64,000 nucleotides of DNA from a virus. Position 1 is the stretch's first letter, and each line of letters opens with the position of its first letter. Below are positions 1 to 64,000 of this stretch, piece after piece. The DNA is taken from positions 1-64,000 of IMG/VR virus record IMGVR_UViG_3300025030_000071; one strand, 5' to 3'. Under the pieces are notes generated by a model, which searched no databases, was not told the DNA's origin, and was given only the letters and a program-made list of their open reading frames with translations. The translations under genes and the position numbers were made by a program.

Positions 1-8
1 TTTAATTT

Positions 9-378
9 TCTTTAAGGGCACTTTCTGAGGGCTTAAAATAGCCCCTGGTGCCCTTAAAGAGAAGAACGCTTGCCATGTGGTCCGCGTTCTTCTAAGACCC
101 AGTTCTAGTCCTGCTCAAAGCCATGAACAAGCCCAGTTCGCCCCAAACAAAAACCAAACCCTACTCGCTATCGCTCGTACCTTATTCGTTCCCAGGGGTC
201 ACGAATAAGCTCTTGTCTAACAAAACCAAACCCTCTTGGTCAAAGTGAACGAAGTGAACGAACACTCCCTGGGGGACATCGATACATGGCCCCTTAAACT
301 CCTCAGCTGCGTTTTAAGGCAAGCAAATGCCTTCACCTAGGCCAGGGTAGAGGCCCCTTTTTTCTGAGGGCTTAAAAT
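9..378. repeat. Structured non-coding leader with hairpins and direct repeats
   Basis: Inverted repeats TCTTTAAGGGCAC 9-21/48-60, AGAAGAACGC 60-69/84-93, CTTATTCGT 181-189/201-209. Direct repeats TTTCTGAGGGCTTAAAAT 22-39/361-378 and AAAACCAAACCCT 150-162/222-234. No credible ORF. Confidence 0.7.
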
Positions 379-455
379 GGATCCTGGTCATTTCACAGCA
401 GATGGCTGACTCCAGTCTGGGTAGCTTGTTGCCGACTGCAAGGAGGTGACAAGGT

Positions 456-992
456 ATGAGTACAGCGAATAGCGAAGTGAACGGGTTATTGATAGTTGAA
501 TTGGTTCTGACCACTATGGAACATATATGTATGGGCGAACACCTGGCAAAACTTCGAGAGTTAACCCCTCACCTAGTTAACAAGAATGAGCTACTGTTAA
601 AAGAGCTTAGCTTGTTACAGAACTTCTTTGATATGTCTTCTGAGATATGCGCTATTATAGATGCAGAGAGAGGTAGGTTCTTAAGGGTTAACAAGCAATT
701 TGAGTTCTCTACTGGCATTTGTGTTAATGGTGAAATTCCCTTTATTGATGTTTTTCATACTGATGATGTTTTAGATCTAGGAATTGCTCTTAGAAATCTT
801 GAAGAGAATGAAGTCTGTAGACTTTCTTCCAGGATGAAATTAGCTAATACAATGTTCAGTAGGGTTGAATGGAGGTTTTGGCGCAATGGTAGTACTGGGC
901 TTTCTTGTGTTATCGGGACGTGTTGTCCTTCAGGGACCTTTGCTTGCGTTGTAGACCGTGATTTCTTATGTCCATTTCAAATCAAAAACTAA
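456..992 (+). CDS. Stand-alone PAS-like domain protein with Cys-rich C-terminus
   Basis: FFDMSSEICAIIDAERGRFLRVNKQFE...FIDVFHTDD...RMK...VEWRF matches the PAS pattern. SD AGGAGGTG at 441-448. Confidence 0.6.
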   Translation: MSTANSEVNGLLIVELVLTTMEHICMGEHLAKLRELTPHLVNKNELLLKELSLLQNFFDMSSEICAIIDAERGRFLRVNKQFEFSTGICVNGEIPFIDVFHTDDVLDLGIALRNLEENEVCRLSSRMKLANTMFSRVEWRFWRNGSTGLSCVIGTCCPSGTFACVVDRDFLCPFQIKN

Positions 993-1040
993 TTTGTTCA
1001 TGTGCGCAGCTTGTTCACGAACAGAATTTGTTCACGAACA
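991..1040. promoter_or_regulatory. Candidate operator array: three TTGTTCA units at a 17-bp period
   Basis: GTTC at 996, 1013 and 1030. TTGTTCACGAACA occurs at 1011-1023 and 1028-1040. Intergenic if the next gene starts at 1058. Confidence 0.4.
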
Positions 1041-1057
1041 TGGGGAGGGAACAAGGT

Positions 1058-1513
1058 ATGAGTGGAGCGAATGGGTTAAGTGAAAATGGATGGAATGAAT
1101 GGTCCCGACATGTTCTTAAAGAACTTGAAAGGCTTAACGATAATTATGAAAAGATACAGTCTGATGTATCTGATCTCAAAGGAAGACTACAAAGTTACTC
1201 CCAAGAAGATGCAGTTGGTGCTAAAATTAGGTTAATAGCTATTGAGAAAAGTATTGAAGATAAAGAAGACAGGCTTAGGCTACTTGAGAATAGCACTAAT
1301 AAGTTTTCTGGTAAATGGACTATAATATCTTCTGTTGGTGCTGCTGTTCTTGCCGTTGTGGTATCCTTTCTGTTCAACATGTTGGCCCCTAAAGCCGAGA
1401 CTTATAATGAAAACAAAATTGAAACTGTTATTCAAAGAGAATATCCAGGATATTTCCTTAATCCAATTGTTGAATTTGTTACCCAAGTTGAGGGCTTTAC
1501 AGAAACTCCTTGA
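1058..1513 (+). CDS. Coiled-coil protein with one transmembrane helix
   Basis: In frame with the 968 ORF. ATG 1058 follows GGGGAGGGA. Heptad-rich N-terminus, then hydrophobic WTIISSVGAAVLAVVVSFLF. Confidence 0.6.
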   Translation: MSGANGLSENGWNEWSRHVLKELERLNDNYEKIQSDVSDLKGRLQSYSQEDAVGAKIRLIAIEKSIEDKEDRLRLLENSTNKFSGKWTIISSVGAAVLAVVVSFLFNMLAPKAETYNENKIETVIQREYPGYFLNPIVEFVTQVEGFTETP

Positions 1514-1694
1514 GAGAGATGGCTTTGATGTTCAGAGATTCACTTCTCTGATGAATGCTTCAAGTAAAGATGACCCATTGGATTGTAAATATGTTCAGCT
1601 TTGTTTGAAAGATTTTATGCAGAAACATGAATTGGGTAAGTTTACAGAATTAAAAGATTTGTTAAGAGAAATTAGTAGTGAATTAAATGATTAA
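1407..1694 (+). CDS. Hypothetical protein (start uncertain; ORF track gives 1335)
   Basis: Fills the gap before 1687 and its stop overlaps the next start. In-frame ATG at 1407. Confidence 0.45.
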   Translation: MKTKLKLLFKENIQDISLIQLLNLLPKLRALQKLLERDGFDVQRFTSLMNASSKDDPLDCKYVQLCLKDFMQKHELGKFTELKDLLREISSELND

Positions 1695-2514
1695 AGATGA
1701 CGGGGTTTCAGATAAACCATTAGAGAATATGCCCCGTGGGGATAAGATGGCTTTAGTCAGGTTTGATGGTACTGCTATTACCGAGAAGGGCAATCTAGTT
1801 AAGCATAATTGGTTTAAAGCTCTAGAGTTTAACCCAGCTAAGTATGCTGACATTGTGATGACCCCAGCAGAGGCTCAAGCCTTACAAGCTGCTCAGTATC
1901 GGATGAGTACTGGGGCTTCAATCGGAAGTATTATGATTTGTAGAGGGGCTCAAGCTTGTCCCCGCGCGGCCACGTGCCCCCTAGTCGCCATTCAGGAGGA
2001 GATAGACAGAAAAGGCGAAGCTCGTAACGTCCTACCCATCAACAGAAATTGTCCAATCGAAGAAACTATCTTTAGAGATACCCTGATTAAACTGGCTCAA
2101 GAGTTTGACCTTACTGATGAAGATGGAAACTTTACTGATCAAAGATTGGCTCTTGAACTAGCTGAGATCGAAGTGCTTGAAAGCAGGATGAATACCATCT
2201 TGTCAGTTAGATATCAAGACCTTACAGAAGAGAAGATTGTTTCAGTTATGGAAGACGAAACTGGAACAAGGACTCAATATGTTAAAGATATTGCAGATGC
2301 TTTTAAGGTAAAAGAAAAGTTAGATTTTAGAAAAGACAAGATCAGAAAGGATCTAGTAGCTACTCGTTACGACCAAAGGAAACTCTCGGCTCAAGAGACC
2401 AGCAAGTTCACTGATGCTTCTAGTATACAAACCAATCTGCTTAAAGAACTTAGAAGATTACAAACCCTTACTTTGCAGCAACGTGAAGAACAAAATCGGC
2501 CCACAGATGATTAA
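1687..2514 (+). CDS. Cys-motif helical protein, possible terminase small subunit
   Basis: CRGAQACPRAATCP...CPIE cluster followed by charged helices. Lies upstream of terL in the same operon. Function is a positional guess. Confidence 0.35.
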   Translation: MIKDDGVSDKPLENMPRGDKMALVRFDGTAITEKGNLVKHNWFKALEFNPAKYADIVMTPAEAQALQAAQYRMSTGASIGSIMICRGAQACPRAATCPLVAIQEEIDRKGEARNVLPINRNCPIEETIFRDTLIKLAQEFDLTDEDGNFTDQRLALELAEIEVLESRMNTILSVRYQDLTEEKIVSVMEDETGTRTQYVKDIADAFKVKEKLDFRKDKIRKDLVATRYDQRKLSAQETSKFTDASSIQTNLLKELRRLQTLTLQQREEQNRPTDD

Positions 2515-2519
2515 TCACT

Positions 2520-5500
2520 ATGCCAATCAATCCACACTTTGAGGAGCTAGAAGCCGCTAAGTATTATTCTGGGCTAGCCCTTCAACGTCCACAACTACCC
2601 ACCTCTTTAGAAAGTCATCTACAATCAGCATTTAAACATGCTTCAATGTTTGACATTGAAACTGGTGACTTACATTCCTCAACTCCAATATATGAATCTG
2701 GGGTTCAACATGGAGTTGACAATCCCCAATTCTTTCATGCATTTGCAAGACCAACAAATATAGCAGGAACCTCAAGGGGTTATGTTGGAGGGTTTACTGA
2801 ACGTAGTCTCCAGAACCGCTTTGGCATGCCTGCTCAGGACGTTCTAGATATATTTGGAAAGTCTCCTTTAGGACAGAGAGACATTGTTGCTCAGACTCTG
2901 GATCAGCTTTCTGGTAGGGATATCTGGGTCCAGAACTTAAGACATGAGAGAGAATTTATCAATGCTAGGCTAGGCAGCGAAAAGGTCCAGGGTCCTGACG
3001 CTTTCTTAGAATGGGCAAAGAAGAACAATCTACAAACTCATAGTACAGGTCTTTATACTACTGATATAGGGATTAAAAGAGCTACTGTCCTTGCTAACCA
3101 AGGACAGTATTCTAAAACTCCAGTTGAACAGTATCTTAGCAGATGGGAAGGGGTATTTGGAGAATATAAGAGAGCTTTAGGAGGACCACGCCCACAAGGA
3201 ACTACTAGAGTCTTTGAAATGATGGATTTAACAAAGTCTGTCTTTGCGATGGCTCAGAGTAGAGGCTTTATGCCTCAGACTGGTGAACTATTTGCTGGCA
3301 CTGGGATTGAAGCTCTTTCAAGAGGTATGTTTGGTATCGGCGAAAGGCACACAAGCCTAGGAGACGCAGCTTTACAAGGAGAACTAACTAGACACCTTTA
3401 TGCTGCTGGTAACTTGATGTCTGAGAACCAGACATTACCTGAACAGTACCAGAAATTCTTCAAGAATATGGGGGATATTGTTCCCTATGCTAAACAGCGT
3501 GGTTTAGTTAAGAACATTGTTAGTACTTTTAGAGATATTGAGAAGTTTAAGCTAAGTGAGGAATTAGGCAGACCTGATTGGGATTTGTTGAGGGGCGCCA
3601 GAACAAAACCAGATCCAATACCTGGTAAGATGACCTTAAATACTCAGAATCCTGAAACTGGTGCTTATAGTGAAGAAGTCTACCATTACGTCACCAGAAA
3701 AGCAGTCCATCCATCGAACAAAGAATACTATACTACAGACATTAATGAATTAGTTAGTTCTTGGGAAGAGCAAGCCAAAGGTCGTCATGGCGTAATCCCG
3801 GACTACAAAGCCGCTTTAGAAGAAGCACGTAGAGAGTATATTGCTCCTTATCAAGCTCGGAAAACTCAATTAGGAGGTTCCACTTCTGGTGCCCTTCTTG
3901 AGACTGAGTCTTTATTTGAAGAACTCTCCCAAAAAATTGATAAGCAGATTACCTCCAGGATAGGCATCCCGCTAGAAGTAAAACCTTCTGGTTTTAAAAC
4001 AAAACTTTCCTCTTTTGCCAAAGAAAACTGGCCTACAGCTCTTCTGGTTGGTGGGGCCATGCTCGCTGGTGGTTGGCTCTTCTCTGGTAGAGACGATGAA
4101 TACAACACTATTGAAGGCTTAAGGCACCAAGGTTTCGCAGGAGAAACTAGAAGCAAAGTTACTGACTTCGGTTCAGGATTTGATCCATTAAAGCAATTGG
4201 CTAAGCAAGCCAATATGAGTTTTGGGGACATACTGAATCACCCTAATCTAAAAAGATTGTTAGAAGAAGGTAAAATTCTAAAAGAACTTGGGACTGGCAA
4301 GTTTGGCAAAGCAGACTTGATGGAGACTGCGCTAGGGACTGTTCCATTCAAGTATGTTAGAAAGACCCCTCACAGCATAGACTACCTCCTTACTAACGAA
4401 GATACCATTGGTAAAAGCCCAGAATTCATAAATAACTGGGCGATGTTAGCCCAAAGGGATATTAAACAAGAGGCCCTTGCATTAAGAAGACTTAGCGATT
4501 CAGACCTTACACCAACCCCATATCTTTTTGCAAAAAACAGACTCTATATGGAGTTAATGCCAGGGACCAGGGTGGCTGACATCTATGATGCCCCAGGATT
4601 AAAGCAAAAGCTCAAACCAAAACTAGAAGAAATGTTAAACATTTCTAGAAAATACGGCGTTTATAACGAAGATATTCATGGTGGAAATATCTTGTTTGAC
4701 AAATCTAGTGGCAGAATGTCTTGGATTGATTTCGGAGCCTCTTATTTCTTTCCTAGAGGTGTAAGGCAGCCCGAACCAGAACAAGAAATGGTTCGATCTT
4801 TTAATAAAATCCTGGATTACTTTACACCAACCCCAGTCCAATCAAACCAGTTCTCTGGTTTTGACGATGCTTATAATACCATTGAAGGGCTCAGGCATGG
4901 TGGTGTTGCCGGTGCCAATAGAAATAGGATTACTGATTTCGGTTCAGGTTGGGATCCATTAAGAAGTCTTCTTAGAGCGGAAGAAACATTAGCTTCTATC
5001 TTCAGAGACAAAGCAGTGCAACAGGCTTTTATTAATGCTAAAGAACTAAAAATTCTTGGTAAAGGTGAATTCGGCACATCTTATCTCATGGAGACTACAG
5101 TCCGAGGCAAACCCTTCCAGTTTGTACGTAAAAGAGGAAAGATAGGAGAACACGAAGCCGAATTTGCAACACGTGCAGAAGATTCAGTTGCCCCAACTGT
5201 TTATGGGCATTCACGCAGACATATAGATATGGAGTATTTTCCTGGTGAACTGTTAGGAGACGTACCGGCTGACGAACTTGCTGCTATGGGCGTTGGAAAG
5301 ATTGAAGATGCCGTAAGAGCAATACACAAAGTTGGTATTTTTCATAACGATCTGCATTTTAGTAATATGATGCGTGTTAAAACGCCACAGGGCAAACATG
5401 AAATTGGTATTATTGATTTTGGTTATCCTTATGCTGCTGCTTCAGGCACCCCAACTAAGCCATTAAGAGTTCGTCGAACCCCTTCTGAAAATCATCTAAC

Positions 5501-6737
5501 ATTTCAAGATATAACCCTGGGACAAGGCTTTACTGAAGATATGGCTCGGGTTAGAGAAAGTTTTGACTATTATTCTGACCCAGTTTGGCGTGCCGCCGAA
5601 GCTCAAAAACTTCAAGCTTTAGCTCCTACCAAAAAAGTTCCAACCAGGAATATGCAACTCCAAGCTCAGTTGCACATGCAACACGGCCAAGCCCCTGACC
5701 GCATCCAAGCTAACATCCAAGGCAATACTATTCCTGGTTTCCAAGAAGAAGCTCCTATAACTGGCAAAAAAGGTATAATGGCTAGGCTCAGACACTTCTT
5801 CGGTTTCGGTTCTCCTTGGCAAGGCATGTCTGACGAAGATAAATATAACCTCTCTGTCTATGGTGTAGAAGGCTTAAACCGTAAATATGGTCATCCAAGT
5901 TCAGCTAGTATAAAAATTAAAGATTACTTCGTTGAAGATGCTGATACTATCAGATTACTAATGGAAGGCGGCAAAGAAAGAACAATTCGTCTAGCTGGTA
6001 TTGATGCTCCTGAAATTTCACACGATGAAGATTACTCAACTAATAGAGTAAATCAAGATCAGCCTTATGGCTCTCAAGCTGCTACTAGATTAAAAGATAT
6101 TCTAGCTCAACAAGATTCATTAAGAGCCATTATTGATCCAACTGGTGGTTCTACTTATGGTCGTGACGTTGGGGTTTTGGTTGGCGCTGATGGCCAAAAC
6201 ATCAACTTAGAACTAGTCAGACAGGGCGCAGCAGCTTCTTTGCCCTTCGGTGATATCTCAAGTCGATTAGTAGATACTAATGAATTTAGAAAAGCAGAAG
6301 AAGAAGCTTCTGCTCAAGAAGAAGGCATGTGGGGTTTCCAAGGCTGGCAAAATGTCAGAGACCTACAAGAGGGCATGAAGCGTCGAATAACCAACACAAC
6401 CTTTACAGACCCTAAAGACTTATTTAACAACTTTAAAGCTGCTTCAATGGCCGCCAGATTAAACAACCCAGATGATGATCTTTCAGATATGCAAGCTGCT
6501 GGTGGAAGAGACGATTTTAATATTCTAGAAGGTTTAAGACACGGTTGGGCTTCTTCAAATAGAAAACTAAATACTGACTTTGGCTCTGGTTACAAAACCT
6601 CAGATGTAATTGAAACAATGAAACTCTCAACTAAGACCCATCGTATTCTACAAAAGGGCCAAAGAAGAGCAAACAGTTATATGAGAAACGCTGTCAGAAA
6701 CAACAAACAAATGATGATAGGTCATCATATAGGATAA
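2520..6737 (+). CDS. Multi-domain protein: DEDDh-like exonuclease, hydrophobic helix, two atypical protein kinases and a thermonuclease, separated by conserved spacers
   Basis: Exonuclease: FDIETG/QNLRHE/HTSLGD. Kinase 1: LGTGKFG..YVRK..NEDIHGGN..IDFG. Kinase 2: LGKGEFG..FVRK..HNDLHFSN..IDFG. Nuclease: EDADT..RLAGIDAPE..YGR..LVRQGAA..GMWG. Confidence 0.85.
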   Translation: MPINPHFEELEAAKYYSGLALQRPQLPTSLESHLQSAFKHASMFDIETGDLHSSTPIYESGVQHGVDNPQFFHAFARPTNIAGTSRGYVGGFTERSLQNRFGMPAQDVLDIFGKSPLGQRDIVAQTLDQLSGRDIWVQNLRHEREFINARLGSEKVQGPDAFLEWAKKNNLQTHSTGLYTTDIGIKRATVLANQGQYSKTPVEQYLSRWEGVFGEYKRALGGPRPQGTTRVFEMMDLTKSVFAMAQSRGFMPQTGELFAGTGIEALSRGMFGIGERHTSLGDAALQGELTRHLYAAGNLMSENQTLPEQYQKFFKNMGDIVPYAKQRGLVKNIVSTFRDIEKFKLSEELGRPDWDLLRGARTKPDPIPGKMTLNTQNPETGAYSEEVYHYVTRKAVHPSNKEYYTTDINELVSSWEEQAKGRHGVIPDYKAALEEARREYIAPYQARKTQLGGSTSGALLETESLFEELSQKIDKQITSRIGIPLEVKPSGFKTKLSSFAKENWPTALLVGGAMLAGGWLFSGRDDEYNTIEGLRHQGFAGETRSKVTDFGSGFDPLKQLAKQANMSFGDILNHPNLKRLLEEGKILKELGTGKFGKADLMETALGTVPFKYVRKTPHSIDYLLTNEDTIGKSPEFINNWAMLAQRDIKQEALALRRLSDSDLTPTPYLFAKNRLYMELMPGTRVADIYDAPGLKQKLKPKLEEMLNISRKYGVYNEDIHGGNILFDKSSGRMSWIDFGASYFFPRGVRQPEPEQEMVRSFNKILDYFTPTPVQSNQFSGFDDAYNTIEGLRHGGVAGANRNRITDFGSGWDPLRSLLRAEETLASIFRDKAVQQAFINAKELKILGKGEFGTSYLMETTVRGKPFQFVRKRGKIGEHEAEFATRAEDSVAPTVYGHSRRHIDMEYFPGELLGDVPADELAAMGVGKIEDAVRAIHKVGIFHNDLHFSNMMRVKTPQGKHEIGIIDFGYPYAAASGTPTKPLRVRRTPSENHLTFQDITLGQGFTEDMARVRESFDYYSDPVWRAAEAQKLQALAPTKKVPTRNMQLQAQLHMQHGQAPDRIQANIQGNTIPGFQEEAPITGKKGIMARLRHFFGFGSPWQGMSDEDKYNLSVYGVEGLNRKYGHPSSASIKIKDYFVEDADTIRLLMEGGKERTIRLAGIDAPEISHDEDYSTNRVNQDQPYGSQAATRLKDILAQQDSLRAIIDPTGGSTYGRDVGVLVGADGQNINLELVRQGAAASLPFGDISSRLVDTNEFRKAEEEASAQEEGMWGFQGWQNVRDLQEGMKRRITNTTFTDPKDLFNNFKAASMAARLNNPDDDLSDMQAAGGRDDFNILEGLRHGWASSNRKLNTDFGSGYKTSDVIETMKLSTKTHRILQKGQRRANSYMRNAVRNNKQMMIGHHIG
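4080..6593 (+). repeat. In-frame peptide spacer repeats (4080-4190, 4851-4961, degenerate 5724-5826, 6501-6593)
   Basis: FSGRDDEYNTIEGLRHQGFAGETRSKVTDFGSGFDPL / FSGFDDAYNTIEGLRHGGVAGANRNRITDFGSGWDPL / NTIPGF..GIMARLRHFFGFGSPWQG / GGRDDFNILEGLRHGWASSNRKLNTDFGSGY. Confidence 0.9.
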
Positions 6738-6741
6738 TATT

Positions 6742-7140
6742 ATGTCAGTAACAACAAAAATCGGCCAATTTGCCCGATGGGCTTACGAAAAAGGCGTGGC
6801 AGGCTGGGCGTCAGGGCTTAACAATGCCAAAGGTGGATGGGCCAGAGGTGGCCTCAAGGGCTTTATGGGAGCAGCTAAAGGTAGAAGGATGGCGGCACTA
6901 GGACGTGGCGCCTTGGACACTTATAGGCTTGGGAGAACGGGCCTTGGCCGTTGGGACTCTGCGGCGGCAGCAGCATCTACTTATGCTGGTCCTACTGCTC
7001 AAATGGCTGGTAGTTGGTTAACGGCTGGCAATTTAAGAGGCAGAGGCGCTTATCGTTTTGCTTCTTCTGCTGCCAGGATCGGAGCCACTGGAGCCGCTCT
7101 TGATTTCTTAAATCCATTCTCATTAGGTTTTAACGACTAA
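6742..7140 (+). CDS. Gly/Ala/Arg-rich basic protein (candidate virion core/ejected protein)
   Basis: Composition is dominated by G, A, R and W. Closely coupled to neighbouring genes. Confidence 0.6.
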   Translation: MSVTTKIGQFARWAYEKGVAGWASGLNNAKGGWARGGLKGFMGAAKGRRMAALGRGALDTYRLGRTGLGRWDSAAAAASTYAGPTAQMAGSWLTAGNLRGRGAYRFASSAARIGATGAALDFLNPFSLGFND

Positions 7141-7142
7141 AC

Positions 7143-7976
7143 ATGGGACTTAGGAATTTTGGAGCCAAAGATAGGGCTATATTTGGTAAAGTAGCTGGTG
7201 GAGTTGGCTTCTTTGGCGGGTCAGCTATAGGCTTGCTTGGAGCTGCTGGCAAGCTAGGAATGTCTGGCATGGCTGGCTTCAATAAAGACTTAGGTAATAT
7301 CTTTACTGATTATAGAGGCTGGCGCCGGAACACATTAAAAAAATTAGGTCAAAACAGAAGAGGTGCCGATATAATCCAAGCGCGAGAGACCTATGGCCCC
7401 CGCAGATCACCAAAAGCTTATGAACATGCAGACAAATACGGCCGCCAATATAACCGTAAAACTGGTGTATATGGTGACCGTAAGTTCATGGCTAGAACGG
7501 CAGGCGAGCATCTAAACAAAGGTGCTAGAAATATTGGCAGGACTTTAACCTCTAAGGCATTCTGGGGATTAAATATTGGCATTGCTGCTGTAATGTCTGA
7601 AGGTGATCCTTTAGACCCAAATACCGGGATGGTCAAACATGTTGCCAGCTCCGCTGGCGGATGGCTTGGTTGGGAGGCAGGAGGCTCCCTAGGGGCCGCA
7701 GCAGGCCTTCTTGTAGGTGGACCCATAGGCGCAGCCATTGGATACGTTGCAGGTGCCTTCTTGGGCGCTGAGGGAGGGATGGCCTTAGCTGAAGCCCCAT
7801 GGAAGATGTCTGAGCTAGGCCACAAATACGGAAGAAATTCTAAAGTAAGAAGGTCTACTTTCATTGACTCAGAAGGTGCAATGACAATGCGCCAGAGAGG
7901 GATCCAAGCCATAGCAAGATCGCAAATGTCGGCGAAAGGTGCTATGGGCCAAGAGGCACTTATGATGCACGGATAA
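7143..7976 (+). CDS. Basic glycine-zipper protein (candidate membrane-inserting/ejected protein)
   Basis: GGWLGWEAGGSLGAAAGLLVGGPIGAAIGYVAGAFLGAEGG forms a GxxxG run. Confidence 0.65.
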   Translation: MGLRNFGAKDRAIFGKVAGGVGFFGGSAIGLLGAAGKLGMSGMAGFNKDLGNIFTDYRGWRRNTLKKLGQNRRGADIIQARETYGPRRSPKAYEHADKYGRQYNRKTGVYGDRKFMARTAGEHLNKGARNIGRTLTSKAFWGLNIGIAAVMSEGDPLDPNTGMVKHVASSAGGWLGWEAGGSLGAAAGLLVGGPIGAAIGYVAGAFLGAEGGMALAEAPWKMSELGHKYGRNSKVRRSTFIDSEGAMTMRQRGIQAIARSQMSAKGAMGQEALMMHG

Positions 7977-7985
7977 ATCGATGTT

Positions 7986-8438
7986 ATGGCCGACAACACC
8001 AAATTAATAGAAGGAACCAAACAACTCATCTACAGAATATTTACTAGTATAAATCCAGCAATTTATCTAGATATGCGTTGTAAAGATGCTTCAATGGCTT
8101 TAGGTGTTATAACTGGTTTAAGAAAGTGTAGAAATTTTAGATTCTATACTAATAAACATATTGCAAAGCTAAATGAACATCAGTATCAGGACTTAGTTGA
8201 AACTACTGATCTTTTATTAGCTTTTAGAGTTCCAGCTAACGAGGAGAAGCAAAGCTATTTTCCTCTAGACGTTAAAAACAGTGGCGGTTATATAGTAGCT
8301 ATTACTGATAATGAGAAAGATGATAAATATTTCGGTAACTTTGACTTATATTTTGTTGGCGATATGCCAGGGATGTTTCCAAGTGTAATCCAGATACTTG
8401 AAAAAGGTAACGAATATGCTAAAGGCAATAAAAACTAA
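7986..8438 (+). CDS. Hypothetical protein
   Basis: 150-aa ORF in operon context. Confidence 0.6.
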   Translation: MADNTKLIEGTKQLIYRIFTSINPAIYLDMRCKDASMALGVITGLRKCRNFRFYTNKHIAKLNEHQYQDLVETTDLLLAFRVPANEEKQSYFPLDVKNSGGYIVAITDNEKDDKYFGNFDLYFVGDMPGMFPSVIQILEKGNEYAKGNKN

Positions 8439-8928
8439 ATTCCTATGTACTAGATTAAGTTTTTGGCTAGTGTTTCTATATGTTAAGCTCTTACAAAAAG
8501 CTCGAAAATTAGTTCACTGGCGCCCAAATAACGATATTCATATACCTTCTTATTCTAGCTTAAGAGATTACACCCCAAATACTTTAAAACCCTCAGTAGA
8601 TAAAAACACTCTGAGAGGTGCTAGCTTCATTACCGATCTTTTTGCTGCTACTTTTAATGTATTTAATCCTAACATCTTGCATTTACGTTGGTTAGACAAA
8701 TACAACAACGTTCAAAAGGCATCAGTAGCTATTTATACTTATCTGAATGGAACTGGCCCTAAATTCGGCTGTTTCATGCATGGTATGCATTTTCGTAGCC
8801 AAGCTACAATGTCAAAGTTATTAGGTATTGTTATGCGTTCATATGACGGCTATAAGCTTTTATCTTATGGTTTAAGCAATTCAGATGGAAAATTACTAGA
8901 TGTTGTCATTTGCGGAAAGGATAGCTAA
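8398..8928 (+). CDS. Hypothetical protein (start possibly the downstream MLKAIK ATG)
   Basis: ORF overlaps both neighbours on the coding strand. Confidence 0.5.
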   Translation: MKKVTNMLKAIKTKFLCTRLSFWLVFLYVKLLQKARKLVHWRPNNDIHIPSYSSLRDYTPNTLKPSVDKNTLRGASFITDLFAATFNVFNPNILHLRWLDKYNNVQKASVAIYTYLNGTGPKFGCFMHGMHFRSQATMSKLLGIVMRSYDGYKLLSYGLSNSDGKLLDVVICGKDS

Positions 8929-9292
8929 GGTAAACACCAAAGCTTCTATCAAGTTCCAAAAGAGGAAGAAGAAAACAACCCCTCCGCCCAAAACAACCAA
9001 AAAATCAACCTCTTATGAAGAAGCCAAGAATCTATACAATACTCCAGAATATAAAAACTGGAGAATGTTTATATTAAAGAGAGACAGCTTCTCTTGTCAG
9101 TTATGCGGTCAAGAAGGCGGAGCTTTAGAAGCTCATCATATTCTAAGAAAATTTGACAGACCAGACCTAACTTTAGATACTAAGAATGGCATTACGCTAT
9201 GTAAGTATTGTCATCGGGTGATTGTTACAGGAAAAGAAAAATTCTTTGTATACATATTTACTCGACTACTAGAACTCAGGGAGATGAAATAA
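8900..9292 (+). CDS. HNH endonuclease (possibly terminase-associated)
   Basis: WRMFILKRDSFSCQLCG...LEAHHI...NGITLCKYCH: two CxxC pairs plus the HNH pattern. Confidence 0.88.
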   Translation: MLSFAERIAKVNTKASIKFQKRKKKTTPPPKTTKKSTSYEEAKNLYNTPEYKNWRMFILKRDSFSCQLCGQEGGALEAHHILRKFDRPDLTLDTKNGITLCKYCHRVIVTGKEKFFVYIFTRLLELREMK

Positions 9293-9293
9293 G

Positions 9294-10151
9294 ATGCCAT
9301 ATACATCAGTTCAAAGCAACCAAGGATACAACGTGGAACCTGGAGTAGATTGGGCTAAGATGGGCCTTTATGCTGCTGGGGCAGTTGTTGGTTATGGGGC
9401 TCTAAGAGGCGCTGGTAAAGCCTTAGGTAGAGGCTGGGCTTCTGGGGCTGGTCAAGCCAGACGAGTTGGGGGGAGGGTTGCCGGAGCAGGAAGATATTTG
9501 GGGAGAAAGGCATCTGAAGGTAGGGCTAATTTTATGGCTGGGTTTAGGGGACCTTCTGCGCAAAGTGCCATACGAGGCACCCTTGAAATTGCTGGCCCTG
9601 GAAATAGAGCTGGCATTGGGGCAGGCGCTCGTAGGGCGCGGATTCAGGAATTACGTCCGAGAGTTGAAGCAAGGGCGGCAAGAGCGGCAAGAGCGGGCGA
9701 GGCTGTAAGAACAAATAGGAATAGAATATCTAATTTACGTTCAATGAGAGACATAAAAAATGCTATGGCAGAAACCAATTTCTTTGCAGGGCCAGAGATG
9801 GCACAGCCACGAACAGTAAATAGAGCGGATCCATTAATAGGCAGACTTTCATCTGGTGGGGCTAGGTCAAGACTGGAAAGAGGAGATAGAGTAAGGGGGA
9901 TAGTCCAAAGACTTCAGGGGGCTGCTAAATCAATTGATAGGAATGACCCACTAATAGGTAGATTATCGCTTGGTGGTTCTGCAAGGATGCCCGCTATGGA
10001 CTCTGCTCATGATATAAGTGAATTGGTAGATCTTAATCGTCGCACTATCTCTTCTAGGATACGAAATCTGCCATCTAGACAACAAATTTTAAATCGACAA
10101 GCAAGAAGAAGTCCTAGCAATATGGCTTCAGTTAACAGAAATTGGTTTTAA
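9294..10151 (+). CDS. Arg/Gly-rich basic protein with N-terminal hydrophobic helix and an internal repeat
   Basis: MGLYAAGAVVGYGAL near the N-terminus. RxDPLIGRLSxGG occurs twice (~9819-9860 and ~9936-9977). Confidence 0.6.
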   Translation: MPYTSVQSNQGYNVEPGVDWAKMGLYAAGAVVGYGALRGAGKALGRGWASGAGQARRVGGRVAGAGRYLGRKASEGRANFMAGFRGPSAQSAIRGTLEIAGPGNRAGIGAGARRARIQELRPRVEARAARAARAGEAVRTNRNRISNLRSMRDIKNAMAETNFFAGPEMAQPRTVNRADPLIGRLSSGGARSRLERGDRVRGIVQRLQGAAKSIDRNDPLIGRLSLGGSARMPAMDSAHDISELVDLNRRTISSRIRNLPSRQQILNRQARRSPSNMASVNRNWF

Positions 10152-10157
10152 ATTTTA

Positions 10158-12539
10158 ATGCTAATTCCCTATGATCAACTTCATCCTGGATGCAAGTTGT
10201 GCTTAAAACAAAATGTAGCTAAGCATGACATTATTGATCCAGAAACAAAGAGAGTCCTTTATAAGAAAGGCTCTTTTCCTATCAAATGCGATGGCATACC
10301 CGCCGATCCAGAATCTAATCTAGTTCAGATTACAGACCCAAGTATTGTAAGAGCGATGGGTGGAGAAGGTGCCATCAGAGAAATGGCCCGCATTCAAGAC
10401 CCAATCTTATGGGCTCAAGACAACATCACTATTGTCAATCAAGAAACAGGAGACAGAGGCCCCTGGCTCCCTCAAGGCGCCACAAGAGACAACATAGAAA
10501 GATATCACCTAGATTCTACTTCAGCTTACTACCAAGAGTTAATGGTTAGGTGTACAGCTAGAAGAAGTGTTTATCGTATTGGCAGGCGTTGTATCCCACT
10601 TACTGAACCAATTGTAATGTCAGATGGTTCGATTAAGGCTATTGGCGATATTGAAGTTGGTGATTTAGTTCTTTCTTACAACTTTATAACTAAGAAAATA
10701 GAAATAAAACAAGTACTTGAAGTATTTGAGAATGGTAAACAAAAAATCTTCCAAGTAAATGTTGAAGGCAGGAGAAGAGTAACTTGTACTTCTAACCACC
10801 CAATTTACACTGTTGAACGTGGATGGCTAACAATCGATGATGGTTTAGAAGTTGGCTTTCATGTTCTAACCCTTACTGGGAACAAGAAAGATGTCGAACA
10901 AACCCTAATCACCTCAATAAAAGAAGATGGTGAAGAAGACACTCGTGATATCTCAATTGAAGATAACTACAACTTCTTTGTAGACAAGATTTTAGTCCAT
11001 AACAGTGGCAAGTCACATAGCTTAGCAACAAAAGCTCTTCATAAAATGTGTACTAATGAAAGTTATAAAGTAATTGTTATTGCCCCAGGCCTTTCCCATA
11101 TTGACAATATTTTTGACATCATCAATGAGTACGTTGAAGGCTCTCCCAGTCTTAAAAGTTCAAAGAGACGTTTTGTTAGGACTCCTTACAGGGCTCTTGA
11201 ACTGCAAAATGGTTCAAGGATAAGAGGCTTTGTTTCTGGCGGAGAGACAGTTCGGGGTCAAGGCTCCGACATGATTATCATTGACGAAGCTGCTTACGTA
11301 GGCAGAACCGATCTTGAAGCCATCTTGTTCATCTTAACCGAACATAAAAATACCATTCTTCTTGCATCTTCGACTCCCACAGGCGCCCGCGAACAGTTCT
11401 ACAAATGGGACATGGACGAAACATTCAAGTCCTTCCATTATCCATCCATGTGCCGTCCAATCTGGGACGTTGACATGGAAACAGAAATGAGAAAGGAAAA
11501 CCCTGGTATTAAATACCGCCATGAAGCCCTAGCTGAACATGGTGAAATGGGTCAAGGTGTTTTCCAACACGAATTTATTGATAGAGCTCTAAACGCAGGG
11601 GATTACGAATACAAAAATAGTAGGTATGACCCTTCATGGATATACACGATAGGCGTTGATTGGAACCCAGTTCATGGAACTGAGATTGTTGTTGTTGGCG
11701 CCGATTCCCAACTAAACCCTCCTAAATACACTGTTGTTGACATGGGGCAAGTCTTCCGAGAAGGCCACACCCAAATGCAGGCCATGAGAGAGATCATTGA
11801 CCTTACCAGGAAGTGGAAGCCTGCTGCTATTTATGTGGATAGAGGAGCTGGAAGCGTCCAGGTAGAATTTTTAGAAGAAATAGGTTCGATGAAAGGGCAA
11901 GACGAAGAGCTGAAAAGTCTTGCTAGCATCATAACCCCAATCGACTTTGGTAGCAAGATCACCATCTCTCACCCGCTTACCGGTGAACAGCGAATAGACT
12001 TTGCTAAACCTTTAGTAGTTGAAAATGCAGTTCGAATGTTGGAAGGCGATTTGATCCAACTTTCAAGATATGACTCGATACTTGAACAACAACTTCGTGG
12101 TTTTATCATTGCGAAAATAGGTTCTGGCGGAAGGCCCGTCTATACAACCATCAGTGAGGATGTTGAGGACCATAGGCTAGATGCTTTCATGCTGGCCTTA
12201 TTTGCATTCATGAAGGAATTTTCAAGACTTGGAAAGCCAGTTTTCAATTCAGATGTTCAGATAGTTGAAACCTTACGGAGTCTAGCAACTGACCTCAACA
12301 TTTCCGAAATGCCAAGTCCTTACCAAAAGCATCGGCCTACAAGCCGTACAATAGATAAGCAAAAAGGTCTTGACAAGATGGTAGAATCAGATCGAGAATT
12401 TGGCTTGCTTGCTCCCAGCGAGATTAAGACTGGACAATACAGCCCTTCTTACCGTCCATTCAGCGACCAAAGACAAAAAAATACATCACTTTCGCCAGGC
12501 TCAAACAGAAGCGCGATTAGACGTTCTAACATCAGGTAG
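10158..12539 (+). CDS. terL: Terminase large subunit, intein-containing
   Basis: Walker A GRR|SGKS is restored on intein removal. RGQGSDMIIIDEAA (Walker B), SSTPTG coupling motif, nuclease motifs IGVDW, YVDRG and DHRLDAFML. Confidence 0.93.
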   Translation: MLIPYDQLHPGCKLCLKQNVAKHDIIDPETKRVLYKKGSFPIKCDGIPADPESNLVQITDPSIVRAMGGEGAIREMARIQDPILWAQDNITIVNQETGDRGPWLPQGATRDNIERYHLDSTSAYYQELMVRCTARRSVYRIGRRCIPLTEPIVMSDGSIKAIGDIEVGDLVLSYNFITKKIEIKQVLEVFENGKQKIFQVNVEGRRRVTCTSNHPIYTVERGWLTIDDGLEVGFHVLTLTGNKKDVEQTLITSIKEDGEEDTRDISIEDNYNFFVDKILVHNSGKSHSLATKALHKMCTNESYKVIVIAPGLSHIDNIFDIINEYVEGSPSLKSSKRRFVRTPYRALELQNGSRIRGFVSGGETVRGQGSDMIIIDEAAYVGRTDLEAILFILTEHKNTILLASSTPTGAREQFYKWDMDETFKSFHYPSMCRPIWDVDMETEMRKENPGIKYRHEALAEHGEMGQGVFQHEFIDRALNAGDYEYKNSRYDPSWIYTIGVDWNPVHGTEIVVVGADSQLNPPKYTVVDMGQVFREGHTQMQAMREIIDLTRKWKPAAIYVDRGAGSVQVEFLEEIGSMKGQDEELKSLASIITPIDFGSKITISHPLTGEQRIDFAKPLVVENAVRMLEGDLIQLSRYDSILEQQLRGFIIAKIGSGGRPVYTTISEDVEDHRLDAFMLALFAFMKEFSRLGKPVFNSDVQIVETLRSLATDLNISEMPSPYQKHRPTSRTIDKQKGLDKMVESDREFGLLAPSEIKTGQYSPSYRPFSDQRQKNTSLSPGSNRSAIRRSNIR
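10590..11003 (+). mobile_element. Mini-intein (138 aa, no homing endonuclease) in terminase Walker A
   Basis: Begins CIPLTEPIVMSDG, block B CTSNHPIY, ends YNFFVDKILVHN with Ser at +1. Confidence 0.93.
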
Positions 12540-12544
12540 GTAAT

Positions 12545-13024
12545 ATGGCATTAAAAATCTTTAAACTTAATGGATCAGATATGACCTTTGAAGAAATTTC
12601 ACAAGGAGATTTTGTTTTACCAGTTTCATTGAGGACTTCTCCCGGCGGGACTGCTGCGACAACTAAACTCTATTTAAAGAATTCTATAGAAGATGATGAT
12701 AAATACTACACTGATATTGTGCTTAAGCCTATTGCTACTAACGGTTCTGATGTTGTTGATGGAACCATTTCTATAAAGCTTATTTCAGGCGACGCACAGC
12801 CTTCTGAAACAAGATGGGATGCAGCCCCTATCAACTCGGCAGCTTCTATCGAATCTCCAGTCGTGGGCCAAATCGATACTAAGTTCCCTGAAATTGGTTC
12901 TGCTGCTGGTTCAGACCTAAACTACTATCCATTCTGGCTTAGAGTATCGGCGACCAAGGGAACCCCAATTGGCTCTCTACAGTTCTATCTAAAGTTGGAT
13001 TATACGGAGAATTTAGTTGCCTAG
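12545..13024 (+). CDS. Probable beta-rich virion structural protein
   Basis: Acidic, beta-strand pattern. C-terminus resembles that of 30755-31285. Confidence 0.5.
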   Translation: MALKIFKLNGSDMTFEEISQGDFVLPVSLRTSPGGTAATTKLYLKNSIEDDDKYYTDIVLKPIATNGSDVVDGTISIKLISGDAQPSETRWDAAPINSAASIESPVVGQIDTKFPEIGSAAGSDLNYYPFWLRVSATKGTPIGSLQFYLKLDYTENLVA

Positions 13025-13457
13025 TACAACCTTTGGAGTAGAAGTAGATATTCGTAGCCGCTCTCGGGTCAAAGGTTTTGATAATCACGAGAAAGAAGTC
13101 TTATTTGAAAAGCCCACTTCTGCCAACACAAAAGAAAAGAAAGCAGGCTTCGTAGCAACTACTAGTTTTAAAGAGCAAATTGAGAACATATTTGAACCAT
13201 TAGAACTTGGTGAAATAGCTGAAGGCTATGGCGAAGTTATTGATGCCGCCAGAAAACACTTAGATACCATCAAGGGCCGTTCAAAGAATTTAATTCTAGT
13301 TTATGACCCCAATGTAGAAAGAGAGTTAGCTGAAGCTACTAACCGGGTATTTCAAGGCGCCAACACACAGATTACTTACGATATGTACTTAAAAGCCCTA
13401 GAACTAGATAAAGATGTTTCTATTGAATTAGCGGAGTCAGCCAGTGGCATTGTCTAG
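13017..13457 (+). CDS. Hypothetical protein
   Basis: ORF overlapping both neighbours. Confidence 0.5.
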   Translation: MPSTTFGVEVDIRSRSRVKGFDNHEKEVLFEKPTSANTKEKKAGFVATTSFKEQIENIFEPLELGEIAEGYGEVIDAARKHLDTIKGRSKNLILVYDPNVERELAEATNRVFQGANTQITYDMYLKALELDKDVSIELAESASGIV

Positions 13458-13872
13458 TAATGTAAGTGAACTTTTAAATAGAAGTCCTGCTTCTGTTGCT
13501 GAAGAGCAGCTTTTCCAGCTATATAATCGCATCTATCCTTTGATGATGATTGACTTCATACATAAAGCAGATATCATAGCTGCATTCCAACAGGTTGCAG
13601 CTACCTTGCAGGCTATTTTATCTGCCATTACTGGTCATACCCATTTGCTGATTGCGGTTACCCCTGCTTCTCCAACTTCTCCTGGGATCGTTCCTGCACC
13701 CCCCATTATCCCCCCAACTATCGTCCCAAGTGGAGCGGTAGGTATGAGTCTGGTGATCCCTGGCGGTACACCCCAACCAACGGGTGAAGGGGTTGCCCTT
13801 TTGCCCTCCAGACAACCAATTGACGGAAAACCAATAGCCATCCCACCATTAAATCCAGTTGACATACTATGA
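13444..13872 (+). CDS. Hypothetical protein with HxH motif and Pro-rich tail
   Basis: AITGHTH...PTSP. Stop overlaps the next start (ATGA). Confidence 0.5.
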   Translation: MALSSNVSELLNRSPASVAEEQLFQLYNRIYPLMMIDFIHKADIIAAFQQVAATLQAILSAITGHTHLLIAVTPASPTSPGIVPAPPIIPPTIVPSGAVGMSLVIPGGTPQPTGEGVALLPSRQPIDGKPIAIPPLNPVDIL

Positions 13873-15278
13873 ATGAGGTCGTTGCCCTATCCCTAAAGAG
13901 AGACCTTCAGGCAGTCATAGAAGCTTATGAAGGGTTCCTTTATGGCGAGATTGAAACTGGCTCCAAGGCTCCTGTGGCCGCCTCGGAGGCTCTTGTAAGC
14001 CGAGACCTAATGAGAACCATTAGCGTAAGTGAAACTTCCCGCAAAAGAGCCCTCAGGGCTTCTGGCGCCCAGTCTCGGGTTATGTCTCCCAAAGATCAGG
14101 GCTCGATTGGCAGTAGAGAGAATTCGTTAACTGAAGAAGCAGGCAGAATAGGTTCGGTTCTTTCACCAGCAGTCTCCGACCCAAAAGACAACAATACTGA
14201 TAGGATCTTTAAAGATCTAGAAGATTGTATCCCTTGTAAGGGGATTTGGGATTGGCCTGATATTGACTGGGAAAGGCTCAAAAAACTACTCACTTTTGAC
14301 CTGATGGCTAGATTCCAATGGTTAACTAACATAGATGATTTCTTCAAAGGAAATCCTATGCTTGACCAGCTATGCAACCTATTAAGATCATTCAGGAATC
14401 TCTGTCCTCAAGACCTCATGGTCCTTATCGCCATAATCACCGCTTTTATTACCAAGACTATAGATTCCATTAAGTTCAATCTAGGATCTGCCTTTAAAGA
14501 CATCTTAGGTTCTTTATTAAGGCCCTACATCAGTGGTTTAGAGGACTTCTTAAACTTCTATATTCAGTATTTAGTTGATCAAGTAGAATGCGTCCTTAAT
14601 GCAATTCAGACTTCTGCTGAATCAATTCGAGATTTAAACATCTCAAACTCGTTAGGACCAGACTCTATCCACTTCAGAAAGGAACTAACCGGCGAAAAGA
14701 CAGACAACTTCATGCAAAATACTGTAGACCTTACCAAAGGAACTAGAGAATTCTTGCGTCAAGGCACTAAAGATATGGTCCATGACCTCACTGACGATAT
14801 CCCAACATATCTAAAAGCAATGGTTCAGGATGTTCTTGATTGGACTCAGTTACAGGTTTCTCTACTAGAAGATGCAGTAATAGACATTCTTGGCGGCGAG
14901 TGGCTCTTTACTAATCAAAACATCAGCTGGTATGACCAATTAAGGAATGCAGCTACCCTTCGCAACATAATACAGGTCATTGTTAGTCTTGGGAATCTAG
15001 ATGAACTTTGTTCTGAAGACAATATCAGAAAAGTTGTTAATGATATTAATACTACCGTAGAAGGTGATAGAGTAAGTATTTTAGAAGATGGAAGAGCCAA
15101 TAGGGTTCCAATTTCTTCAGGTGGCCAAGTAGCACCGCGCCAAACAAACACTTCCTCTTTGTCCAGTTCTAACCAAACAAATGTAAGAACTACTCCCTTC
15201 TCACTTAACGATTGTTTAAGTAAAGTAAATCCTTCAGAAGAAGACCTTATTAGACGTTATGTAGAGGAGTTAAGCTAA
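13869..15278 (+). CDS. Hypothetical helical protein
   Basis: 469-aa ORF with a CIPC motif. Directly abuts the portal gene. Confidence 0.65.
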   Translation: MNEVVALSLKRDLQAVIEAYEGFLYGEIETGSKAPVAASEALVSRDLMRTISVSETSRKRALRASGAQSRVMSPKDQGSIGSRENSLTEEAGRIGSVLSPAVSDPKDNNTDRIFKDLEDCIPCKGIWDWPDIDWERLKKLLTFDLMARFQWLTNIDDFFKGNPMLDQLCNLLRSFRNLCPQDLMVLIAIITAFITKTIDSIKFNLGSAFKDILGSLLRPYISGLEDFLNFYIQYLVDQVECVLNAIQTSAESIRDLNISNSLGPDSIHFRKELTGEKTDNFMQNTVDLTKGTREFLRQGTKDMVHDLTDDIPTYLKAMVQDVLDWTQLQVSLLEDAVIDILGGEWLFTNQNISWYDQLRNAATLRNIIQVIVSLGNLDELCSEDNIRKVVNDINTTVEGDRVSILEDGRANRVPISSGGQVAPRQTNTSSLSSSNQTNVRTTPFSLNDCLSKVNPSEEDLIRRYVEELS

Positions 15279-18200
15279 ATGTCTGAATCAACAATCATTG
15301 ATTTCACAACCAGTAAAAGAACTCCTGGTGACTGGATTGCTAGTCTTGCCGATGTAGCTAAACCTTCAGATAATCCTGCTAGCCATATTTCTCTCGTTAG
15401 ACTTAGCTCTCCAGCAGTAAAAAGACCAACCCTAACTTATTTCGAACCTAACGTTTCTTCTAGACGATCAGATACTGCCGACTTCCACGAACCAGAATAT
15501 AATATGATTGATCCTGGCACTATAGAGGATATTGAATCCTACATATATCAGGGTAATCTAAAGAAATTAGCTTTAGCAGTCAAAGAAGGCTGGGCCTTAG
15601 TCGGCAAAAACAAACAAACAACTGAATATATCAAGAAACGTTTCTCCCAACTAGAGATAGCACAAGGCCAGACTATGTTTGGCCTTTTCTCAGAAATCAT
15701 ATCTACTCTTTTAAGATGGCACAACTGTTATATCCTAAAAGTTAGAGACCCAGAAGCTTCTGGTGGCAAAGTTAGAAGTGTTAATGGAAAGATTATTAAA
15801 CCAGTTGCCGGTTATTTCGTCGCTAGCCCAAACACCATTAAAACAAGAATAGGTAAAGATTACAAAGTCTCAGCTTATAAGCATGTAATGCCTGATGGAA
15901 GATTCAAAATTTTCCCAGCTGATGACGTAATTCACTTACATATCTTCAAGAAACCCCACTTCATAACAGCAGCTCCACCTATCACCCCAATGGCAGATGA
16001 CGTTGCTGCTTTACGTCGTATCGAAGAACATGTTGAGAACTTAGTCTACCAACACATATATCCTCTCTACCAATACAAGATTGGAACTAAAGATTATCCA
16101 GACGTTCGCAGAACAGAGAATGGCTTAACTGAAATTGAATCAGTTGAGAACAAATTAAGAAATGCCCCTACTGACTCAATGCTTGTTACCTCATTCAGAC
16201 ATGAGATTACAGGTATTGGTGCAGAAAGTAGAGCCTTAAGAGCAGAACCATTTTTAGAATACTTCAAGAAAAGAGTAATCACTGGAACTTCTTTATCTGA
16301 GATAGACTTCGGCGATGGGAACACTGCGAACAGGGCCTGCTATTCAGAGGACACTCAAACATTAACAGAAAATGGTTGGAAATATTATTGGGAGATAGAG
16401 GAGGAAGAAAAAATAGCAACTTTTAATCCTAAGACTAATGGTTTAGAGTATCATAAACCGGAAGGTGGCATTTATCTATATGATTATGAAGGGCCAATGC
16501 ACCATTTTAAGAACAAAAACGTAGACGTATTGGTAACTCCTGAACATGACATGTGGGCATTAATGAATCAATTTCAAAATCCGAGATGGGAAAAGATACA
16601 AGCAAAATCGCTTACTGGACATAGATTCAGTTTTAGGACTGGTGGAATTAATTGGGAGGGGATAGAACCAGAAAACTTTCTGCTACCATTTGTCCCATGT
16701 AAAAGCAATATAAAATTTGAAAATAGTATAAGATTTGATAGGATTAACATTTATGACTGGCTAGAGTTCTTAGGATATTACGTAAGTGAAGGTCATCTAG
16801 TTAAAGGCGCTTGGAGAGTCGAACTTAGCCAGTCTGAAACTATTAATCCAGCAAAAACTGAAAAAATAAGAGCATGTTTAAGACGTTTGCCTTTCAAATT
16901 CTGTGAAAATCATGACTCAGATGGAATGGTAAGATTTAGAATAAATTGTAAGTCACTATACTTATATTTAGAAGAAGTTTGTGGAGATTATTCATATCTC
17001 AAACATTTCCCAAGTGAGATTCTTAGTTACTCTAAAGAATATTTAAGAGTGGCATTTGAAGCAGCAATGCTGGGAGATGGGACAACGGATATTAGAGAAG
17101 GTAGGACAAACCGAGCATATAGTTCTACATCAGAGATGCTTTTAGACCAAATGCAAGAAATTGCTATAAAATTAGGGTATAAGGCTCATATTATAAGATC
17201 CGGGGTACCAAGGGTAAGTATTTCAGAATCTGAAACTTCTATGGTAAAACAAGATCAAGTAGAAATTACTAATTATAGTGGGAAAGTTTACTGTTACCGT
17301 GTTCCCAATCACCTCTTCATCACCAGAAGGAATGGACGAATAGGCATACATGGCAACACAGCCACAGTTTTATCAAATCTAGCTATTGGTATAGTTAAAT
17401 TTTACCAGCTATGTTTGTCTAATGATTTAAATTTCCATATCATCAGAGAACTTTTATTAGAAAGTACATTTACTTTTGATGTTCTCTCAGAAGAAAATAT
17501 GGTTGAGCTTCAGTTCAAGGAAATTGATCTTGAAGCTCAGGTCAAAAAACAAAACCACTTTGCTCTACTTTACCAAAACAATTTGATAAGTCATACCGAA
17601 GCAAGAATGCTTGCTGGGTTTGATGTTTTAGCTCCTGACCAAGAATCCGACATGTTCCAAGAACGAGTCAAGATCCCAGAAATTGAACAAGCAGCTAAAG
17701 CGCAGGCTCAAAACCGCCAGCAACCAACTAACCAATTCGGTACTGCTTCAGGCCCTTCAGCAAGCAAGTCTTCTTTAGAACCAAGTTTTACATTTAGAGA
17801 TGATCTGGGGAATGACCTTTATAGCGATTTGACCGATGACCTACACAATTTGAACAAGAAGCAAGTAGATCTAAACTTTGTTCGACAACTCTTTCTTTCA
17901 ACCAAAGACCAAATACTCATCAAATTAGCTCCTAAACTAGAACAAGAAGTCTTTCATGGCGCCAGAGGACTAAGAATAGATAACAATTTATTGATTCGTC
18001 TCTCAGCAATTAACAGAGCCATGTTTAGGGATCTTGAACAAGATGTAGAACGGCTAATCAGAGAAACTTTAGTCAAGACAAGTGCCGAACTAGCGATTGG
18101 CAAGAGAGATAACCTTTCAATTGATACTTTGCAGTTTAGAATGCGGTTCATAGAACGTTCTAGAAAACACCAAGCATATATACTTGGAAAAATGGCTGCC

Positions 18201-18377
18201 CTTGACGCAAATGGTATAAATGAAGTGAGTATAGCCTGTGAACCAGATGGAGAACACTATAATATCTGGCATAACACGGTTATTGGAGTTAAGAATCCTG
18301 ATTTAGATCTACTACCTTTTAGTAGAGCAAATTGCCGTTGTGATATAGTGCCAATCCGGAGAGACGCCAATGTCTGA
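15279..18377 (+). CDS. Portal protein with intein and C-terminal MuF-like domain
   Basis: Lies between terL and protease/capsid. Portal-like segments LRWHNCYILKVRD, FPADDVIHL, LISHTEARMLAG. C-terminal ANCRC. Confidence 0.8.
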   Translation: MSESTIIDFTTSKRTPGDWIASLADVAKPSDNPASHISLVRLSSPAVKRPTLTYFEPNVSSRRSDTADFHEPEYNMIDPGTIEDIESYIYQGNLKKLALAVKEGWALVGKNKQTTEYIKKRFSQLEIAQGQTMFGLFSEIISTLLRWHNCYILKVRDPEASGGKVRSVNGKIIKPVAGYFVASPNTIKTRIGKDYKVSAYKHVMPDGRFKIFPADDVIHLHIFKKPHFITAAPPITPMADDVAALRRIEEHVENLVYQHIYPLYQYKIGTKDYPDVRRTENGLTEIESVENKLRNAPTDSMLVTSFRHEITGIGAESRALRAEPFLEYFKKRVITGTSLSEIDFGDGNTANRACYSEDTQTLTENGWKYYWEIEEEEKIATFNPKTNGLEYHKPEGGIYLYDYEGPMHHFKNKNVDVLVTPEHDMWALMNQFQNPRWEKIQAKSLTGHRFSFRTGGINWEGIEPENFLLPFVPCKSNIKFENSIRFDRINIYDWLEFLGYYVSEGHLVKGAWRVELSQSETINPAKTEKIRACLRRLPFKFCENHDSDGMVRFRINCKSLYLYLEEVCGDYSYLKHFPSEILSYSKEYLRVAFEAAMLGDGTTDIREGRTNRAYSSTSEMLLDQMQEIAIKLGYKAHIIRSGVPRVSISESETSMVKQDQVEITNYSGKVYCYRVPNHLFITRRNGRIGIHGNTATVLSNLAIGIVKFYQLCLSNDLNFHIIRELLLESTFTFDVLSEENMVELQFKEIDLEAQVKKQNHFALLYQNNLISHTEARMLAGFDVLAPDQESDMFQERVKIPEIEQAAKAQAQNRQQPTNQFGTASGPSASKSSLEPSFTFRDDLGNDLYSDLTDDLHNLNKKQVDLNFVRQLFLSTKDQILIKLAPKLEQEVFHGARGLRIDNNLLIRLSAINRAMFRDLEQDVERLIRETLVKTSAELAIGKRDNLSIDTLQFRMRFIERSRKHQAYILGKMAALDANGINEVSIACEPDGEHYNIWHNTVIGVKNPDLDLLPFSRANCRCDIVPIRRDANV
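16338..17357 (+). mobile_element. Intein (340 aa) with LAGLIDADG homing endonuclease
   Basis: Begins CYSEDTQTLTENGWK, block B VTPEHDM, endonuclease blocks LEFLGYYVSEG and EAAMLGDG. Ends RRNGRIGIHGN with Thr at +1. Confidence 0.92.
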
Positions 18378-20268
18378 AACATCAGCTTGGAAGAGACCAA
18401 TGGAGTTTAATGATTTCGCAACAACAATTGCGAAACCTATAAGTTTTGTTGACTCTTCGGGTTCAAAGATTTCTTTCAAAGACTCTGCAAAGGATGGCAA
18501 ACCTCGGCTAAGAGCAAAAGTCAAGATGACCTTTGCAGGTCGTGAAACCCTCAACCATTCCATCTATCTCCCTGATCAGATGTATACCGGCGCCAACACA
18601 TTCTTAAAACCTTTTAATAAGCCAGTACTTAGACATCATGAAACAGAGAAAGACGCCATTGGCCGAGTGATCGATATTCGATATATTGATACCTTCAACG
18701 AAGCAATGGGTTTTAGTGACAGGCTTATTTCTGTAGCTTCTGTTTTCAAAGATAAAAACTCGAATTTAAGACGCAGACTAGATACCGTAGCTGCTTTCTT
18801 AGATGCATCCGAAAATCCTTCCTATATGGGTGCTGGTCACCTCTTAGGCATTTGGGATATTACTGATGCAGAAGCAATTGAGAAAATACTTGATGGTAGA
18901 TACTCAACTGTTTCAACTGATTTCAAACCCAAGGGAGCTTATTGCTCTACTTGTGTTTTGGAAGGTGAACTAACTGATTGGCGTACTGACGATTGTGACC
19001 ATTCTCGTGGTCAGATGGTTGATGGCCGAGTAGCTGTTGCTATTCCTTATGGCTTTATGTACAAAGAAGCTTCATTTGTGAATGTGCCAGCAGCCCCGGC
19101 CTTTGTTTTAGAAACTGGAGAAGATTTATCTTTCTCAGATGCAGTTTCAAAAACGAATTACTCTATACCACATGAAATAATCTCAGACGTTATTTTAGAT
19201 ACAGGAAAGGCCTGCTTTAACGCAAAGGGCTCTGCCGTATCGAAATTACCAGAAAATTTCTCTGATTATCTGCAAGTTATAAATCCCACACAAACAAGTA
19301 AGAGTAAAGTAATTGGAGATAATGAACAAGGCGGAGCTGTAGGCCCGCAAGGAAGCACCATGTTTGAACTTTCAGAATTAACAAAGGATACTGAGAGCAA
19401 CTACGCCGAGATCATCAAGCATCTAGGCCAGGACGCAGCTCAGTTAACTGGTGATCTTCTAAAAGATCTAGAAGATTCTGCCTTTATTGGTCCTAACCGA
19501 ACCTTCCCAGTAAAGGACCTTTGTCATGCTAATGCGATCAAAGCCCTTTTAGGTGAAGTCAAGGATTCAGAAAGCAAGTCTGCTCTTCTAGAAATCCTTG
19601 AATCCAAGATGTCAGCTTTTGAGGTTTCTCCAGAAACAGATGCAGCCGCGGCAGAAGAACCCGTTGTTGCTGCTACCGAACAGGATGCAGAGACTTTTGC
19701 TTCAGCAGAACCAAAAGACCTTGATACTCAACTTACCGAATTAGGTCTTGCAAAGATCACAACCGATGCTCTTGTCAAACTAAACGCTGAAGTAGACGAT
19801 CTAAAGACCTCTAAGGCCATTTGGCAGCAACGTATCCAGAGTCTCGAAACTGAAGTTCGGCGCTATGCTGATTCCCAGACTGAACTCGTTAAGTCCTATA
19901 AAGATTTACTAGCTTCTCAGCTACTAGACAATCAGATTGCTCGTGGTATGAGGATTAAAGATAAAGAAGAGACCCTAAAGAAATACAAATCTAAGACTTT
20001 AGAATCTCTAAAAGACAGTCTCGCTGATCTTTCCGATTTTGAAGAGGATGGGTTAGCAAGAGAAGCATCAGGTGAGCAGGTAACGGTTGGCGATTTCGCT
20101 GACTCAGCAAGCTCTGCTGATCAGAAAAAACTCAATGAACAGTATCACGATATCCTTTCGACATATTGGGAAAAATTCTATAGTGGTCCTCGTGGTGCCG
20201 CCCATGCTGAGAATTATTTGAATGAACAAAAGCGTCAGGGACTGATTCCAGTTAACCTTGTCCCTTAA
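18370..20268 (+). CDS. Prohead protease/scaffold protein
   Basis: KPVLRHH..DAIGRV, KILDGRYSTVS, YKEASFVNVPA are protease-like. Acidic coiled-coil C-terminal half. Lies between portal and capsid. Confidence 0.75.
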   Translation: MSETSAWKRPMEFNDFATTIAKPISFVDSSGSKISFKDSAKDGKPRLRAKVKMTFAGRETLNHSIYLPDQMYTGANTFLKPFNKPVLRHHETEKDAIGRVIDIRYIDTFNEAMGFSDRLISVASVFKDKNSNLRRRLDTVAAFLDASENPSYMGAGHLLGIWDITDAEAIEKILDGRYSTVSTDFKPKGAYCSTCVLEGELTDWRTDDCDHSRGQMVDGRVAVAIPYGFMYKEASFVNVPAAPAFVLETGEDLSFSDAVSKTNYSIPHEIISDVILDTGKACFNAKGSAVSKLPENFSDYLQVINPTQTSKSKVIGDNEQGGAVGPQGSTMFELSELTKDTESNYAEIIKHLGQDAAQLTGDLLKDLEDSAFIGPNRTFPVKDLCHANAIKALLGEVKDSESKSALLEILESKMSAFEVSPETDAAAAEEPVVAATEQDAETFASAEPKDLDTQLTELGLAKITTDALVKLNAEVDDLKTSKAIWQQRIQSLETEVRRYADSQTELVKSYKDLLASQLLDNQIARGMRIKDKEETLKKYKSKTLESLKDSLADLSDFEEDGLAREASGEQVTVGDFADSASSADQKKLNEQYHDILSTYWEKFYSGPRGAAHAENYLNEQKRQGLIPVNLVP

Positions 20269-20286
20269 TCAATAGGAGTTTAGGAA

Positions 20287-21423
20287 ATGGCCAACAACCT
20301 ACCTGCAAAGAGATATGCAAAGGATCTTGGAGTTCCGGTCCCAAATGTTGAATTCTGTCCAACAGAATACCCACGTTTACTCACTTGGCCGGCTCCTTAC
20401 CTACCATTGCAGCTAGAAAATGAACGGCATGATGAATTCTATGTCGTTCTTTCCGGAAAAGTAGTTGCGCTTGACAGTATGGGCTTTTTAGTTCCTGCCG
20501 GTCTTGCACTTGATATCGAGGTTCTTAAGGCTGCCCTTGAGGCAGTCGCAGTAGGTGGCGGCACTCTAGATTGTACCGACGCAAACCTCACCACACTTGT
20601 ACGCTACGATGCAACTGACGTTGCCAATGGCGTTATCAACTCTCGTGGCGTAGCTGCTGCTCTTGGTGAGCCAGTCGCTTATTCAATGCTTAAGGACGAT
20701 GCTGCTTTCTTGATTAGTTACAATGAAGCTGTAGCGGCTTCCTCAACGGCAGTCGTAGTTGGCATCGGCAGTGTGTTCACCCAGGCAGTCACCGTTGGCG
20801 ATCACCTAGGCGTTGCACCTTACAGTTACCTTCGCACTGCTTCAGACGCAATGAGCCGTTCAGGCAACCCACTACATGCTGACGTAACTTCCAATAAAGA
20901 AGCCCGTCTACCTTACGATGCTTCTCAGCTACGTCATCTAGGTTGGGAACTTCAGGGGAACGTTACTGTCCGTACCAACTACTGTTTAGTTTACCCAGTA
21001 GTCGCCAACAGAGCTGCGATCCTAGTAGAAGGTCAGGCAGTAGCAATTGCAGCCTCAATGGCCTCTTTCGCTCTTGGCGATAGAGTTACCTTTAACTGCA
21101 ACTCAGACATCGTGCCTCACGTTGCCGCACTTACTACCTCTGATTACGATTCAGATGCAGATGCAACCATCACAGCTCGTATCAATGCTGCAATCGAGAA
21201 GTTCCACAAGCGGACTGTAGGCCAGGTAATTCGTAAGAATACTCGCTTCCCAAGTTCATATCTTGATAAGGTCCAGACCCGTTGGGATTCTTCTGTACCA
21301 GGCTTTAATGCGATTGACGCAACTGCTGGTTCAGCAACTGCTGGTTACCCAGGTTACATGTATACTGCTGGTGGAAGTGGCGTGGCACTAGGCGACATCA
21401 CAGTTTCACTATTCATGCGCTAA
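20287..21423 (+). CDS. Head structural/decoration protein
   Basis: Strong SD (AGGAG), Ala/Val-rich, immediately upstream of the capsid gene. Confidence 0.6.
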   Translation: MANNLPAKRYAKDLGVPVPNVEFCPTEYPRLLTWPAPYLPLQLENERHDEFYVVLSGKVVALDSMGFLVPAGLALDIEVLKAALEAVAVGGGTLDCTDANLTTLVRYDATDVANGVINSRGVAAALGEPVAYSMLKDDAAFLISYNEAVAASSTAVVVGIGSVFTQAVTVGDHLGVAPYSYLRTASDAMSRSGNPLHADVTSNKEARLPYDASQLRHLGWELQGNVTVRTNYCLVYPVVANRAAILVEGQAVAIAASMASFALGDRVTFNCNSDIVPHVAALTTSDYDSDADATITARINAAIEKFHKRTVGQVIRKNTRFPSSYLDKVQTRWDSSVPGFNAIDATAGSATAGYPGYMYTAGGSGVALGDITVSLFMR

Positions 21424-21438
21424 GGAGAAAGAAGTACA

Positions 21439-22740
21439 ATGAAGACTAAAGATTTAAAAGGTCTCAAGTACCACGAATTTAAGGATGTCTTTCGGGAAGT
21501 AGACGAAGAGTCTAAGAAAGATGGCCGTGGCTTCAAGGACTTTGAGTATGCTTGGCACCACAACGGCAAACGCCCTGATGGGTCAGTCCTCTCAATGAAG
21601 GACGTTCTCACTATGTGGGAGTCACCTCTCTTCATCCCCAAAGTTATCAACAACGCAATGCAGGAAGCCATTGAGCCTTACTTAATTGTGACCTCTTTGC
21701 TAACTAAACTCCCTTACAGCCCAGGCACATTCATTGACCTTCCTGTAATGGGTGCAATTGATGGTGACTTCAGGGTTGGTGAGTTAGAAACCTTCCCAGA
21801 GTTCCGGATTGATTACGGCCCAGGGGCAGAAATCGGTCGGATCGGGAGGACAGGTCTCGCTCTCAAGTTCTCAGAAGAGATCTTACGATACTCCCAGTTC
21901 GACGTGATCACCATGTACACCAGCCAGGCTGCTAAGGCTCTTGCTCGGTTCAAAGAGGAAGAAGGCTTCAACATGATTTATAACGCTGCAAGCGTTACTC
22001 ATGACAACGCCACCCCAGCAGACTCAATTTTTGGTTGCACCACTGGTCGCGACCTTGATGGGGCTCTTAACGGTTCACTAACTGTAGATGATATCATCGA
22101 GATGTACATGCAGGTACAGCACAACGGATTTATCCCCAATGCTCTTATCGTACATCCACTCACCTACTTAATGTTCCTTGGTGATGCTCAGATGCGGATG
22201 TTTGCTCAGATGAATGGGCAACCATATTTCAATCAGCCTTGGTCCGGTAGCCCAGCCCGTAACGACTTTGCTTCCTACCGTGGCGGTGAAGGTGTAACTG
22301 GCGCTGCACAGAGAGTCCACTCAGCTCATGCCGCAGATCCAGCAGATGTCACAGCAGTTGGTGGGTGGAGCCCACAGCTCGACGTGGCTCCGACGCTTCC
22401 ATCTTACCTAGGCATCAACTTCAGAGTAATCGTAAGCCCATTCGTTCCTTTCGATACAGTCAACAACAGAACCACAGTCATCATGTGTGACCTTGCTCAG
22501 CTTGGTTTCTACATTGAAGATTACCCTGTCCAGACCAGCGAATGGAAAGACCCAGAAACCGATGTTCTCAAGATCAAGCTCAAGGAGGCTTACACCTTCC
22601 GTGATCGTGATCGTGGTCTTGGCATCGTATGCGCAAAGAACGTTGTTGTTACATCTAACAAGATCGTTCTACCTGCTCACGCAACCATTGGCGTCAATGG
22701 CAGCATAGGCACAATCAACCGCGCAGTCGCAGTAGTATAA
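21439..22740 (+). CDS. Major capsid protein (HK97-like)
   Basis: LFIPKVI..VGELETFP..GLALKFSEEIL..AKALARFKE..PNALIVHP..RVIVSPFVP. SD TAAGGAG. Followed by a hairpin. Confidence 0.85.
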   Translation: MKTKDLKGLKYHEFKDVFREVDEESKKDGRGFKDFEYAWHHNGKRPDGSVLSMKDVLTMWESPLFIPKVINNAMQEAIEPYLIVTSLLTKLPYSPGTFIDLPVMGAIDGDFRVGELETFPEFRIDYGPGAEIGRIGRTGLALKFSEEILRYSQFDVITMYTSQAAKALARFKEEEGFNMIYNAASVTHDNATPADSIFGCTTGRDLDGALNGSLTVDDIIEMYMQVQHNGFIPNALIVHPLTYLMFLGDAQMRMFAQMNGQPYFNQPWSGSPARNDFASYRGGEGVTGAAQRVHSAHAADPADVTAVGGWSPQLDVAPTLPSYLGINFRVIVSPFVPFDTVNNRTTVIMCDLAQLGFYIEDYPVQTSEWKDPETDVLKIKLKEAYTFRDRDRGLGIVCAKNVVVTSNKIVLPAHATIGVNGSIGTINRAVAVV

Positions 22741-22748
22741 CCCTAAGT

Positions 22749-22781
22749 GGGTGAGGGGCCTCGACCCCTCACCCTAATTTT
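22749..22781 (+). terminator. Hairpin/terminator after the capsid gene
   Basis: GGGTGAGGGG-cctcga-CCCCTCACCC (10-bp stem) followed by TAATTTT. Confidence 0.65.
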
Positions 22782-22793
22782 AAGGAGAACAAT

Positions 22794-23882
22794 ATGTCAC
22801 AAAGAGATCTCTCTCCTAAGGGGATTGCTGATGCCGCTGATGCCGCCCAGGCTGCTGTTGATACAGCAGAGCTTGTAGTTGATGCCCTTGTAGCAGAAAC
22901 TGCTGCCGTTGGTGGCAAAGTTATCCTTAAAGAAGCAACTAACAACGGGGTAAATACGGCGACCTTCCAGTGTGCTGCTTCTCTAACTGGTAACCGAACA
23001 ATCTCAGTCCCGAACGAGGACGTTGTATTAGCCAATATCGCAGTTAACACGATTCACACAACTGGTGACGGCTCAGACCATGCCGACGTAGCAACCAATT
23101 CGGTTCACGTAGCCGGTGATGGTTCGGACCACGCCGATGTAGCGACCAATACGGCTACACTGGCAGAAATTGAACCAGGAGCAGTAGCAACAGCGGTTCT
23201 AATTTTTGGTGATGCAGTCAATGCTGAAAATACAGTAACCATTGGCGCTGATGTCTACGAATTCGTAGCTCCAGCAGGTGTGGTGGCCCTAGACACCAAT
23301 ATCGCAGTGGCAACCACAGGAGTAGCCGCAACCGAACTTGATAATCTTATTGCTGCTATTAACGCAGATGACGTTGACAACGAACATCCAACCATTTTCT
23401 TGCAGGATGGCATTACTCCTGCACTAGCTAATGGTACAGAATCCGTAGTAGCAGATGAAGTTGCTACTGGGATCAGAGTTAGAAGTGCAACCGTAGTTGG
23501 CGGCCAAGCCGTAGGCGCCAACCCAAATATTGTTTTGGCAGAAGCCCTTACTCCGCCTGCGTCGATCTGGGACGTTGGCAATGTTAATCTAAATACCCTT
23601 GGCGGGAAAGCCGCAAGTGCTCAGCCCTGTGCTGCCCAGTCAAAGGCTGTAACAGCCCCGATGATCGCTAGCGGTGCAAGATTCTCATTCCCATTTGTTG
23701 TAACTAGATTCATGGTCCAGGTTCTAAGTGCTACAGGATTTATCAGAACTCCTGCTGGCGCAGAAGCGCTTTCGGCTGATACTTTCGAAATTGATGAAGG
23801 CGATGTCCTATATACTAGTGGCGGAGCGGCAACTCCAAACGCAATTGCTGGGGACGTTATCACAGTAATAGCTTGGCCATAA
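22794..23882 (+). CDS. Head fibre/decoration-like structural protein
   Basis: Ala/Val/Thr-rich. Tandem HxxGDGSDHADVATN repeat at 23055-23150. SD TAAGGAG. Confidence 0.6.
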   Translation: MSQRDLSPKGIADAADAAQAAVDTAELVVDALVAETAAVGGKVILKEATNNGVNTATFQCAASLTGNRTISVPNEDVVLANIAVNTIHTTGDGSDHADVATNSVHVAGDGSDHADVATNTATLAEIEPGAVATAVLIFGDAVNAENTVTIGADVYEFVAPAGVVALDTNIAVATTGVAATELDNLIAAINADDVDNEHPTIFLQDGITPALANGTESVVADEVATGIRVRSATVVGGQAVGANPNIVLAEALTPPASIWDVGNVNLNTLGGKAASAQPCAAQSKAVTAPMIASGARFSFPFVVTRFMVQVLSATGFIRTPAGAEALSADTFEIDEGDVLYTSGGAATPNAIAGDVITVIAWP

Positions 23883-23932
23883 ACTAGATAATCATCATTA
23901 GCCTTAATGGCCACTTAAGATGTGGCTCCATC

Positions 23933-23968
23933 AATGGAGGTGGCTGACCGCTGCCTCCATTTTTTTTT
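23933..23968 (+). terminator. Rho-independent terminator
   Basis: AATGGAGGTGGC-tgacc-GCTGCCTCCATT stem followed by a T run. Confidence 0.85.
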
Positions 23969-23992
23969 GGAAGTTGAAGAGGAGAATTCTTA

Positions 23993-24580
23993 ATGGAATT
24001 TGTACAGTTTATCCAAATGTATGGTCGGATGCATGAACTTATGCTTGAGCCAGCGTGGGTCTTTAGCAACGAAGTCGTAGTTAGAACTGAAACAGAAACT
24101 GCAACATTTCTTTGGGATTCAGCAGACGAAGATAGCGACGTGGTTCTAACAAGAACCACTACATATGATGCTGCGAACCTAAAGGTCAGTTCAACAGTTT
24201 GGTCTTTGTCGAATGCCCCAACTGTGTCAGATGTAGAAACCGACCAAACCCCTGACAGTGAAATTTCATTATCAGGGACCACAGTGTTAACCATAACAGG
24301 AACCAACTTCGGGGAAGAAGATACAGACATAAAAGTTTTTGTTTATGTTCAACCAGCCAAGAACCACAATGGTCCTGGCCCGACCCCAGGAAATTCTAGA
24401 TTTGTCATAGAAGCAACCATCACAAATATTGACGTTGCCGACCAGGTCATCACTGCTTCTCTAGACCTGCCAAGAGTCCATGGTGCCAAGAACGCAGCTA
24501 AGGGCCAATGCGAACTGGCAGTCCAGAATGTAAAGCGCCATTTAGCTAGTACTCCCTTCACCGCTCTGACCGTAGTGTAA
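23993..24580 (+). CDS. IPT/TIG (Ig-like) domain protein
   Basis: APTVSDV...GTTVLTITGTNFG...ITASL pattern. SD GAGGAG. Confidence 0.6.
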   Translation: MEFVQFIQMYGRMHELMLEPAWVFSNEVVVRTETETATFLWDSADEDSDVVLTRTTTYDAANLKVSSTVWSLSNAPTVSDVETDQTPDSEISLSGTTVLTITGTNFGEEDTDIKVFVYVQPAKNHNGPGPTPGNSRFVIEATITNIDVADQVITASLDLPRVHGAKNAAKGQCELAVQNVKRHLASTPFTALTVV

Positions 24581-24657
24581 TCCAAAGATAATTTAGTAGA
24601 TAAATTCTCAGTTATTTAATATACTTAAGAGTACTGTTAACTAGCTGAGGAGCTACT

Positions 24658-25119
24658 ATGTTTATTTATCTAAACCCACCGAGAACTTTCTGGGCCTTAC
24701 CAGATACAGATATCATCTTATCTAGATCAAATCCTTATGCTGAACTTACTTCAGAAATCTTAGAAGGATTTTCTACAGAACAACTTACCATTTTGGATTC
24801 AGCCAAACTGTCAGGCACTGTCACCGAGATAAGCCGAGACTTTGTTCCACAAATCGGCACTACTTCTGAGGACATGGTTCTAAGTACCCCCATCCGCGAA
24901 ATGCAAAGATACTATTTATCAAAGATGGTACTTAGCGGCGATCTCAAAATGCTTGAGACCTTATTGGCCAAAGAAGAAACCAATAGATCTCGTCCTGCCG
25001 TTCTGAAGATTCTTAGAAACTCTATTGACAGAGTGCTAGATTCTAAGCCTGAAATGAAATTTTATAATTCAATTAAAGAAGAAATCTTAGACCTTGACGA
25101 TCTAGATCGAGACGCATAA
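24658..25119 (+). CDS. Hypothetical protein
   Basis: SD GAGGAG after an AT-rich intergenic gap. Confidence 0.6.
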   Translation: MFIYLNPPRTFWALPDTDIILSRSNPYAELTSEILEGFSTEQLTILDSAKLSGTVTEISRDFVPQIGTTSEDMVLSTPIREMQRYYLSKMVLSGDLKMLETLLAKEETNRSRPAVLKILRNSIDRVLDSKPEMKFYNSIKEEILDLDDLDRDA

Positions 25120-25581
25120 ATGGCCCGCAGACCATACTCTCTAATTAGAGGTGACACTTATCAGCCTCTAAGCAGTTCCATAATAATAAACGTTGCTGGT
25201 GGAGATGGCTCTGCTGCGGATTCTGCTTGGAATGCAACTACCGATGTTGAGGTTGGAGATTTTATTTTTATCTCTGGCCCAGAAGAAATAGACAGGGCAA
25301 ATTCGACCTCAAGAGCCACGCTTCCAGCAATTGCAATAGTTGTTACTAAACCAACCGATACAACTGCAACTATTCGTTATGCAAATGAATATACTTTTGT
25401 AGGTAGAGACCCATTAATTCCTGGTGCCCTTTATTACGTTAGCGACACTGAACCAGGAAAGATATTCACTCCTTCCGAAATCGAAACCATGCCTCCATTC
25501 CTACAACAAGTAGGCCGTGCGAAATCTGAAGAAATTCTAGTACTTATGATTGGCGCACCATTTTCATTTCAAAGTCAATAA
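25120..25581 (+). CDS. Structural protein with decoration/fibre-base-like beta domain
   Basis: VGDFIFISG..PAIAIV..LIPGALYYVS..QQVGRA; a similar pattern ends 25678-27225. Confidence 0.55.
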   Translation: MARRPYSLIRGDTYQPLSSSIIINVAGGDGSAADSAWNATTDVEVGDFIFISGPEEIDRANSTSRATLPAIAIVVTKPTDTTATIRYANEYTFVGRDPLIPGALYYVSDTEPGKIFTPSEIETMPPFLQQVGRAKSEEILVLMIGAPFSFQSQ

Positions 25582-25677
25582 TTAAATCCTCCTCACATTT
25601 CTTTTCTCCTGTTATTTAACAAGTGAACAGTCGGACATGTTGTTTGATTGTAAACTTCGCTAATTGGGAGGAAACAA

Positions 25678-27225
25678 ATGGCATCTAATGCAATTAGGTT
25701 TAATGCTTCTGGCGGCTTTGATTTAGTCACTGCCCTACAAGCGACAACCCTCGGTCTCGGCGGTGCCCTTTCAGGTGCTACAACTGGTGCTTTTAGTACA
25801 TCCATCGCATCTCCAATTCTAACTGCACCCGCAGCAACCGATCTAAACATCGACGCCATCGCCGCACAAGACGTCATCGTTAAGTTGGGTGATGCAATTG
25901 GCGCAAAGAAAATCCTTTTTAAGGACTCTGCTGCTGCTGAAGTCGGCTCTATCGACAGTGATGGCTTAGCTTCATTCAGCGCATTCACTACTTCAGGTGC
26001 AGTAACCGCTGGCTCTGTCGCTCTGAGCGGGACTTCAATCACCAACGATGGTGGTACACTAAAGTGGGGTACTGCTGCATTAGCCACTCAGGCATACGTA
26101 AGCGCAGCCATTGAAGGGCTTGACGTAAAGGGTAGCGTTCTAACTTCTTCAGCTATCAACGTAAGCCTTACAGACTACCTCCTAACCGATGCGATGGACG
26201 CAGTTACTATCGCAGAAGGCGATAGAGTACTTCTACTTGCCCAGACTGATAGCTCAGAAGAAGGCATTTACGTTGTAGGCGCTGACGGCACTGGTACTTC
26301 CGGCGCTGGTTATGCAGCCCTGACTCGTGCTGCTGATATGAGCACTTCTGCTGAATCTATCATGGCATTCACCTTCATCGAAGAGGGGACTGCTCGCGGT
26401 GGCAGGGGCTATACCAACAGCGTAGCAAGCAACTTCGTCCTTGATACTACTGACTGCAACTTTGTACTTTTCTCTTCTGCTGGTGCTTACTCTGCTGGCA
26501 TTGGTATCGCCCTTACAGGCAGCTCTATCTCACTGCACCTCACCAACTTAGATGCAGCTGTTGTAGACGTTGCAACTGACTCGATCGCTTTCCTAGACGC
26601 TTCTGATGGTGGCACTCTCACCAAACTAGAAAGCATTGCTGATCTGGCAACTGCAATGGCTGGTGACGGTATCCTCGCCTCAGCTGGTGTCTTTGGGGTT
26701 GACGTAAGTGATTTTGCTGGTGACGGGCTTGAGGACGACGGTTCAGAGAACCTTCGGATCAAAGCTGGCGGCGTTGCGGCCTCCATGCTAACAGGTTCCT
26801 TCACTGCTGGCGCCAACTTACTAAAAGGTGCCCCAGTTTACTTCAAGGGTGCTGACAGCAAGATGTGGCCTTCAGTCGACACTGCCCTAGCATCTGCTCA
26901 GATCCAGGGTCTAGCTGCTGCTGCGATCAATGCTGATGCCGCTGGGGCCTTCTACACTGTAGACGGCAGTGTTCTCACGGGTCTTGACCCAACCGTTATC
27001 GCTGATGACACAGTGTTCACAGCTACCGGCATCGATGCAGTTGAAGGTTCTCTAACTGTTGGCGCCCAGGTATATGCTCTCCACACTGGCCGTCTAGTTA
27101 GTGCTGGCATGACCTTAGCCAACTGGCTAACAGCTGGCGATTTCTTCACCCCAGTTGGCGTTGCGACCGCAGTTGACGCTCTAATCCTACGAATTGGTCA
27201 GCCACAGGCTTACCAGGCAGCATAA
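25678..27225 (+). CDS. Fibre-like virion protein
   Basis: ATQAYV..GLDVK..GDRVLLLAQT..EEGIYV..LTRAAD..FTFIEEG segment typical of phage fibres. Ala/Gly-rich. SD GGGAGG. Confidence 0.7.
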   Translation: MASNAIRFNASGGFDLVTALQATTLGLGGALSGATTGAFSTSIASPILTAPAATDLNIDAIAAQDVIVKLGDAIGAKKILFKDSAAAEVGSIDSDGLASFSAFTTSGAVTAGSVALSGTSITNDGGTLKWGTAALATQAYVSAAIEGLDVKGSVLTSSAINVSLTDYLLTDAMDAVTIAEGDRVLLLAQTDSSEEGIYVVGADGTGTSGAGYAALTRAADMSTSAESIMAFTFIEEGTARGGRGYTNSVASNFVLDTTDCNFVLFSSAGAYSAGIGIALTGSSISLHLTNLDAAVVDVATDSIAFLDASDGGTLTKLESIADLATAMAGDGILASAGVFGVDVSDFAGDGLEDDGSENLRIKAGGVAASMLTGSFTAGANLLKGAPVYFKGADSKMWPSVDTALASAQIQGLAAAAINADAAGAFYTVDGSVLTGLDPTVIADDTVFTATGIDAVEGSLTVGAQVYALHTGRLVSAGMTLANWLTAGDFFTPVGVATAVDALILRIGQPQAYQAA

Positions 27226-27255
27226 TCTAATCCTACCTAATTAATCCTTCCCCTT

Positions 27256-27290
27256 AAAGCCCCAGAGGATCTCTCTGGGGCTTTTCTTTT
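27256..27290 (+). terminator. Rho-independent terminator
   Basis: AAAGCCCCAGAG-gatct-CTCTGGGGCTTT followed by TCTTTT. Confidence 0.88.
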
Positions 27291-27338
27291 ATCTAAGTGT
27301 GTTATTGTTAATAAGTGAATAATTCTAGGGAGTCTGCA

Positions 27339-28802
27339 ATGGCACACACTAAAGCTATATACTATGATCCGGCTGGTGGTTACCGACAGATAGGGGTGAC
27401 CAAAGACCTTGGCGTAGATACTGGTTATGGCTTTGTTATAGATGACGGCGGAGCTGCGCCAGTAAAATTAGACAACATAACTGGCTTAGATCTTTCTGGT
27501 GCAGCTGGTGTTGATGTTAAACTGTCAAGTACAGGCGTAATCCAAATTGGTTCATTGTCCTTATCTGCAACAACTAGCGGGATCCTTAAATGGGATGGCG
27601 CCAAAATACAAACTGCCAAAGTTAATGATTTCCAAGAAGATGTACTCGATGTGCAAACCGATGCAACGCTGGACCCAGGTGCCACCCCAACAGCAGGTGA
27701 TAGGTATATCCTCACAAATGTCGCAGCTCTACACGCTAACTTCGGTTCTATAACTGGAGTTGGTAACAACGATGTTGTTGAATATGTTAGTGCTGCATTT
27801 GTTGTTGCTTATGACGTTTCAGCCCAAGGCGAAGGCGCTTTCCTCTGGGACAGGACTGCCAACGTATTCAAAAAATATGATGGTTCGACTTGGGGGGAGT
27901 TCACGGCTGGAGCTGGCGTTTCTGGCGATGGAACAGGTGTCACTGATGCAGTTGCCTTCAGGGCCGCTATCGGCGCCGGGACTGGGGATGGAACCGTTAC
28001 GGGTGACGGAACTGGCGTTACAGACTCGTCAGCATTTCGGACTGCACTTGGGCTTGGAATCGCGTATGTGCCGTCAAGTACTGGGATCCTTACTGACTGG
28101 GACCCACATCTTGGCGCATCAATCAGTAGCATCCCATGTGTAGATGGCGATAATATCGATCTTGTAACTGACCAATCTGCTGGTGCTCATAACGCAACGC
28201 AGACAACAGCCGCAAACCGCCCACAATTCCGTTCAAACACTCTTAATGGATATTCCGTAGCTGAATTCGTAGCAGGCGGAGCAGATTTTATGACTTTTGG
28301 GACAGGGATGGGCCGCCCTGCTGATTATACTGAATATGCCATTATGTGGACTCGTTCAACTAGCTCCCAGTACGTTTTGGGGAGCATCGACTCTCTTGGC
28401 ACATCTGCTAAATCTTGGGGATGGTTAAATCTAAATGTTTCCAGTGGCAAGGCATTTACAGTATTTGGCGATGACTCGGTGCAAAGTCGGACAGATACTT
28501 CCAATACTGAAATCGAACAACGTAAATGGTTTGCTATTGCGATCCAGCACACTAACGGCGAAGATCACTCACATATCTACATTAATGGCAAAGCGCCCGC
28601 TTATACAAAAACATCATCAAATACAACATTGTCAACAGGCATCGCTCAGAATTTTTCTATAGGACGAGTGGGTGATGTTACAGGCACTTATTTTGACGGA
28701 ATGATTGCTCGTTTCATCGCCTACTCAGCAGCTCATGACGCGACAACAATCCGTACAATCCTTACTGGATTGGCATTGCAATACGGGTTAACAACCCAGT
28801 AA
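27339..28802 (+). CDS. Fibre/receptor-binding protein with C-terminal LamG/ConA-like domain
   Basis: ATG 27339 follows AGGGAG. GDRYI..KYDGSTW module, two GDGTGVTD..AFR repeats, then WFAIAI..IYING..FSIGR..YFDGMIARF. Confidence 0.7.
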   Translation: MAHTKAIYYDPAGGYRQIGVTKDLGVDTGYGFVIDDGGAAPVKLDNITGLDLSGAAGVDVKLSSTGVIQIGSLSLSATTSGILKWDGAKIQTAKVNDFQEDVLDVQTDATLDPGATPTAGDRYILTNVAALHANFGSITGVGNNDVVEYVSAAFVVAYDVSAQGEGAFLWDRTANVFKKYDGSTWGEFTAGAGVSGDGTGVTDAVAFRAAIGAGTGDGTVTGDGTGVTDSSAFRTALGLGIAYVPSSTGILTDWDPHLGASISSIPCVDGDNIDLVTDQSAGAHNATQTTAANRPQFRSNTLNGYSVAEFVAGGADFMTFGTGMGRPADYTEYAIMWTRSTSSQYVLGSIDSLGTSAKSWGWLNLNVSSGKAFTVFGDDSVQSRTDTSNTEIEQRKWFAIAIQHTNGEDHSHIYINGKAPAYTKTSSNTTLSTGIAQNFSIGRVGDVTGTYFDGMIARFIAYSAAHDATTIRTILTGLALQYGLTTQ

Positions 28803-28816
28803 TTTAGGGGTTTTCT

Positions 28817-29062
28817 ATGCCAAAGATAAATATTGGGGATGAACTAGTAACAGTAACAGCAGCAATCAGTGCTGCTACAGAATTGATTGTTATTAATGAT
28901 GGACGAGTGTTGATGCGGCGGATTGTAAATGGCATAACTGAAGATATTGAACTGGATTTAAAGCCCCTTGAAGCAACCGGGAAGGTAGTGGCTAGGGGTC
29001 CTGCCATTGAAGGCATCCCACTTAGCCAACAAAAAACAAAACCAGAACAGGCAAAAGTATGA
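28817..29062 (+). CDS. Hypothetical protein
   Basis: Short ORF with ATGA overlap to the next gene. Confidence 0.5.
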   Translation: MPKINIGDELVTVTAAISAATELIVINDGRVLMRRIVNGITEDIELDLKPLEATGKVVARGPAIEGIPLSQQKTKPEQAKV

Positions 29063-29319
29063 AAGTAATTCGGTCGTTAGAAGGCCAAGACAAAGAGCTT
29101 CTTCTTAATCTTATAGAACAAAAAGAGCATTTAGCCCTTTCATATGTTGACATATTACTTGAACTTCAGGAAAGACAAAAAGTTCTTGCTGGACAAATGC
29201 AGCAACTTAGTAATAAAATTTTATCTCTAGTTAAATCTCTAGAAGCCAAAACAAATGTTAGTTTGTCAGATGGCTGGACCCTTAATACAGAAGAGGGTTA
29301 TTTCTGGAGAGAAGAGTAA
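29059..29319 (+). CDS. Small coiled-coil protein (possible fibre chaperone)
   Basis: Heptads followed by WTLNTEEGYF. Resembles the next gene. Confidence 0.5.
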   Translation: MKVIRSLEGQDKELLLNLIEQKEHLALSYVDILLELQERQKVLAGQMQQLSNKILSLVKSLEAKTNVSLSDGWTLNTEEGYFWREE

Positions 29320-29342
29320 AACAACAATCTGAGAGGAACAAC

Positions 29343-29744
29343 ATGTCCAAAGAACTAAAGATTCCAGATGAAGAACTAAAATTAATTGTTAGTATGAATG
29401 ACCAGTACTTGCATCTTTTAAAGCATCATTCCCAGACTCGCCGTTCATTCTTGCAGACTGAACATGCAATTCTTGAGAAACTTGGTGAACTCGAAGTCAA
29501 TTTTAAGAAGTTTGCCAATGTGGTTGCTTCTGAACTAGGGATCCTTGAAGATGATCTAGCCAATTGGAGTATGGATATTGGAGCAGGTTGCTACCAATTT
29601 CTAGGTGAAGAAGAAGCTCTAGAGGAAATTGCAGAAGAGACTCCAGCCGTTGAGACTGTCAAAACGCCAGAACCGACCTCTACTCCTTCCGAAGTTGCCA
29701 CTAAGCGCATCAAAGAGCTTCTAAAGAAAGCCAACAAGAAATAA
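29343..29744 (+). CDS. Small coiled-coil protein (possible fibre chaperone)
   Basis: Heptads followed by WSMDIGAGCY. SD GAGAGGA. Confidence 0.5.
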   Translation: MSKELKIPDEELKLIVSMNDQYLHLLKHHSQTRRSFLQTEHAILEKLGELEVNFKKFANVVASELGILEDDLANWSMDIGAGCYQFLGEEEALEEIAEETPAVETVKTPEPTSTPSEVATKRIKELLKKANKK

Positions 29745-30749
29745 ATGGATATCCTCTCAACCACTCCCGTTAATGGCGCCGAAGGCATAGCTCTTGGAGC
29801 AACTATAGAGATTGAATTTGATGAAGAGATTGACCCTTCAACCATAATCGATCAAGGCAATCTTGTAATTTCAAGTAGCGCTTCTAAACTTTTTGCTCAG
29901 GGTCCTAGCCTAGAAAACCTCACTAATTCAGGTGAAGATTATTTAAGTTCTAAGTCCTATACCGGAGTGGTTGGGGGAACTTTCACAACTGAAGATAACA
30001 TAACTTTTGTTTTTACACCAAACTCGCCATTGGAACCTAATAAGACTTATTCCGTTTTAGTTGGCACAGGTGTTCTCAGTAAGACCATTGATGCCCCAGT
30101 AGCTGAAGTAGACAATACCTCTACTGGCTCTTTTACTCTTTCTGGCCCATTCACTGGCGACGAAGATGACTCAATCGATATTGAGATAGTAACAGCAGGG
30201 ACATTAGGAACAGCCATCTTTAAATATAGATATGGTTCAGTTGGCTCCTGGTCTGCTAATACCGTTACAGATAGAAACATAGTTCTTCTTGAGGGGGTAT
30301 CAATCCATTTCTTAAGTGGTAACTTCGTTGAGGCTGATACTTGGACCGTAGCATTAACCGAAGGGATTCCTTTAGATAGTATCTACAAATTTTCTTTTGT
30401 AACTGGCCCCGAAACATATACTGAGGTTTCAGTAGAACCACAATCCTTTGATATTAAGGAAAGTGAAGTCGGTGGCCTAAAAAGAATAGACGGAGTTGCT
30501 TCGGTCGATAGCGCCGATTTTGCTGTTGTGTCTATGACCCCAGAAAACAGAGACTCAAATTTGCCGTTATCTTTATCTGGCGTGGTTATTACCTTTAACA
30601 AGAACATAGACACAGATTCTTTAACTGAAGCAACCATAAAAGCTATTATGGAAAATCTCCCAATGGATGAGTCCTTACAGCAGTCAGTGAATCTGCCAAT
30701 CACGGTCACAGTTAGTAATAATATTCTGACAATAAAATTTACAGGATAA
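29745..30749 (+). CDS. Ig-like (Big_5-type) domain virion protein
   Basis: STTPVNGA..IEIEFDEEIDPST..FTPNSPLEPNKTYSV, with a second copy SMTPEN..VITFNKNID. Confidence 0.75.
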   Translation: MDILSTTPVNGAEGIALGATIEIEFDEEIDPSTIIDQGNLVISSSASKLFAQGPSLENLTNSGEDYLSSKSYTGVVGGTFTTEDNITFVFTPNSPLEPNKTYSVLVGTGVLSKTIDAPVAEVDNTSTGSFTLSGPFTGDEDDSIDIEIVTAGTLGTAIFKYRYGSVGSWSANTVTDRNIVLLEGVSIHFLSGNFVEADTWTVALTEGIPLDSIYKFSFVTGPETYTEVSVEPQSFDIKESEVGGLKRIDGVASVDSADFAVVSMTPENRDSNLPLSLSGVVITFNKNIDTDSLTEATIKAIMENLPMDESLQQSVNLPITVTVSNNILTIKFTG

Positions 30750-30754
30750 CAATC

Positions 30755-31285
30755 ATGGCATTAGCAACAGTTTACTTCCAAGAATTCAACGGTGAAGCAG
30801 GAGTTGAAGTCCCCACATCCAAACAAGCCAGCCCATTACAATTCACAGCAATTGACAGCCCAGATGTAGAAGAAGTTGAAACAGCAGCCCATGCTCTTGT
30901 TTCCCCAAATGCTGGAGTATTTCGTTCATATGAGAAATGGTTGAGAGTTTGCGTAGAGAGTTTAGGCGACTCCACAAGCATTTCAAATCTAGAAGTTTTT
31001 GTTAATGGCGATACGCCTAATGACGGCATCTCGGTTTGGGTTAAAACCGCTGAGGTATACGCAACACCGAAGGTGGGAGGCTATGCTTCGGCTGGAGCCA
31101 TGACGGCGCCCAAAACAAACCTCTTTGCAACGAGTTCAGATGACCCAATCTCTTTAGGTGCTGGACCTTTTGAAGCAGCAGAAGATGTCGGTCTTTACTT
31201 AGTTGTTCAGATGGAAGTATTACCTTCAGCAGGAATTGGACTTACTTCAAGTTATAGCCTAGTGCTTCGTTATGATGAAGAATGA
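30755..31285 (+). CDS. Probable virion structural protein
   Basis: Acidic beta-rich ORF in the neck region. Confidence 0.55.
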   Translation: MALATVYFQEFNGEAGVEVPTSKQASPLQFTAIDSPDVEEVETAAHALVSPNAGVFRSYEKWLRVCVESLGDSTSISNLEVFVNGDTPNDGISVWVKTAEVYATPKVGGYASAGAMTAPKTNLFATSSDDPISLGAGPFEAAEDVGLYLVVQMEVLPSAGIGLTSSYSLVLRYDEE

Positions 31286-31662
31286 GGCTAGAGTGGCATT
31301 TAACCTTTGGTGAATCAGAAATCTTTTCAGTAACAATCGGTGAGAACTATCCTGATTTCCACTATGTTTCTTCAAGACTCCCCTTACAGGCTGCCACATT
31401 AATCGATCTAGATATCTTTCATCTTTCGGCAGAAACTGATGATGGTATTCTTTATACCACTTTATTCCCAGAACTAACTGCTCTCCATAAAGTAATTAGA
31501 AGAATAGAACAAGATTTTTCTTCAGGCATCACCCACATAATACCTATAGTAGTTTATAGATTAGGCAAGAAAAAGAAACTCAATTATTGTTTTGGGTATC
31601 CAGACGAACCAACAAAAACACTAGATCGTAGATTCTTTAGGAGCGAATATGGCGACGATTAG
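31282..31662 (+). CDS. Hypothetical protein
   Basis: ATGA overlap with the previous gene. Confidence 0.5.
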   Translation: MRLEWHLTFGESEIFSVTIGENYPDFHYVSSRLPLQAATLIDLDIFHLSAETDDGILYTTLFPELTALHKVIRRIEQDFSSGITHIIPIVVYRLGKKKKLNYCFGYPDEPTKTLDRRFFRSEYGDD

Positions 31663-32341
31663 TCTTTCACTGGGGGCAATATTAACCCCTTCTCGGCCTG
31701 TTGCTAATCGTATTATTCATATATCCGTCGAAGGTCTTCTTGCCACAGACGGGAGCTCTTTAACTGGCTCAATTGAATTCTACTATACCACCAGATTTAC
31801 TCCATTATATTCAAGCGCAATGCGTGTTAGGCTCCTAGCCGGTGAATTCCTATCTGAAGTACCTGACGATACCATTAACCAAATCATCCATTACTTCTCT
31901 GAACAAGCTGGTTTGATGAACTATGTACCAGAGAACTCGGCTTTAAATCCCACTACTTATGCTAATTACAGAGCTAGATGGGCTACCGCTGCGACAATAA
32001 TAACCCTCCTCTCTGGCACTTCTATAAATGCTTCTATGGCCAAACGCCTAGGAGACTTTTCAGTAAGAAGAGACAAAGCAGCAGAAGAGCTTTTTAGAAT
32101 GGTGACCAAAGAGTTAATGGAATTAACTCAGATACTTGAAGATGGTGGTAACTATGGCCGTGACATGCTGACAGTAACAAGGGGCTCAGATTCTCCTGAC
32201 TTCCCTACCTTTGGCCGTGGTCTATCCCCTCAAGACACCTACGATGTCCCCTCCGTCCCTGGAGCAAATAGCAGAGGTCAATTCTCAAGAACTTCAGATG
32301 GCGTAATGCAAAGACGTGTTCGAAGAGTTTGGAGTAGGTAA
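31649..32341 (+). CDS. Head-tail adaptor/neck protein (putative)
   Basis: PLYSS..VR..G..PDDTI..KRLGDFSV helical adaptor pattern. Upstream of the sheath. Confidence 0.55.
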   Translation: MATISLSLGAILTPSRPVANRIIHISVEGLLATDGSSLTGSIEFYYTTRFTPLYSSAMRVRLLAGEFLSEVPDDTINQIIHYFSEQAGLMNYVPENSALNPTTYANYRARWATAATIITLLSGTSINASMAKRLGDFSVRRDKAAEELFRMVTKELMELTQILEDGGNYGRDMLTVTRGSDSPDFPTFGRGLSPQDTYDVPSVPGANSRGQFSRTSDGVMQRRVRRVWSR

Positions 32342-32890
32342 ATGAAGTCTTTCAAAACATCTACTTCTCCTCGTGCCAAAGAAATAGATCTTCGTAGTGA
32401 ATTAAACAAATTCTTCTTTGGAGCTTCAGATGAAGTTGCTAAAGGTTGTTTCTTTATCCTAAGAAGAATGAGAAGACAAGAAGGCGTTATTTACCCAACA
32501 ACTAGCAGTGAACTACAAACCTGTATTTGTAAAAGTTCTAATCATTCAGGCGAAGTTGATAAGGATTATCCCTGCCAAAGCTGTGAAGGTGAAGGCTACC
32601 TCTTTGATGACGAAATAGTTGTAGGCTATAAGACTTCAAGATTCGAATACCAAGCAGTTGAGAAATATACTACTTGGGGAAAAAATATAGTTGAACTTTC
32701 GTTCTTCTATATTGAACATCATGAAGCAATTTCAAGATATGATAAACTTATAGAACCACTTACCAACAGTGAAGGAGAAATAATTTCTCCAGTTAAGATA
32801 CTACATAAGCATAATATCCATATGGCTGAAAGGTTCCGTGATGATTGCGGTCGCCTTTCATACTTTAGAATTTCATGCTTCACTGATTGA
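32342..32890 (+). CDS. Head-closure/neck protein (putative, Zn-binding)
   Basis: CxC...CQSCEGEG motif. Neck position. Confidence 0.5.
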   Translation: MKSFKTSTSPRAKEIDLRSELNKFFFGASDEVAKGCFFILRRMRRQEGVIYPTTSSELQTCICKSSNHSGEVDKDYPCQSCEGEGYLFDDEIVVGYKTSRFEYQAVEKYTTWGKNIVELSFFYIEHHEAISRYDKLIEPLTNSEGEIISPVKILHKHNIHMAERFRDDCGRLSYFRISCFTD

Positions 32891-32937
32891 ACCAACACAT
32901 AAACAGGCATAACCCCTATGGTTATTGGTAGGTAGAG

Positions 32938-33624
32938 ATGGCTGATACTGAACTAATTGAAATTTGGGTCAATGATTACTTAGAAGAACTTGCAAATCAT
33001 GCAATTGTAGAAGCAGGTAACCCCAAATCAAGATCCCCAAGACCAGCCATTGATATAAATCAGTTCTATGAAATTGTTGGACAGGCTATTACGACTCAGC
33101 AAAGGCTAGAAGGAGTAGAAAAGAATTTAATCTATTCCTCAGCTACTCCAGAGAATGATGATAACATCGCTGAAGAAAGAATAGTTTATAGTTTGGTAGA
33201 AAGAAAGCCTGGTTTGTTTGAACAAAAATCTACAGGTTCAGTTGGAGATGACTCTGGTCGTCGCCAAAGAATGAAGATGTTCAGAGAAGGGATCAGAGAC
33301 CCCGACAACCCAGGAATGGCCATTTACACATATGGCCAGTGGTTTGACAACATAGTAGAATTTAAGATTTTTGCGAGAACCAATGATGTTGCTGATAGCA
33401 GGGCTCTTTGGTTCGAAGATATGATGGATTTGTGGCACTGGTATTTTAGAGCCAGTGGAATAAGTCAGTTTAAATACTTAGGTAGGCTATCTGACGAATT
33501 CTTGTCTCCAGACAATCGTAAAGTAGTTTGTAGACCTTTAAGATATTACGTGCGTACCGAAAAGGTAACAGTAGTTAGAGAAAATATGTTACGGAGCCTT
33601 GTCGTACAAAGCTCGGTGCAGTAA
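32938..33624 (+). CDS. Tail completion/terminator protein (putative)
   Basis: Immediately upstream of the sheath gene; call is positional. Confidence 0.5.
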   Translation: MADTELIEIWVNDYLEELANHAIVEAGNPKSRSPRPAIDINQFYEIVGQAITTQQRLEGVEKNLIYSSATPENDDNIAEERIVYSLVERKPGLFEQKSTGSVGDDSGRRQRMKMFREGIRDPDNPGMAIYTYGQWFDNIVEFKIFARTNDVADSRALWFEDMMDLWHWYFRASGISQFKYLGRLSDEFLSPDNRKVVCRPLRYYVRTEKVTVVRENMLRSLVVQSSVQ

Positions 33625-33636
33625 GGAGCACAACTA

Positions 33637-36474
33637 ATGGCAGATAAGTACCCAAACGTACCAGGAATAGTTGTCGAGCAAGTCGAAAGTCGACTTGCTA
33701 GAGAACAAGCTGCCCTTGGACCTACCCCTGTAGTACTAGGCACTGCCGGTAAGGGGCCTGCTGGAGAAGAGATTCGCGTCTTCTCAGGGCCAGCCGCAGT
33801 TAGTAAGTACGGCGTAAGTGGTTCACTAGGTCGAGGACTTGCAGAAGCATTCCAAGGTGGAGCCGATAACGCTTTCGGTTTCCGTATTCTTGCAACCAAA
33901 GGCCACCTCTCCCACGTCGGAGATGTCCTAGGCGCTGATGGCATGACCATCGAACCAGTAGTCGCTGGTTCAGACGCCCTAGAAAAATATGAAATTCTAT
34001 ACGGCCAGGACAACGATGAGCTCAAGGTTTACGAAGTTTCCACTGGTGATCTTGTTTATCACAAGACTGGTGCTACAGTAAGTGTAGATCAGGGCCACTT
34101 AAATGTAAGCGGCTCAATGGCTTCAGGCAACGATGCCGATTTTAAAGCCGGTTCCATTGGCCTCCAGGTTGCTGTCGCTACTGACGAAACCCTACAGACC
34201 TTCAATGAAGTTGCAGATGCAACTCCAGCAGTTATAACCATTGTTGCGGCTGCGGGTCTCAACCTAAACATCCTTCAGTTTAGTTCAACTACTAATCCAT
34301 ATGTAGCCCAACTTCTTGATAGCGCAGATGCAGTTGTCCAGGAAGTAGAAATCGCCAGCGTTAGTGCCGCTGGCCCAACCGTGACCTTAACCGCAGCAAG
34401 TGCCGATCTTAATGCAGCTTTCACTGCCAACGGTAGTACTGGCCATAAAATTCGTTTTGTTTCTACTCTAAACCCAATTCGTATGGACAGAGTAGTAACT
34501 AACCGAGTTGGTGTTGGCGGCAGCACAGAGCTCCGAATGCTTCCAGGCTCAGACTTCAATGGTCTAGCTAAGCTAGTCAACGACGAAGGTGCCGAATTCG
34601 ATTCTGCGGAGGCGGAAGTTGAACCAGCCAAGATGAACCTTTATGAGGCCCTTTGTGACGCAGGTCTAGCCCTAGAAGCTACAGACTTTGATCATCTAGT
34701 CCTCATGGATGCTTATGCTGACGATCCTGCTCTTGATGGCCAGGACCTTCCTGGTGGCGAAACCATTCTGCCAGGTGCCCTGTTTGGACAGACAAGTACC
34801 GCGACAATTGCAAAGAAAAAGGACCAGTTAAACCTTCTATTTACTAATAACTCCGACCAGGCAGCGGCCAGAGTTAAATTGGATCTTGCTGGTCGCGGCG
34901 GTTGCTGGTTAACAGTAACCGAACCCAAGAATGATGACTTTGGTGCAGAAATCACAGCAGATGAATTAGTTCGTTCTGCTCGTATCTTGAACTGGGAAGA
35001 AGCAGGAGAAGTTTCAACAGTTGAATGTGTGGCAGACGTGGCCGGTTCATTAAATAATAAATACTGGACTTTTGATGATGGCGATGGTTTATACTATGTC
35101 TGGTATAACATTAACGCAGAGGGCATAGACCCTGTAGGTGCTGGAACTGGAATCGAAGTTGCTGGAGCCACTGGCGCGACTGCTGTCACTTTAGCGGCAG
35201 CGACTGCCGACGCCATCACCGCAAGTGCTGCACTTGTTACTGCTTCAGATCTGTTGGCTGTAGTGACGTTAACAAATACGAATACTGGACTTGCAGTTGA
35301 TGCTGCTGACTCAGCAGCTGCTACAGACTTCACAATCGAAGTTGGGGTACAAGGCACGAACCTGCTCATGCATCTTGATCGAGACCTTAGTTTCTCACTG
35401 GATGTCAATGACCTCGTCGAAGCTGGGTTGGACCCCACAGTCGTAGTCCGTGAAACAGACCTTCTCTTCTTCCATCGTGAAAAGGAAGTGTCTGGCGAAC
35501 TACTTCACATGTGGTACACTGCCAAAATCGACCCAGATGGATACAGCTACAATGAAGTTAACTTTGCTTGGAAACTAGCTAAGACCTGCAAAGATATTAG
35601 CGAAAATGAAAAGTCAGTTATTGGTAGCATTGGGGTTCGTCCTCCATCAAACCACTTCAACCCTGCTTCTTTGTCAACTTGGATCGGTAAGTCACCTTCT
35701 TATGATTCAGATGGCGAAGTATCTGTTAACGGCTCTGGCCTCTTAGGCTGGAAGTTTGTTTCCGGCCGGGCGCTTGACGATGTGGTCGCCGATCAATTCT
35801 CAGCTGGTTTCTTACTAACTGACAATGAAGAACTTGATGGCACAGAGTCCGTACTAGATTCTAATGGTTACGAAGTTGATCTTGGTAAGTTCATTAGCAT
35901 CGTAGCAGCCTGGCCAATCATGAGCAATGTTTGGGATTCAGCTGGTGCTGGATACATCGCTTCAGGTGCTGCCCTCTATGCAGGTCTGCTCTGCGGTCTT
36001 GCTCCTTGGTCCGGTTCGACAGCAAAGCGCATCGGTGGTTCTAACATTAGACTACCAAGAAGCTTAGCTAAGCGCCACCAGGACTCATTAACCGGTGCTC
36101 GATTCGTAGTGATGAGTGAGAAAGATGGCGTGGTTACTGTAGTCGATGGTCCTTCCGCTGCTCTACCAGTTTCTGATTACACTCGCAACATGACGATGCG
36201 ACTTGTAGCAGAAGCAGTTGACCGTTCAAGAACAGTCGCTCGGCCCTTCCTAGGCGATCCACTGGATGCGCTAAAGAAGATTGGTCTAGAGACTCAGATT
36301 AAGAGAGCATTGTCGGAACTCCAGTCTCAGTCAGGTGGGGCACTTGAGTCCTTCTCAATGGGGCTTACCCAGACAAATCTTGATAAGGCCCGTGGTACTG
36401 CAAAACTTAGCTTAGCTCTCAAAGTGATCAATGAGCTACGTAAGATTTCAGTCTCTGTAGCCCTCACCCTCTAA
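33637..36474 (+). CDS. Contractile tail sheath protein
   Basis: N-terminal PGIVVE..VVLGTAGKGP..KYG..L. C-terminal sheath-like region (VTVVDG..TMRLV..RPFLG..ELRKISVSV). SD TAAGGAG. Confidence 0.88.
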   Translation: MADKYPNVPGIVVEQVESRLAREQAALGPTPVVLGTAGKGPAGEEIRVFSGPAAVSKYGVSGSLGRGLAEAFQGGADNAFGFRILATKGHLSHVGDVLGADGMTIEPVVAGSDALEKYEILYGQDNDELKVYEVSTGDLVYHKTGATVSVDQGHLNVSGSMASGNDADFKAGSIGLQVAVATDETLQTFNEVADATPAVITIVAAAGLNLNILQFSSTTNPYVAQLLDSADAVVQEVEIASVSAAGPTVTLTAASADLNAAFTANGSTGHKIRFVSTLNPIRMDRVVTNRVGVGGSTELRMLPGSDFNGLAKLVNDEGAEFDSAEAEVEPAKMNLYEALCDAGLALEATDFDHLVLMDAYADDPALDGQDLPGGETILPGALFGQTSTATIAKKKDQLNLLFTNNSDQAAARVKLDLAGRGGCWLTVTEPKNDDFGAEITADELVRSARILNWEEAGEVSTVECVADVAGSLNNKYWTFDDGDGLYYVWYNINAEGIDPVGAGTGIEVAGATGATAVTLAAATADAITASAALVTASDLLAVVTLTNTNTGLAVDAADSAAATDFTIEVGVQGTNLLMHLDRDLSFSLDVNDLVEAGLDPTVVVRETDLLFFHREKEVSGELLHMWYTAKIDPDGYSYNEVNFAWKLAKTCKDISENEKSVIGSIGVRPPSNHFNPASLSTWIGKSPSYDSDGEVSVNGSGLLGWKFVSGRALDDVVADQFSAGFLLTDNEELDGTESVLDSNGYEVDLGKFISIVAAWPIMSNVWDSAGAGYIASGAALYAGLLCGLAPWSGSTAKRIGGSNIRLPRSLAKRHQDSLTGARFVVMSEKDGVVTVVDGPSAALPVSDYTRNMTMRLVAEAVDRSRTVARPFLGDPLDALKKIGLETQIKRALSELQSQSGGALESFSMGLTQTNLDKARGTAKLSLALKVINELRKISVSVALTL

Positions 36475-36484
36475 GGAGTAGACA

Positions 36485-37123
36485 ATGGCAAATCTTAGTA
36501 GCGAATTCACACGATCATACAACAGCTTTTCTGGCTGTGACATTCGCGCAGTCTTCGGCAACCGTGTTATTGCTACGCTCCAGGGCATTTCTTGGAGCGC
36601 AACCAGAGAAAAAGGCCCCATTTATACAATGGGCAGCCCCGACCCTCGCGCATTTGCTAGAGGCAAGCGTGGCATCGCTGGTTCGCTGGTCTTTATCCAG
36701 TTCGACCGACATGCAATTCTAGAAGAGCTTCAGGGCATGCGTTTCTGGGCCGACAAGGACAGCCTCAAGCCAGACGGCATTGAGATTTCTGCACTTGATC
36801 AAGGCTCAGGCAACTCCCCAAGTGCAAACGTCTTTGAACAGGAGACATCGTTTGGCAACGTTACGGATCCTCGTGACGATCAGATAGCTGCTCTCCCCTG
36901 GTTCGCAGACCAGATCCCTCCATTCGATATTACTCTAGTTGCAGCCAACGAGTATGGTTCAGCCGCAGTAATGAGAATCTACGGTGTTGAAATTCTGAAT
37001 GAAGGTTCAGGCTCTTCAATCGACGACCTTGTAATGGAACATCAGATGACCTATGTGGCACGGACCATCGCTCCTTGGAAGAGTATGGGCTTCCGTGATC
37101 CAGGCAATGGTGGGTTCCTATAA
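36485..37123 (+). CDS. Tail tube protein
   Basis: Directly after the sheath, SD TAAGGAG. SFSGCDI..RGKRGIAGSL..DQIPPFDI. Confidence 0.75.
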   Translation: MANLSSEFTRSYNSFSGCDIRAVFGNRVIATLQGISWSATREKGPIYTMGSPDPRAFARGKRGIAGSLVFIQFDRHAILEELQGMRFWADKDSLKPDGIEISALDQGSGNSPSANVFEQETSFGNVTDPRDDQIAALPWFADQIPPFDITLVAANEYGSAAVMRIYGVEILNEGSGSSIDDLVMEHQMTYVARTIAPWKSMGFRDPGNGGFL

Positions 37124-37159
37124 ACCGGAACTAACTAAATAATTAATCCTGTAATTGTA

Positions 37160-37200
37160 ATAAGGCCAGTATCGACAAGGTACTGGCCTTATGTCGTTTA
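37160..37200 (+). terminator. Hairpin/terminator after the tube gene
   Basis: ATAAGGCCAGTA-tcgacaagg-TACTGGCCTTAT (12-bp stem). Weak U tract. Confidence 0.65.
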
Positions 37201-37212
37201 AAAGGATGCCCA

Positions 37213-37977
37213 ATGCCAAACCCATTCACTCAACTAGCTGAAAGTTATAAATTCGGCATCAAGGACCGCTCACGTGGTCCAAGAAAAGCTGATGCCCCTT
37301 ATGACGCCCCAGATTATGCTGGAGCTTTTAGTTCTTTCTCTGGTGCTGATATCAGGATTCTTTTAGCTATGCCTGCCGCCAGTGGTAACGAACCTATATT
37401 TGTCGAACTTGCCACAGTCCAGACATTGACTTATAGCATATTTAGAGAGAAAGTTGCTGTACGTTCGGTAGGAACAGTAGGGGAGCGCGGAAGAACTAGG
37501 GGCACTAGGACTTGCGCAGGTAGCATGGTCAATACAGTTTTCGACAGACATGTACTTTACAATGTGATGAGAAGATACCCAGGTGATCCCGCCAAAAACG
37601 CAATAAGCCCAGATAGTGGCTACATTGACTTAGAACATACCCTCCCCGACCAACTGCCCCCATTTGATATTGTAGTAAGCTTTGCTAACGAACATGGCCA
37701 TGCTTCTGAGATGGTTATCTTCGGAATAGATATAGTTTCAGAAGGTCAGGTAATGTCAATTGAAGATATGATTACAGAAAATACAATGCAATATACTGCA
37801 CAACATGTAGCTATTATGCGTCCTGGCGGTTACCGAAAAGCAGTATCAGCAGTCACTGACCAATATGGTAATGAAATCCCCAGCATACAGCCAACTACAT
37901 TTAAGAGTATTATTGGTGGCGCTCAGTCAGAACAATTGAAAGACTTAATCAATAAGTCTTTCAATCCCTTTAGGTAA
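37213..37977 (+). CDS. Tail tube paralog 2 (possible tube initiator)
   Basis: SFSGADI..RGTRTCAGSM..DQLPPFDI is shared with 36485-37123. Confidence 0.72.
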   Translation: MPNPFTQLAESYKFGIKDRSRGPRKADAPYDAPDYAGAFSSFSGADIRILLAMPAASGNEPIFVELATVQTLTYSIFREKVAVRSVGTVGERGRTRGTRTCAGSMVNTVFDRHVLYNVMRRYPGDPAKNAISPDSGYIDLEHTLPDQLPPFDIVVSFANEHGHASEMVIFGIDIVSEGQVMSIEDMITENTMQYTAQHVAIMRPGGYRKAVSAVTDQYGNEIPSIQPTTFKSIIGGAQSEQLKDLINKSFNPFR

Positions 37978-37982
37978 TCAGT

Positions 37983-38642
37983 ATGGCATGGGGAAACGGG
38001 TACGTACAGGCGGCAGCTTTGGCAAGCGAACAAAAGAGAACCATCTCTACCTACAAGACTTACTACTATTGCGGTGGACAAGCAGAAATCTATCTAAATG
38101 ATGTTCTTATTGATGAGCTTAATAGCCTAATGTTTAATACCATAACCAATAGATCACCTATCTATGGTTATGCTTCTCAACTCTTTGACACAGTAGTTAA
38201 AGGTAATCTTATTATTCATGGAACCCTAACTGTTAACTTTATTGAAGCAGGTTATCTAAACATTATAGCTCAGCATCTATGGGATAGAAGCGCTCCGCCT
38301 AATGACTTAGGCATCTCTCTGCGGGACTCCGATTTAGACACAAGCACAGAGTTCAGAGCAAGACAAACAATCAATCAGATCCATCAATTAGGCAATAAGG
38401 AATTCAAAAAATTAGCTACTGATTTGAATAAAAAACAAAATGGTTCGCATCAAGTAACAAGATTTGATAAAATACCTCCATTCGACATCTATGCTGTTTT
38501 TGGTAACCACCGAGATCCAGATGCTAACCACACAGTAAAACACATTAAGGGTGTTTACCTAACTGGTGAATCAATGGTGGTAGAAGCAAGTGGCCAACCA
38601 ATCATGGAACAGTATAGTTTTATTGCCCATGACATCGTTTAA
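37983..38642 (+). CDS. Tail tube paralog 3
   Basis: PIYGY..KGNLIIHGTL..DKIPPFDI..EQYSFIA. Confidence 0.65.
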   Translation: MAWGNGYVQAAALASEQKRTISTYKTYYYCGGQAEIYLNDVLIDELNSLMFNTITNRSPIYGYASQLFDTVVKGNLIIHGTLTVNFIEAGYLNIIAQHLWDRSAPPNDLGISLRDSDLDTSTEFRARQTINQIHQLGNKEFKKLATDLNKKQNGSHQVTRFDKIPPFDIYAVFGNHRDPDANHTVKHIKGVYLTGESMVVEASGQPIMEQYSFIAHDIV

Positions 38643-38669
38643 TTAATTCCTTGGAGAAATAGTTTATAT

Positions 38670-39182
38670 ATGGCACCTCTTAACCCCAACGCAAAAACCT
38701 CACCAGGATCCCCAGGATCCGTTTTAAGCCCCGAAGCAGACGTTGCCTATGGGTCACCCTCTCTCCCAGAAGACGAAGGCTTAGAATCGATCCTTGATCC
38801 CCTTGAGGAGATTTCTAGAACTTTCCCTGGTGCACCATCCCGTGATGTGCTCAATAGTTGGAAGATTGAATTCGGAGCTCTTTATGCATTCGTCCCTGAT
38901 GACGAGAAGGTCTTCTTGGTCCGTCCCCTCCGGCGCCTAGAATACCGAAATATCCTGAGGGACACTCGCGGTCTTGGCCAGTCAGGCGTTACTCCAGCAG
39001 AAGATATTGAAGACCTTTTCCAGGAGAAGGTCGTTCAGTGCTGCTTACTCCATCCAGTGGTAGATCACAAGATGCTAACCATGTCTGAAGCCGGCCTAAT
39101 CCCAACCCTCTTTGCCCTTATCATGGAGAACTCTAAGTTCGTAAGCCCTGAAAGAGCAATGAGCGCCTGTTACAAGCTATAA
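38670..39182 (+). CDS. Tail assembly chaperone (putative)
   Basis: Lies between tube and tape-measure locus. RPLRRLEY..CCLL..AGLIPTL. Confidence 0.6.
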   Translation: MAPLNPNAKTSPGSPGSVLSPEADVAYGSPSLPEDEGLESILDPLEEISRTFPGAPSRDVLNSWKIEFGALYAFVPDDEKVFLVRPLRRLEYRNILRDTRGLGQSGVTPAEDIEDLFQEKVVQCCLLHPVVDHKMLTMSEAGLIPTLFALIMENSKFVSPERAMSACYKL

Positions 39183-39199
39183 TAGAAGGAAGTATTTTT

Positions 39200-39565
39200 A
39201 TGTTTAAAGATAAGATCATTGTCCTAGTAGAACGCAGAGGATTCTCAATTGGCAAGATTGCACAGCCAAACCAACTTGGTCATGGCGACGTTATCGAACT
39301 TTATGACGCAAAGACTGAAGAGCCAATCCGTCACAAGACTGGAGCTTCTTACATTTGCACTTCAAATCCCAAGAAGGCCCCTAGTGGCGAATGGCATATT
39401 GATTATGTCCCCGTCCTAGAAGCAAATGACGTCTTCAATGAGCTTGGTGATGGTGGAACCTTCACTGTCGCCCAGGATACAAGAGGCAATTTCCAGCCAG
39501 GTGATAAGTTGAGCCAGGGCAATGTCTGGGACCAGGTCCCAATGTACAATCGCAAGAATGCCTAA
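39200..39565 (+). CDS. Hypothetical protein
   Basis: 121-aa ORF preceded by AAGGA. Confidence 0.6.
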   Translation: MFKDKIIVLVERRGFSIGKIAQPNQLGHGDVIELYDAKTEEPIRHKTGASYICTSNPKKAPSGEWHIDYVPVLEANDVFNELGDGGTFTVAQDTRGNFQPGDKLSQGNVWDQVPMYNRKNA

Positions 39566-39641
39566 GCCAGTAATCAATACCAACGGTCAGGTAACTAAGC
39601 CTGACCGAACAAAGCCAATCGTAAAGAAATAAGGAGTCAAT

Positions 39642-39743
39642 ATGCTTTCATTTTTATTTGGGGCTACCTGTGGTGTGGTCGGAACAATTTTCTTCCCCTT
39701 GTGGAGTAGACCTTTTAAAAAATGGCTTGGCTTGAGTGCGTGA
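39642..39743 (+). CDS. Small 33-aa membrane peptide (not in ORF track)
   Basis: TAAGGAG SD. MLSFLFGATCGVVGTIFFPLWSRPFKKWLGLSA*. TGATG overlap with the next gene. Confidence 0.6.
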   Translation: MLSFLFGATCGVVGTIFFPLWSRPFKKWLGLSA

Positions 39744-40009
39744 TGGATCCAGGTCACGGCAATCAGTGTTTTGCAATTCGCTGTACCCACATACCCACCG
39801 GCATCACGGCTAGTGGGTGCAGCTGCTCTTTAGGGACTCATAGTCATTTTTTAACAAAGAAGAAAGTTCTTTGCTATCTTAGATCAAAACTAGCTGTTCA
39901 TTTAAACCCTTCCATCCTCCCCCCAGAAACAACCAAGGATTATATCTTATACGATGGCGAAAACGTACCTAGACTACAAGATAGAATCGACCAGCATATA
40001 CCGGACTGA
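39743..40009 (+). CDS. Small protein resembling a class I release-factor segment, lacking GGQ
   Basis: AIRCTHIPTGITA...HSHFLTKKKVLCYLRSKL versus the RF consensus AVRITHxPTGI...RSQxxNKxxAxxxLxxxL. Start reassigned from 39722 because of TGATG coupling. Confidence 0.5.
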   Translation: MDPGHGNQCFAIRCTHIPTGITASGCSCSLGTHSHFLTKKKVLCYLRSKLAVHLNPSILPPETTKDYILYDGENVPRLQDRIDQHIPD

Positions 40010-40670
40010 CTTTGAAGAAGGTCATGTAGTCTGGACCCCCCTTCCTTGGTCTGAATATCGCAAATACAGAGAAGCAAGAGACTTCATGGGTGCCACCATC
40101 GACATCCAATTAGAAGAATCTATCTTTAACAAATGCGTTCTTTACTCTAGCTTTGACGAAGACCCACCAGAAGAACTCTCAGAAGAAGAGAAATGGCGTT
40201 GGACAGAAGACTCCCGCGCTCATCAAGATGCTGGCATCATATCTTCAGTAGTAAAGAATGTCCTTTCTGTATCTGGCACTTTAAATCCTAATTCCATAAT
40301 AGAAGTTATTTCTTATAATAGACAAGCTGTTGCTAATATCGAAGACCAGCTAATTGTTTTTATATGTAATGCATTCCCTGCTTATACTCCAGAAATGGTA
40401 GAAGCGATGGAATGGGCTACTATACTTAAAAGAGCAGCTCAGGCAGAAATGATATTACAAACTGAAATCCAGATAACTGATCCAGAAGAAGAAAGGGTCA
40501 AAGCAGCTAGGGCTCAGAAGATCAATATCGAAAAGGAAATAGCTGAAGTAGGTGCTGCCATGGGCGGCAGATCAAAACAAGACAAAGCAATGGAGCAGCA
40601 AGCTGCTGCCGATCACAGAAAGCAGATGGGCGAGCTGAGAGGACAATACCTTAGATCAAGAGGCATGTAA
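39954..40670 (+). CDS. Second tail assembly chaperone paralog (putative)
   Basis: TPLPWSEY..IFNKCVL..AGIISSV parallels 38670-39182. Abuts the tape-measure locus. Confidence 0.55.
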   Translation: MAKTYLDYKIESTSIYRTDFEEGHVVWTPLPWSEYRKYREARDFMGATIDIQLEESIFNKCVLYSSFDEDPPEELSEEEKWRWTEDSRAHQDAGIISSVVKNVLSVSGTLNPNSIIEVISYNRQAVANIEDQLIVFICNAFPAYTPEMVEAMEWATILKRAAQAEMILQTEIQITDPEEERVKAARAQKINIEKEIAEVGAAMGGRSKQDKAMEQQAAADHRKQMGELRGQYLRSRGM

Positions 40671-43600
40671 ATGGAAGAAAAGCCTCTTATCAGTGGTGTT
40701 GATAAAAAGCCTTTTATCGAAGTCACCAACCATGAATACGATGAATCTAGAAGATGGACCCAGGGGCTAACTTATCTTGCTCTATCAAGTGTGGCTTTAG
40801 TTGGTGTTAGGTTCGCCAGCAATATTACTTTAAATATAGATCCAAGTAGATTATCTTATCTTACTCAGGGTCTTGGCAACTGGTGGGAAGTAGCTGGTTA
40901 TCAATTAGATGCAACTGGCAAAACCCCAGTTAGATTAAGAGACTTCGCCTTAGAAGGCATCAAGCGTGTCGAAGAAACCATGGGGGGCATTCCGAGAACC
41001 TTCGGTCTCTTTGGATATGCTTCCGCCGGCACGCTGACAACTCCTGCCTCTCGTTTAACAATTCCCCCAGAAGCTCTTGTTGGAGCTAGATCCCATTACG
41101 AAACCCTCTTAGGTGAAGCTGGTCATACTCTAACCCCAGAGGACATGATCAGAGGCTTCAAGGTCCAGCCGCACGAAGGCAGACCAGCTTTGTTCCGCCT
41201 TGCCCCTGACAGTAGTATCTCTGGCGACCCACTTATCTCCGATGTAGATATCAGAGCACGTCGTTGGCAGGTCGAAAAGGACTCCCTTCGAGATGCTGAA
41301 GGTCGCCTCAAATACCAACACGTAATCAAAGAAACAGAAGTCTACAGTGATATCGCCGGCGCCAAACCAATCAGCAGAAACAATGAATTCAGATATGTAG
41401 TAACTAAAGCTACTGGTAAACCAAAAATCTCTGGAGTCTTGAGAGAAGCGTTAGAACCATTCCTTAATGTTGATAAGTTAGAATCAAAGATAAACATTCC
41501 TCCAGAAGCCCACAAAGTACTTCAAGGTGCTCAGGTATTTGGAAAGCGCATGACGGAACGTTATATGCGTGTTCTAGATAGCCCGTTGGAATTCATAGAA
41601 GAAGTTGTTTATGGTGGACCTTCTTCTGAAAGAGGACTTCTTAAAAAGAGTATTGAAAGCAAACCATATTCATTCTTTAAGAATGTCTTGGGTGCAGGAG
41701 GGGATTATTCAGGCACTGCTTTAGACTTGTGGGGTCGTCATATAAGCAGGCTCCTGCCAATTGTTGTTGGTGGTGCAGCTGCTTATGAAGTCGGCTCTGC
41801 TGTAACAAATCTTTTCTTTGGCAGAAATCTAGAACAGATGGGAGGAGAAGCTGTTGCAGCAGGTGAAAGAACTTATGCTGGCATCTCTGACCTTACAGGC
41901 CTAACTGCTCTAAACAAATATCAAAAAGACAAAGCAGAAGGCTCTCACCGGCTCTTAGGCGTTATGGCTTTTCCACTTTCGGGTGCTCTAACTGGATGGG
42001 TAGCCGCCGGCCTAACAAACAAATTAGCAACCCCTGAAGGCGTTTTCCCTTGGGCACATGCCAGAGAAGCGGTCCATGATGCCCCAGCTATTCTCCAGAA
42101 AGCGGAAAAGGTTCCACTCCTAGGTAAACTCTTTGGTGCTGGGATGACTAGAGGAGCTAAATTCGCTGGGATAGGTGGAGCTATTGGCGGGCTTCTTTCA
42201 TTACCATTCTTAATTGGTTCTTTAGGTTCCGGCTCCTCCTATAGGGAAGTGGCTGCTGAGCAGTCTGGAGAAGCTGAAGTATCTATAAAGAAAGGAAGAT
42301 TTTGGGAATCCGGAAAGTCGGACATCGAGGGCGAAGGAGAACAGATCTATACTGAAGGCTGGTATAGAAGATTAATGAACGAAGGCATAGACGACCTTAA
42401 TTATGGAGACTATGCTGACAGACCTTTCTCAAGAATGATTAAAGGAGTTACAGATCCCTACTACATTGAAAAAGAAATGTATCATGAAAGACCTTACCCA
42501 ATTGCAACAGCAGATGATTCTTTTGCGGGTCCGTTAGGTCCAATCTGGGCGGCCACAATAGGTAGAGTTCTAAAGCCAACCAAATATATGCATGCTGATG
42601 AAACATCCGCAGGCGGCCTCGAAGGCATCCAGCAAGGCGAAGCAATCCAGTATGGGAAGGACGTCTCTCAAGCCCCAGGAGGCGATTTAAGGAGTTCTGG
42701 ACCTGCGCCTGCACTCACCCCCTTAAGCCCATCCTTCACAGCCGGAGAAACGATCTACAGAGCTTCTGACGCTGCTGGTTTACCTGGTTATATATTAAGC
42801 GAAGCCCTCGGCTCAGACTCTTGGTGGGCTGACAAACCAGTACTTGCTTCTTCAAGTGATATTGGCAATATGCGTAATTCATTCTGGGATTGGGAAATTG
42901 GTGGTGGCGCCATGACCAGTGAGGGAATCCGCAGATTTCTTCCCAAAGACAGAACTGATATCCAAACCGTTAACCCAATTGCAAACGATATGCCTGCATG
43001 GCTCCCAGGGGCTGATTACTTCCAAGGCTCATTCTTGGAAGGGGACCCTTACTCTGGCAGAAGGATGAAGGAAAGACTGCCAGGCCCTGGTTTCGCTTCT
43101 CGCTTCCCAGAATTGGAAGATGTTCCATATGAAGAATATCCTGATATCTTCAAGTACAAGATATTAGCCGATGTTGCTAGGTCAAGTGATGAGTTTAAAG
43201 AAGTAGCTGGCAGAGTTAAAAACCAAGCAGACTCTGGAGAACTCCCCTATAGAGATCAGGCTATTTATGCTGGGACCCAAGCACAACTCTTAGAAAGAGA
43301 AAAGAAACTTTCATTTAGAGGAGAGCCAGAAGGCATCTTAGGCAACTACTGGGCGGGTCTAACCTCAGCCGGCCACCTAAACCCAGTTGAACATTTACTG
43401 CCCACCTCTCCTGTACATAAATCCTCAGGACCAGTTTCACCAATCCAGACTTATGAAGAACGAGAAGTATACAGCAAGACTTCTCCTCAATGGAATAAAC
43501 CAATAAGTGATTTCATTTTACCAGCAGCTAGAACAGCCGTTGCCGCAACTGGTGTCGATTTCATCCCAGCTCCAGTCCAAGAAGAGCGAGATCTAAAACA

Positions 43601-44474
43601 ATACTTTGATATCTTAGATTATACTAAAGCTAAAAAACTAGAAGGTGCTGCTAGAGAACAAGGTGAAGGCAGAGCTGCTTTTGCTTTTGCTAGAAAAGCT
43701 GAATTCACTATGTACGGTGCTGATCCATATGCCGACGTAGAGACAGTTGAGAAGGTAATCCCCCGAGAAGAGAAACCATACTTCAGGGAATTTGTTGCTG
43801 AAGATGACCCAGAAGTTAGAAAGAGAGTGCTTGAAGCCTCTCCAGCATATATGAAGAAATTCTATATGGCTCAATGGCAAAAGAAACTCTATGGGTTCTT
43901 AGCCTCCAAAGATGAAATCTCTGACCAAGAATCAGAAGCCATGCAGGCTATTGAAGCTTCTAGAGCCTTAGAAGGCCAGTCAGCTTCAATGGATATGTTC
44001 GGGGACTACTACTCAGGTGTTCAATCAGGTGATATAAGACCTAACACCTTTCCTGATTTTATTAGGGCAAAAAGATTAGAGGGTTATTTTGAAGAAGAAT
44101 CTCCTTTTAATGCACCAGCTTCGGATTGGATCGGCTACAATCCTGGTGCTAATATGGACAGTATCAAGCTAAAAGTAGTACAAGCAGAAGGACTCGACCA
44201 CCACGATTTCGATTTGTGGGAAGATGATTCAGCCCAGGCTGAACGAGATTTGTACGCTGCCGAAGGTGCTAGGGATCTAATGAATGGCCCTGGAGAAGAC
44301 CCTAACGAATTATCTAAATCTTTAATGGCTCTTAGATTAAGAGATTTGGATGTTCAGTTCACCAGTTCACCAGGAGACAAAACTAGAATAGTTTTAGATC
44401 TTGCGATGGATAAACGTGGTGAGATTAAGCGCCAACTTGAGCTTCAAGGGATCAGGTATGGAGTCGACACGTAA
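40671..44474 (+). CDS. Tape-measure-like/ejected protein with hydrophobic segments
   Basis: 1267 aa, directly after the chaperones. Several Gly/Ala-rich hydrophobic helices (LLPIVVGGAAA, AGIGGAIGGLLSLPFLIG). Confidence 0.55.
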   Translation: MEEKPLISGVDKKPFIEVTNHEYDESRRWTQGLTYLALSSVALVGVRFASNITLNIDPSRLSYLTQGLGNWWEVAGYQLDATGKTPVRLRDFALEGIKRVEETMGGIPRTFGLFGYASAGTLTTPASRLTIPPEALVGARSHYETLLGEAGHTLTPEDMIRGFKVQPHEGRPALFRLAPDSSISGDPLISDVDIRARRWQVEKDSLRDAEGRLKYQHVIKETEVYSDIAGAKPISRNNEFRYVVTKATGKPKISGVLREALEPFLNVDKLESKINIPPEAHKVLQGAQVFGKRMTERYMRVLDSPLEFIEEVVYGGPSSERGLLKKSIESKPYSFFKNVLGAGGDYSGTALDLWGRHISRLLPIVVGGAAAYEVGSAVTNLFFGRNLEQMGGEAVAAGERTYAGISDLTGLTALNKYQKDKAEGSHRLLGVMAFPLSGALTGWVAAGLTNKLATPEGVFPWAHAREAVHDAPAILQKAEKVPLLGKLFGAGMTRGAKFAGIGGAIGGLLSLPFLIGSLGSGSSYREVAAEQSGEAEVSIKKGRFWESGKSDIEGEGEQIYTEGWYRRLMNEGIDDLNYGDYADRPFSRMIKGVTDPYYIEKEMYHERPYPIATADDSFAGPLGPIWAATIGRVLKPTKYMHADETSAGGLEGIQQGEAIQYGKDVSQAPGGDLRSSGPAPALTPLSPSFTAGETIYRASDAAGLPGYILSEALGSDSWWADKPVLASSSDIGNMRNSFWDWEIGGGAMTSEGIRRFLPKDRTDIQTVNPIANDMPAWLPGADYFQGSFLEGDPYSGRRMKERLPGPGFASRFPELEDVPYEEYPDIFKYKILADVARSSDEFKEVAGRVKNQADSGELPYRDQAIYAGTQAQLLEREKKLSFRGEPEGILGNYWAGLTSAGHLNPVEHLLPTSPVHKSSGPVSPIQTYEEREVYSKTSPQWNKPISDFILPAARTAVAATGVDFIPAPVQEERDLKQYFDILDYTKAKKLEGAAREQGEGRAAFAFARKAEFTMYGADPYADVETVEKVIPREEKPYFREFVAEDDPEVRKRVLEASPAYMKKFYMAQWQKKLYGFLASKDEISDQESEAMQAIEASRALEGQSASMDMFGDYYSGVQSGDIRPNTFPDFIRAKRLEGYFEEESPFNAPASDWIGYNPGANMDSIKLKVVQAEGLDHHDFDLWEDDSAQAERDLYAAEGARDLMNGPGEDPNELSKSLMALRLRDLDVQFTSSPGDKTRIVLDLAMDKRGEIKRQLELQGIRYGVDT

Positions 44475-47400
44475 TGGGTAACAGTAGCGATTCATTCTGG
44501 GGGGAGTATGTAGCTCCAGCTGCCTTATTAACGGGAGCCGGGATCACTGGCTATCGCACATTCCAACAAGTAAGTGCAGGTCGTATATCTGCACCTTGGC
44601 GCCAGCAAAAAGAACAAAAAGACCTTCTCCAAAAACTAAAGAGTGCAAGAGCTAACCGCTATGAAATCTCTGCAACTGATTTAGCAGATGCTTTAGACTT
44701 TGATACTAGCCGATATAAAGGCTTTAACATCTTTACAAAGAACAGAAGCAAAATTGAACCAGCATTTAAAACAGCCAAAGAACTAACCGTCAAGAGCCTA
44801 TTACGTTCTTTTAACTTAAGCTCCTATGCTCAAACAGAACTAAAGGTTAACTTAGAGAATTTAGGCGATATATCAGCAGCTAACCTAAGGCATTTAATAG
44901 GGCTTTCGCCAAGCCACAAACAGCATGTTGAAAGAGTTGCTCGCTCAACGGGTTTATTACATTTAGTGGATATCCCTGGCGCTGATACGGCAACAGGTCA
45001 ATCGCTAGAAAAAAGAGCTAAGTTAGCTTACAAACAACTCATCACAGGGCATGAAGGACTTATAGACAGAACAGCTCCTGATCTTGGTGCTTTTATGGAA
45101 GAGCATAATATCTCAAGCGAGATACAAAAGCACAGAAGAATAAAACAGATACAGATGGATTCTCCCGAAGTTATCGCTGCATATTTTGAAGAATATGGCT
45201 TTGGCAAAAGAGAAGACTTAATAGCTAAAACCCATCGTCTTTTCCAAGCCGCTAAAGGCAAGGGGTTAAAGACTCAATTAATCCTCTTAAAAGAAGGCGC
45301 CAGAACAGAACTCTCCCAAGTAAGAATCTCAAGTGGTAAAGCATTCCAGGATATCCCAATCCAGCAAGCTAACGGAAGAATAAGACTTGGTGCATTAAGC
45401 CCAACTGAATATGTAGCTAGACAGGCTTTAAATCCAGGAGAAATGAGATCATATTTAGCTGGCAATAAAGGCACAAAGATCAGTATGGGTGCTGACGAAT
45501 TCCTGATGGATTACTTTACTGAGAATATGGATGATCTTGTTGAAGGCGATAAGTACAAGAGGTTTGTACGTTCTCATATCCAAGTAGGCAGAGAAGATAT
45601 GGGTAGATTACTCATCCCTACTGTTGCTAATGAAGGACTCAATGTAAAGCGTGTCTATGAAATGGCTGCTAAAGGATTTGGCGCTTCTGCCGACGAACTC
45701 TCTTCTTTGAGAAAGATGTTAGCTGAACGCAATAACTACGACCCAGTCGCTGGCCTCGGTCCAAACCAGGTTACAAATGATGTTTTTACCCTTCCTCATC
45801 CTAGCGGGAGAATAGCAGGTTCACTTCCGGTAGGATACTCTGCTGATTCCAGAACTACAGCCCAGAGATCACGTCCTTTTAAAATCTTAAATGAAGGTAG
45901 GGGCGCAAGTACTAAATTTGTGGGGATGTTAGAAGAGCAATCAGGGGACCAGATGCTGCGCATGCGCACAGCGGCAATTCCAGAAGAACATTTAAATGCT
46001 TTGCTTGCTGGCTCCAGTAGACCTGAGCTAAGAGCTAATGATGATATCCTATTTTTATTGGATCGTAATATTAGATATGGTGAAAGCCGCACCATAAGAT
46101 TAGGTAAAAGCAATCTTCAATCTGCCAAACTTGAAGAACTTCTACAAAACGAGACATTAAGGAGGCACGCTTTTGGAGAAGGCATCCAAGCTAGAATCTC
46201 TTTCCTTGAAGGTTTAGGTGGAGATACCATAACCGCAGAACAAAAAGCGGAAAGAGATCTGTTAGAACAAGCTAGAAGGATTTCTCCATCTGAAATTCTT
46301 GGGGAATCCTCAAAGGGGGGCTTTCAGAAAGGCCCAAAGTCTGGGAATTTTCTTCTAGACAAAATCTTAGAAGATCCAAAGACTGGTGAACTTGCTTTAG
46401 CAGGGATGGACGAAAGAACCTTGGGGGATACTGAAAAACTCTTCGGCAATAAAAAAGTTATTCAGATGGTGCCTGCAAGGACAGAATTCCGGGGTCTGGC
46501 TACTATATATGAAATGGCCAAAGGGTCGTCAGACATATTGCCAATTATGGCGCTACCTGAAGGGCCAGAACGTGCCGCTGCATTAAAAGATTTCTATGGT
46601 AAATATATGGATGCTTTCCGCAGAAGCTACGGTAAGGCAATAAAATCCAACAACGGATTTACTTATAGGATTGACCCCAACACAGGTTCTACACACCACA
46701 TCACTGTAGAAGAAATCATTCGAGGTACCCCAGAATTTAGGGATTTTGAATTAGGTCCACCAACGGAACCAGAAGTCTTGAGAAGAGCCCCAATTGAAGA
46801 GGCTTTAAGAAGAACCCGGGGGGTACAAGCAGTTGAGTCTCAGGGTATAAAGAAAATAGGTGAAAAATCCCTAGATACAATCACGACTGCTATGCTTGCA
46901 GAACTTTCTGAAAGACACCAGGGAATAGTTAGGGAAGCCGATACAGCAGCTGCTCATCTCGCAGGTTCTAGTGGCCTAGGTGGCGATTATTCTGATTGGC
47001 AAAGAGCCTATTCAGAAGGAGGCGCAGAAAAAGCAAGATTCGGCCATGCCTTAAGAAGTGGGATAAAAGGTGAAGAATTGGCAGCGGCCAGAGCTGGGAT
47101 GAAGCGAGCGAAATGGCTTTCTTCTGAAACTGCAAGACTAGACCCCTCAGTTCAAGGATCCCAATTTACAATTGGCCAATACCAAAAAGAAAGAAGAGAC
47201 ATAGAAGGTTTCTTCGCAGAAGTCGGCATCACCCCAGGAAAAGATAACATCTATAGATATCAAGATGCCCTTACCACATTAAGAGACCCTAGATCAACAC
47301 AAAATGTAACCAACTTGTTTGATAAGGCCTTGGGGCTTACAAGAGACATCGGGATGAGAAATAAGCTTTCTCTTTGGAGCACATCTCAACTCTTTGCAGA

Positions 47401-50197
47401 TATTGCCTCACAACTAGAAGGGTTCAAGGAGAAAGGAGATCTAAGTACTAAAGGCTTAGCAATTAGAGAATTGCTCTGGAAGGACCAGCAAGTAACTGCT
47501 GAGATGCTGGACCAGGCCATCCAACAATTCCAAACCCTTGGTAGCCGGAGTCGCAAAAATGCGGATATCGCTTTTGACCAAATGGTAAAAGGCGAAATGA
47601 AGGTTGGCCCTATGGCCAATCTGGACCCCAAACAAATTAGAGAACTTATCATCAGAGGAGTTGAACCGCAATTACAGCATCAAGTTTACAACCTGCCGGT
47701 AGCAATAGGCGGCAGGTCTACCCTTACAAGTGCTTCTGGCGGCATGGGTTCTATGAGCTTAGCGAATGTTGGCCACATGAGAGAACAAGGCGGGGTAATG
47801 GCCGAATTAGCTGATGAACTTTTAGGCAGACAAACTGGTACCAAATTAGAACAAGCACAAGAAATTGCGAAAAGATTTACTGCTTTCCAGGGAACAATCC
47901 CAGAAGGAATCCAAGCAATTCCATTAGCAGAATTTGCTAACAACTCTGGGGTAGGCAATGACTATATAGAAGGGCTTTTCAGCCCGACCCAGCCAGAACG
48001 AAATGCAGCCTTTGACAAGATTGGTGCTCAGTATGGATTAGACAAACCACAGTCTTTGTACTTTGATATTGGTGGCGGAAAATACATCTATCACCCGAGG
48101 GCCACTAGCCCACAAACTGGCTCTTTTATTACCTCGGAAGGCCAAGCAATCCGGAGTGATCTAGATAAATCATTTGCTGATATTATTAAGGGCCACCAGG
48201 TAAATAGCCCTAGTTTAATAGAAAGTGGAAAAAAGGCTTATGGGGAAGCGATAGTAGAAAGTACTATCGGTCGTGACAAACCACTCATAAAAGCTTACTC
48301 TGGAAAAGTTCTAGGATCTATGCGTGGTCAGGCTCGCCCACAATTATCAGAAGAATTCTTTACTTACTTAAAAGATAAAGGTCTTACTCATAGAGTTGGG
48401 ATTAGAGAAGCAACCTTCCAGTCCATGTCAGCCCAGGCTGGGATGGTCGACCAATACAAAGAAGGTTTGGGGTCATTGCGCAGAGGCGAATATGGCATGG
48501 TCCTAAGTCGAGACCCACAAACAGAACTTTATAGAACAATGGCGGCTCAGGGCTATAGTCTTGACGAAGCAGTGGGAGAGTTCACTGATAAAAGACTAAG
48601 CGGCATGAGCTTAGAAGAAAAACAATTAGAACTGGTTGGGGTAACAGGCGAAGAAAAATATAATAAATTTAGAGAAAATTATTTAGAAAAGAGTAGGAAA
48701 GCACAGGAAGCAGTGGCTCTGGCACGTAAAAAGCTTGCAGATTCGCATCCGAATGCAGACCAAAGACCTTTTGAGAGAAGGGTCGAGAAAGCTGAAAGAA
48801 GATTGGAAAAGTTAGGCAGCTGGGAAGGAGCTATTAGCGAGAAAATAAAGAAGAGCAGATTGGCCGCCTTTGGGAAAGAAGGTGTTTATCTTCCAGAACA
48901 TGTGTTAAAAGGTCTGGGCGCCGACTTCGACGATGACCAAGTAAACCTTTTCTTAGCCAAAGACAAAAATGCACGTCAGCGTTTGTCAGAAAGAGCAGGC
49001 CACCAAAACGATCTTGTTGCAAGTTGGATGGACCAAACAAATAAAGGCATGGCAGATACAGACATTGTGGCGCAGGTAAGAGCAGGCAGAACTGACGAGA
49101 TGATGAGACCTGAACAACTTCTAGCAGAAGAGGATTTCCTTTACAAGGCCAAACACAAAGCCTTATACAGCCAGCTCTATGACCGTCCTGGCGGTATTAT
49201 ATCAGCAGAAGCACTTATGCCTGGAACCCCAGAATGGAAACAAAGAGTAATAGGCGAAATGACAATGGCCCAACTAGAAAAAGGTGAGATCGGTTCCATG
49301 TCCAATGCTGTTGACTTTGTTAGAACATCTTTAAGAGCTAAGACTTCTTCAGATAAAGCTTCAGGAAAATTGTTTACTGAAATGCTATTAGGCATCATGC
49401 CAGAGTTACCCCTAAAGGGCAAACAGTACGGCGCCCAGGGCATCGAAGAAGCAAAAATCCATATCCTTAACTTAAGAAATATCTTGTCTGGCAGAGCGCC
49501 AATTTCTACTAGCCCTCAGGCACTTTCAGAAAGCTTTCAGGCTTCATTCAAGAGCATCATGGGGAGCCATCCAGTTGTTGAAGATATGATGAAATTTGTT
49601 CCCGATGTGATAGCTGAGGTTAAAGCTGGCAGCCGTGGAGAAAACGTTTTTACAAGAATGCTTAAATCTAGACAAGCGGCAGAAGTAAACTTAGACCATT
49701 TAATGAAACTGGCCATGGACCCAACCGTGCCATCTCCACAAGGAGAACTGATAAGGGAAGCAGCTGGCCAAGCTCCAAGCAAAACAGGTGAAGCTGGAAG
49801 ACATATTAAGAATGCAAGAGAATCTTTTAGTGATGTTTATAACATAATGAAGAAAAATAAAGGTCCTTTGCTTATTGGTGCCGCTGCCGCAGTCGGTGTC
49901 TCAATGTTATTGGGAAGTCCAGGGCATATCTCAGAAGAGGAAGCTAACGCTGCCGGCGCCAGGCACCAGCCATCTGGAGACCCATCAATCCCACCAATTG
50001 AATCAGGGAACTTTGCAAGAGTATCTCCTAGCTCTGGTGGTTCAATCAGAATTCGTGGAACAGCAGATAGTTCAGTAAGTCAGCAAAGTGTATTATCAAT
50101 GCTTCAGTCAAAGTATCCTGGAGCTGATGTTTCATATAATATTAATGATTATAGTTCATCAATCAACGAAGAGTACTTACGTAGAAGGGTAGGATAA
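44474..50197 (+). CDS. Putative single-chain two-barrel (DPBB) virion RNA polymerase at the tape-measure locus
   Basis: Beta-like ANDDILF..SPSEILG..RTLGDTEKLFGNKKVI, then beta'-like GKVLGSMRG..RVGI..LSRDP..LGADFDDDQV..GEIGSMSN. Hydrophobic helices at both termini. Confidence 0.7.
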   Translation: MGNSSDSFWGEYVAPAALLTGAGITGYRTFQQVSAGRISAPWRQQKEQKDLLQKLKSARANRYEISATDLADALDFDTSRYKGFNIFTKNRSKIEPAFKTAKELTVKSLLRSFNLSSYAQTELKVNLENLGDISAANLRHLIGLSPSHKQHVERVARSTGLLHLVDIPGADTATGQSLEKRAKLAYKQLITGHEGLIDRTAPDLGAFMEEHNISSEIQKHRRIKQIQMDSPEVIAAYFEEYGFGKREDLIAKTHRLFQAAKGKGLKTQLILLKEGARTELSQVRISSGKAFQDIPIQQANGRIRLGALSPTEYVARQALNPGEMRSYLAGNKGTKISMGADEFLMDYFTENMDDLVEGDKYKRFVRSHIQVGREDMGRLLIPTVANEGLNVKRVYEMAAKGFGASADELSSLRKMLAERNNYDPVAGLGPNQVTNDVFTLPHPSGRIAGSLPVGYSADSRTTAQRSRPFKILNEGRGASTKFVGMLEEQSGDQMLRMRTAAIPEEHLNALLAGSSRPELRANDDILFLLDRNIRYGESRTIRLGKSNLQSAKLEELLQNETLRRHAFGEGIQARISFLEGLGGDTITAEQKAERDLLEQARRISPSEILGESSKGGFQKGPKSGNFLLDKILEDPKTGELALAGMDERTLGDTEKLFGNKKVIQMVPARTEFRGLATIYEMAKGSSDILPIMALPEGPERAAALKDFYGKYMDAFRRSYGKAIKSNNGFTYRIDPNTGSTHHITVEEIIRGTPEFRDFELGPPTEPEVLRRAPIEEALRRTRGVQAVESQGIKKIGEKSLDTITTAMLAELSERHQGIVREADTAAAHLAGSSGLGGDYSDWQRAYSEGGAEKARFGHALRSGIKGEELAAARAGMKRAKWLSSETARLDPSVQGSQFTIGQYQKERRDIEGFFAEVGITPGKDNIYRYQDALTTLRDPRSTQNVTNLFDKALGLTRDIGMRNKLSLWSTSQLFADIASQLEGFKEKGDLSTKGLAIRELLWKDQQVTAEMLDQAIQQFQTLGSRSRKNADIAFDQMVKGEMKVGPMANLDPKQIRELIIRGVEPQLQHQVYNLPVAIGGRSTLTSASGGMGSMSLANVGHMREQGGVMAELADELLGRQTGTKLEQAQEIAKRFTAFQGTIPEGIQAIPLAEFANNSGVGNDYIEGLFSPTQPERNAAFDKIGAQYGLDKPQSLYFDIGGGKYIYHPRATSPQTGSFITSEGQAIRSDLDKSFADIIKGHQVNSPSLIESGKKAYGEAIVESTIGRDKPLIKAYSGKVLGSMRGQARPQLSEEFFTYLKDKGLTHRVGIREATFQSMSAQAGMVDQYKEGLGSLRRGEYGMVLSRDPQTELYRTMAAQGYSLDEAVGEFTDKRLSGMSLEEKQLELVGVTGEEKYNKFRENYLEKSRKAQEAVALARKKLADSHPNADQRPFERRVEKAERRLEKLGSWEGAISEKIKKSRLAAFGKEGVYLPEHVLKGLGADFDDDQVNLFLAKDKNARQRLSERAGHQNDLVASWMDQTNKGMADTDIVAQVRAGRTDEMMRPEQLLAEEDFLYKAKHKALYSQLYDRPGGIISAEALMPGTPEWKQRVIGEMTMAQLEKGEIGSMSNAVDFVRTSLRAKTSSDKASGKLFTEMLLGIMPELPLKGKQYGAQGIEEAKIHILNLRNILSGRAPISTSPQALSESFQASFKSIMGSHPVVEDMMKFVPDVIAEVKAGSRGENVFTRMLKSRQAAEVNLDHLMKLAMDPTVPSPQGELIREAAGQAPSKTGEAGRHIKNARESFSDVYNIMKKNKGPLLIGAAAAVGVSMLLGSPGHISEEEANAAGARHQPSGDPSIPPIESGNFARVSPSSGGSIRIRGTADSSVSQQSVLSMLQSKYPGADVSYNINDYSSSINEEYLRRRVG

Positions 50198-53100
50198 TGG
50201 CAGTAGATCAAGATGGCCTATTCAATGACATTGCAAGAGCAGCCCATTTCTATGATGCAGAGAACATAGAATCAGAAACCGTTAGCGAATTAAAAATTGG
50301 CGATCACCCAATCAACTGGGGCGATACTAATTACAAAGAACTTGTTAGCGGTGAATTCAGAATCAATGGGATAGCATTCCCAGTAGACCCCCAGAACATT
50401 TCCATTTGGGAAGAAAACCAGAACTATAAGTATGAAACCCTAAGAACAAGAGAATCTACCAAAGTACGTTCCGGCCATTCATCAATAAACATGAGTGTGC
50501 AGGCAATCTTTGCAGGGAAAACTGTTCTGTTTGGCGACAAGCACCTTCTTCAGACAACAAAGAATGCTCACTTCGCTCTCAACCATACCCTTATGCCAAT
50601 CCTCTATAGTCTTAAAAAGATGCCTCTTTGTTTCTTGGACAACGAATTGCTAAGAACAACCCTGCCTGTTTCCTCAGATGAGAATATTGCTGCTTTCGTA
50701 AAGTCAGTAAACGTCAGTACGGTACAAGGAATGCCAGAAGTCCTTTCAGCCACCTTCCAATTTGTCTGGTATAACCACAGGCCCTTTGCCCCAAGGATCA
50801 AGTTCAGAGAAAACTGGTTAGATAAAACTGGGACAGTTGAGAGGATTGCTGATACTTACAGGGGCATGGCGGTTGATACAGCTCAGACAGTGGTTGGGGC
50901 GTCAAATGCCGTACGCGAGGGAACGGACGGTTATGCCTCGCACGTAGGCCGTGCCGCTTTCATCAAGCAGTATGGGCATCCCAGTATCGCCTTCAATGCA
51001 ACAACAGGATTAACCGCCACAGAAAACATATACAATGCCGCGCCTCTACGTGAATACCTTTGGCCATATGCTTACGAATCAACAAACCCAGCAATCGTAG
51101 CTTTAGGTAATGACCCAGCGATTGCAGCAATGCCTCCTTTTGTCCTTAGCGGATTTGATAGAACAATCAATTTAGATTTTACTATAGTAAAAGCACCAGA
51201 TACTGTTTTCTACAAAGGTGCTGAAAGAAGTATTTTAGAGTTAGGTGAACAAATTGTTCGAGATGACGTTATAAAAGAATACACCTTTGATGATAATGAA
51301 ACCAACTCTGGGTCTGTCCCAGTTGGATATGTCTGGCCATTAAGTCCAAAGGGACGCCTTTCCAGCCACACAGGAGCCCGTACTCTCGACGGTGCAACAG
51401 GAGACCATCAAGGCATTGACATCCATGCGACAAGGGAATCTAAAGTTTTAGCTGTTGCCGATGGCAAAGTTTACTATACCTCGCCTCCGGGTCAGCTCAA
51501 TGATAAGGCTGGTTACTTCATTGAGATCAGCCACAGAGGAGGAGTGTTTTCAAGATACCTTCATCTAACAAGCGTGAATGTGAAGAAAAACGACATAGTA
51601 AGAGCTGGAGACGTTATAGGTCTTGCAGGCAACACGGGTGTCACCAACGTTGGGAGCAGCGGGGATGAAAGGATACATCTCCACTTTGAACTAAGAACAG
51701 GCGGCCCCAAAGGGCCTTATGTACCAGATCCAGAGAAGCTGTTAAAGGGTTCAGGCGAACCCCACCATACAGTTTCAACTACAAACCGTTTGATAACCCG
51801 CTTTGACCCAGCAGATATCCTATCAGTTATAAATAAAGACCTTGAAGACATGCCAGAAGATACTGTTATGTCAAAAATTAATAAATTCATTAGTTCTAAA
51901 ATGGTACAGGGAAGTACCTTGGCGGCTCAGGCAATGCAGGTAGGGGCAGGACCTGCTTTAACTAATTTGGTTTCTGGCAGGCAGGCGCCTCCCCCGGATA
52001 GCGATGCCCAAACCCTCACCACCGCCATAAACAAACTTATATCTGAGGGCTGGCACTTTGAGCGAGACCTGAATACTGGCAAGCCAGCACAGATCCGTTA
52101 CCTAACTCTCTCTGCCAGATCAGACTCTGCTGATATTATTCCTCAAGAAATAAACTTTGGTTTTGGCACTAACCTAGCTATGACCCCTTTACAAGGCCAT
52201 AGATTCCCAACGGTCCAATACGTAGGTGGCCAACAATCAGCTATTACGATAGCGATGAGAGCAGAAGGCAAATACGGTAGAGAGTACATTAGAAAACTAA
52301 AAGACCTAATAGCCTCTACAGAAGAATCAGCTATTCATTTCAGGGAGTTCACAAAATACAGAGGCATTGGAATAACCAACCAATTAATTAACTCAGTTAA
52401 CATCAATGAAGTTATTCTTGAGGATATGACGGTTGATGCCATCCCAGGCAACCCCGAAAGTCTTCAGATAGTATTAAGATTTGTAGACAACTCTAGAGAC
52501 AAGGCCGCACCACCATTCTTGGTGCCTAGAGACGAAGTAAGTCAAGACGATGCAGTCTTAAATGCCTTTGCTTATATCCTTGATCAAGGATGGATCCAAA
52601 TAGCTATAGAAAAAGAAACGGCAAGAATAAGAACTGGTAAAACGCGAGCAGAATATAATCCCTATGCTGTCGGGGCCGGAGTAACGAGTGTGCCGATCCT
52701 TACAGATGAGATAGATGTTTATAAATTAACTCCAGAAACAAGACCGTTACTCCATCCTAATATTGTCCAAAAACAATTGACAAACATTAAAGAGTATATA
52801 CGAACAAAAGAATATGTTGCAAGAGATGGCGGACTTGCCAATAATGCCCCATACAATCTTTACAGCATTGATGAGTACAAGGAACTGTCAGGTGTTTCCA
52901 TGCCATTGGCCTTTAAGGATTATAAATTCACAGAAATTATTTGGAACGCTGCTGACAACACGATCAGAGATCCTGTCTCCAAGGCGGTGCTTACAAACAA
53001 ACTTTTTGAAATTATTGCCATCTTAGGAACTCCACAAAGCGACGGCATCCCACTTGACCCTTACTTTGCGAAATTATTAACCGAGATAGGAAATACAGTT

Positions 53101-55992
53101 AGCTTTGTAAAGGGCAATGGATGTTACCCAGATCTACTATTGCCTCCAAACCCCATTACTGGACTTACAGTAGATACTCTACCAGATTTCTTCTTATACA
53201 ATGAGTCAGATGTTTCTACTGCTAATAGCAACATCTTGCGAATGGTCCATGGCAGTATCGCGGAGATGCCTAAAACCATAGGGTTAAGAGCTGCAATGTC
53301 AGCTATGGAAAATACCTGGGATAACCTAAAAGATTTGTATGGCGAGGGAGATGGCGAAGGGCTTAACCCAGCCAACGAAGGACGAACCGATGAGGATACA
53401 GGAGTTGGGGTCTATTTAAATTATGGGACAAAAACTGGGGCTTCTGGGAACGGCGTATTTAAACACGGTAACGAATCAAGAAACGTCCCCCCAGACTTGA
53501 ATGCTGGCATCCTTTCAATCCAGATTGAAAATGGAGATAAACCAGCTAGGCTACAGACAGATATCAGCTCTCGCTACGACCGAAACGAAACAAATAGAGA
53601 CAAGGCCCTCGATTTTAACTATGCATCTTCACCATACAAAGATATAATCAAAAGCAACCCATCTATAAATGCCCACCAAATGCAGCATGTCTTTCATAAA
53701 GGCGAATATGAACGTTTGTTCAATAATTTTGCTGATAATTATTCAGGTGAACATTTTGCCATTAGAAGAAGTTTTCCAACATTCAAGATTTATTTTGTAG
53801 ATGAGAACGCTGCAATTGGCCAAAACACAGATGACCAAACAATAAACAATCTTATTTATACAATGGCTTTAGATGATTTCTATGGTGTAAATGCTGTTAA
53901 AGAAATACGCATTGTAGAAAACAAAGACATGGCAGCAAGTACTTGCATCATAAGTATATTAGATTTGGATGGGGTTCTTTACAACAGAAAGTTCATGGAT
54001 CCAAGCTCTGAGTTTGGTTCTAGAGATAGCAAAAAGTCAGAAAACAACAACCCATTTGGTAATACAATGATTACTGAAGGGATGAAAGTCGTAGTTAAAT
54101 TAGGACATATGAATGACCCTTACCAATTAAAGACTTGCTTTGTTGGCCAGATAGTTCAGTTTGAAGGCACGGATCTGGTAGAAATAATTTGTCAAAGTTA
54201 TGGGACTGAACTAGTCCAACAAACCTTTGGCAGTAAACCCGCAGAGAATGCCAACTTCTATAATACATATACTGTGGATTTGATCCATGACGTAATGGAT
54301 AGAGAAGAACTCAGGCACTTTGGCCGGTGGGAATTAAAAAACATTGATGCTCTTGGGTTCTATTTAGGTCACGAGAAATTAAGGCCAGATGGACAGACTA
54401 AAACAGTGTGGACTTGGAAGCCCTCAGTGGTAGATGATAATATTTTTGCCCCTCCTGCTGGTTCAGAGGCTGGATGGTGGGATAAGTTTGCAGGTAATCT
54501 AGAGTACGTCCTTTGGAATACAACCATTTGGGATGTACTCAAGGAAATGGAATTGCGTAATCCAGGCCATATCGCCTACCCAGTTCCTTATGGAAATACC
54601 CCCAGCGCAAGAATGACAATGTTCTTTGGCGTACCTGGTATGGAGTATCTTTTTGCTCCAGCAGAAACCCCAAATGAACAGATTAGTGATTTCTATGGGC
54701 AAAATTACAATGATGCTGTAAAGCAGTCAATCATATCTTTAGGGAATCATTGGATCCCACAAGGGATCCAGGCCAGCACGCTAGAGCGCCTTGCATATAA
54801 AAAAGGCATTGAAGATTTAGCAACATTCTTTGAAAGTCCTGGATATGCACAAAGATGGGATTTATCTGCGATGCAAGGGATGACCCTCTGGAGCGCTAGC
54901 GACATAGCCAACCTAACGACTATTGCCCCACATGCCCGAGCTATCGTAAATAAAATTCATCAATTGAAGCCAGGTGCTTCAAACGAAGAGTTCTGGAAAG
55001 CTACTATGATCTTCAACGAAGGTCGAATGAAATCATTTAGAAATTATGAACTTATAACTAGCGTCCATGATATTATAGCAAATGAAATTAGAACCGATCA
55101 TAGAGACACGTACAACAGCATAGAGCTCAGATATACCGATGGATTAACTGCGGTTGATAACGATGTTGATTTTATTGAATTTCAAAACAATGGGAATGTT
55201 GGGACTTTTACTGCCAATCTCGACGACAACATCAAAGAGCACCACATAAGAAGAAATATAGAAAATTGGCCCAATTGTAGCACGCCAGATTTGGCCAGAA
55301 GATATGCTTCCCAATTATTAGCTAACTCGCTAAAGAGAACCTATAAGGGTTATCTTATGATAATGGGGCGTCCTAACCTGAAACCCTATGATTACATTTA
55401 TCTCAATGATGCTTATAGCGACATGTCAGGCCCATTGGAAATTGAAGAAGTAGTTCATACTTTCTCTCAAGAGACAGGCTTTATAACTGAGATAGTTCCC
55501 AACATGATTGTTACAGTTAAAGACGAAGTAAGCCTCATGACGGCCGACATGATGACGAGTTTCTTTGCAGAGACTTGCAAGCATATGGAAAACGAAATTC
55601 GTGCATCTTCGAAAGTTGGATGGGAAGAAGAAACGGTAGCAGCAAAGGGCCTGGGTGCAGGAGTTGTGATCGGCGCAGGCATACTAGCTGTTCCAACTTT
55701 CGCTTCTATATCAGGAATATTATCTGGCTATCTTGCTTACAAATATGTAAAATATTGTCAGACAAGAGAACCTATTGTAATTATTCCCCTCATCAAAGAA
55801 GGTAAGCCCTACGTAACGGGCATCGAGAGCATGGAGTCTGATGGGCTTGTCCTTTCAGATATTTTCGACCCAACAAAAACAGATAAATTTATTGATAGAA
55901 TGGCAAAGAAGAAATGGCGTTACTGGGTAGATGGGATTAAGGATGCTAATGAACTTATCCAAATCGGGTGGGCTAACTGGTTAACACGATGA
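50197..55992 (+). CDS. Baseplate hub/tail-associated protein with M23 peptidase domain
   Basis: M23 motifs WPL..HQGIDI..AVADG..YLHL..HLHFE (~51328-51744). C-terminal hub-like GRPNLKPYD..IEEVVHTFS..GFIT. Confidence 0.8.
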   Translation: MAVDQDGLFNDIARAAHFYDAENIESETVSELKIGDHPINWGDTNYKELVSGEFRINGIAFPVDPQNISIWEENQNYKYETLRTRESTKVRSGHSSINMSVQAIFAGKTVLFGDKHLLQTTKNAHFALNHTLMPILYSLKKMPLCFLDNELLRTTLPVSSDENIAAFVKSVNVSTVQGMPEVLSATFQFVWYNHRPFAPRIKFRENWLDKTGTVERIADTYRGMAVDTAQTVVGASNAVREGTDGYASHVGRAAFIKQYGHPSIAFNATTGLTATENIYNAAPLREYLWPYAYESTNPAIVALGNDPAIAAMPPFVLSGFDRTINLDFTIVKAPDTVFYKGAERSILELGEQIVRDDVIKEYTFDDNETNSGSVPVGYVWPLSPKGRLSSHTGARTLDGATGDHQGIDIHATRESKVLAVADGKVYYTSPPGQLNDKAGYFIEISHRGGVFSRYLHLTSVNVKKNDIVRAGDVIGLAGNTGVTNVGSSGDERIHLHFELRTGGPKGPYVPDPEKLLKGSGEPHHTVSTTNRLITRFDPADILSVINKDLEDMPEDTVMSKINKFISSKMVQGSTLAAQAMQVGAGPALTNLVSGRQAPPPDSDAQTLTTAINKLISEGWHFERDLNTGKPAQIRYLTLSARSDSADIIPQEINFGFGTNLAMTPLQGHRFPTVQYVGGQQSAITIAMRAEGKYGREYIRKLKDLIASTEESAIHFREFTKYRGIGITNQLINSVNINEVILEDMTVDAIPGNPESLQIVLRFVDNSRDKAAPPFLVPRDEVSQDDAVLNAFAYILDQGWIQIAIEKETARIRTGKTRAEYNPYAVGAGVTSVPILTDEIDVYKLTPETRPLLHPNIVQKQLTNIKEYIRTKEYVARDGGLANNAPYNLYSIDEYKELSGVSMPLAFKDYKFTEIIWNAADNTIRDPVSKAVLTNKLFEIIAILGTPQSDGIPLDPYFAKLLTEIGNTVSFVKGNGCYPDLLLPPNPITGLTVDTLPDFFLYNESDVSTANSNILRMVHGSIAEMPKTIGLRAAMSAMENTWDNLKDLYGEGDGEGLNPANEGRTDEDTGVGVYLNYGTKTGASGNGVFKHGNESRNVPPDLNAGILSIQIENGDKPARLQTDISSRYDRNETNRDKALDFNYASSPYKDIIKSNPSINAHQMQHVFHKGEYERLFNNFADNYSGEHFAIRRSFPTFKIYFVDENAAIGQNTDDQTINNLIYTMALDDFYGVNAVKEIRIVENKDMAASTCIISILDLDGVLYNRKFMDPSSEFGSRDSKKSENNNPFGNTMITEGMKVVVKLGHMNDPYQLKTCFVGQIVQFEGTDLVEIICQSYGTELVQQTFGSKPAENANFYNTYTVDLIHDVMDREELRHFGRWELKNIDALGFYLGHEKLRPDGQTKTVWTWKPSVVDDNIFAPPAGSEAGWWDKFAGNLEYVLWNTTIWDVLKEMELRNPGHIAYPVPYGNTPSARMTMFFGVPGMEYLFAPAETPNEQISDFYGQNYNDAVKQSIISLGNHWIPQGIQASTLERLAYKKGIEDLATFFESPGYAQRWDLSAMQGMTLWSASDIANLTTIAPHARAIVNKIHQLKPGASNEEFWKATMIFNEGRMKSFRNYELITSVHDIIANEIRTDHRDTYNSIELRYTDGLTAVDNDVDFIEFQNNGNVGTFTANLDDNIKEHHIRRNIENWPNCSTPDLARRYASQLLANSLKRTYKGYLMIMGRPNLKPYDYIYLNDAYSDMSGPLEIEEVVHTFSQETGFITEIVPNMIVTVKDEVSLMTADMMTSFFAETCKHMENEIRASSKVGWEEETVAAKGLGAGVVIGAGILAVPTFASISGILSGYLAYKYVKYCQTREPIVIIPLIKEGKPYVTGIESMESDGLVLSDIFDPTKTDKFIDRMAKKKWRYWVDGIKDANELIQIGWANWLTR

Positions 55993-56360
55993 TTAAAACT
56001 AAGTTTAAAAAGTCAAATGCAGAGTTTAAGAGCCTACAACAAAATGCTACTTACATCCAACGGGTAAGAATTAAAGAATTTTTTCCAGAAAATAATTCAG
56101 TTACAGTAAGGGTTATTGACAATCAGAGCAGTTTGGATGGATCTACTGTGACGGATCAAATGTCAGGAACCGATTACCAGTTTCCATTGGGTTACAGAGG
56201 AGACGTTTCTGAGTCAATGGCCCCACAGCCAGGAGAGGTTTGCTATCTTATCCATTCAGGCTCCCAATATAAAACAGGCTTTGTGATCTTAGCTTATAGC
56301 CCTGGCGGCGATAGGGCCATGAAATACACCCCGTTAAGAGGAGGCTGGGCTTTAGGATGA
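55989..56360 (+). CDS. Baseplate protein (possible spike OB-fold-like)
   Basis: NSVTVRV..PQPGEVCYL. Directly after the hub, ATGA overlap. Confidence 0.45.
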   Translation: MIKTKFKKSNAEFKSLQQNATYIQRVRIKEFFPENNSVTVRVIDNQSSLDGSTVTDQMSGTDYQFPLGYRGDVSESMAPQPGEVCYLIHSGSQYKTGFVILAYSPGGDRAMKYTPLRGGWALG

Positions 56361-56803
56361 GTGTAAGAGACAAACTCCAGACCAGACTAGACAAGATGGA
56401 AGATCCAGAAAAAGATCTTCAAGATGCTGTCAACAAATTCAGAAATCCTCGAACTGAAAAAACAAAGATCATTAAGGCAGCCTCAGGCAACGCTGCCGCA
56501 ATTGCTGTGTCCCCGAGAGTGATTGACTTATCGGCACCAGAAAGTGCTGAGTCAGGCGAGCCGTTAGGGCTTACCATCATAGGCGGGATGGGTACAGTAG
56601 TTAAAGGCCCAGTTGCTTTTACAGCAACTCCAGGAGAAATGAGGATTGGAGGTATGTGGAAGTTTAACAACCTTTTACTATCAGCTGCACCATCCACAAT
56701 GCTGACCCCCATACCTGTACTTCGTTTCTCCCTCCCTCTTGAAGGCGTAGCTAGATTTGCTAAGAACGCCACGATAATAGCAGCACTTGCAGGAGTCCTA
56801 TAA
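56357..56803 (+). CDS. Hypothetical baseplate-region protein
   Basis: Translationally coupled ORF in the baseplate module. Confidence 0.55.
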   Translation: MSVRDKLQTRLDKMEDPEKDLQDAVNKFRNPRTEKTKIIKAASGNAAAIAVSPRVIDLSAPESAESGEPLGLTIIGGMGTVVKGPVAFTATPGEMRIGGMWKFNNLLLSAAPSTMLTPIPVLRFSLPLEGVARFAKNATIIAALAGVL

Positions 56804-57216
56804 TGAGTCGTTTCGACGCAGCAGACTTATGGTTTACTGAAGAAGGCGATTTAGTATTAGGCGATAATGGCGACCTAAAAGATACCACTTCTGTTTATGG
56901 CCGCTCCCTCTTACAAGAAATAAGAACAAGATTAAAAGCTGATAAGGGCGATTGGAAGCTCCATACAAGCCTAGGCGCCAACCTAACAAGTTACTTAGGT
57001 GAAGCTGCAACCAAAAGATATGTCTCCTTAATCGGAAGAGCAATTGTAGAATCCCTTACTTATGATCGCTTACTTCTTCCAGGAGATTTCGAAATCATTC
57101 CCTTGACATTAGCCAATGGGATTGTCTTATTCAGGCTTGTTGTTAAGACTGCCGAAGGTGAACTGATTGCTAACTTTGGCTATGATAGTGATCGTAGTCG
57201 CTTCATGGGATATTAA
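56803..57216 (+). CDS. gp25/sheath-initiator-like baseplate protein
   Basis: GDLVL..GDL..LQEIRTRL..GDWKLH..LGANL. Precedes a J-like gene. Confidence 0.7.
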   Translation: MSRFDAADLWFTEEGDLVLGDNGDLKDTTSVYGRSLLQEIRTRLKADKGDWKLHTSLGANLTSYLGEAATKRYVSLIGRAIVESLTYDRLLLPGDFEIIPLTLANGIVLFRLVVKTAEGELIANFGYDSDRSRFMGY

Positions 57217-57219
57217 GAC

Positions 57220-58434
57220 ATGGCTAATATTTTAACTGAACGAGCTGATCAAATCTTAGACAGAACTCTAAACCAATTAACAACCAATACTCAGATTAAA
57301 AGAACAACAGCAGGGTCAAAGGCTAGGAGTATACTTGCTATTGTAAGTTCTGAGATTGAGAATCTAGAAGGTATCTTAGCTGCTAACATGGTCTTAGGAC
57401 TTGTTAATGGAGCTTCGGGTATCTATCTAGATTTTATTGGCGACCTACTAGGTATCGACCGTGGTACCCAGAACCCAGCCAGAACTTACAGGGACGAGCA
57501 AAATATAAAGGTCTCTGCGCCTACCGGCTATCTCTTTGGTGCCTTAAACAATGGTGCTCCAATAACAGTTCCTTCTGGGACTTCTATTACCTCCAAGAAT
57601 GGTGATATTCGTTTCATAATGGATGAGGATCTGGTTCTTGGCCCATTAGACAATGAAGCCTTTGCCTCTGCCCATGCGGTCAATCAAGGACGTGACGGCA
57701 ATATCTCTGCTGGTCTTCTCTCAGTCCTCAACTTCGACGGTTATGCCGCCCAAGCAAACACCCCATTAGAAGTAACCAACCTATCTTCAATTGAGAGTGG
57801 TTCTATCCCTGACAAAGATGACTACTATAGAAATAGAATAAAGAATGCCCTCCTATCTGCCGAGTCAGCAAATGAAACAGCAGTTAGATTAGAAATATTA
57901 AAAATTCCTTCTATCACAGATGCGATCTTCTTAAGGCGTTATCGAGGGATCGGAACAGCCGACATTGTAGTAGACTCTGAAACCGGAGAAGTCTCAGGTA
58001 TTACTATGGAGTCAATTAACAGAGCTATTGGCAGAACAGCCGCAGTGGGCATGGACATCAAGAGCAGAGGCCCCAAACGTGTTGGGCTCTCAGCAACTCT
58101 CACCGCAAAGTTCTCTGCACAATCAAGCGTGGCGATTAAAATTCAGGCCAAGACCGCCATCAGGGCTGCGATTGAAGCGCTAATAGCCAGCACCCCGCTT
58201 GGCGGTTCCTTAAGGCTCAACGACATCGCTGAAACAGCAAGAAAGGCTCATCCAGCCATTGTAGATCTAGGGCGCCCAAACAAACCCATTGATGACATCG
58301 TTATATGGAGAGACTCCCAAATCTCAGGTAGAGCCCCTTTCACTTTAAGAGAACAAGATATCTCTCTTGAGATAGATGAAAGATTAACCCTAGAAGGCTC
58401 TTTAATCAACGCTATAACCATTTACGAAAAATAA
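57220..58434 (+). CDS. Baseplate J-like wedge protein
   Basis: GSKARSI..ASGIYLDFIG..G..VPSGT..GNI..VTN..G..DDYYRNRI..GIGTADIVV. Confidence 0.85.
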   Translation: MANILTERADQILDRTLNQLTTNTQIKRTTAGSKARSILAIVSSEIENLEGILAANMVLGLVNGASGIYLDFIGDLLGIDRGTQNPARTYRDEQNIKVSAPTGYLFGALNNGAPITVPSGTSITSKNGDIRFIMDEDLVLGPLDNEAFASAHAVNQGRDGNISAGLLSVLNFDGYAAQANTPLEVTNLSSIESGSIPDKDDYYRNRIKNALLSAESANETAVRLEILKIPSITDAIFLRRYRGIGTADIVVDSETGEVSGITMESINRAIGRTAAVGMDIKSRGPKRVGLSATLTAKFSAQSSVAIKIQAKTAIRAAIEALIASTPLGGSLRLNDIAETARKAHPAIVDLGRPNKPIDDIVIWRDSQISGRAPFTLREQDISLEIDERLTLEGSLINAITIYEK

Positions 58435-60363
58435 ATGATAACCTATATTTTAACAGCTCCAGCAGTTACTATTGATCCAGGCTCAACTGAGATTGCTGTT
58501 TCATTCACAAGCACTAATCCAGATCAAGATATGAGCGATACTTTTAAGCTGTATCTGAACTATCTTGAAGTAGTTGCTGTAATTACCGAGGATGCCGGAG
58601 TATATACTTTAACCGCAACTGAGTTCCTAGAAGGTGGCAATGAAGTCGTAGTAACAGCAGAAGGCAGTGACAAGGATGGATGGAGTTCTGACCATTGGAA
58701 TATAACAGTTAACCCAGAGGCATTATTCTCAGATGAACAATATTTCGTTTCATCTTATCTAGACAAAATGTTAACCTATTTCCCTTCTTATACAAAAGCC
58801 AGAACAGACAGGTATAGCTTAACGAGGCAATTCTTAAATCCCATTGCGCTTAAACTTGAAGAAAACCTAACTAGGCTTACGACAATGAACAGGGCCATGT
58901 CTCTAACAAATCTGAACAATGATGAACCGACTTGGTTATATGAGCATAGGTTAGAAGATGAAGAAAGTTTTCCAGAATTCGCAACAAGCTCAGGCGAATC
59001 AAGATATATACCACCAAGGGTTTGGGGTTATCGCGGCGTCAACAGAGTAGAACTTACAGCCGCAGAAGGGTTTAGAGAGATGTGGTACGAGGCATTACCA
59101 AGCCTTTATGAAGTAACTGATTTAGACAAGATCCTGGCTTCGCTAACTCCGTCGATAAAGATTACCTCCCTCAGGGAATTGTCAGTCTTCGATGTTCCAC
59201 TACCCGGCAAACTCTGGATTGAAGTCCATTCGGCTACAAACCTTTTTAATCTAGTTGATCAGCAATTCACTATAATAAGACTAGAAGGCCAAGGGCCTAC
59301 AGGCAAGATCCAAGCAGAAAATTTAAGACTCTTCAAAGAAGGGACAACATCAACAGCTTTAGAATGGTCAAGAGTTGAGAAAGTCTTACTAGTCAGATCA
59401 CCCGAAGAAATCACTGGTGAGTTAGTTATATATAATGCCCCGAGAAGAGCTATCGCCAAAGATGACAAACTTAATATTTACTTAGATGAGAATGAAGATA
59501 AAAAGCTAACATGGTCTCTTGGCTCAGACAGCTTAGGGAGCTTCTTAACAACTACAGTTTCTGGCGAAGGCGATATCTTTGATATCGTGAAAGGCATAAA
59601 CACAGCAAAGACTTTAGAATACTATAGATTGGCCGATACAACCGGTGTAGCGATTACTGTTGATGACTTCTGCCTTTCTAGTTTAAGCAATAGAATGTTC
59701 GGCATCGACAAAGACCAGCTTTATATATGGGACCGCCGAGACCCTCACCATTCAAACCTCTCTGCCTTAACGGGTCAAACTACTGACCCAGAAGTAAATT
59801 TCTTCTTATTAAAATACTCTCAACCAACTCCAGTAGAAGGCGACTTAACAACTGAAATAACAATTGAACTAGATACTCCTAAATCAGGTAAGATAGTCAG
59901 ACGTTGGTACTGGGCTATTATCAATAGTGACAACTCAAGACTATACATTGATAGAGACAAAAATCTAACAGCTTTATCCCCAGTATGGATAGAGAATCCA
60001 ACCCCAACTGAATTCTTTGGTATTAACGAAAAGTCTTTTACAATTGATATGGTTGGTACTGGCGACTTTGTTGCTGAGCTTGTTGTTGATTTCAGAGATC
60101 ACGAACAAGAGACCACTCGCATTCCCTTTCAGATCTACAACAAAATAGCTCTAGCTGAGTATTCATTAGATCATAGAGTAACTCTAAATGATGATATATC
60201 TACAATCTATTTAGATAATCATGGAGAACTCTTTATCATCAATAGATCAAAAGCTTATAGGCTTACTCCAGTATACAATGCCTTCATCCCTGATTACTCA
60301 AACAATAGAATACTTATGCGTGAAGAATATGATTCTGTTGAGGTTAGCTTAAATGAGTCTTAA
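58435..60363 (+). CDS. Baseplate-region structural protein
   Basis: 642-aa acidic ORF abutting the J-like gene. Confidence 0.6.
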   Translation: MITYILTAPAVTIDPGSTEIAVSFTSTNPDQDMSDTFKLYLNYLEVVAVITEDAGVYTLTATEFLEGGNEVVVTAEGSDKDGWSSDHWNITVNPEALFSDEQYFVSSYLDKMLTYFPSYTKARTDRYSLTRQFLNPIALKLEENLTRLTTMNRAMSLTNLNNDEPTWLYEHRLEDEESFPEFATSSGESRYIPPRVWGYRGVNRVELTAAEGFREMWYEALPSLYEVTDLDKILASLTPSIKITSLRELSVFDVPLPGKLWIEVHSATNLFNLVDQQFTIIRLEGQGPTGKIQAENLRLFKEGTTSTALEWSRVEKVLLVRSPEEITGELVIYNAPRRAIAKDDKLNIYLDENEDKKLTWSLGSDSLGSFLTTTVSGEGDIFDIVKGINTAKTLEYYRLADTTGVAITVDDFCLSSLSNRMFGIDKDQLYIWDRRDPHHSNLSALTGQTTDPEVNFFLLKYSQPTPVEGDLTTEITIELDTPKSGKIVRRWYWAIINSDNSRLYIDRDKNLTALSPVWIENPTPTEFFGINEKSFTIDMVGTGDFVAELVVDFRDHEQETTRIPFQIYNKIALAEYSLDHRVTLNDDISTIYLDNHGELFIINRSKAYRLTPVYNAFIPDYSNNRILMREEYDSVEVSLNES

Positions 60364-61666
60364 ATCTTTTGCAGGTACCCTAACAATAGGGGCTCTCCCC
60401 TTTGCTGTAACAGGTAGCTTATCGAAAGTAGGTCTCAGGGTCCAGGGTAGTCTCATCTTTGCAGATGATATTACTAGAATCTTTCCAATTGATTATAGGA
60501 TCAATGGTTTAGCTTTTACTAGTTTAGCCAATATGCTGTTTGTTGATCCCGAAGATAGAGTTGTACTTCTCTCCCCATTAGTTATAGCTGATACTTCTAT
60601 AGATGCAGATTTTACTAATCTAACCATTACTGAAGCCCCCTGCACGATTGATGGCCCAGCTGATGTTCTAACTTTAGATATTGATTCAGTAGAAGTGGTT
60701 GTTGATTATGGCGCCCTTGCCGATGAAGGCCCAGCGGTCGAATTCCCTTCTATCTATTCACCAGAAAGATTACGCATAAACGAAATAGCCAATCCTTATG
60801 ACCATTTCGGCGATCTTCTTTCAGTTAATAGAATACCAGGTGAGTCCAACGAATCATATCTAAACCGCATTAGGCGTGCAGCTAGCCACCCATCCAACAG
60901 CACATACCTTGGCCTCCTCAACGGCGTTTTAAGGGCTTTGAACCTCGAAGCTATACCCACAGCTAGGGTAACCATTAAAGAGGGCTTAGAATCGATCTCA
61001 GGCGCTCTCAGGTTGACATTAGATGGTACTTCAGTAAAAATTTATGAGACCTGGATTTCAGAACAAGATCAACTGTCAGGACTGCGTCCAACGATAGAAC
61101 AAGAGACCACCTTGGAAGGGTTCACAATAGCTGAGCTTGTTGACTGGATTAACCAAAGCGAGTTCTATGAGGCCAAGCTTCTTGCTAATGGAGATGAGCT
61201 AGCTAACTTCATAATCAAATACGATTCAATTCGGTTAGTAACTGATTACCTCCGGCCACAAAACATAACAAAGCTTACTGAAGAAAACCTTATTCCAGGA
61301 AGCCTTAGCTTCTTAGAAACTGAATACATGAATAATGAATTAGCCGAAGCCGCTTCATTAACCCAAATAGGAGATTTCAAAATCCATCATTCAGATGGAA
61401 GAATAGAAATCTTTGATCCTCCAAAAGAGCAAATGGCGTTCACGTATATGATTAGTGACAATTCCTTTGAACTTGAATATTCTCCAGTCAGACTTATTGA
61501 TTATTCAACCGAAGCTGGCCAAGAACTTCTATTCAATCAAGTTGAACTTGATCTTTATGATACAGAAGAAGGCCACTATATCAACGGTTTACCAACCGAA
61601 GAAGGCTATAAGGTAATAAGACAAGTCCTCGATCTAGAGGAGTTTCCTCAGCGGTGGGGTGAGTAA
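60353..61666 (+). CDS. Baseplate wedge-like protein
   Basis: DHFGDLLSVNRIPGESNESYLNRI..STYLGL wedge-type pattern. Confidence 0.65.
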   Translation: MSLKSFAGTLTIGALPFAVTGSLSKVGLRVQGSLIFADDITRIFPIDYRINGLAFTSLANMLFVDPEDRVVLLSPLVIADTSIDADFTNLTITEAPCTIDGPADVLTLDIDSVEVVVDYGALADEGPAVEFPSIYSPERLRINEIANPYDHFGDLLSVNRIPGESNESYLNRIRRAASHPSNSTYLGLLNGVLRALNLEAIPTARVTIKEGLESISGALRLTLDGTSVKIYETWISEQDQLSGLRPTIEQETTLEGFTIAELVDWINQSEFYEAKLLANGDELANFIIKYDSIRLVTDYLRPQNITKLTEENLIPGSLSFLETEYMNNELAEAASLTQIGDFKIHHSDGRIEIFDPPKEQMAFTYMISDNSFELEYSPVRLIDYSTEAGQELLFNQVELDLYDTEEGHYINGLPTEEGYKVIRQVLDLEEFPQRWGE

Positions 61667-64000
61667 TGGCCCAGGCTAGAAATTTATCTTTAATTGACAG
61701 GCCACAAAGTAAAAGACTCTTTAGAGATCTAACAGGATGGAAGTGGGATGCAGGCTCTTGGAGGGATCAAGCCCATTCCAATAGAGAGGTTAAACTCCCT
61801 GATCTAGGCGTTATCGATCTTACAGGTCTCAACAAAAAGTTCTATCGTAGTGGTTGCCTGCTTCCTGGAGGACATCTAGATTTAGAAGAGGTTCGTTTTG
61901 AGAACGAACACTACTTAACTGGTTGGACTCCTGGGGTTAGGAGAGGTACTTACTATATCCACAACCAACCTTCTTATTTGCACGGCTCTGAAAGTCTCCT
62001 GTTACTGGTCCGCGACCAAACAAACAACGATACTGAACTACGTTCAGTTGTAGACCTCCAGCACCAACCAGATCCCTCTCTGCCTATTATAGTAGAATAT
62101 CTATCAAGGAATACTTCTACATTAGGCATTGAACCTTCTTCAATATTTAATCAAGTAAGTACTTTCACTGGTATTCGAGTAAACGGCATTGAACATAATG
62201 GAGATATCTTTGGTCAGATGGACACTTCCAAAGATGAATTCAAGATTGTTCAGAACGATTCAGACCCAGTACTTAATTTATCCATTATAGAAGGCGAGAA
62301 CTACTCAGCCTTCCAACTCAATATCTATCATATAGATTTAGAAACAGATCCTATCCATTGGTGGAAAGTCCAATTCTCCAAACCAAACATCTTCCGAAAT
62401 GAATTAAGCTTTTCAGATTTCGTGGTGGGCCATGCACTTGGGACATTAATTGAAGGTGACTACGCAATTGGTTATGATGGTACTTGGGCAGAAGGTCTGG
62501 GCGTCCGAGTCTTCCTCGAAAGAAGTCACCCCAATTATGGAACTATAAGCTACAAACCCGCTGAATCAGCTACCCTAACATTCAATAAGGATGTCCTAAT
62601 TGACCGAACCACTTCGTTTGACCCAATAGCCGGTGAGAATACTTATTACCTCCCCAATTTTCCTGTCCTAGATCTTTCAATGTACCAGGAAGGGGAATTA
62701 GCTGGAGCCTTATTGCTCGACACAGCAAGCCTAGAACTAACCGTTGACGCTGTAGCCTGGACCAGAGTTCAAGACCTTACTGATGTTGGGGTCGCAGATG
62801 ATGATCTGGTTTTCGAACTAGACCCACTTTGGGGAGAAATCAGATTTGGTAAAGCAGGCATTGATGATATCCACGGGGCACTTCCAGAAGGGCTTATTGA
62901 GATAACTTGGAAACAGGTTCCCCTAATCAGATACGATACTATTTCCAATAATGAAATCTTTTTTGATTCTAGAGAAGACTTAGACCCACAAGTAAATGCC
63001 CTTAAACATGGCTTCTTAGTTCTAGATACAAAGCGTTTAATTCCTCATAAGATTACCTTAACTGCATTAGGCCCAATTAGCAAACACGACAACGGAGATT
63101 GTTTTTGGGGGCCATTGGACATCCCAGCTACTAGCACAGATGATATCTTAACTCTCAGAGCTAGAGTAACGGCCAGAGGCAATCCCCCAATGCCTGTTGC
63201 TAATATTCCTGTTCAGTTTAATTCCATAGATGGGCTGATGCATTTCTCGCAAGAATTTGCAGTTACAGACGGAGATGGTTGCGCTTATACCGAATCATTT
63301 GGTAAGGGACATTTTGACGAGTACGTAGTTGCAGTCTGGATGTACGAACCGATGGACTCTGACCAAATCAACTATCTAAACCCACATCCTCATACCCTTG
63401 TCGCTCATATACCAGAGTGGGGATTCCCAATTGTTGGTGGTGATACACTTATTATTCCTGAGACTTTAGAAGCAGAACTTTCTGAAGTTTATCTTCTTGT
63501 TACAAGTATACCAGCCGAGGGCGCTGATCTTCTAGATTACGCAGCACTGCCTCGTCTAGAAGACGAGTACCTAACTCCATTCAACGGTAAGACAAGACAA
63601 AATGGTTTAACCGTTGTGTGGCATACGACATCTGACGGCGCCGAAAAGATAGTTCACCCAACAGCGATTGTTGAAGGTCCAATGCCCGGAACATCAGCTA
63701 TTACTTTCCCCATTGACCTTCCTACTGGACATTTGATAGTTGCCTATAAGCTTGTTATTGATAGAACAGCATTCGTAAATGCAAATACTGTTGAAGATCC
63801 AATCCTTACAAGCAACCAAATTGAAATTTTACTTTCGTTGGATGACACGATGACAGGACAATGGAAACTCCCAAACTTGCTGCCTCCTGACTGGGATGGT
63901 TTTCATGAAGAAGAACCTTCTGGTCCTAATATGGATTCTTCAAGAATAAGCTCAGCAGTTTATATGTCTCCTAATGATTTTGAAGTTCTTAATATAGTAC
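61666..64000 (+). CDS. Large baseplate/tail protein, truncated by window end (not in ORF track)
   Basis: TAATG overlap at 61664-61668. No stop found in the stretches of this frame I translated, including the final ~640 nt. DPLWGEIRFG..G.LP wedge motif and Ig-like VANIPVQF..VTDGDG. Confidence 0.75.
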   Translation, partial: MAQARNLSLIDRPQSKRLFRDLTGWKWDAGSWRDQAHSNREVKLPDLGVIDLTGLNKKFYRSGCLLPGGHLDLEEVRFENEHYLTGWTPGVRRGTYYIHNQPSYLHGSESLLLLVRDQTNNDTELRSVVDLQHQPDPSLPIIVEYLSRNTSTLGIEPSSIFNQVSTFTGIRVNGIEHNGDIFGQMDTSKDEFKIVQNDSDPVLNLSIIEGENYSAFQLNIYHIDLETDPIHWWKVQFSKPNIFRNELSFSDFVVGHALGTLIEGDYAIGYDGTWAEGLGVRVFLERSHPNYGTISYKPAESATLTFNKDVLIDRTTSFDPIAGENTYYLPNFPVLDLSMYQEGELAGALLLDTASLELTVDAVAWTRVQDLTDVGVADDDLVFELDPLWGEIRFGKAGIDDIHGALPEGLIEITWKQVPLIRYDTISNNEIFFDSREDLDPQVNALKHGFLVLDTKRLIPHKITLTALGPISKHDNGDCFWGPLDIPATSTDDILTLRARVTARGNPPMPVANIPVQFNSIDGLMHFSQEFAVTDGDGCAYTESFGKGHFDEYVVAVWMYEPMDSDQINYLNPHPHTLVAHIPEWGFPIVGGDTLIIPETLEAELSEVYLLVTSIPAEGADLLDYAALPRLEDEYLTPFNGKTRQNGLTVVWHTTSDGAEKIVHPTAIVEGPMPGTSAITFPIDLPTGHLIVAYKLVIDRTAFVNANTVEDPILTSNQIEILLSLDDTMTGQWKLPNLLPPDWDGFHEEEPSGPNMDSSRISSAVYMSPNDFEVLNIV

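Follow-up and report, generated by a model that had tools for sequence, protein, structure and literature searches.

A single gene of an uncultured groundwater jumbo-type phage encodes a 1405-aa chain of enzyme modules (P0001) in which each module is headed by a conserved joint of ~37–45 aa, and comparison of close relatives shows insertion, deletion and replacement of entire modules at these joints. The gene lies in the 64-kb window, which is the whole stretch of DNA analysed here, from a record of 86.7 kb in full. The family of P0001 comprises at least 473 protein clusters, all from uncultured phages or metagenomes. We regard it as about an even call that P0001 is a polyvalent enzyme chain that is packaged in the capsid and reaches the host along with the DNA, with a joint that is recognized by a conserved phage factor that processes and/or holds the chain.

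Architecture of the enzyme chain

A first-pass annotation had described the ORF and its domain architecture, and we confirmed both, including the exact coordinates of the hydrophobic helix. The chain comprises, in order:

2520–6737, + strand: modular multi-enzyme chain P0001, whole ORF, one uninterrupted frame of 1405 aa
2649–3365, + strand: DEDDh-like 3'-5' exonuclease core (hhalign to sister N-terminal family; motif positions ExoI FDIETG 2649–2666, ExoII NLRHEREF 2934–2957, ExoIII HTSLGD 3348–3365)
4029–4082, + strand: Gly/Ala-rich hydrophobic (glycine-zipper-like) helix directly before joint 1 (sequence)
4083–4193, + strand: joint 1 core (HMM envelope 4074–4214)
4215–4844, + strand: kinase-like module 1, ABC1/RIO type (Pfam; motifs VRK Lys 4353–4370, catalytic D-x4-N 4668–4688, DFG 4722–4742)
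4854–4964, + strand: joint 2 core (HMM envelope 4845–4985)
4986–5711, + strand: kinase-like module 2 (Pfam; motifs VRK 5121–5138, HNDLHFSN 5343–5366, DFG 5409–5429; confident AlphaFold2 domain)
~5712–5846, + strand: degenerate joint 3, of the variant class preceding SNase modules (N-x-I-x-G ... R ... FGSPWQG)
5934–6332, + strand: staphylococcal-type nuclease (Pfam, Foldseek, PDB profile search, motifs)
6501–6611, + strand: joint 4 core (HMM envelope 6486–6626)
6621–6734, + strand: basic 38-aa C-terminal tail ending HHIG (homolog comparison, AlphaFold2)

The first-pass assignment of the N-terminal region to the DEDDh exonucleases held in part. ExoI and ExoIII were present and the exonuclease-like family aligned (hhalign 97.8%, E = 8e-13) with a sister N-terminal family, some of whose members match PF03104, but the P0001 copy itself had no Pfam hit and Glu replaces Asp in its ExoII. 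Both kinase-like modules belong to the protein-kinase-like superfamily (ABC1/RIO/Bud32-type minimal kinases), with the beta-3 Lys, D-x4-N and DFG all present in each. Pfam placed an ABC1/RIO-type kinase at aa 638–749 (33.8 bits vs a cut-off of 22.9) and a Pkinase at aa 901–974 (30.9 bits, just below the 31.7 cut-off). The two are strongly diverged, as had been claimed, with 38% identity across 128 aligned residues and, by BLAST, 27% across 185. The nuclease matched SNase (PF00565) at aa 1155–1271 (E = 2.6e-16, 60.4 bits vs a cut-off of 21), its fold was confirmed by Foldseek (TM ~0.8 to staphylococcal nuclease) and a PDB profile search (E = 6e-13), and equivalents of the catalytic and Ca-ligand residues were present in EDADT, RLAGIDAPE, and YGRDVG.

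Of 196 homologs, 78% had a comparable hydrophobic helix no more than 30 aa ahead of their first joint, compared with 7% at random positions, and one homolog (L009) had a weak DUF883_C glycine-zipper match at the equivalent place. The tail type was kept in 44/202 homologs, and AlphaFold2 predicted a helix within it (model residues 617–639, pLDDT 66–86).

The joint and its variable cargo

The joint has the consensus FSGkDDaYNtIEGLrHgG-A-x3-R-x3-TDFGSG[WY]. Its three clear copies had domain E-values of 1e-27 to 1e-30, far beyond chance, while degenerate joint 3 was detected only by an iterated profile at 14.8–19 bits. Neither the six-frame translation of the window nor the 86.7-kb record contained a further copy of the motif, and since no other protein of the record carries it, the joint is not a general head-protein tag. 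It had no Pfam or PDB match, in keeping with the earlier remark that this spacer corresponds to no named domain.

The joint is the best-conserved part of the protein: identity across homologs was 58–61% for joints, 47% for the SNase, and 26% for the kinase. Conservation peaked at FGS (F 99%, G 95%, S 99%), and Arg was conserved at 92%, then K/R. Joints 1 and 2 were identical at 26/37 residues and 78/111 nucleotides (~70%), and 10 of the 26 shared residues were encoded by different codons. The first-pass count of 27 shared residues thus becomes 26 in the frame used here, while the high identity and the 10 synonymous codons stand, and the synonymous differences support its proposal of selection on the peptide. 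In a 651-aa AlphaFold2 model every joint had pLDDT <50 against ~90 for the enzymes, with kinase and nuclease modelled confidently, and the joint modelled alone (63-row alignment) gave pLDDT 62, pTM 0.27 and no compact fold. With its joints modelled as disordered beside confident enzyme domains, the chain is predicted to carry a conserved linear motif outside the kinase fold, so the proposal of a cassette system survived a check on whether the spacer was part of that fold.

A profile made solely from the three clear joints and searched against 1.84 billion protein clusters matched 473 clusters at E ≤ 1e-3 and 310 at E ≤ 1e-10, with 1–7 joint copies per protein. The same profile had zero matches in 50,697 GenBank phage records and 185,579 prokaryote genomes. 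Across 203 homologs, the 708 inter-joint units fell into 166 clusters, and most of the unit clusters examined lacked a Pfam family; nine of ten further homologs scanned contained zero or one Pfam family (E ≤ 0.01). Following a conserved N-terminal exonuclease-like "carrier" and the glycine-zipper helix, modules were kinase-like, SNase, DEDD exonuclease, or one of many kinds without a known family.

Similarity breakpoints fell inside a joint in 29/44 cases vs 10% expected, though BLAST-mapped ends tend to drift into the joints owing to their conservation, and the 16 mosaic pairs are not all independent. Close relatives gave direct cases of exchange: P0007 and P0010 were 99% and 97% identical on the two sides of one replaced module, and the pairs P0071/P0072 and P0020/P0026 each differed by one whole module. 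The cassette idea, for which the first-pass annotation had suggested an HMM-based tabulation and which invariant domain content would have contradicted, was borne out by the variable content and by the swaps at the spacer in near-identical relatives.

Genomic setting and a candidate head protease

Across 43 loci there was one joint-bearing ORF per locus, and the modules of a chain were always kept in one polypeptide. The neighbouring features in the window are:

1687–2514, + strand: probable small terminase subunit (TerS), 275 aa, four invariant Cys (alignment; ESM Atlas)
6742–7976, + strand: two basic Gly-rich proteins immediately after the chain gene (132 and 277 aa), the second with a glycine-zipper segment
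10158–12539, + strand: large terminase TerL with mini-intein, downstream of the chain gene
18370–20268, + strand: candidate prohead protease fused to an acidic coiled-coil scaffold-like part (XkdF/S78_2-like N-terminal domain, Zn-ribbon insert)

The TerS-like gene was directly upstream, adjacent or overlapping, in 35/43 loci, and TerL lay 1.2–5.5 kb downstream in 40/43, so the late/packaging-operon setting noted in the window is conserved in 35–40 of the 43. The portal gene was downstream in 22 of these loci and a homolog of the 277-aa protein in 16. For the 275-aa upstream protein, ESM Atlas gave leads to YonG and P27 TerS only.

The protein at 18370–20268, earlier proposed as a protease, is plausibly a fusion of prohead protease and scaffold. 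Four of 18 members of its family matched PF14550 (best E = 7e-4; the window copy had no match), H90 and S182 were invariant, and SFVNxPA was conserved. ESM Atlas gave leads only, and the PDB contained no sequence match.

Proposed capsid delivery, its precedents and its rivals

The closest known kind of protein is the polyvalent protein of phages and conjugative elements (Iyer, Burroughs, Anand, de Souza, Aravind 2017, PMC5512222). Like P0001, polyvalent proteins combine several unrelated enzymatic domains in one phage polypeptide with an architecture that varies among relatives, contain small kinase domains along with nucleases, are encoded beside head/packaging genes, and have the same proposed role of delivery with DNA for host takeover or anti-defence. 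P0001 has at least two distinct catalytic/effector domains (exonuclease-like, two kinase-like, SNase), and its relatives are highly variable in architecture (166 unit clusters in 203 proteins, with swaps). Unlike polyvalent proteins, P0001 has a single ~40-aa joint recurring before every module, its family occurs in no cultured phage, and the hallmark domains were not detected: Pfam gave no MuF, zincin-like MPTase, LPD or ART domain in P0001 (E ≤ 1) and no polyvalent hallmark domain in ten other family members (E ≤ 0.01). Without a MuF domain, the MuF toxins cited in the first-pass annotation are a conceptual precedent only. Iyer et al. proposed processing by embedded peptidases, and the word "linker" is absent from their paper (PMC5512222); we found no description of a serial conserved joint in the literature searched.

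Head-carried enzymes ejected with the DNA provide a second likeness to the proposed role. T4 IPI–III and Alt have a capsid-targeting sequence (CTS) cut by the prohead protease gp21, and phiKZ/SPN3US ejection proteins have long propeptides (PMC5694885). A short conserved loading peptide removed by the head protease can persist while its cargo diverges. These tags are N-terminal, one per separate protein, 10–20 aa or propeptides >100 aa in length, with a three-residue (L/I)-x-E or (S/A/G)-x-E site at their end, whereas the joint lies within the chain, recurs in series, spans 37 aa and varies least at FGSG, and the candidate protease here resembles XkdF/S78_2 and not S77/S80. Within IE|G, the Glu was 77% conserved and was replaced throughout the joint class preceding SNase modules, so IE|G is no universal cut. 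We rejected a classification as T4-type CTS cargo on this Glu, the internal 37-aa joint and the XkdF-like protease. The earlier interpretation stands in its architecture, spacer without a name, peptide selection, cassettes and operon, and is weakened in its IE|G and LE|G cut sites.

Junctions bordering exchangeable or co-translated enzymes are found elsewhere. The pre-toxin junctions VENN of CdiA and PxxxxDPxGL of Rhs are, like the joint, conserved peptides that border a swappable enzymatic cassette at recombination breakpoints, and the Rhs motif is also a processing site. Polymorphic toxins have one junction before one C-terminal toxin and use bacterial secretion systems, whereas the P0001 family has up to seven serial junctions in a phage head-operon protein with no sequence similarity to them. 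Picornavirus- and retrovirus-type polyproteins also translate several enzymes as one chain with repeated junction sequences, but their junctions are short protease sites and their module order is fixed, in contrast to the long joints and strain-variable modules here.

Because the gene is fixed between the probable TerS and TerL genes of the head/packaging operon, a setting like that of polyvalent and T4/phiKZ internal proteins, loading and delivery seem the most likely fate of the chain. It would be loaded into the capsid and enter the host with the DNA, where host nucleic acids and proteins would be the targets of its nucleases and kinases in takeover or anti-defence. The joint would most likely be the protein-level recognition site of a conserved phage factor, for which the XkdF-like protease-scaffold protein is the prime candidate, and this factor would process the chain, cutting it into separate enzymes and removing the C-terminal basic tail, and/or hold it during head assembly. 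The last joint has nothing but a conserved basic tail behind it, which is easier to reconcile with a removable signal than with a plain linker. Against processing, known prohead-protease sites are far shorter than the conserved 37-aa motif; the joint is also absent from cultured relatives, and the conserved hydrophobic helix could equally belong to a membrane-anchored intracellular protein.

A chain that is packaged and never cut, with joints as docking or tethering motifs (nascent basic helix, aromatic ends) and enzymes as beads on a string, is fairly unlikely. The repeated partner inside the head would be the scaffold, the capsid inner face, the portal or the DNA itself. A long, disordered and highly conserved motif is typical of binding motifs that fold on a partner, and the basic core with its conserved Arg, the several copies per chain and the retention of modules in a single polypeptide all agree with tethering. 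Tethering does not easily explain a terminal joint with only a short tail after it, though, and unrelated enzymes, presumably with different targets, would stay linked. We think it quite unlikely that the protein stays out of the virion, anchored by its glycine-zipper helix in a membrane of the infected cell with joints as linkers and binding sites for a conserved host or phage factor. The frequency of the helix before the first joint and the basic Gly-zipper proteins encoded by neighbouring genes favour this, and gene position is on its own no proof of packaging, but the fixed TerS-like/TerL placement resembles that of packaged polyvalent proteins, and a single helix would split exonuclease and cargo across the membrane, and kinases or nucleases facing outward would be hard to rationalize.

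SEA domains and pyruvoyl enzymes are known to cleave themselves at Gly|Ser, and the near-invariant F-G-S, conserved above any candidate protease P1 residue, together with a constant polar set of Asn, His, Arg, Thr, and Asp, could likewise support self-processing, e.g. by an N-to-O acyl shift at Gly|Ser. We consider this improbable, as known self-cleaving sites lie in folded, bond-straining domains while the joint is modelled as disordered, and the joint had no sequence match to known autoprocessing families in Pfam or PDB. A joint kept solely as a DNA-level recombination substrate for module shuffling, with no peptide function, would account for module exchange at the joints, but it is already disfavoured and highly improbable given within-gene copies of only 70% DNA identity, the different codons at shared residues, and amino-acid conservation above that of the catalytic domains.

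Returning to the capsid-delivered chain, it is possible, if doubtful, that the joint is a new ~40-aa disordered processing-and-loading signal, recognized by a head factor or self-cutting at FGS, of a serial plug-in effector-cassette system. Such a system would extend over a large clade of uncultured jumbo-type phages, in which a joint in front of any enzyme would suffice for its packaging, release, and injection. If true, these phages use polyprotein logic with hot-swappable cassettes, for which the bacterial parallel is polymorphic toxins with one cassette per protein. As a loading or cutting signal, the joint would be a portable address label with which any chosen enzyme could be brought into phage heads, and it would also serve as a handle in searches for injected effectors. 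More than 100 module families without known function lie behind joints and are candidates for host-takeover and anti-defence activities. With the joint absent from cultured phages and cellular genomes, only metagenomes currently reveal this biology, and the joint is useful there as a marker even without a mechanism.

The joint and its family

The window belongs to a large phage and is strand-uniform throughout. It comes from an IMG/VR contig, 86,748 bp in length, with a completeness estimate of 43%, and a sequencing-run search located the DNA of this record in groundwater metagenomes of a single study (four groundwater DNA runs). Two of these runs may be its source, and no RNA run was listed. 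The ORF at 2520-6737 (+) runs without interruption and encodes a 1405-aa enzyme chain that comprises an exonuclease-like unit, a helix, two kinase-like modules, a staphylococcal-type nuclease (SNase) and a basic tail. The first-pass annotation had described a conserved spacer repeated between these modules, and a hydrophobic helix at 4029-4082, all of which was borne out almost exactly. This spacer, here termed the joint, is a peptide of ~37-45 aa that heads each module, with four copies in the chain.

Copies of the joint in the chain
aa 519-565: clear copy
aa 776-822: clear copy
aa 1065-1109: degenerate copy (joint 3)
aa 1323-1369: clear copy

Joints 1 and 2 are identical at 26 of 37 residues, with different codons at 10 identical residues and a DNA identity of 78/111. 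No further copies of the motif were found outside the chain, in the window or in the whole record. The consensus of 344 copies is FSGkDDaYNtIEGLrHgG-x-A-x3-R-x3-TDFGSG[WY]xG, and a variant class, GRPxSNxxGNxIxG...R..NT.GQFGSPWQGL, heads SNase modules and includes the degenerate joint 3. The joint has no Pfam family, and PDB sequence/profile searches with it returned nothing significant.

Conservation of joint residues
F: 99%
S: 99%
G (of FGS): 95%
Arg: 92%
Asn: 89%
Glu of IEG: 77%

The C-terminal 876 aa of the chain recovered 148 proteins, all large at 778-2418 aa and encoded on contigs as long as ~200 kb, and a profile of three window joints matched 120 of the 120 proteins listed. As an unbiased test of family size, a joint-only profile was searched against 1.84 billion representative proteins, yielding 473 at E<=1e-3 and 310 at E<=1e-10. 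The 203 proteins fetched carry 1 to 7 joints each; short proteins apparently starting with a joint are probable truncated gene calls and were left out of the evidence. Searches of 50,697 GenBank phage records with the ORF DNA, and at the protein level with the C-terminal 895 aa and the joint, found no real match, the sole one being a chance match to an ssRNA phage (E=4). A scan for the joint pattern across 185,579 prokaryote genomes gave no match, and joint motif strings gave only chance matches in a full-text literature search.

In an AlphaFold2 model of chain aa 755-1405 built with 40 homologs, kinase 2 and the nuclease had pLDDT ~90, and all joints had pLDDT <50, without secondary structure or contact with a domain. 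An isolated joint modelled from 63 aligned copies reached pLDDT 62 and pTM 0.27, its sole structure being a short helix across the A-x3-R part. As modelled, the joint does not fold as a domain of its own and does not belong to a kinase, and the aa 755-1405 model led us to reject it as a component of the kinase fold. Joints are nevertheless the best-conserved part of the chain (58-61% identity vs 47% for the SNase and 26% for the kinase), and because this conservation is combined with modelled disorder, we infer that the joint is a linear motif working through recognition.

Other parts of the chain also recur. A hydrophobic Gly/Ala helix lies ahead of joint 1 in 78% of homologs vs 7% at random positions, and the basic 38-aa tail (...GQxxAN..R..M....HHxG), a helix in the AlphaFold2 model, is found in 44/202 proteins. 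Another subfamily (homologs P0069, P0106, P0128, P0138 and P0160) has a different conserved tail after the last joint, 61 aa long (...AQxxIW...GGKGH...VKQLSRFGGG).

Enzyme modules and their exchange

Pfam placed an SNase domain at aa 1155-1271 (E 2.6e-16), an identity backed by fold comparison and a PDB profile search, with the catalytic and Ca-binding equivalents kept. Two further regions matched kinase-like families, aa 638-749 as ABC1/RIO and aa 901-974 as Pkinase/APH. These two modules are 27-38% identical to each other, and each has retained a beta-3 Lys, a D-x4-N catalytic loop and DFG. The N-terminal 518 aa had no Pfam match, and PDB sequence/profile searches gave nothing significant for this domain. 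Its family aligned with a sister N-terminal family (97.8% probability, E 8e-13), some members of which have precomputed DNA_pol_B_exo1 matches, and the exonuclease motifs line up as FDIETG, NLxxFE (Glu replacing Asp) and HxxxxD. Because of this alignment and the three motifs in register, the earlier label of "DEDDh-like exonuclease" is reasonable as an assignment; the activity is predicted only and uncertain.

Cutting the 203 proteins at their joints produced 708 units, which formed 166 clusters at 60% mutual coverage. The two N-terminal carrier types, conserved exonuclease-like units, are related to each other. Scanned with Pfam at E<=0.01, 9/10 further homologs had zero or one family, and the few matches were to SNase and ABC1, with weak ones to DnaJ and a glycine zipper, and a single intein. 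A weak DnaJ J-domain match (E 9e-4, under the cut-off) lies at aa 475-513 of P0122 (L006:3417-7784), in one cargo module; an intein with LAGLIDADG lies inside the enzyme chain of a related phage (L036:7688-14920, aa 1306-1738, Pfam E ~1e-5).

Units obtained by cutting at joints
Kinase-like: 111 (103 proteins)
SNase: 88
N-terminal carrier type A: 76
N-terminal carrier type B, the window's among them: 55
Small or singleton: >100 clusters

Among relatives at least 75% identical, 29/44 similarity breakpoints fell inside a joint vs 10% expected, in a sample of few and partly interrelated pairs and with BLAST alignments tending to extend into conserved joints. Homologs P0007 and P0010 are 99.3% identical as far as joint 1 and 97% from joint 2 on, with the module in between replaced (196 aa vs 308 aa). 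One additional module between two joints is the difference between P0071 and P0072; P0026 lacks a module present in P0020 and has a chimeric joint. Chimeric metagenome assembly is a possible source of such swaps; collapse of joint copies in assembly is unlikely because copies within a gene are too divergent in DNA.

Polyvalent proteins (Iyer et al. 2017, PMC5512222) are the nearest described kind. The chain has a repeated inter-domain joint, a concept absent from that study, and the hallmark domains of polyvalent proteins were absent from the family members scanned. T4 capsid-targeting sequences, phiKZ/SPN3US propeptides (PMC5694885) and polymorphic-toxin junction motifs resemble the proposed working of the joint but differ from it in position, length, number and sequence.

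The packaging operon

Each of 43 related viral loci has exactly one joint-bearing ORF. A homolog of the 275-aa TerS-like protein (1687-2514) is directly upstream of or overlaps the chain gene at 35/43 loci, TerL lies 1.2-5.5 kb downstream at 40/43, and a portal gene is downstream at 22/43. The 275-aa protein resembles YonG and P27 small terminases at lead level only, and its four invariant Cys (C85, C91, C97 and C122) suggest a metal or Fe-S site. It was rejected as a dedicated protease because its invariant residues (four Cys, Gly, Pro, Glu and two Arg) include no His or Ser. An acidic LSPxDIIDAEF tail closes many of its homologs but is missing from the window copy.

The N-terminal domain of ORF 18370-20268 has an invariant His, an invariant Ser and SFVNxPA, and between the conserved Ser and the SFVNxPA strand it carries a Zn-ribbon insert (Cys-x2-Cys ... 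Cys-x-His; C192, C195, C209 and H211). Peptidase_S78_2/XkdF was matched by 4/18 relatives, ESM Atlas leads also pointed toward it, and an acidic coiled coil makes up the C-terminal half. Judged from sequence, this ORF probably encodes a fusion of a prohead protease with a scaffold. PDB sequence/profile searches returned nothing significant for the protease family or the TerS-like family. The window capsid protein shares ~29% identity with its counterparts in Acinetobacter phage ME3 and Bacillus phage 0305phi8-36.

TerL (10158-12539) contains a mini-intein at ~nt 10611-11003 (Intein_splicing aa 152-282, E 1.8e-10; PT-HINT), and the portal protein (15279-18377, 1032 aa) apparently carries an intein, at ~aa 350-690, that includes a LAGLIDADG homing endonuclease; PHROG matches to thymidylate synthase and RNR families that bear inteins agree with this. 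An HNH endonuclease (8900-9292, E 3e-7) is encoded just upstream of TerL, a pairing that recalls HNH-assisted terminases, and 13 loci keep it on the downstream side of the chain gene. Three basic Gly-rich proteins between the chain gene and TerL (6742-7976, 9294-10151) have glycine-zipper segments resembling the chain's helix and could be co-packaged or membrane-active partners.

Possible role of the chain

The chain is modular, with conserved, disordered, recombination-prone joints, and is fixed in the packaging operon. A purely DNA-recombination role for the joint is very improbable, being disfavoured by the synonymous codon differences between copies, on which we also rejected a signal acting only at the RNA or DNA level. 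Self-cleavage of the joint at FGS is improbable, and a membrane-anchored, non-virion role for the chain is unlikely. Docking at the joints without cleavage is a rather doubtful reading that we would still place ahead of these.

We favour, at roughly even chances for the whole package, delivery of head cargo with the joint as a site of cutting or holding. Within that package, cleavage itself is a tentative component, to which we would give a chance of roughly one third. No convincing IE|G-like site common with the joint was found in the capsid, scaffold, portal-adjacent or Gly-rich proteins, and a predicted complex of the joint with the candidate protease domain (residues 20-275) scored 0.02 against a mark of 0.32, which counts neither way. 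The chain would be carried in the head and delivered together with the DNA; a factor of the phage, with the head protease as the likeliest candidate, would cut or hold it at the joints, and the last joint would allow removal of the basic tail.

Follow-up and report, generated by a model that had tools for sequence, protein, structure and literature searches.

The tape-measure slot of a contractile-tailed giant phage encodes a candidate single-chain two-barrel RNA polymerase

What kind of protein is encoded by the 1907-amino acid open frame that fills the tape-measure slot of a viral tail locus (44474..50197, + strand; hereafter P0001)? The frame is uninterrupted and specifies no cysteine. It lies in a window of 64,000 nucleotides (positions 1 to 64,000 of IMG/VR record IMGVR_UViG_3300025030_000071), a stretch found in four groundwater-metagenome sequencing runs of one study, none of those listed being RNA. 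A first-pass annotation, made from the sequence alone, had read P0001 as a single-chain two-barrel polymerase. Our analysis largely supported this reading, and P0001 is most likely a previously unrecognised single-chain RNA polymerase with the two-barrel architecture of cellular enzymes.

All seven motifs cited for that reading were recovered from the P0001 translation in their proposed places. These are ANDDILF (residues 521-527), ISPSEILG (603-610), RTLGDTEKLFGNKKVI (648-663; nt 46415-46462), SGKVLGSMRG (1276-1285), LSRDP (1344-1348; nt 48503-48517), GADFDDDQ (1482-1489; nt 48917-48940), and GEIGSMSN (1604-1611). The DFDDD sequence is the sole DxDxD within the protein.

A search of 1.8 billion proteins yielded 27 representatives, mostly 1750-1930 amino acids long; the family counts about 25 metagenomic homologues with 19-45% pairwise identity. 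The family alignment comprised 18 sequences with a median pairwise identity of 26%, and only 38 of its 1907 columns were invariant. Eight residues are universal to two-barrel RNA polymerases: the three aspartates of DxDxD, the arginine and proline of RxP, and an aspartate and two lysines in the beta-like part (PMC2919709). Seven of the eight (D524, K655, R1346, P1348, D1484, D1486, and D1488) were invariant in all 18 sequences, and the remaining one, K660, was lysine in 15 and arginine in 3. The probability of finding seven of eight residues named in advance among the invariant columns is 5.5e-12 (hypergeometric). Thus, DxDxD, RxP, and the lysines are conserved in homologues, and the P0001 family carries the universal residues of the two-barrel (DPBB) superfamily, with lysine or arginine at position 660. 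The first-pass annotation had also pointed to an aspartate in place of glycine in the catalytic loop. This residue is present in P0001; however, position 1487 is occupied by aspartate in eight sequences, by alanine, asparagine, or glycine in three each, and by glutamine in one. Because the position varies, the substitution is not a family feature, and Asp1487 was ruled out as a special property.

Pfam and PHROGs both miss the family: neither matched P0001, and Pfam matched none of the 18 homologues. PDB sequence searches with protein and profile queries returned nothing relevant, tblastn found no counterpart in 50,697 phage records, and a word-indexed homologue search returned P0001 alone. The Pfam model PF00623 scored 14.5 bits (E 0.002) over 48890-48985 only, across the DFDDD sequence, which is below its cut-off of 25.3 bits, and the ESM Atlas listed Rpb1_2 clusters, a weak lead. 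With every sequence-based match to known polymerases below threshold, it might be argued that a protein of this length would match the motifs by chance and that the predicted fold is an artefact. We regard this as extremely improbable in view of the conservation probability given above, of two independent structure searches that returned RNA polymerases, and of a confident structural model.

The AlphaFold2 model of residues 500-1699 (pLDDT 82.4, pTM 0.78) contains a beta'-type double-psi beta-barrel carrying the DxDxD motif, and the best 50 matches listed by Foldseek against the PDB were all RNA polymerase beta'. When the beta-like domain was folded alone, second-largest RNA polymerase subunits ranked first, giving weak structural support. 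Thus, of the two barrels anticipated in the structure, the beta'-type one was found, while the beta-like one, folded alone, was weakly supported. Neither phi14:2 gp66 nor YonO was among the matches listed (best 50), which is not evidence of a difference from either.

The chain can be divided as follows, all coordinates being on the + strand. A conserved, weakly hydrophobic, Gly/Ala-rich segment (44495..44554, residues 8-27; family consensus FFGEYVAPG..L..GAG.TGYR.) precedes a family-conserved N-terminal region (44555..45970, residues 28-499), which has no Pfam or PHROG match and of which residues 430-499 were folded at low confidence only. The beta-like barrel region (45971..46651, residues 500-726) contains D523-D524 (46040..46045; family motif HED), with D524 as the counterpart of Rpb2 D837, and the two basic residues K655 and K660 (46436..46453; family motif GDK.FG.K). 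The mostly helical middle region (46652..47887, residues 727-1138; low confidence at 727-769) carries a conserved GSGR.GS.N....H..AQGGVM motif near residues 1089-1110. It is followed by the beta'-like half, which includes the second DPBB (47888..49570, residues 1139-1699). In this half, R1346-D-P1348 (48509..48517; family motif R.P.TELHR) provides the invariant counterparts of Rpb1 R446 and P448, and D1484-F-D1486-D-D1488 (48923..48937; family motif GAD[FY]D.D) forms a predicted metal-binding triad of three invariant aspartates. The charged insert between RxP and DxDxD that the earlier reading described is real; it spans 135 residues (48518..48922) and is helical by prediction, with helices at model residues 864-965. 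Downstream, a long helix (49229..49342, residues 1586-1623, model residues 1087-1124) bearing an invariant LEKG.IG.M.N.....R...R motif may correspond to the bridge helix. The protein ends with a family-conserved transmembrane-type helix (49862..49918, residues 1797-1815) and a conserved tail (49955..50194, residues 1828-1907). Hydrophobic helices had been proposed at both ends; the C-terminal one is clear, while residues 8-27 fall below the hydropathy threshold.

We compared P0001 with known two-barrel polymerases. In contrast to the largest subunits of multisubunit enzymes (beta', Rpb1, vaccinia Rpo147, and the beta'-like proteins of AR9 and phiKZ), it holds beta-like and beta'-like parts in one chain. 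It is far larger than the single-chain enzymes, namely the non-virion polymerases P23-45 gp64 and P74-26 gp62, QDE-1, plant RDR2, and YonO, and differs from them in having membrane and tail modules and in lacking a match to PF05183, the YonO and eukaryotic RdRP family. PF05183 was absent from P0001 and its 18 homologues, as well as from G000, G001, and G002, while the positive control, phage 0305phi8-36, scored 69 bits. A complete 204-kb relative (IMGVR_UViG_3300024336_000005) has no YonO-type polymerase by the same model, whereas 0305phi8-36 has one. Another parallel is Thermus phage P23-45 gp96, a virion RNA polymerase fused to a tape measure (PMC10770324; PDB 8h2n). P23-45 is a siphovirus, whereas the P0001 phage has a contractile tail; the polymerase core takes up most of the 1907 residues of P0001 but only the N-terminal fifth of the 5002-residue gp96; the metallopeptidase fused in gp96 is encoded here by the adjoining hub gene; and the 135-residue helical insert distinguishes P0001 from gp96. 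When the P0001 family was compared with gp96 residues 1-1200, hhalign gave a probability of 1.4% over just 24 columns around DFDGD, and hmmsearch was not significant.

RDR2 and QDE-1 matched the P0001 model as highly as DNA-dependent enzymes, so the fold is silent on whether the template is DNA or RNA. Thus, P0001 might be an active two-barrel polymerase that does something other than transcribe early genes: it might copy RNA as an RNA-dependent RNA polymerase, serve replication in the manner of a primase, or act as a motor pulling in the 200-kb genome, or it might be made late and left unpackaged. We consider these possibilities unlikely. The phage has a double-stranded DNA genome, and the gene sits inside the tail module, apparently coupled in translation to orthologues of virion proteins. 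Moreover, position 523, directly before the invariant D524, is glutamate or aspartate in 16 of 18 sequences. In this respect P0001 resembles multisubunit enzymes, as an acidic residue at this place is typical of DNA-dependent multisubunit polymerases and absent from the QDE-1/YonO type (PMC2919709). Both earlier examples, gp96 and crAss gp66, act as transcriptases (PMC10770324; bioRxiv 10.1101/2020.03.07.982082).

The tail locus was then considered gene by gene. A tail sheath gene (33637..36474, + strand) and a baseplate wedge gene (57220-58434) define a contractile tail, in agreement with the earlier reading. Tail-chaperone-like genes occupy 38670..40670 (+ strand), of which 38670-39182 resembles gp033 of Acinetobacter phage vB_AbaM_ME3 (ME3) and 0305phi8-36 gp143, and 39954-40670 weakly resembles 0305phi8-36 gp144. 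The upstream neighbour of P0001 (40671..44474, + strand) encodes 1267 amino acids without cysteine but with four hydrophobic segments and is an orthologue of ME3 gp035 and 0305phi8-36 gp145 (E 1e-49, 7e-20). The downstream neighbour (50197..55992, + strand; 1931 aa) combines an M23 peptidase domain with a hydrophobic helix at its C terminus and is an orthologue of the baseplate hub-lysin 0305phi8-36 gp147/ME3 gp037 (PMC2147016). It had previously been taken for a tape-measure-like gene; instead, P0001 itself holds that slot, occupying the place of 0305phi8-36 gp146, with the tail chaperones on one side and the baseplate hub on the other. gp146 is the assigned tape measure of 0305phi8-36 (PMC2147016), a distantly related jumbo myovirus, and mass spectrometry has placed both it and gp145 in the virion. 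TAATG stop/start overlaps join the P0001 gene to both neighbours and suggest that their translation is coupled. The order of sheath, tubes, chaperones, a gene of ~1270-1300 amino acids, the RNA polymerase-like gene, and a gene of ~2000-2200 amino acids was conserved in all three related IMG/VR loci examined. We found no paralogy among the three giant genes of the locus, and a promoter and terminator scan of 38000-57000 gave counts not above those of shuffled sequence.

In ME3, the same slot, between orthologous neighbours, is filled by gp036 (YP_009595868.1), which is annotated as hypothetical and, like P0001, lacks cysteine. It is shorter (1603 versus 1907 aa), and it reads DHDQD where P0001 reads DFDDD. 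The second half of gp036 matched the P0001 model in Foldseek (E 2.5e-7, probability 1.0, TM 0.44). Furthermore, the gp036 family shows the corresponding residues invariant and in the same order: D522, K632, K639, R1174, P1176, and D1217/1219/1221. The spacing between RxP and DxDxD is 43 residues in this family, the 135-residue insert being specific to the P0001 family. The C-terminal module, made up of the transmembrane helix and the tail, was similar in the two families when these preselected C-terminal segments were aligned (hhalign probability 72%, E 3.3e-5), while the whole-length profile comparison was not significant (1.7%). The DFDGD loop and the C-terminal tail were all that hhalign and hmmsearch picked up when the P0001 family was compared with gp96, gp036, and gp146. 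Because ME3 gp036 is related in structure and shares the catalytic residues, a cultured phage is on hand for testing.

The corresponding protein of 0305phi8-36, gp146, shares its position and its lack of cysteine with P0001, but it has 2537 amino acids and no DxDxD, and this phage has a YonO-like polymerase, orf99, elsewhere in its genome. The only part common to P0001 and gp146 is the C-terminal module, the tail of P0001 being weakly similar to the last ~70 residues of gp146 (hhalign probability 10%; hmmsearch domain i-E 6e-4 among 7 sequences). The same tail is also similar to part of CDS0031, the slot protein of Moorella phage MTATph1, which likewise has neither DxDxD nor cysteine. Since DxDxD is missing from the proteins that fill the slot in 0305phi8-36 and MTATph1, the slot need not hold a polymerase.

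P0001 could then be a tail-lumen or ejection protein, acting as a tape measure or pore former, in which the two-barrel core is a dead structural relic, with the host polymerase doing the transcription. Its tape-measure position, the module shared with two proteins that have no DxDxD, its transmembrane helix, and the absence of cysteine, as in other proteins of the slot, are all consistent with such a role. However, dead enzymes lose catalytic residues. In the P0001 family, the catalytic set is retained at 19-45% identity, with K or R at 660, amid just 38 invariant columns, and ME3 gp036 and its relatives, a separate family, show no variation at the corresponding residues. This makes a dead relic decidedly unlikely.

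As a whole, we favour as likely the explanation that P0001 is a two-barrel polymerase of the tail slot that is delivered with the virion and starts phage transcription. The beta-like barrel (~residues 500-726) would supply D524, K655, and K660, and the beta'-like barrel (~residues 1270-1500), with the long bridge-like helix after it, would supply R1346, P1348, and the D1484/D1486/D1488 metal triad. P0001 would be incorporated in the tail together with both giant neighbours, and it is probably delivered with the virion. At infection, it might be expelled via the tail tube; its C-terminal helix would anchor it in place at the membrane, from where it would transcribe the first phage genes off the entering DNA without the host polymerase, in parallel to P23-45 gp96. 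What speaks against this explanation is that a folded core of ~130 kDa fits poorly with being stored in the lumen of the tail tube or with acting as a ruler.

More tentatively, and with less confidence than in the role of P0001 itself, the tape-measure slot in the deep jumbo myovirus lineage of 0305phi8-36, ME3, and their groundwater relatives may be a cassette in which conserved N- and C-terminal tail-anchoring modules flank a core that can be swapped. This core would be a complete two-barrel RNA polymerase in the Gram-negative and groundwater branches, threaded through the contractile tube and tethered by its C-terminal helix at the entry pore, so that transcription would begin in step with uptake of the 200-kb genome. 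If so, tail-delivered two-barrel polymerases would have arisen at least twice, in the P23-45 and P0001 lineages, and ME3 would begin its infection without depending on the host RNA polymerase.

So far, crAss-like podoviruses and one group of Thermus siphoviruses are known to deliver two-barrel polymerases with their virions. If our reading is true, P0001 would represent a third such family, unrelated in sequence and found in contractile-tailed giant phages, and predictions of early transcription and of sensitivity to rifampicin and host defence would change for its lineage. In a 2021 survey of jumbo-phage polymerases, two-barrel enzymes were confined to group 1 phages and two phages of group 3 that carry YonO (PMC7824862). 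P0001 also raises the question of how a folded enzyme of ~130 kDa travels in or through a tail, a question that could be tested in the cultured phage ME3 with gp036.

Last, SGKVLGSMRG (48299..48328, + strand), which the first-pass annotation had likened to the beta' motif GKRVDxSGR, appears in the family as SGKV.GS.R, with G1277 and G1281 invariant.

The reading frame at 44474-50197 (+) runs without interruption for 1907 codons, and the first-pass annotation had read it as a single-chain two-barrel RNA polymerase. All motif positions quoted in support of that reading were confirmed in the translation, in which DFDDD at residues 1484-1488 is the sole DxDxD. As had been predicted, automated annotation misses the protein: we found no match in Pfam or PHROGs, none among PDB sequences searched with the candidate and then with its family profile, and none by tblastn against 50,697 phage records. 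Two leads were weak: a sub-threshold Pfam PF00623 match coinciding precisely with the DFDDD loop (14.5 bits, E 0.002), and Rpb1_2 clusters listed at 0.83 in the ESM Atlas.

We modeled residues 500-1699 (1200 residues) with AlphaFold2 using a 23-sequence alignment and obtained a mean pLDDT of 82.4 and a pTM of 0.78. The best 50 Foldseek matches of this model in the PDB were all bacterial beta' chains (best E 2.5e-4, probabilities 0.77-1.0). When 48,161 representative chains were searched by a method independent of Foldseek, single-chain two-barrel enzymes ranked first or close to it, and their alignments ran from model residue 1 to ~1180, covering both barrel regions. In the same search, isolated domains of the double-psi beta-barrel (DPBB) type fitted model residues 782-997 (protein residues 1281-1496) with an rmsd of 1.9-2.5 Å over 84-85 of 86 residues, the helical insert being looped out. 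The beta-like part alone (residues 430-740) had a pLDDT of 75.8, with a core of ~90. About 44 of its best 50 Foldseek matches were second-largest RNA polymerase subunits (Rpb2, bacterial and plastid beta, and vaccinia Rpo132), although neither these nor any other match reached E <= 1e-3, and a wide structure search with this part yielded helical matches only. Thus, of the two DPBBs expected in the predicted structure, the beta' barrel was recovered, whereas the beta-like part alone matched weakly; the putative second barrel draws its support chiefly from the alignments of the whole model and from conserved residues rather than from a fold match of its own.

An exhaustive HMMER search over 1.8 billion representatives with residues 500-1699 as the query identified 27 proteins, mostly of 1750-1930 aa. 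Eighteen full-length family members, with pairwise identities of 19-45% (median 26%), were aligned, and only 38 columns were invariant. Eight residues are common to all two-barrel polymerases, namely the D481, D483, D485-type triad, R446, and P448 of Rpb1 and D837, K979, and K987 of Rpb2 (Ruprich-Robert and Thuriaux, PMC2919709). Seven of the eight were invariant across the 18 members (D1484, D1486, D1488, R1346, P1348, D524, and K655), while K660 was lysine in 15 and arginine in 3. The probability of seven of eight pre-named residues landing in the 38 invariant columns is 5.5e-12. Conservation of DxDxD, RxP, and the lysines, whose absence from homologs the first-pass annotation had named as grounds for giving up its reading, was therefore found. 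The family consensus (LHEDE, GDK.FG.K, SGKV.GS.R, R.P.TELHR, GAD[FY]D.D, and LEKG.IG.MTNAVDF.R..LR) resembles a polymerase more closely than the window's sequence does. Sixteen of the 18 members carry an acidic residue directly before D524, a feature typical of DNA-dependent enzymes and missing in those of QDE-1/YonO type (PMC2919709). Position 1487 varies in the family (D, A, N, G, or Q), so the aspartate in place of glycine in the catalytic loop, initially singled out as unusual, carries no special meaning.

The window represents a large myovirus's structural module; its DNA was found in groundwater metagenomes, all from one study, and the parent IMG/VR record comprises 86.7 kb with an estimated completeness of 43%. 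The module opens with the large terminase gene (10158-12539), which carries an intein (Intein_splicing, E 1.8e-10), and continues with the portal gene (15279-18377), which contains an intein and a LAGLIDADG-type insert matching intein-bearing phage genes. Next come the major capsid protein, the sheath (33637-36474), three tube-like paralogs (36485-38642), and genes resembling chaperones; TAATG overlaps link the three giant genes after them (1267, 1907, and 1931 aa), and the baseplate genes follow. The tube-like paralogs match PHROG 9206, whose label "major head protein" is misleading, because the same proteins in 0305phi8-36 are noted as the tail tube and a tube paralog. We retrieved five related IMG/VR loci, one of them on a 204-kb contig rated 100% complete. 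All three loci examined for gene order keep the succession of sheath, tubes, a gene of ~1270-1300 aa, the polymerase-like gene, a gene of ~2000-2200 aa, and baseplate.

Among phages in culture, capsid and sheath proteins place Acinetobacter phage ME3, Moorella phage MTATph1, and Bacillus phage 0305phi8-36 closest (26-30% capsid identity), and all three share the three-giant layout. The first giant (40671-44474) is the ortholog of ME3 gp035 (E 1e-49) and 0305phi8-36 gp145, and the third (50197-55992), with an M23 peptidase, is the ortholog of 0305phi8-36 gp147 and ME3 gp037. Because gp147 has been described as a hub of T4 gp27 type, enlarged and bearing lytic domains (Hardies et al., PMC2147016), this neighbor, previously taken for a tape-measure-like gene, is the hub and not a tape measure.

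The candidate itself occupies exactly the position of gp146 in 0305phi8-36, a protein detected in virions whose tape-measure role was assigned on the basis of tail length; only its last ~60 residues are conserved among relatives (Hardies et al., PMC2147016). The candidate family resembles gp146 only over the ~70 residues at the C terminus, for which hhalign gave a probability of 10% and hmmsearch, run on seven sequences, a domain i-E of 6e-4; MTATph1 CDS0031 carries a fragment of the same tail. The MTATph1 gene in this slot (11513-18869 of its locus) is apparently split by a transposase, with CDS0027 (1309 aa) before it and CDS0031 (313 aa), bearing the conserved tail motif, after it. DxDxD is absent from the slot proteins of MTATph1 and 0305phi8-36 (gp146, 13624-21237 of its locus).

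The second-best match of the model among predicted viral structures was A0A172Q021_2 (E 2.5e-7, probability 1.0, TM 0.44, 778 columns). Exact look-up identified A0A172Q021 as ME3 gp036, annotated as hypothetical and encoded in the same slot (9173-13984 of the ME3 locus). Across its family, 10 sequences sharing 32-89% identity with gp036, the same eight catalytic-type residues are invariant (D522, K632, K639, R1174, P1176, and D1217/D1219/D1221) and follow one another as they do in the candidate. Whole-length profile comparison of the two families was not significant (probability 1.7%), while the C-terminal helix-plus-tail module alone, a region picked by eye, gave a probability of 72% (E 3.3e-5). 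ME3 may thus carry an unrecognized polymerase, and a cultured representative of the candidate family probably exists. Further viral structures from BFVD that matched the model with probabilities of 0.91-1.0 include A0A7R7G2L5_2, A0A8S5SD80_1 ("minor tail protein" of uncultured Siphoviridae sp. ctnpt50), and A0A075BUT7_2 (Microcystis phage MaMV-DC). These proteins may be more two-barrel polymerases associated with tails.

Both the candidate and its upstream neighbor (40671-44474) lack cysteine entirely, as do their counterparts in ME3 (5382-13984), 0305phi8-36 (7787-21237), and MTATph1 (5649-15442, each in its own locus), whereas the adjoining hub proteins contain 8-12. At the window background of 0.63% cysteine, a protein of 1907 aa would lack the residue with a probability of 6e-6. 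This lack would fit passage through the envelope, either crossing an oxidizing periplasm or traveling unfolded.

Together, the fold, catalytic residues, order of parts, synteny, and C-terminal module point to an active RNA polymerase, probably DNA-dependent. Its tail-slot modules would bring it into the virion; at infection it would be ejected, stay tethered through its helix at residues 1797-1815, and make the first phage transcripts, as in the model proposed for P23-45 gp96 (PMC10770324). We consider it very likely that the protein adopts the two-barrel fold and keeps its catalytic set intact; virion delivery with a role in early transcription is somewhat favored. The original polymerase reading is supported, with its neighbor and aspartate corrected. 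The family is new and distinct in sequence but belongs to a known kind, the virion or tail-associated single-chain two-barrel RNA polymerases; what is new is its setting in contractile-tailed jumbo phages. Our literature search found no description of this family, and a 2021 jumbo-phage survey reported two-barrel enzymes only in group 1 phages, 0305phi8-36, and c-st (PMC7824862).

The YonO/RdRP profile PF05183 scored 69 bits in 0305phi8-36, on the gene described as orf99 (PMC2147016), and found no match in ME3, the window's record, or the 204-kb and 143-kb relatives. 0305phi8-36 combines a YonO-type gene with a slot protein devoid of DxDxD, while ME3 and the groundwater relatives show the reverse; across these few genomes, a phage seems to have either the slot polymerase or the YonO-type gene but not both. 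Elsewhere in the window, a 1405-aa, cysteine-free ORF (2520-6737) has kinase-like signatures (ABC1, Pkinase, and RIO), mostly under Pfam cut-offs, and a staphylococcal-nuclease domain (E 2.6e-16); its product may be another ejected effector.
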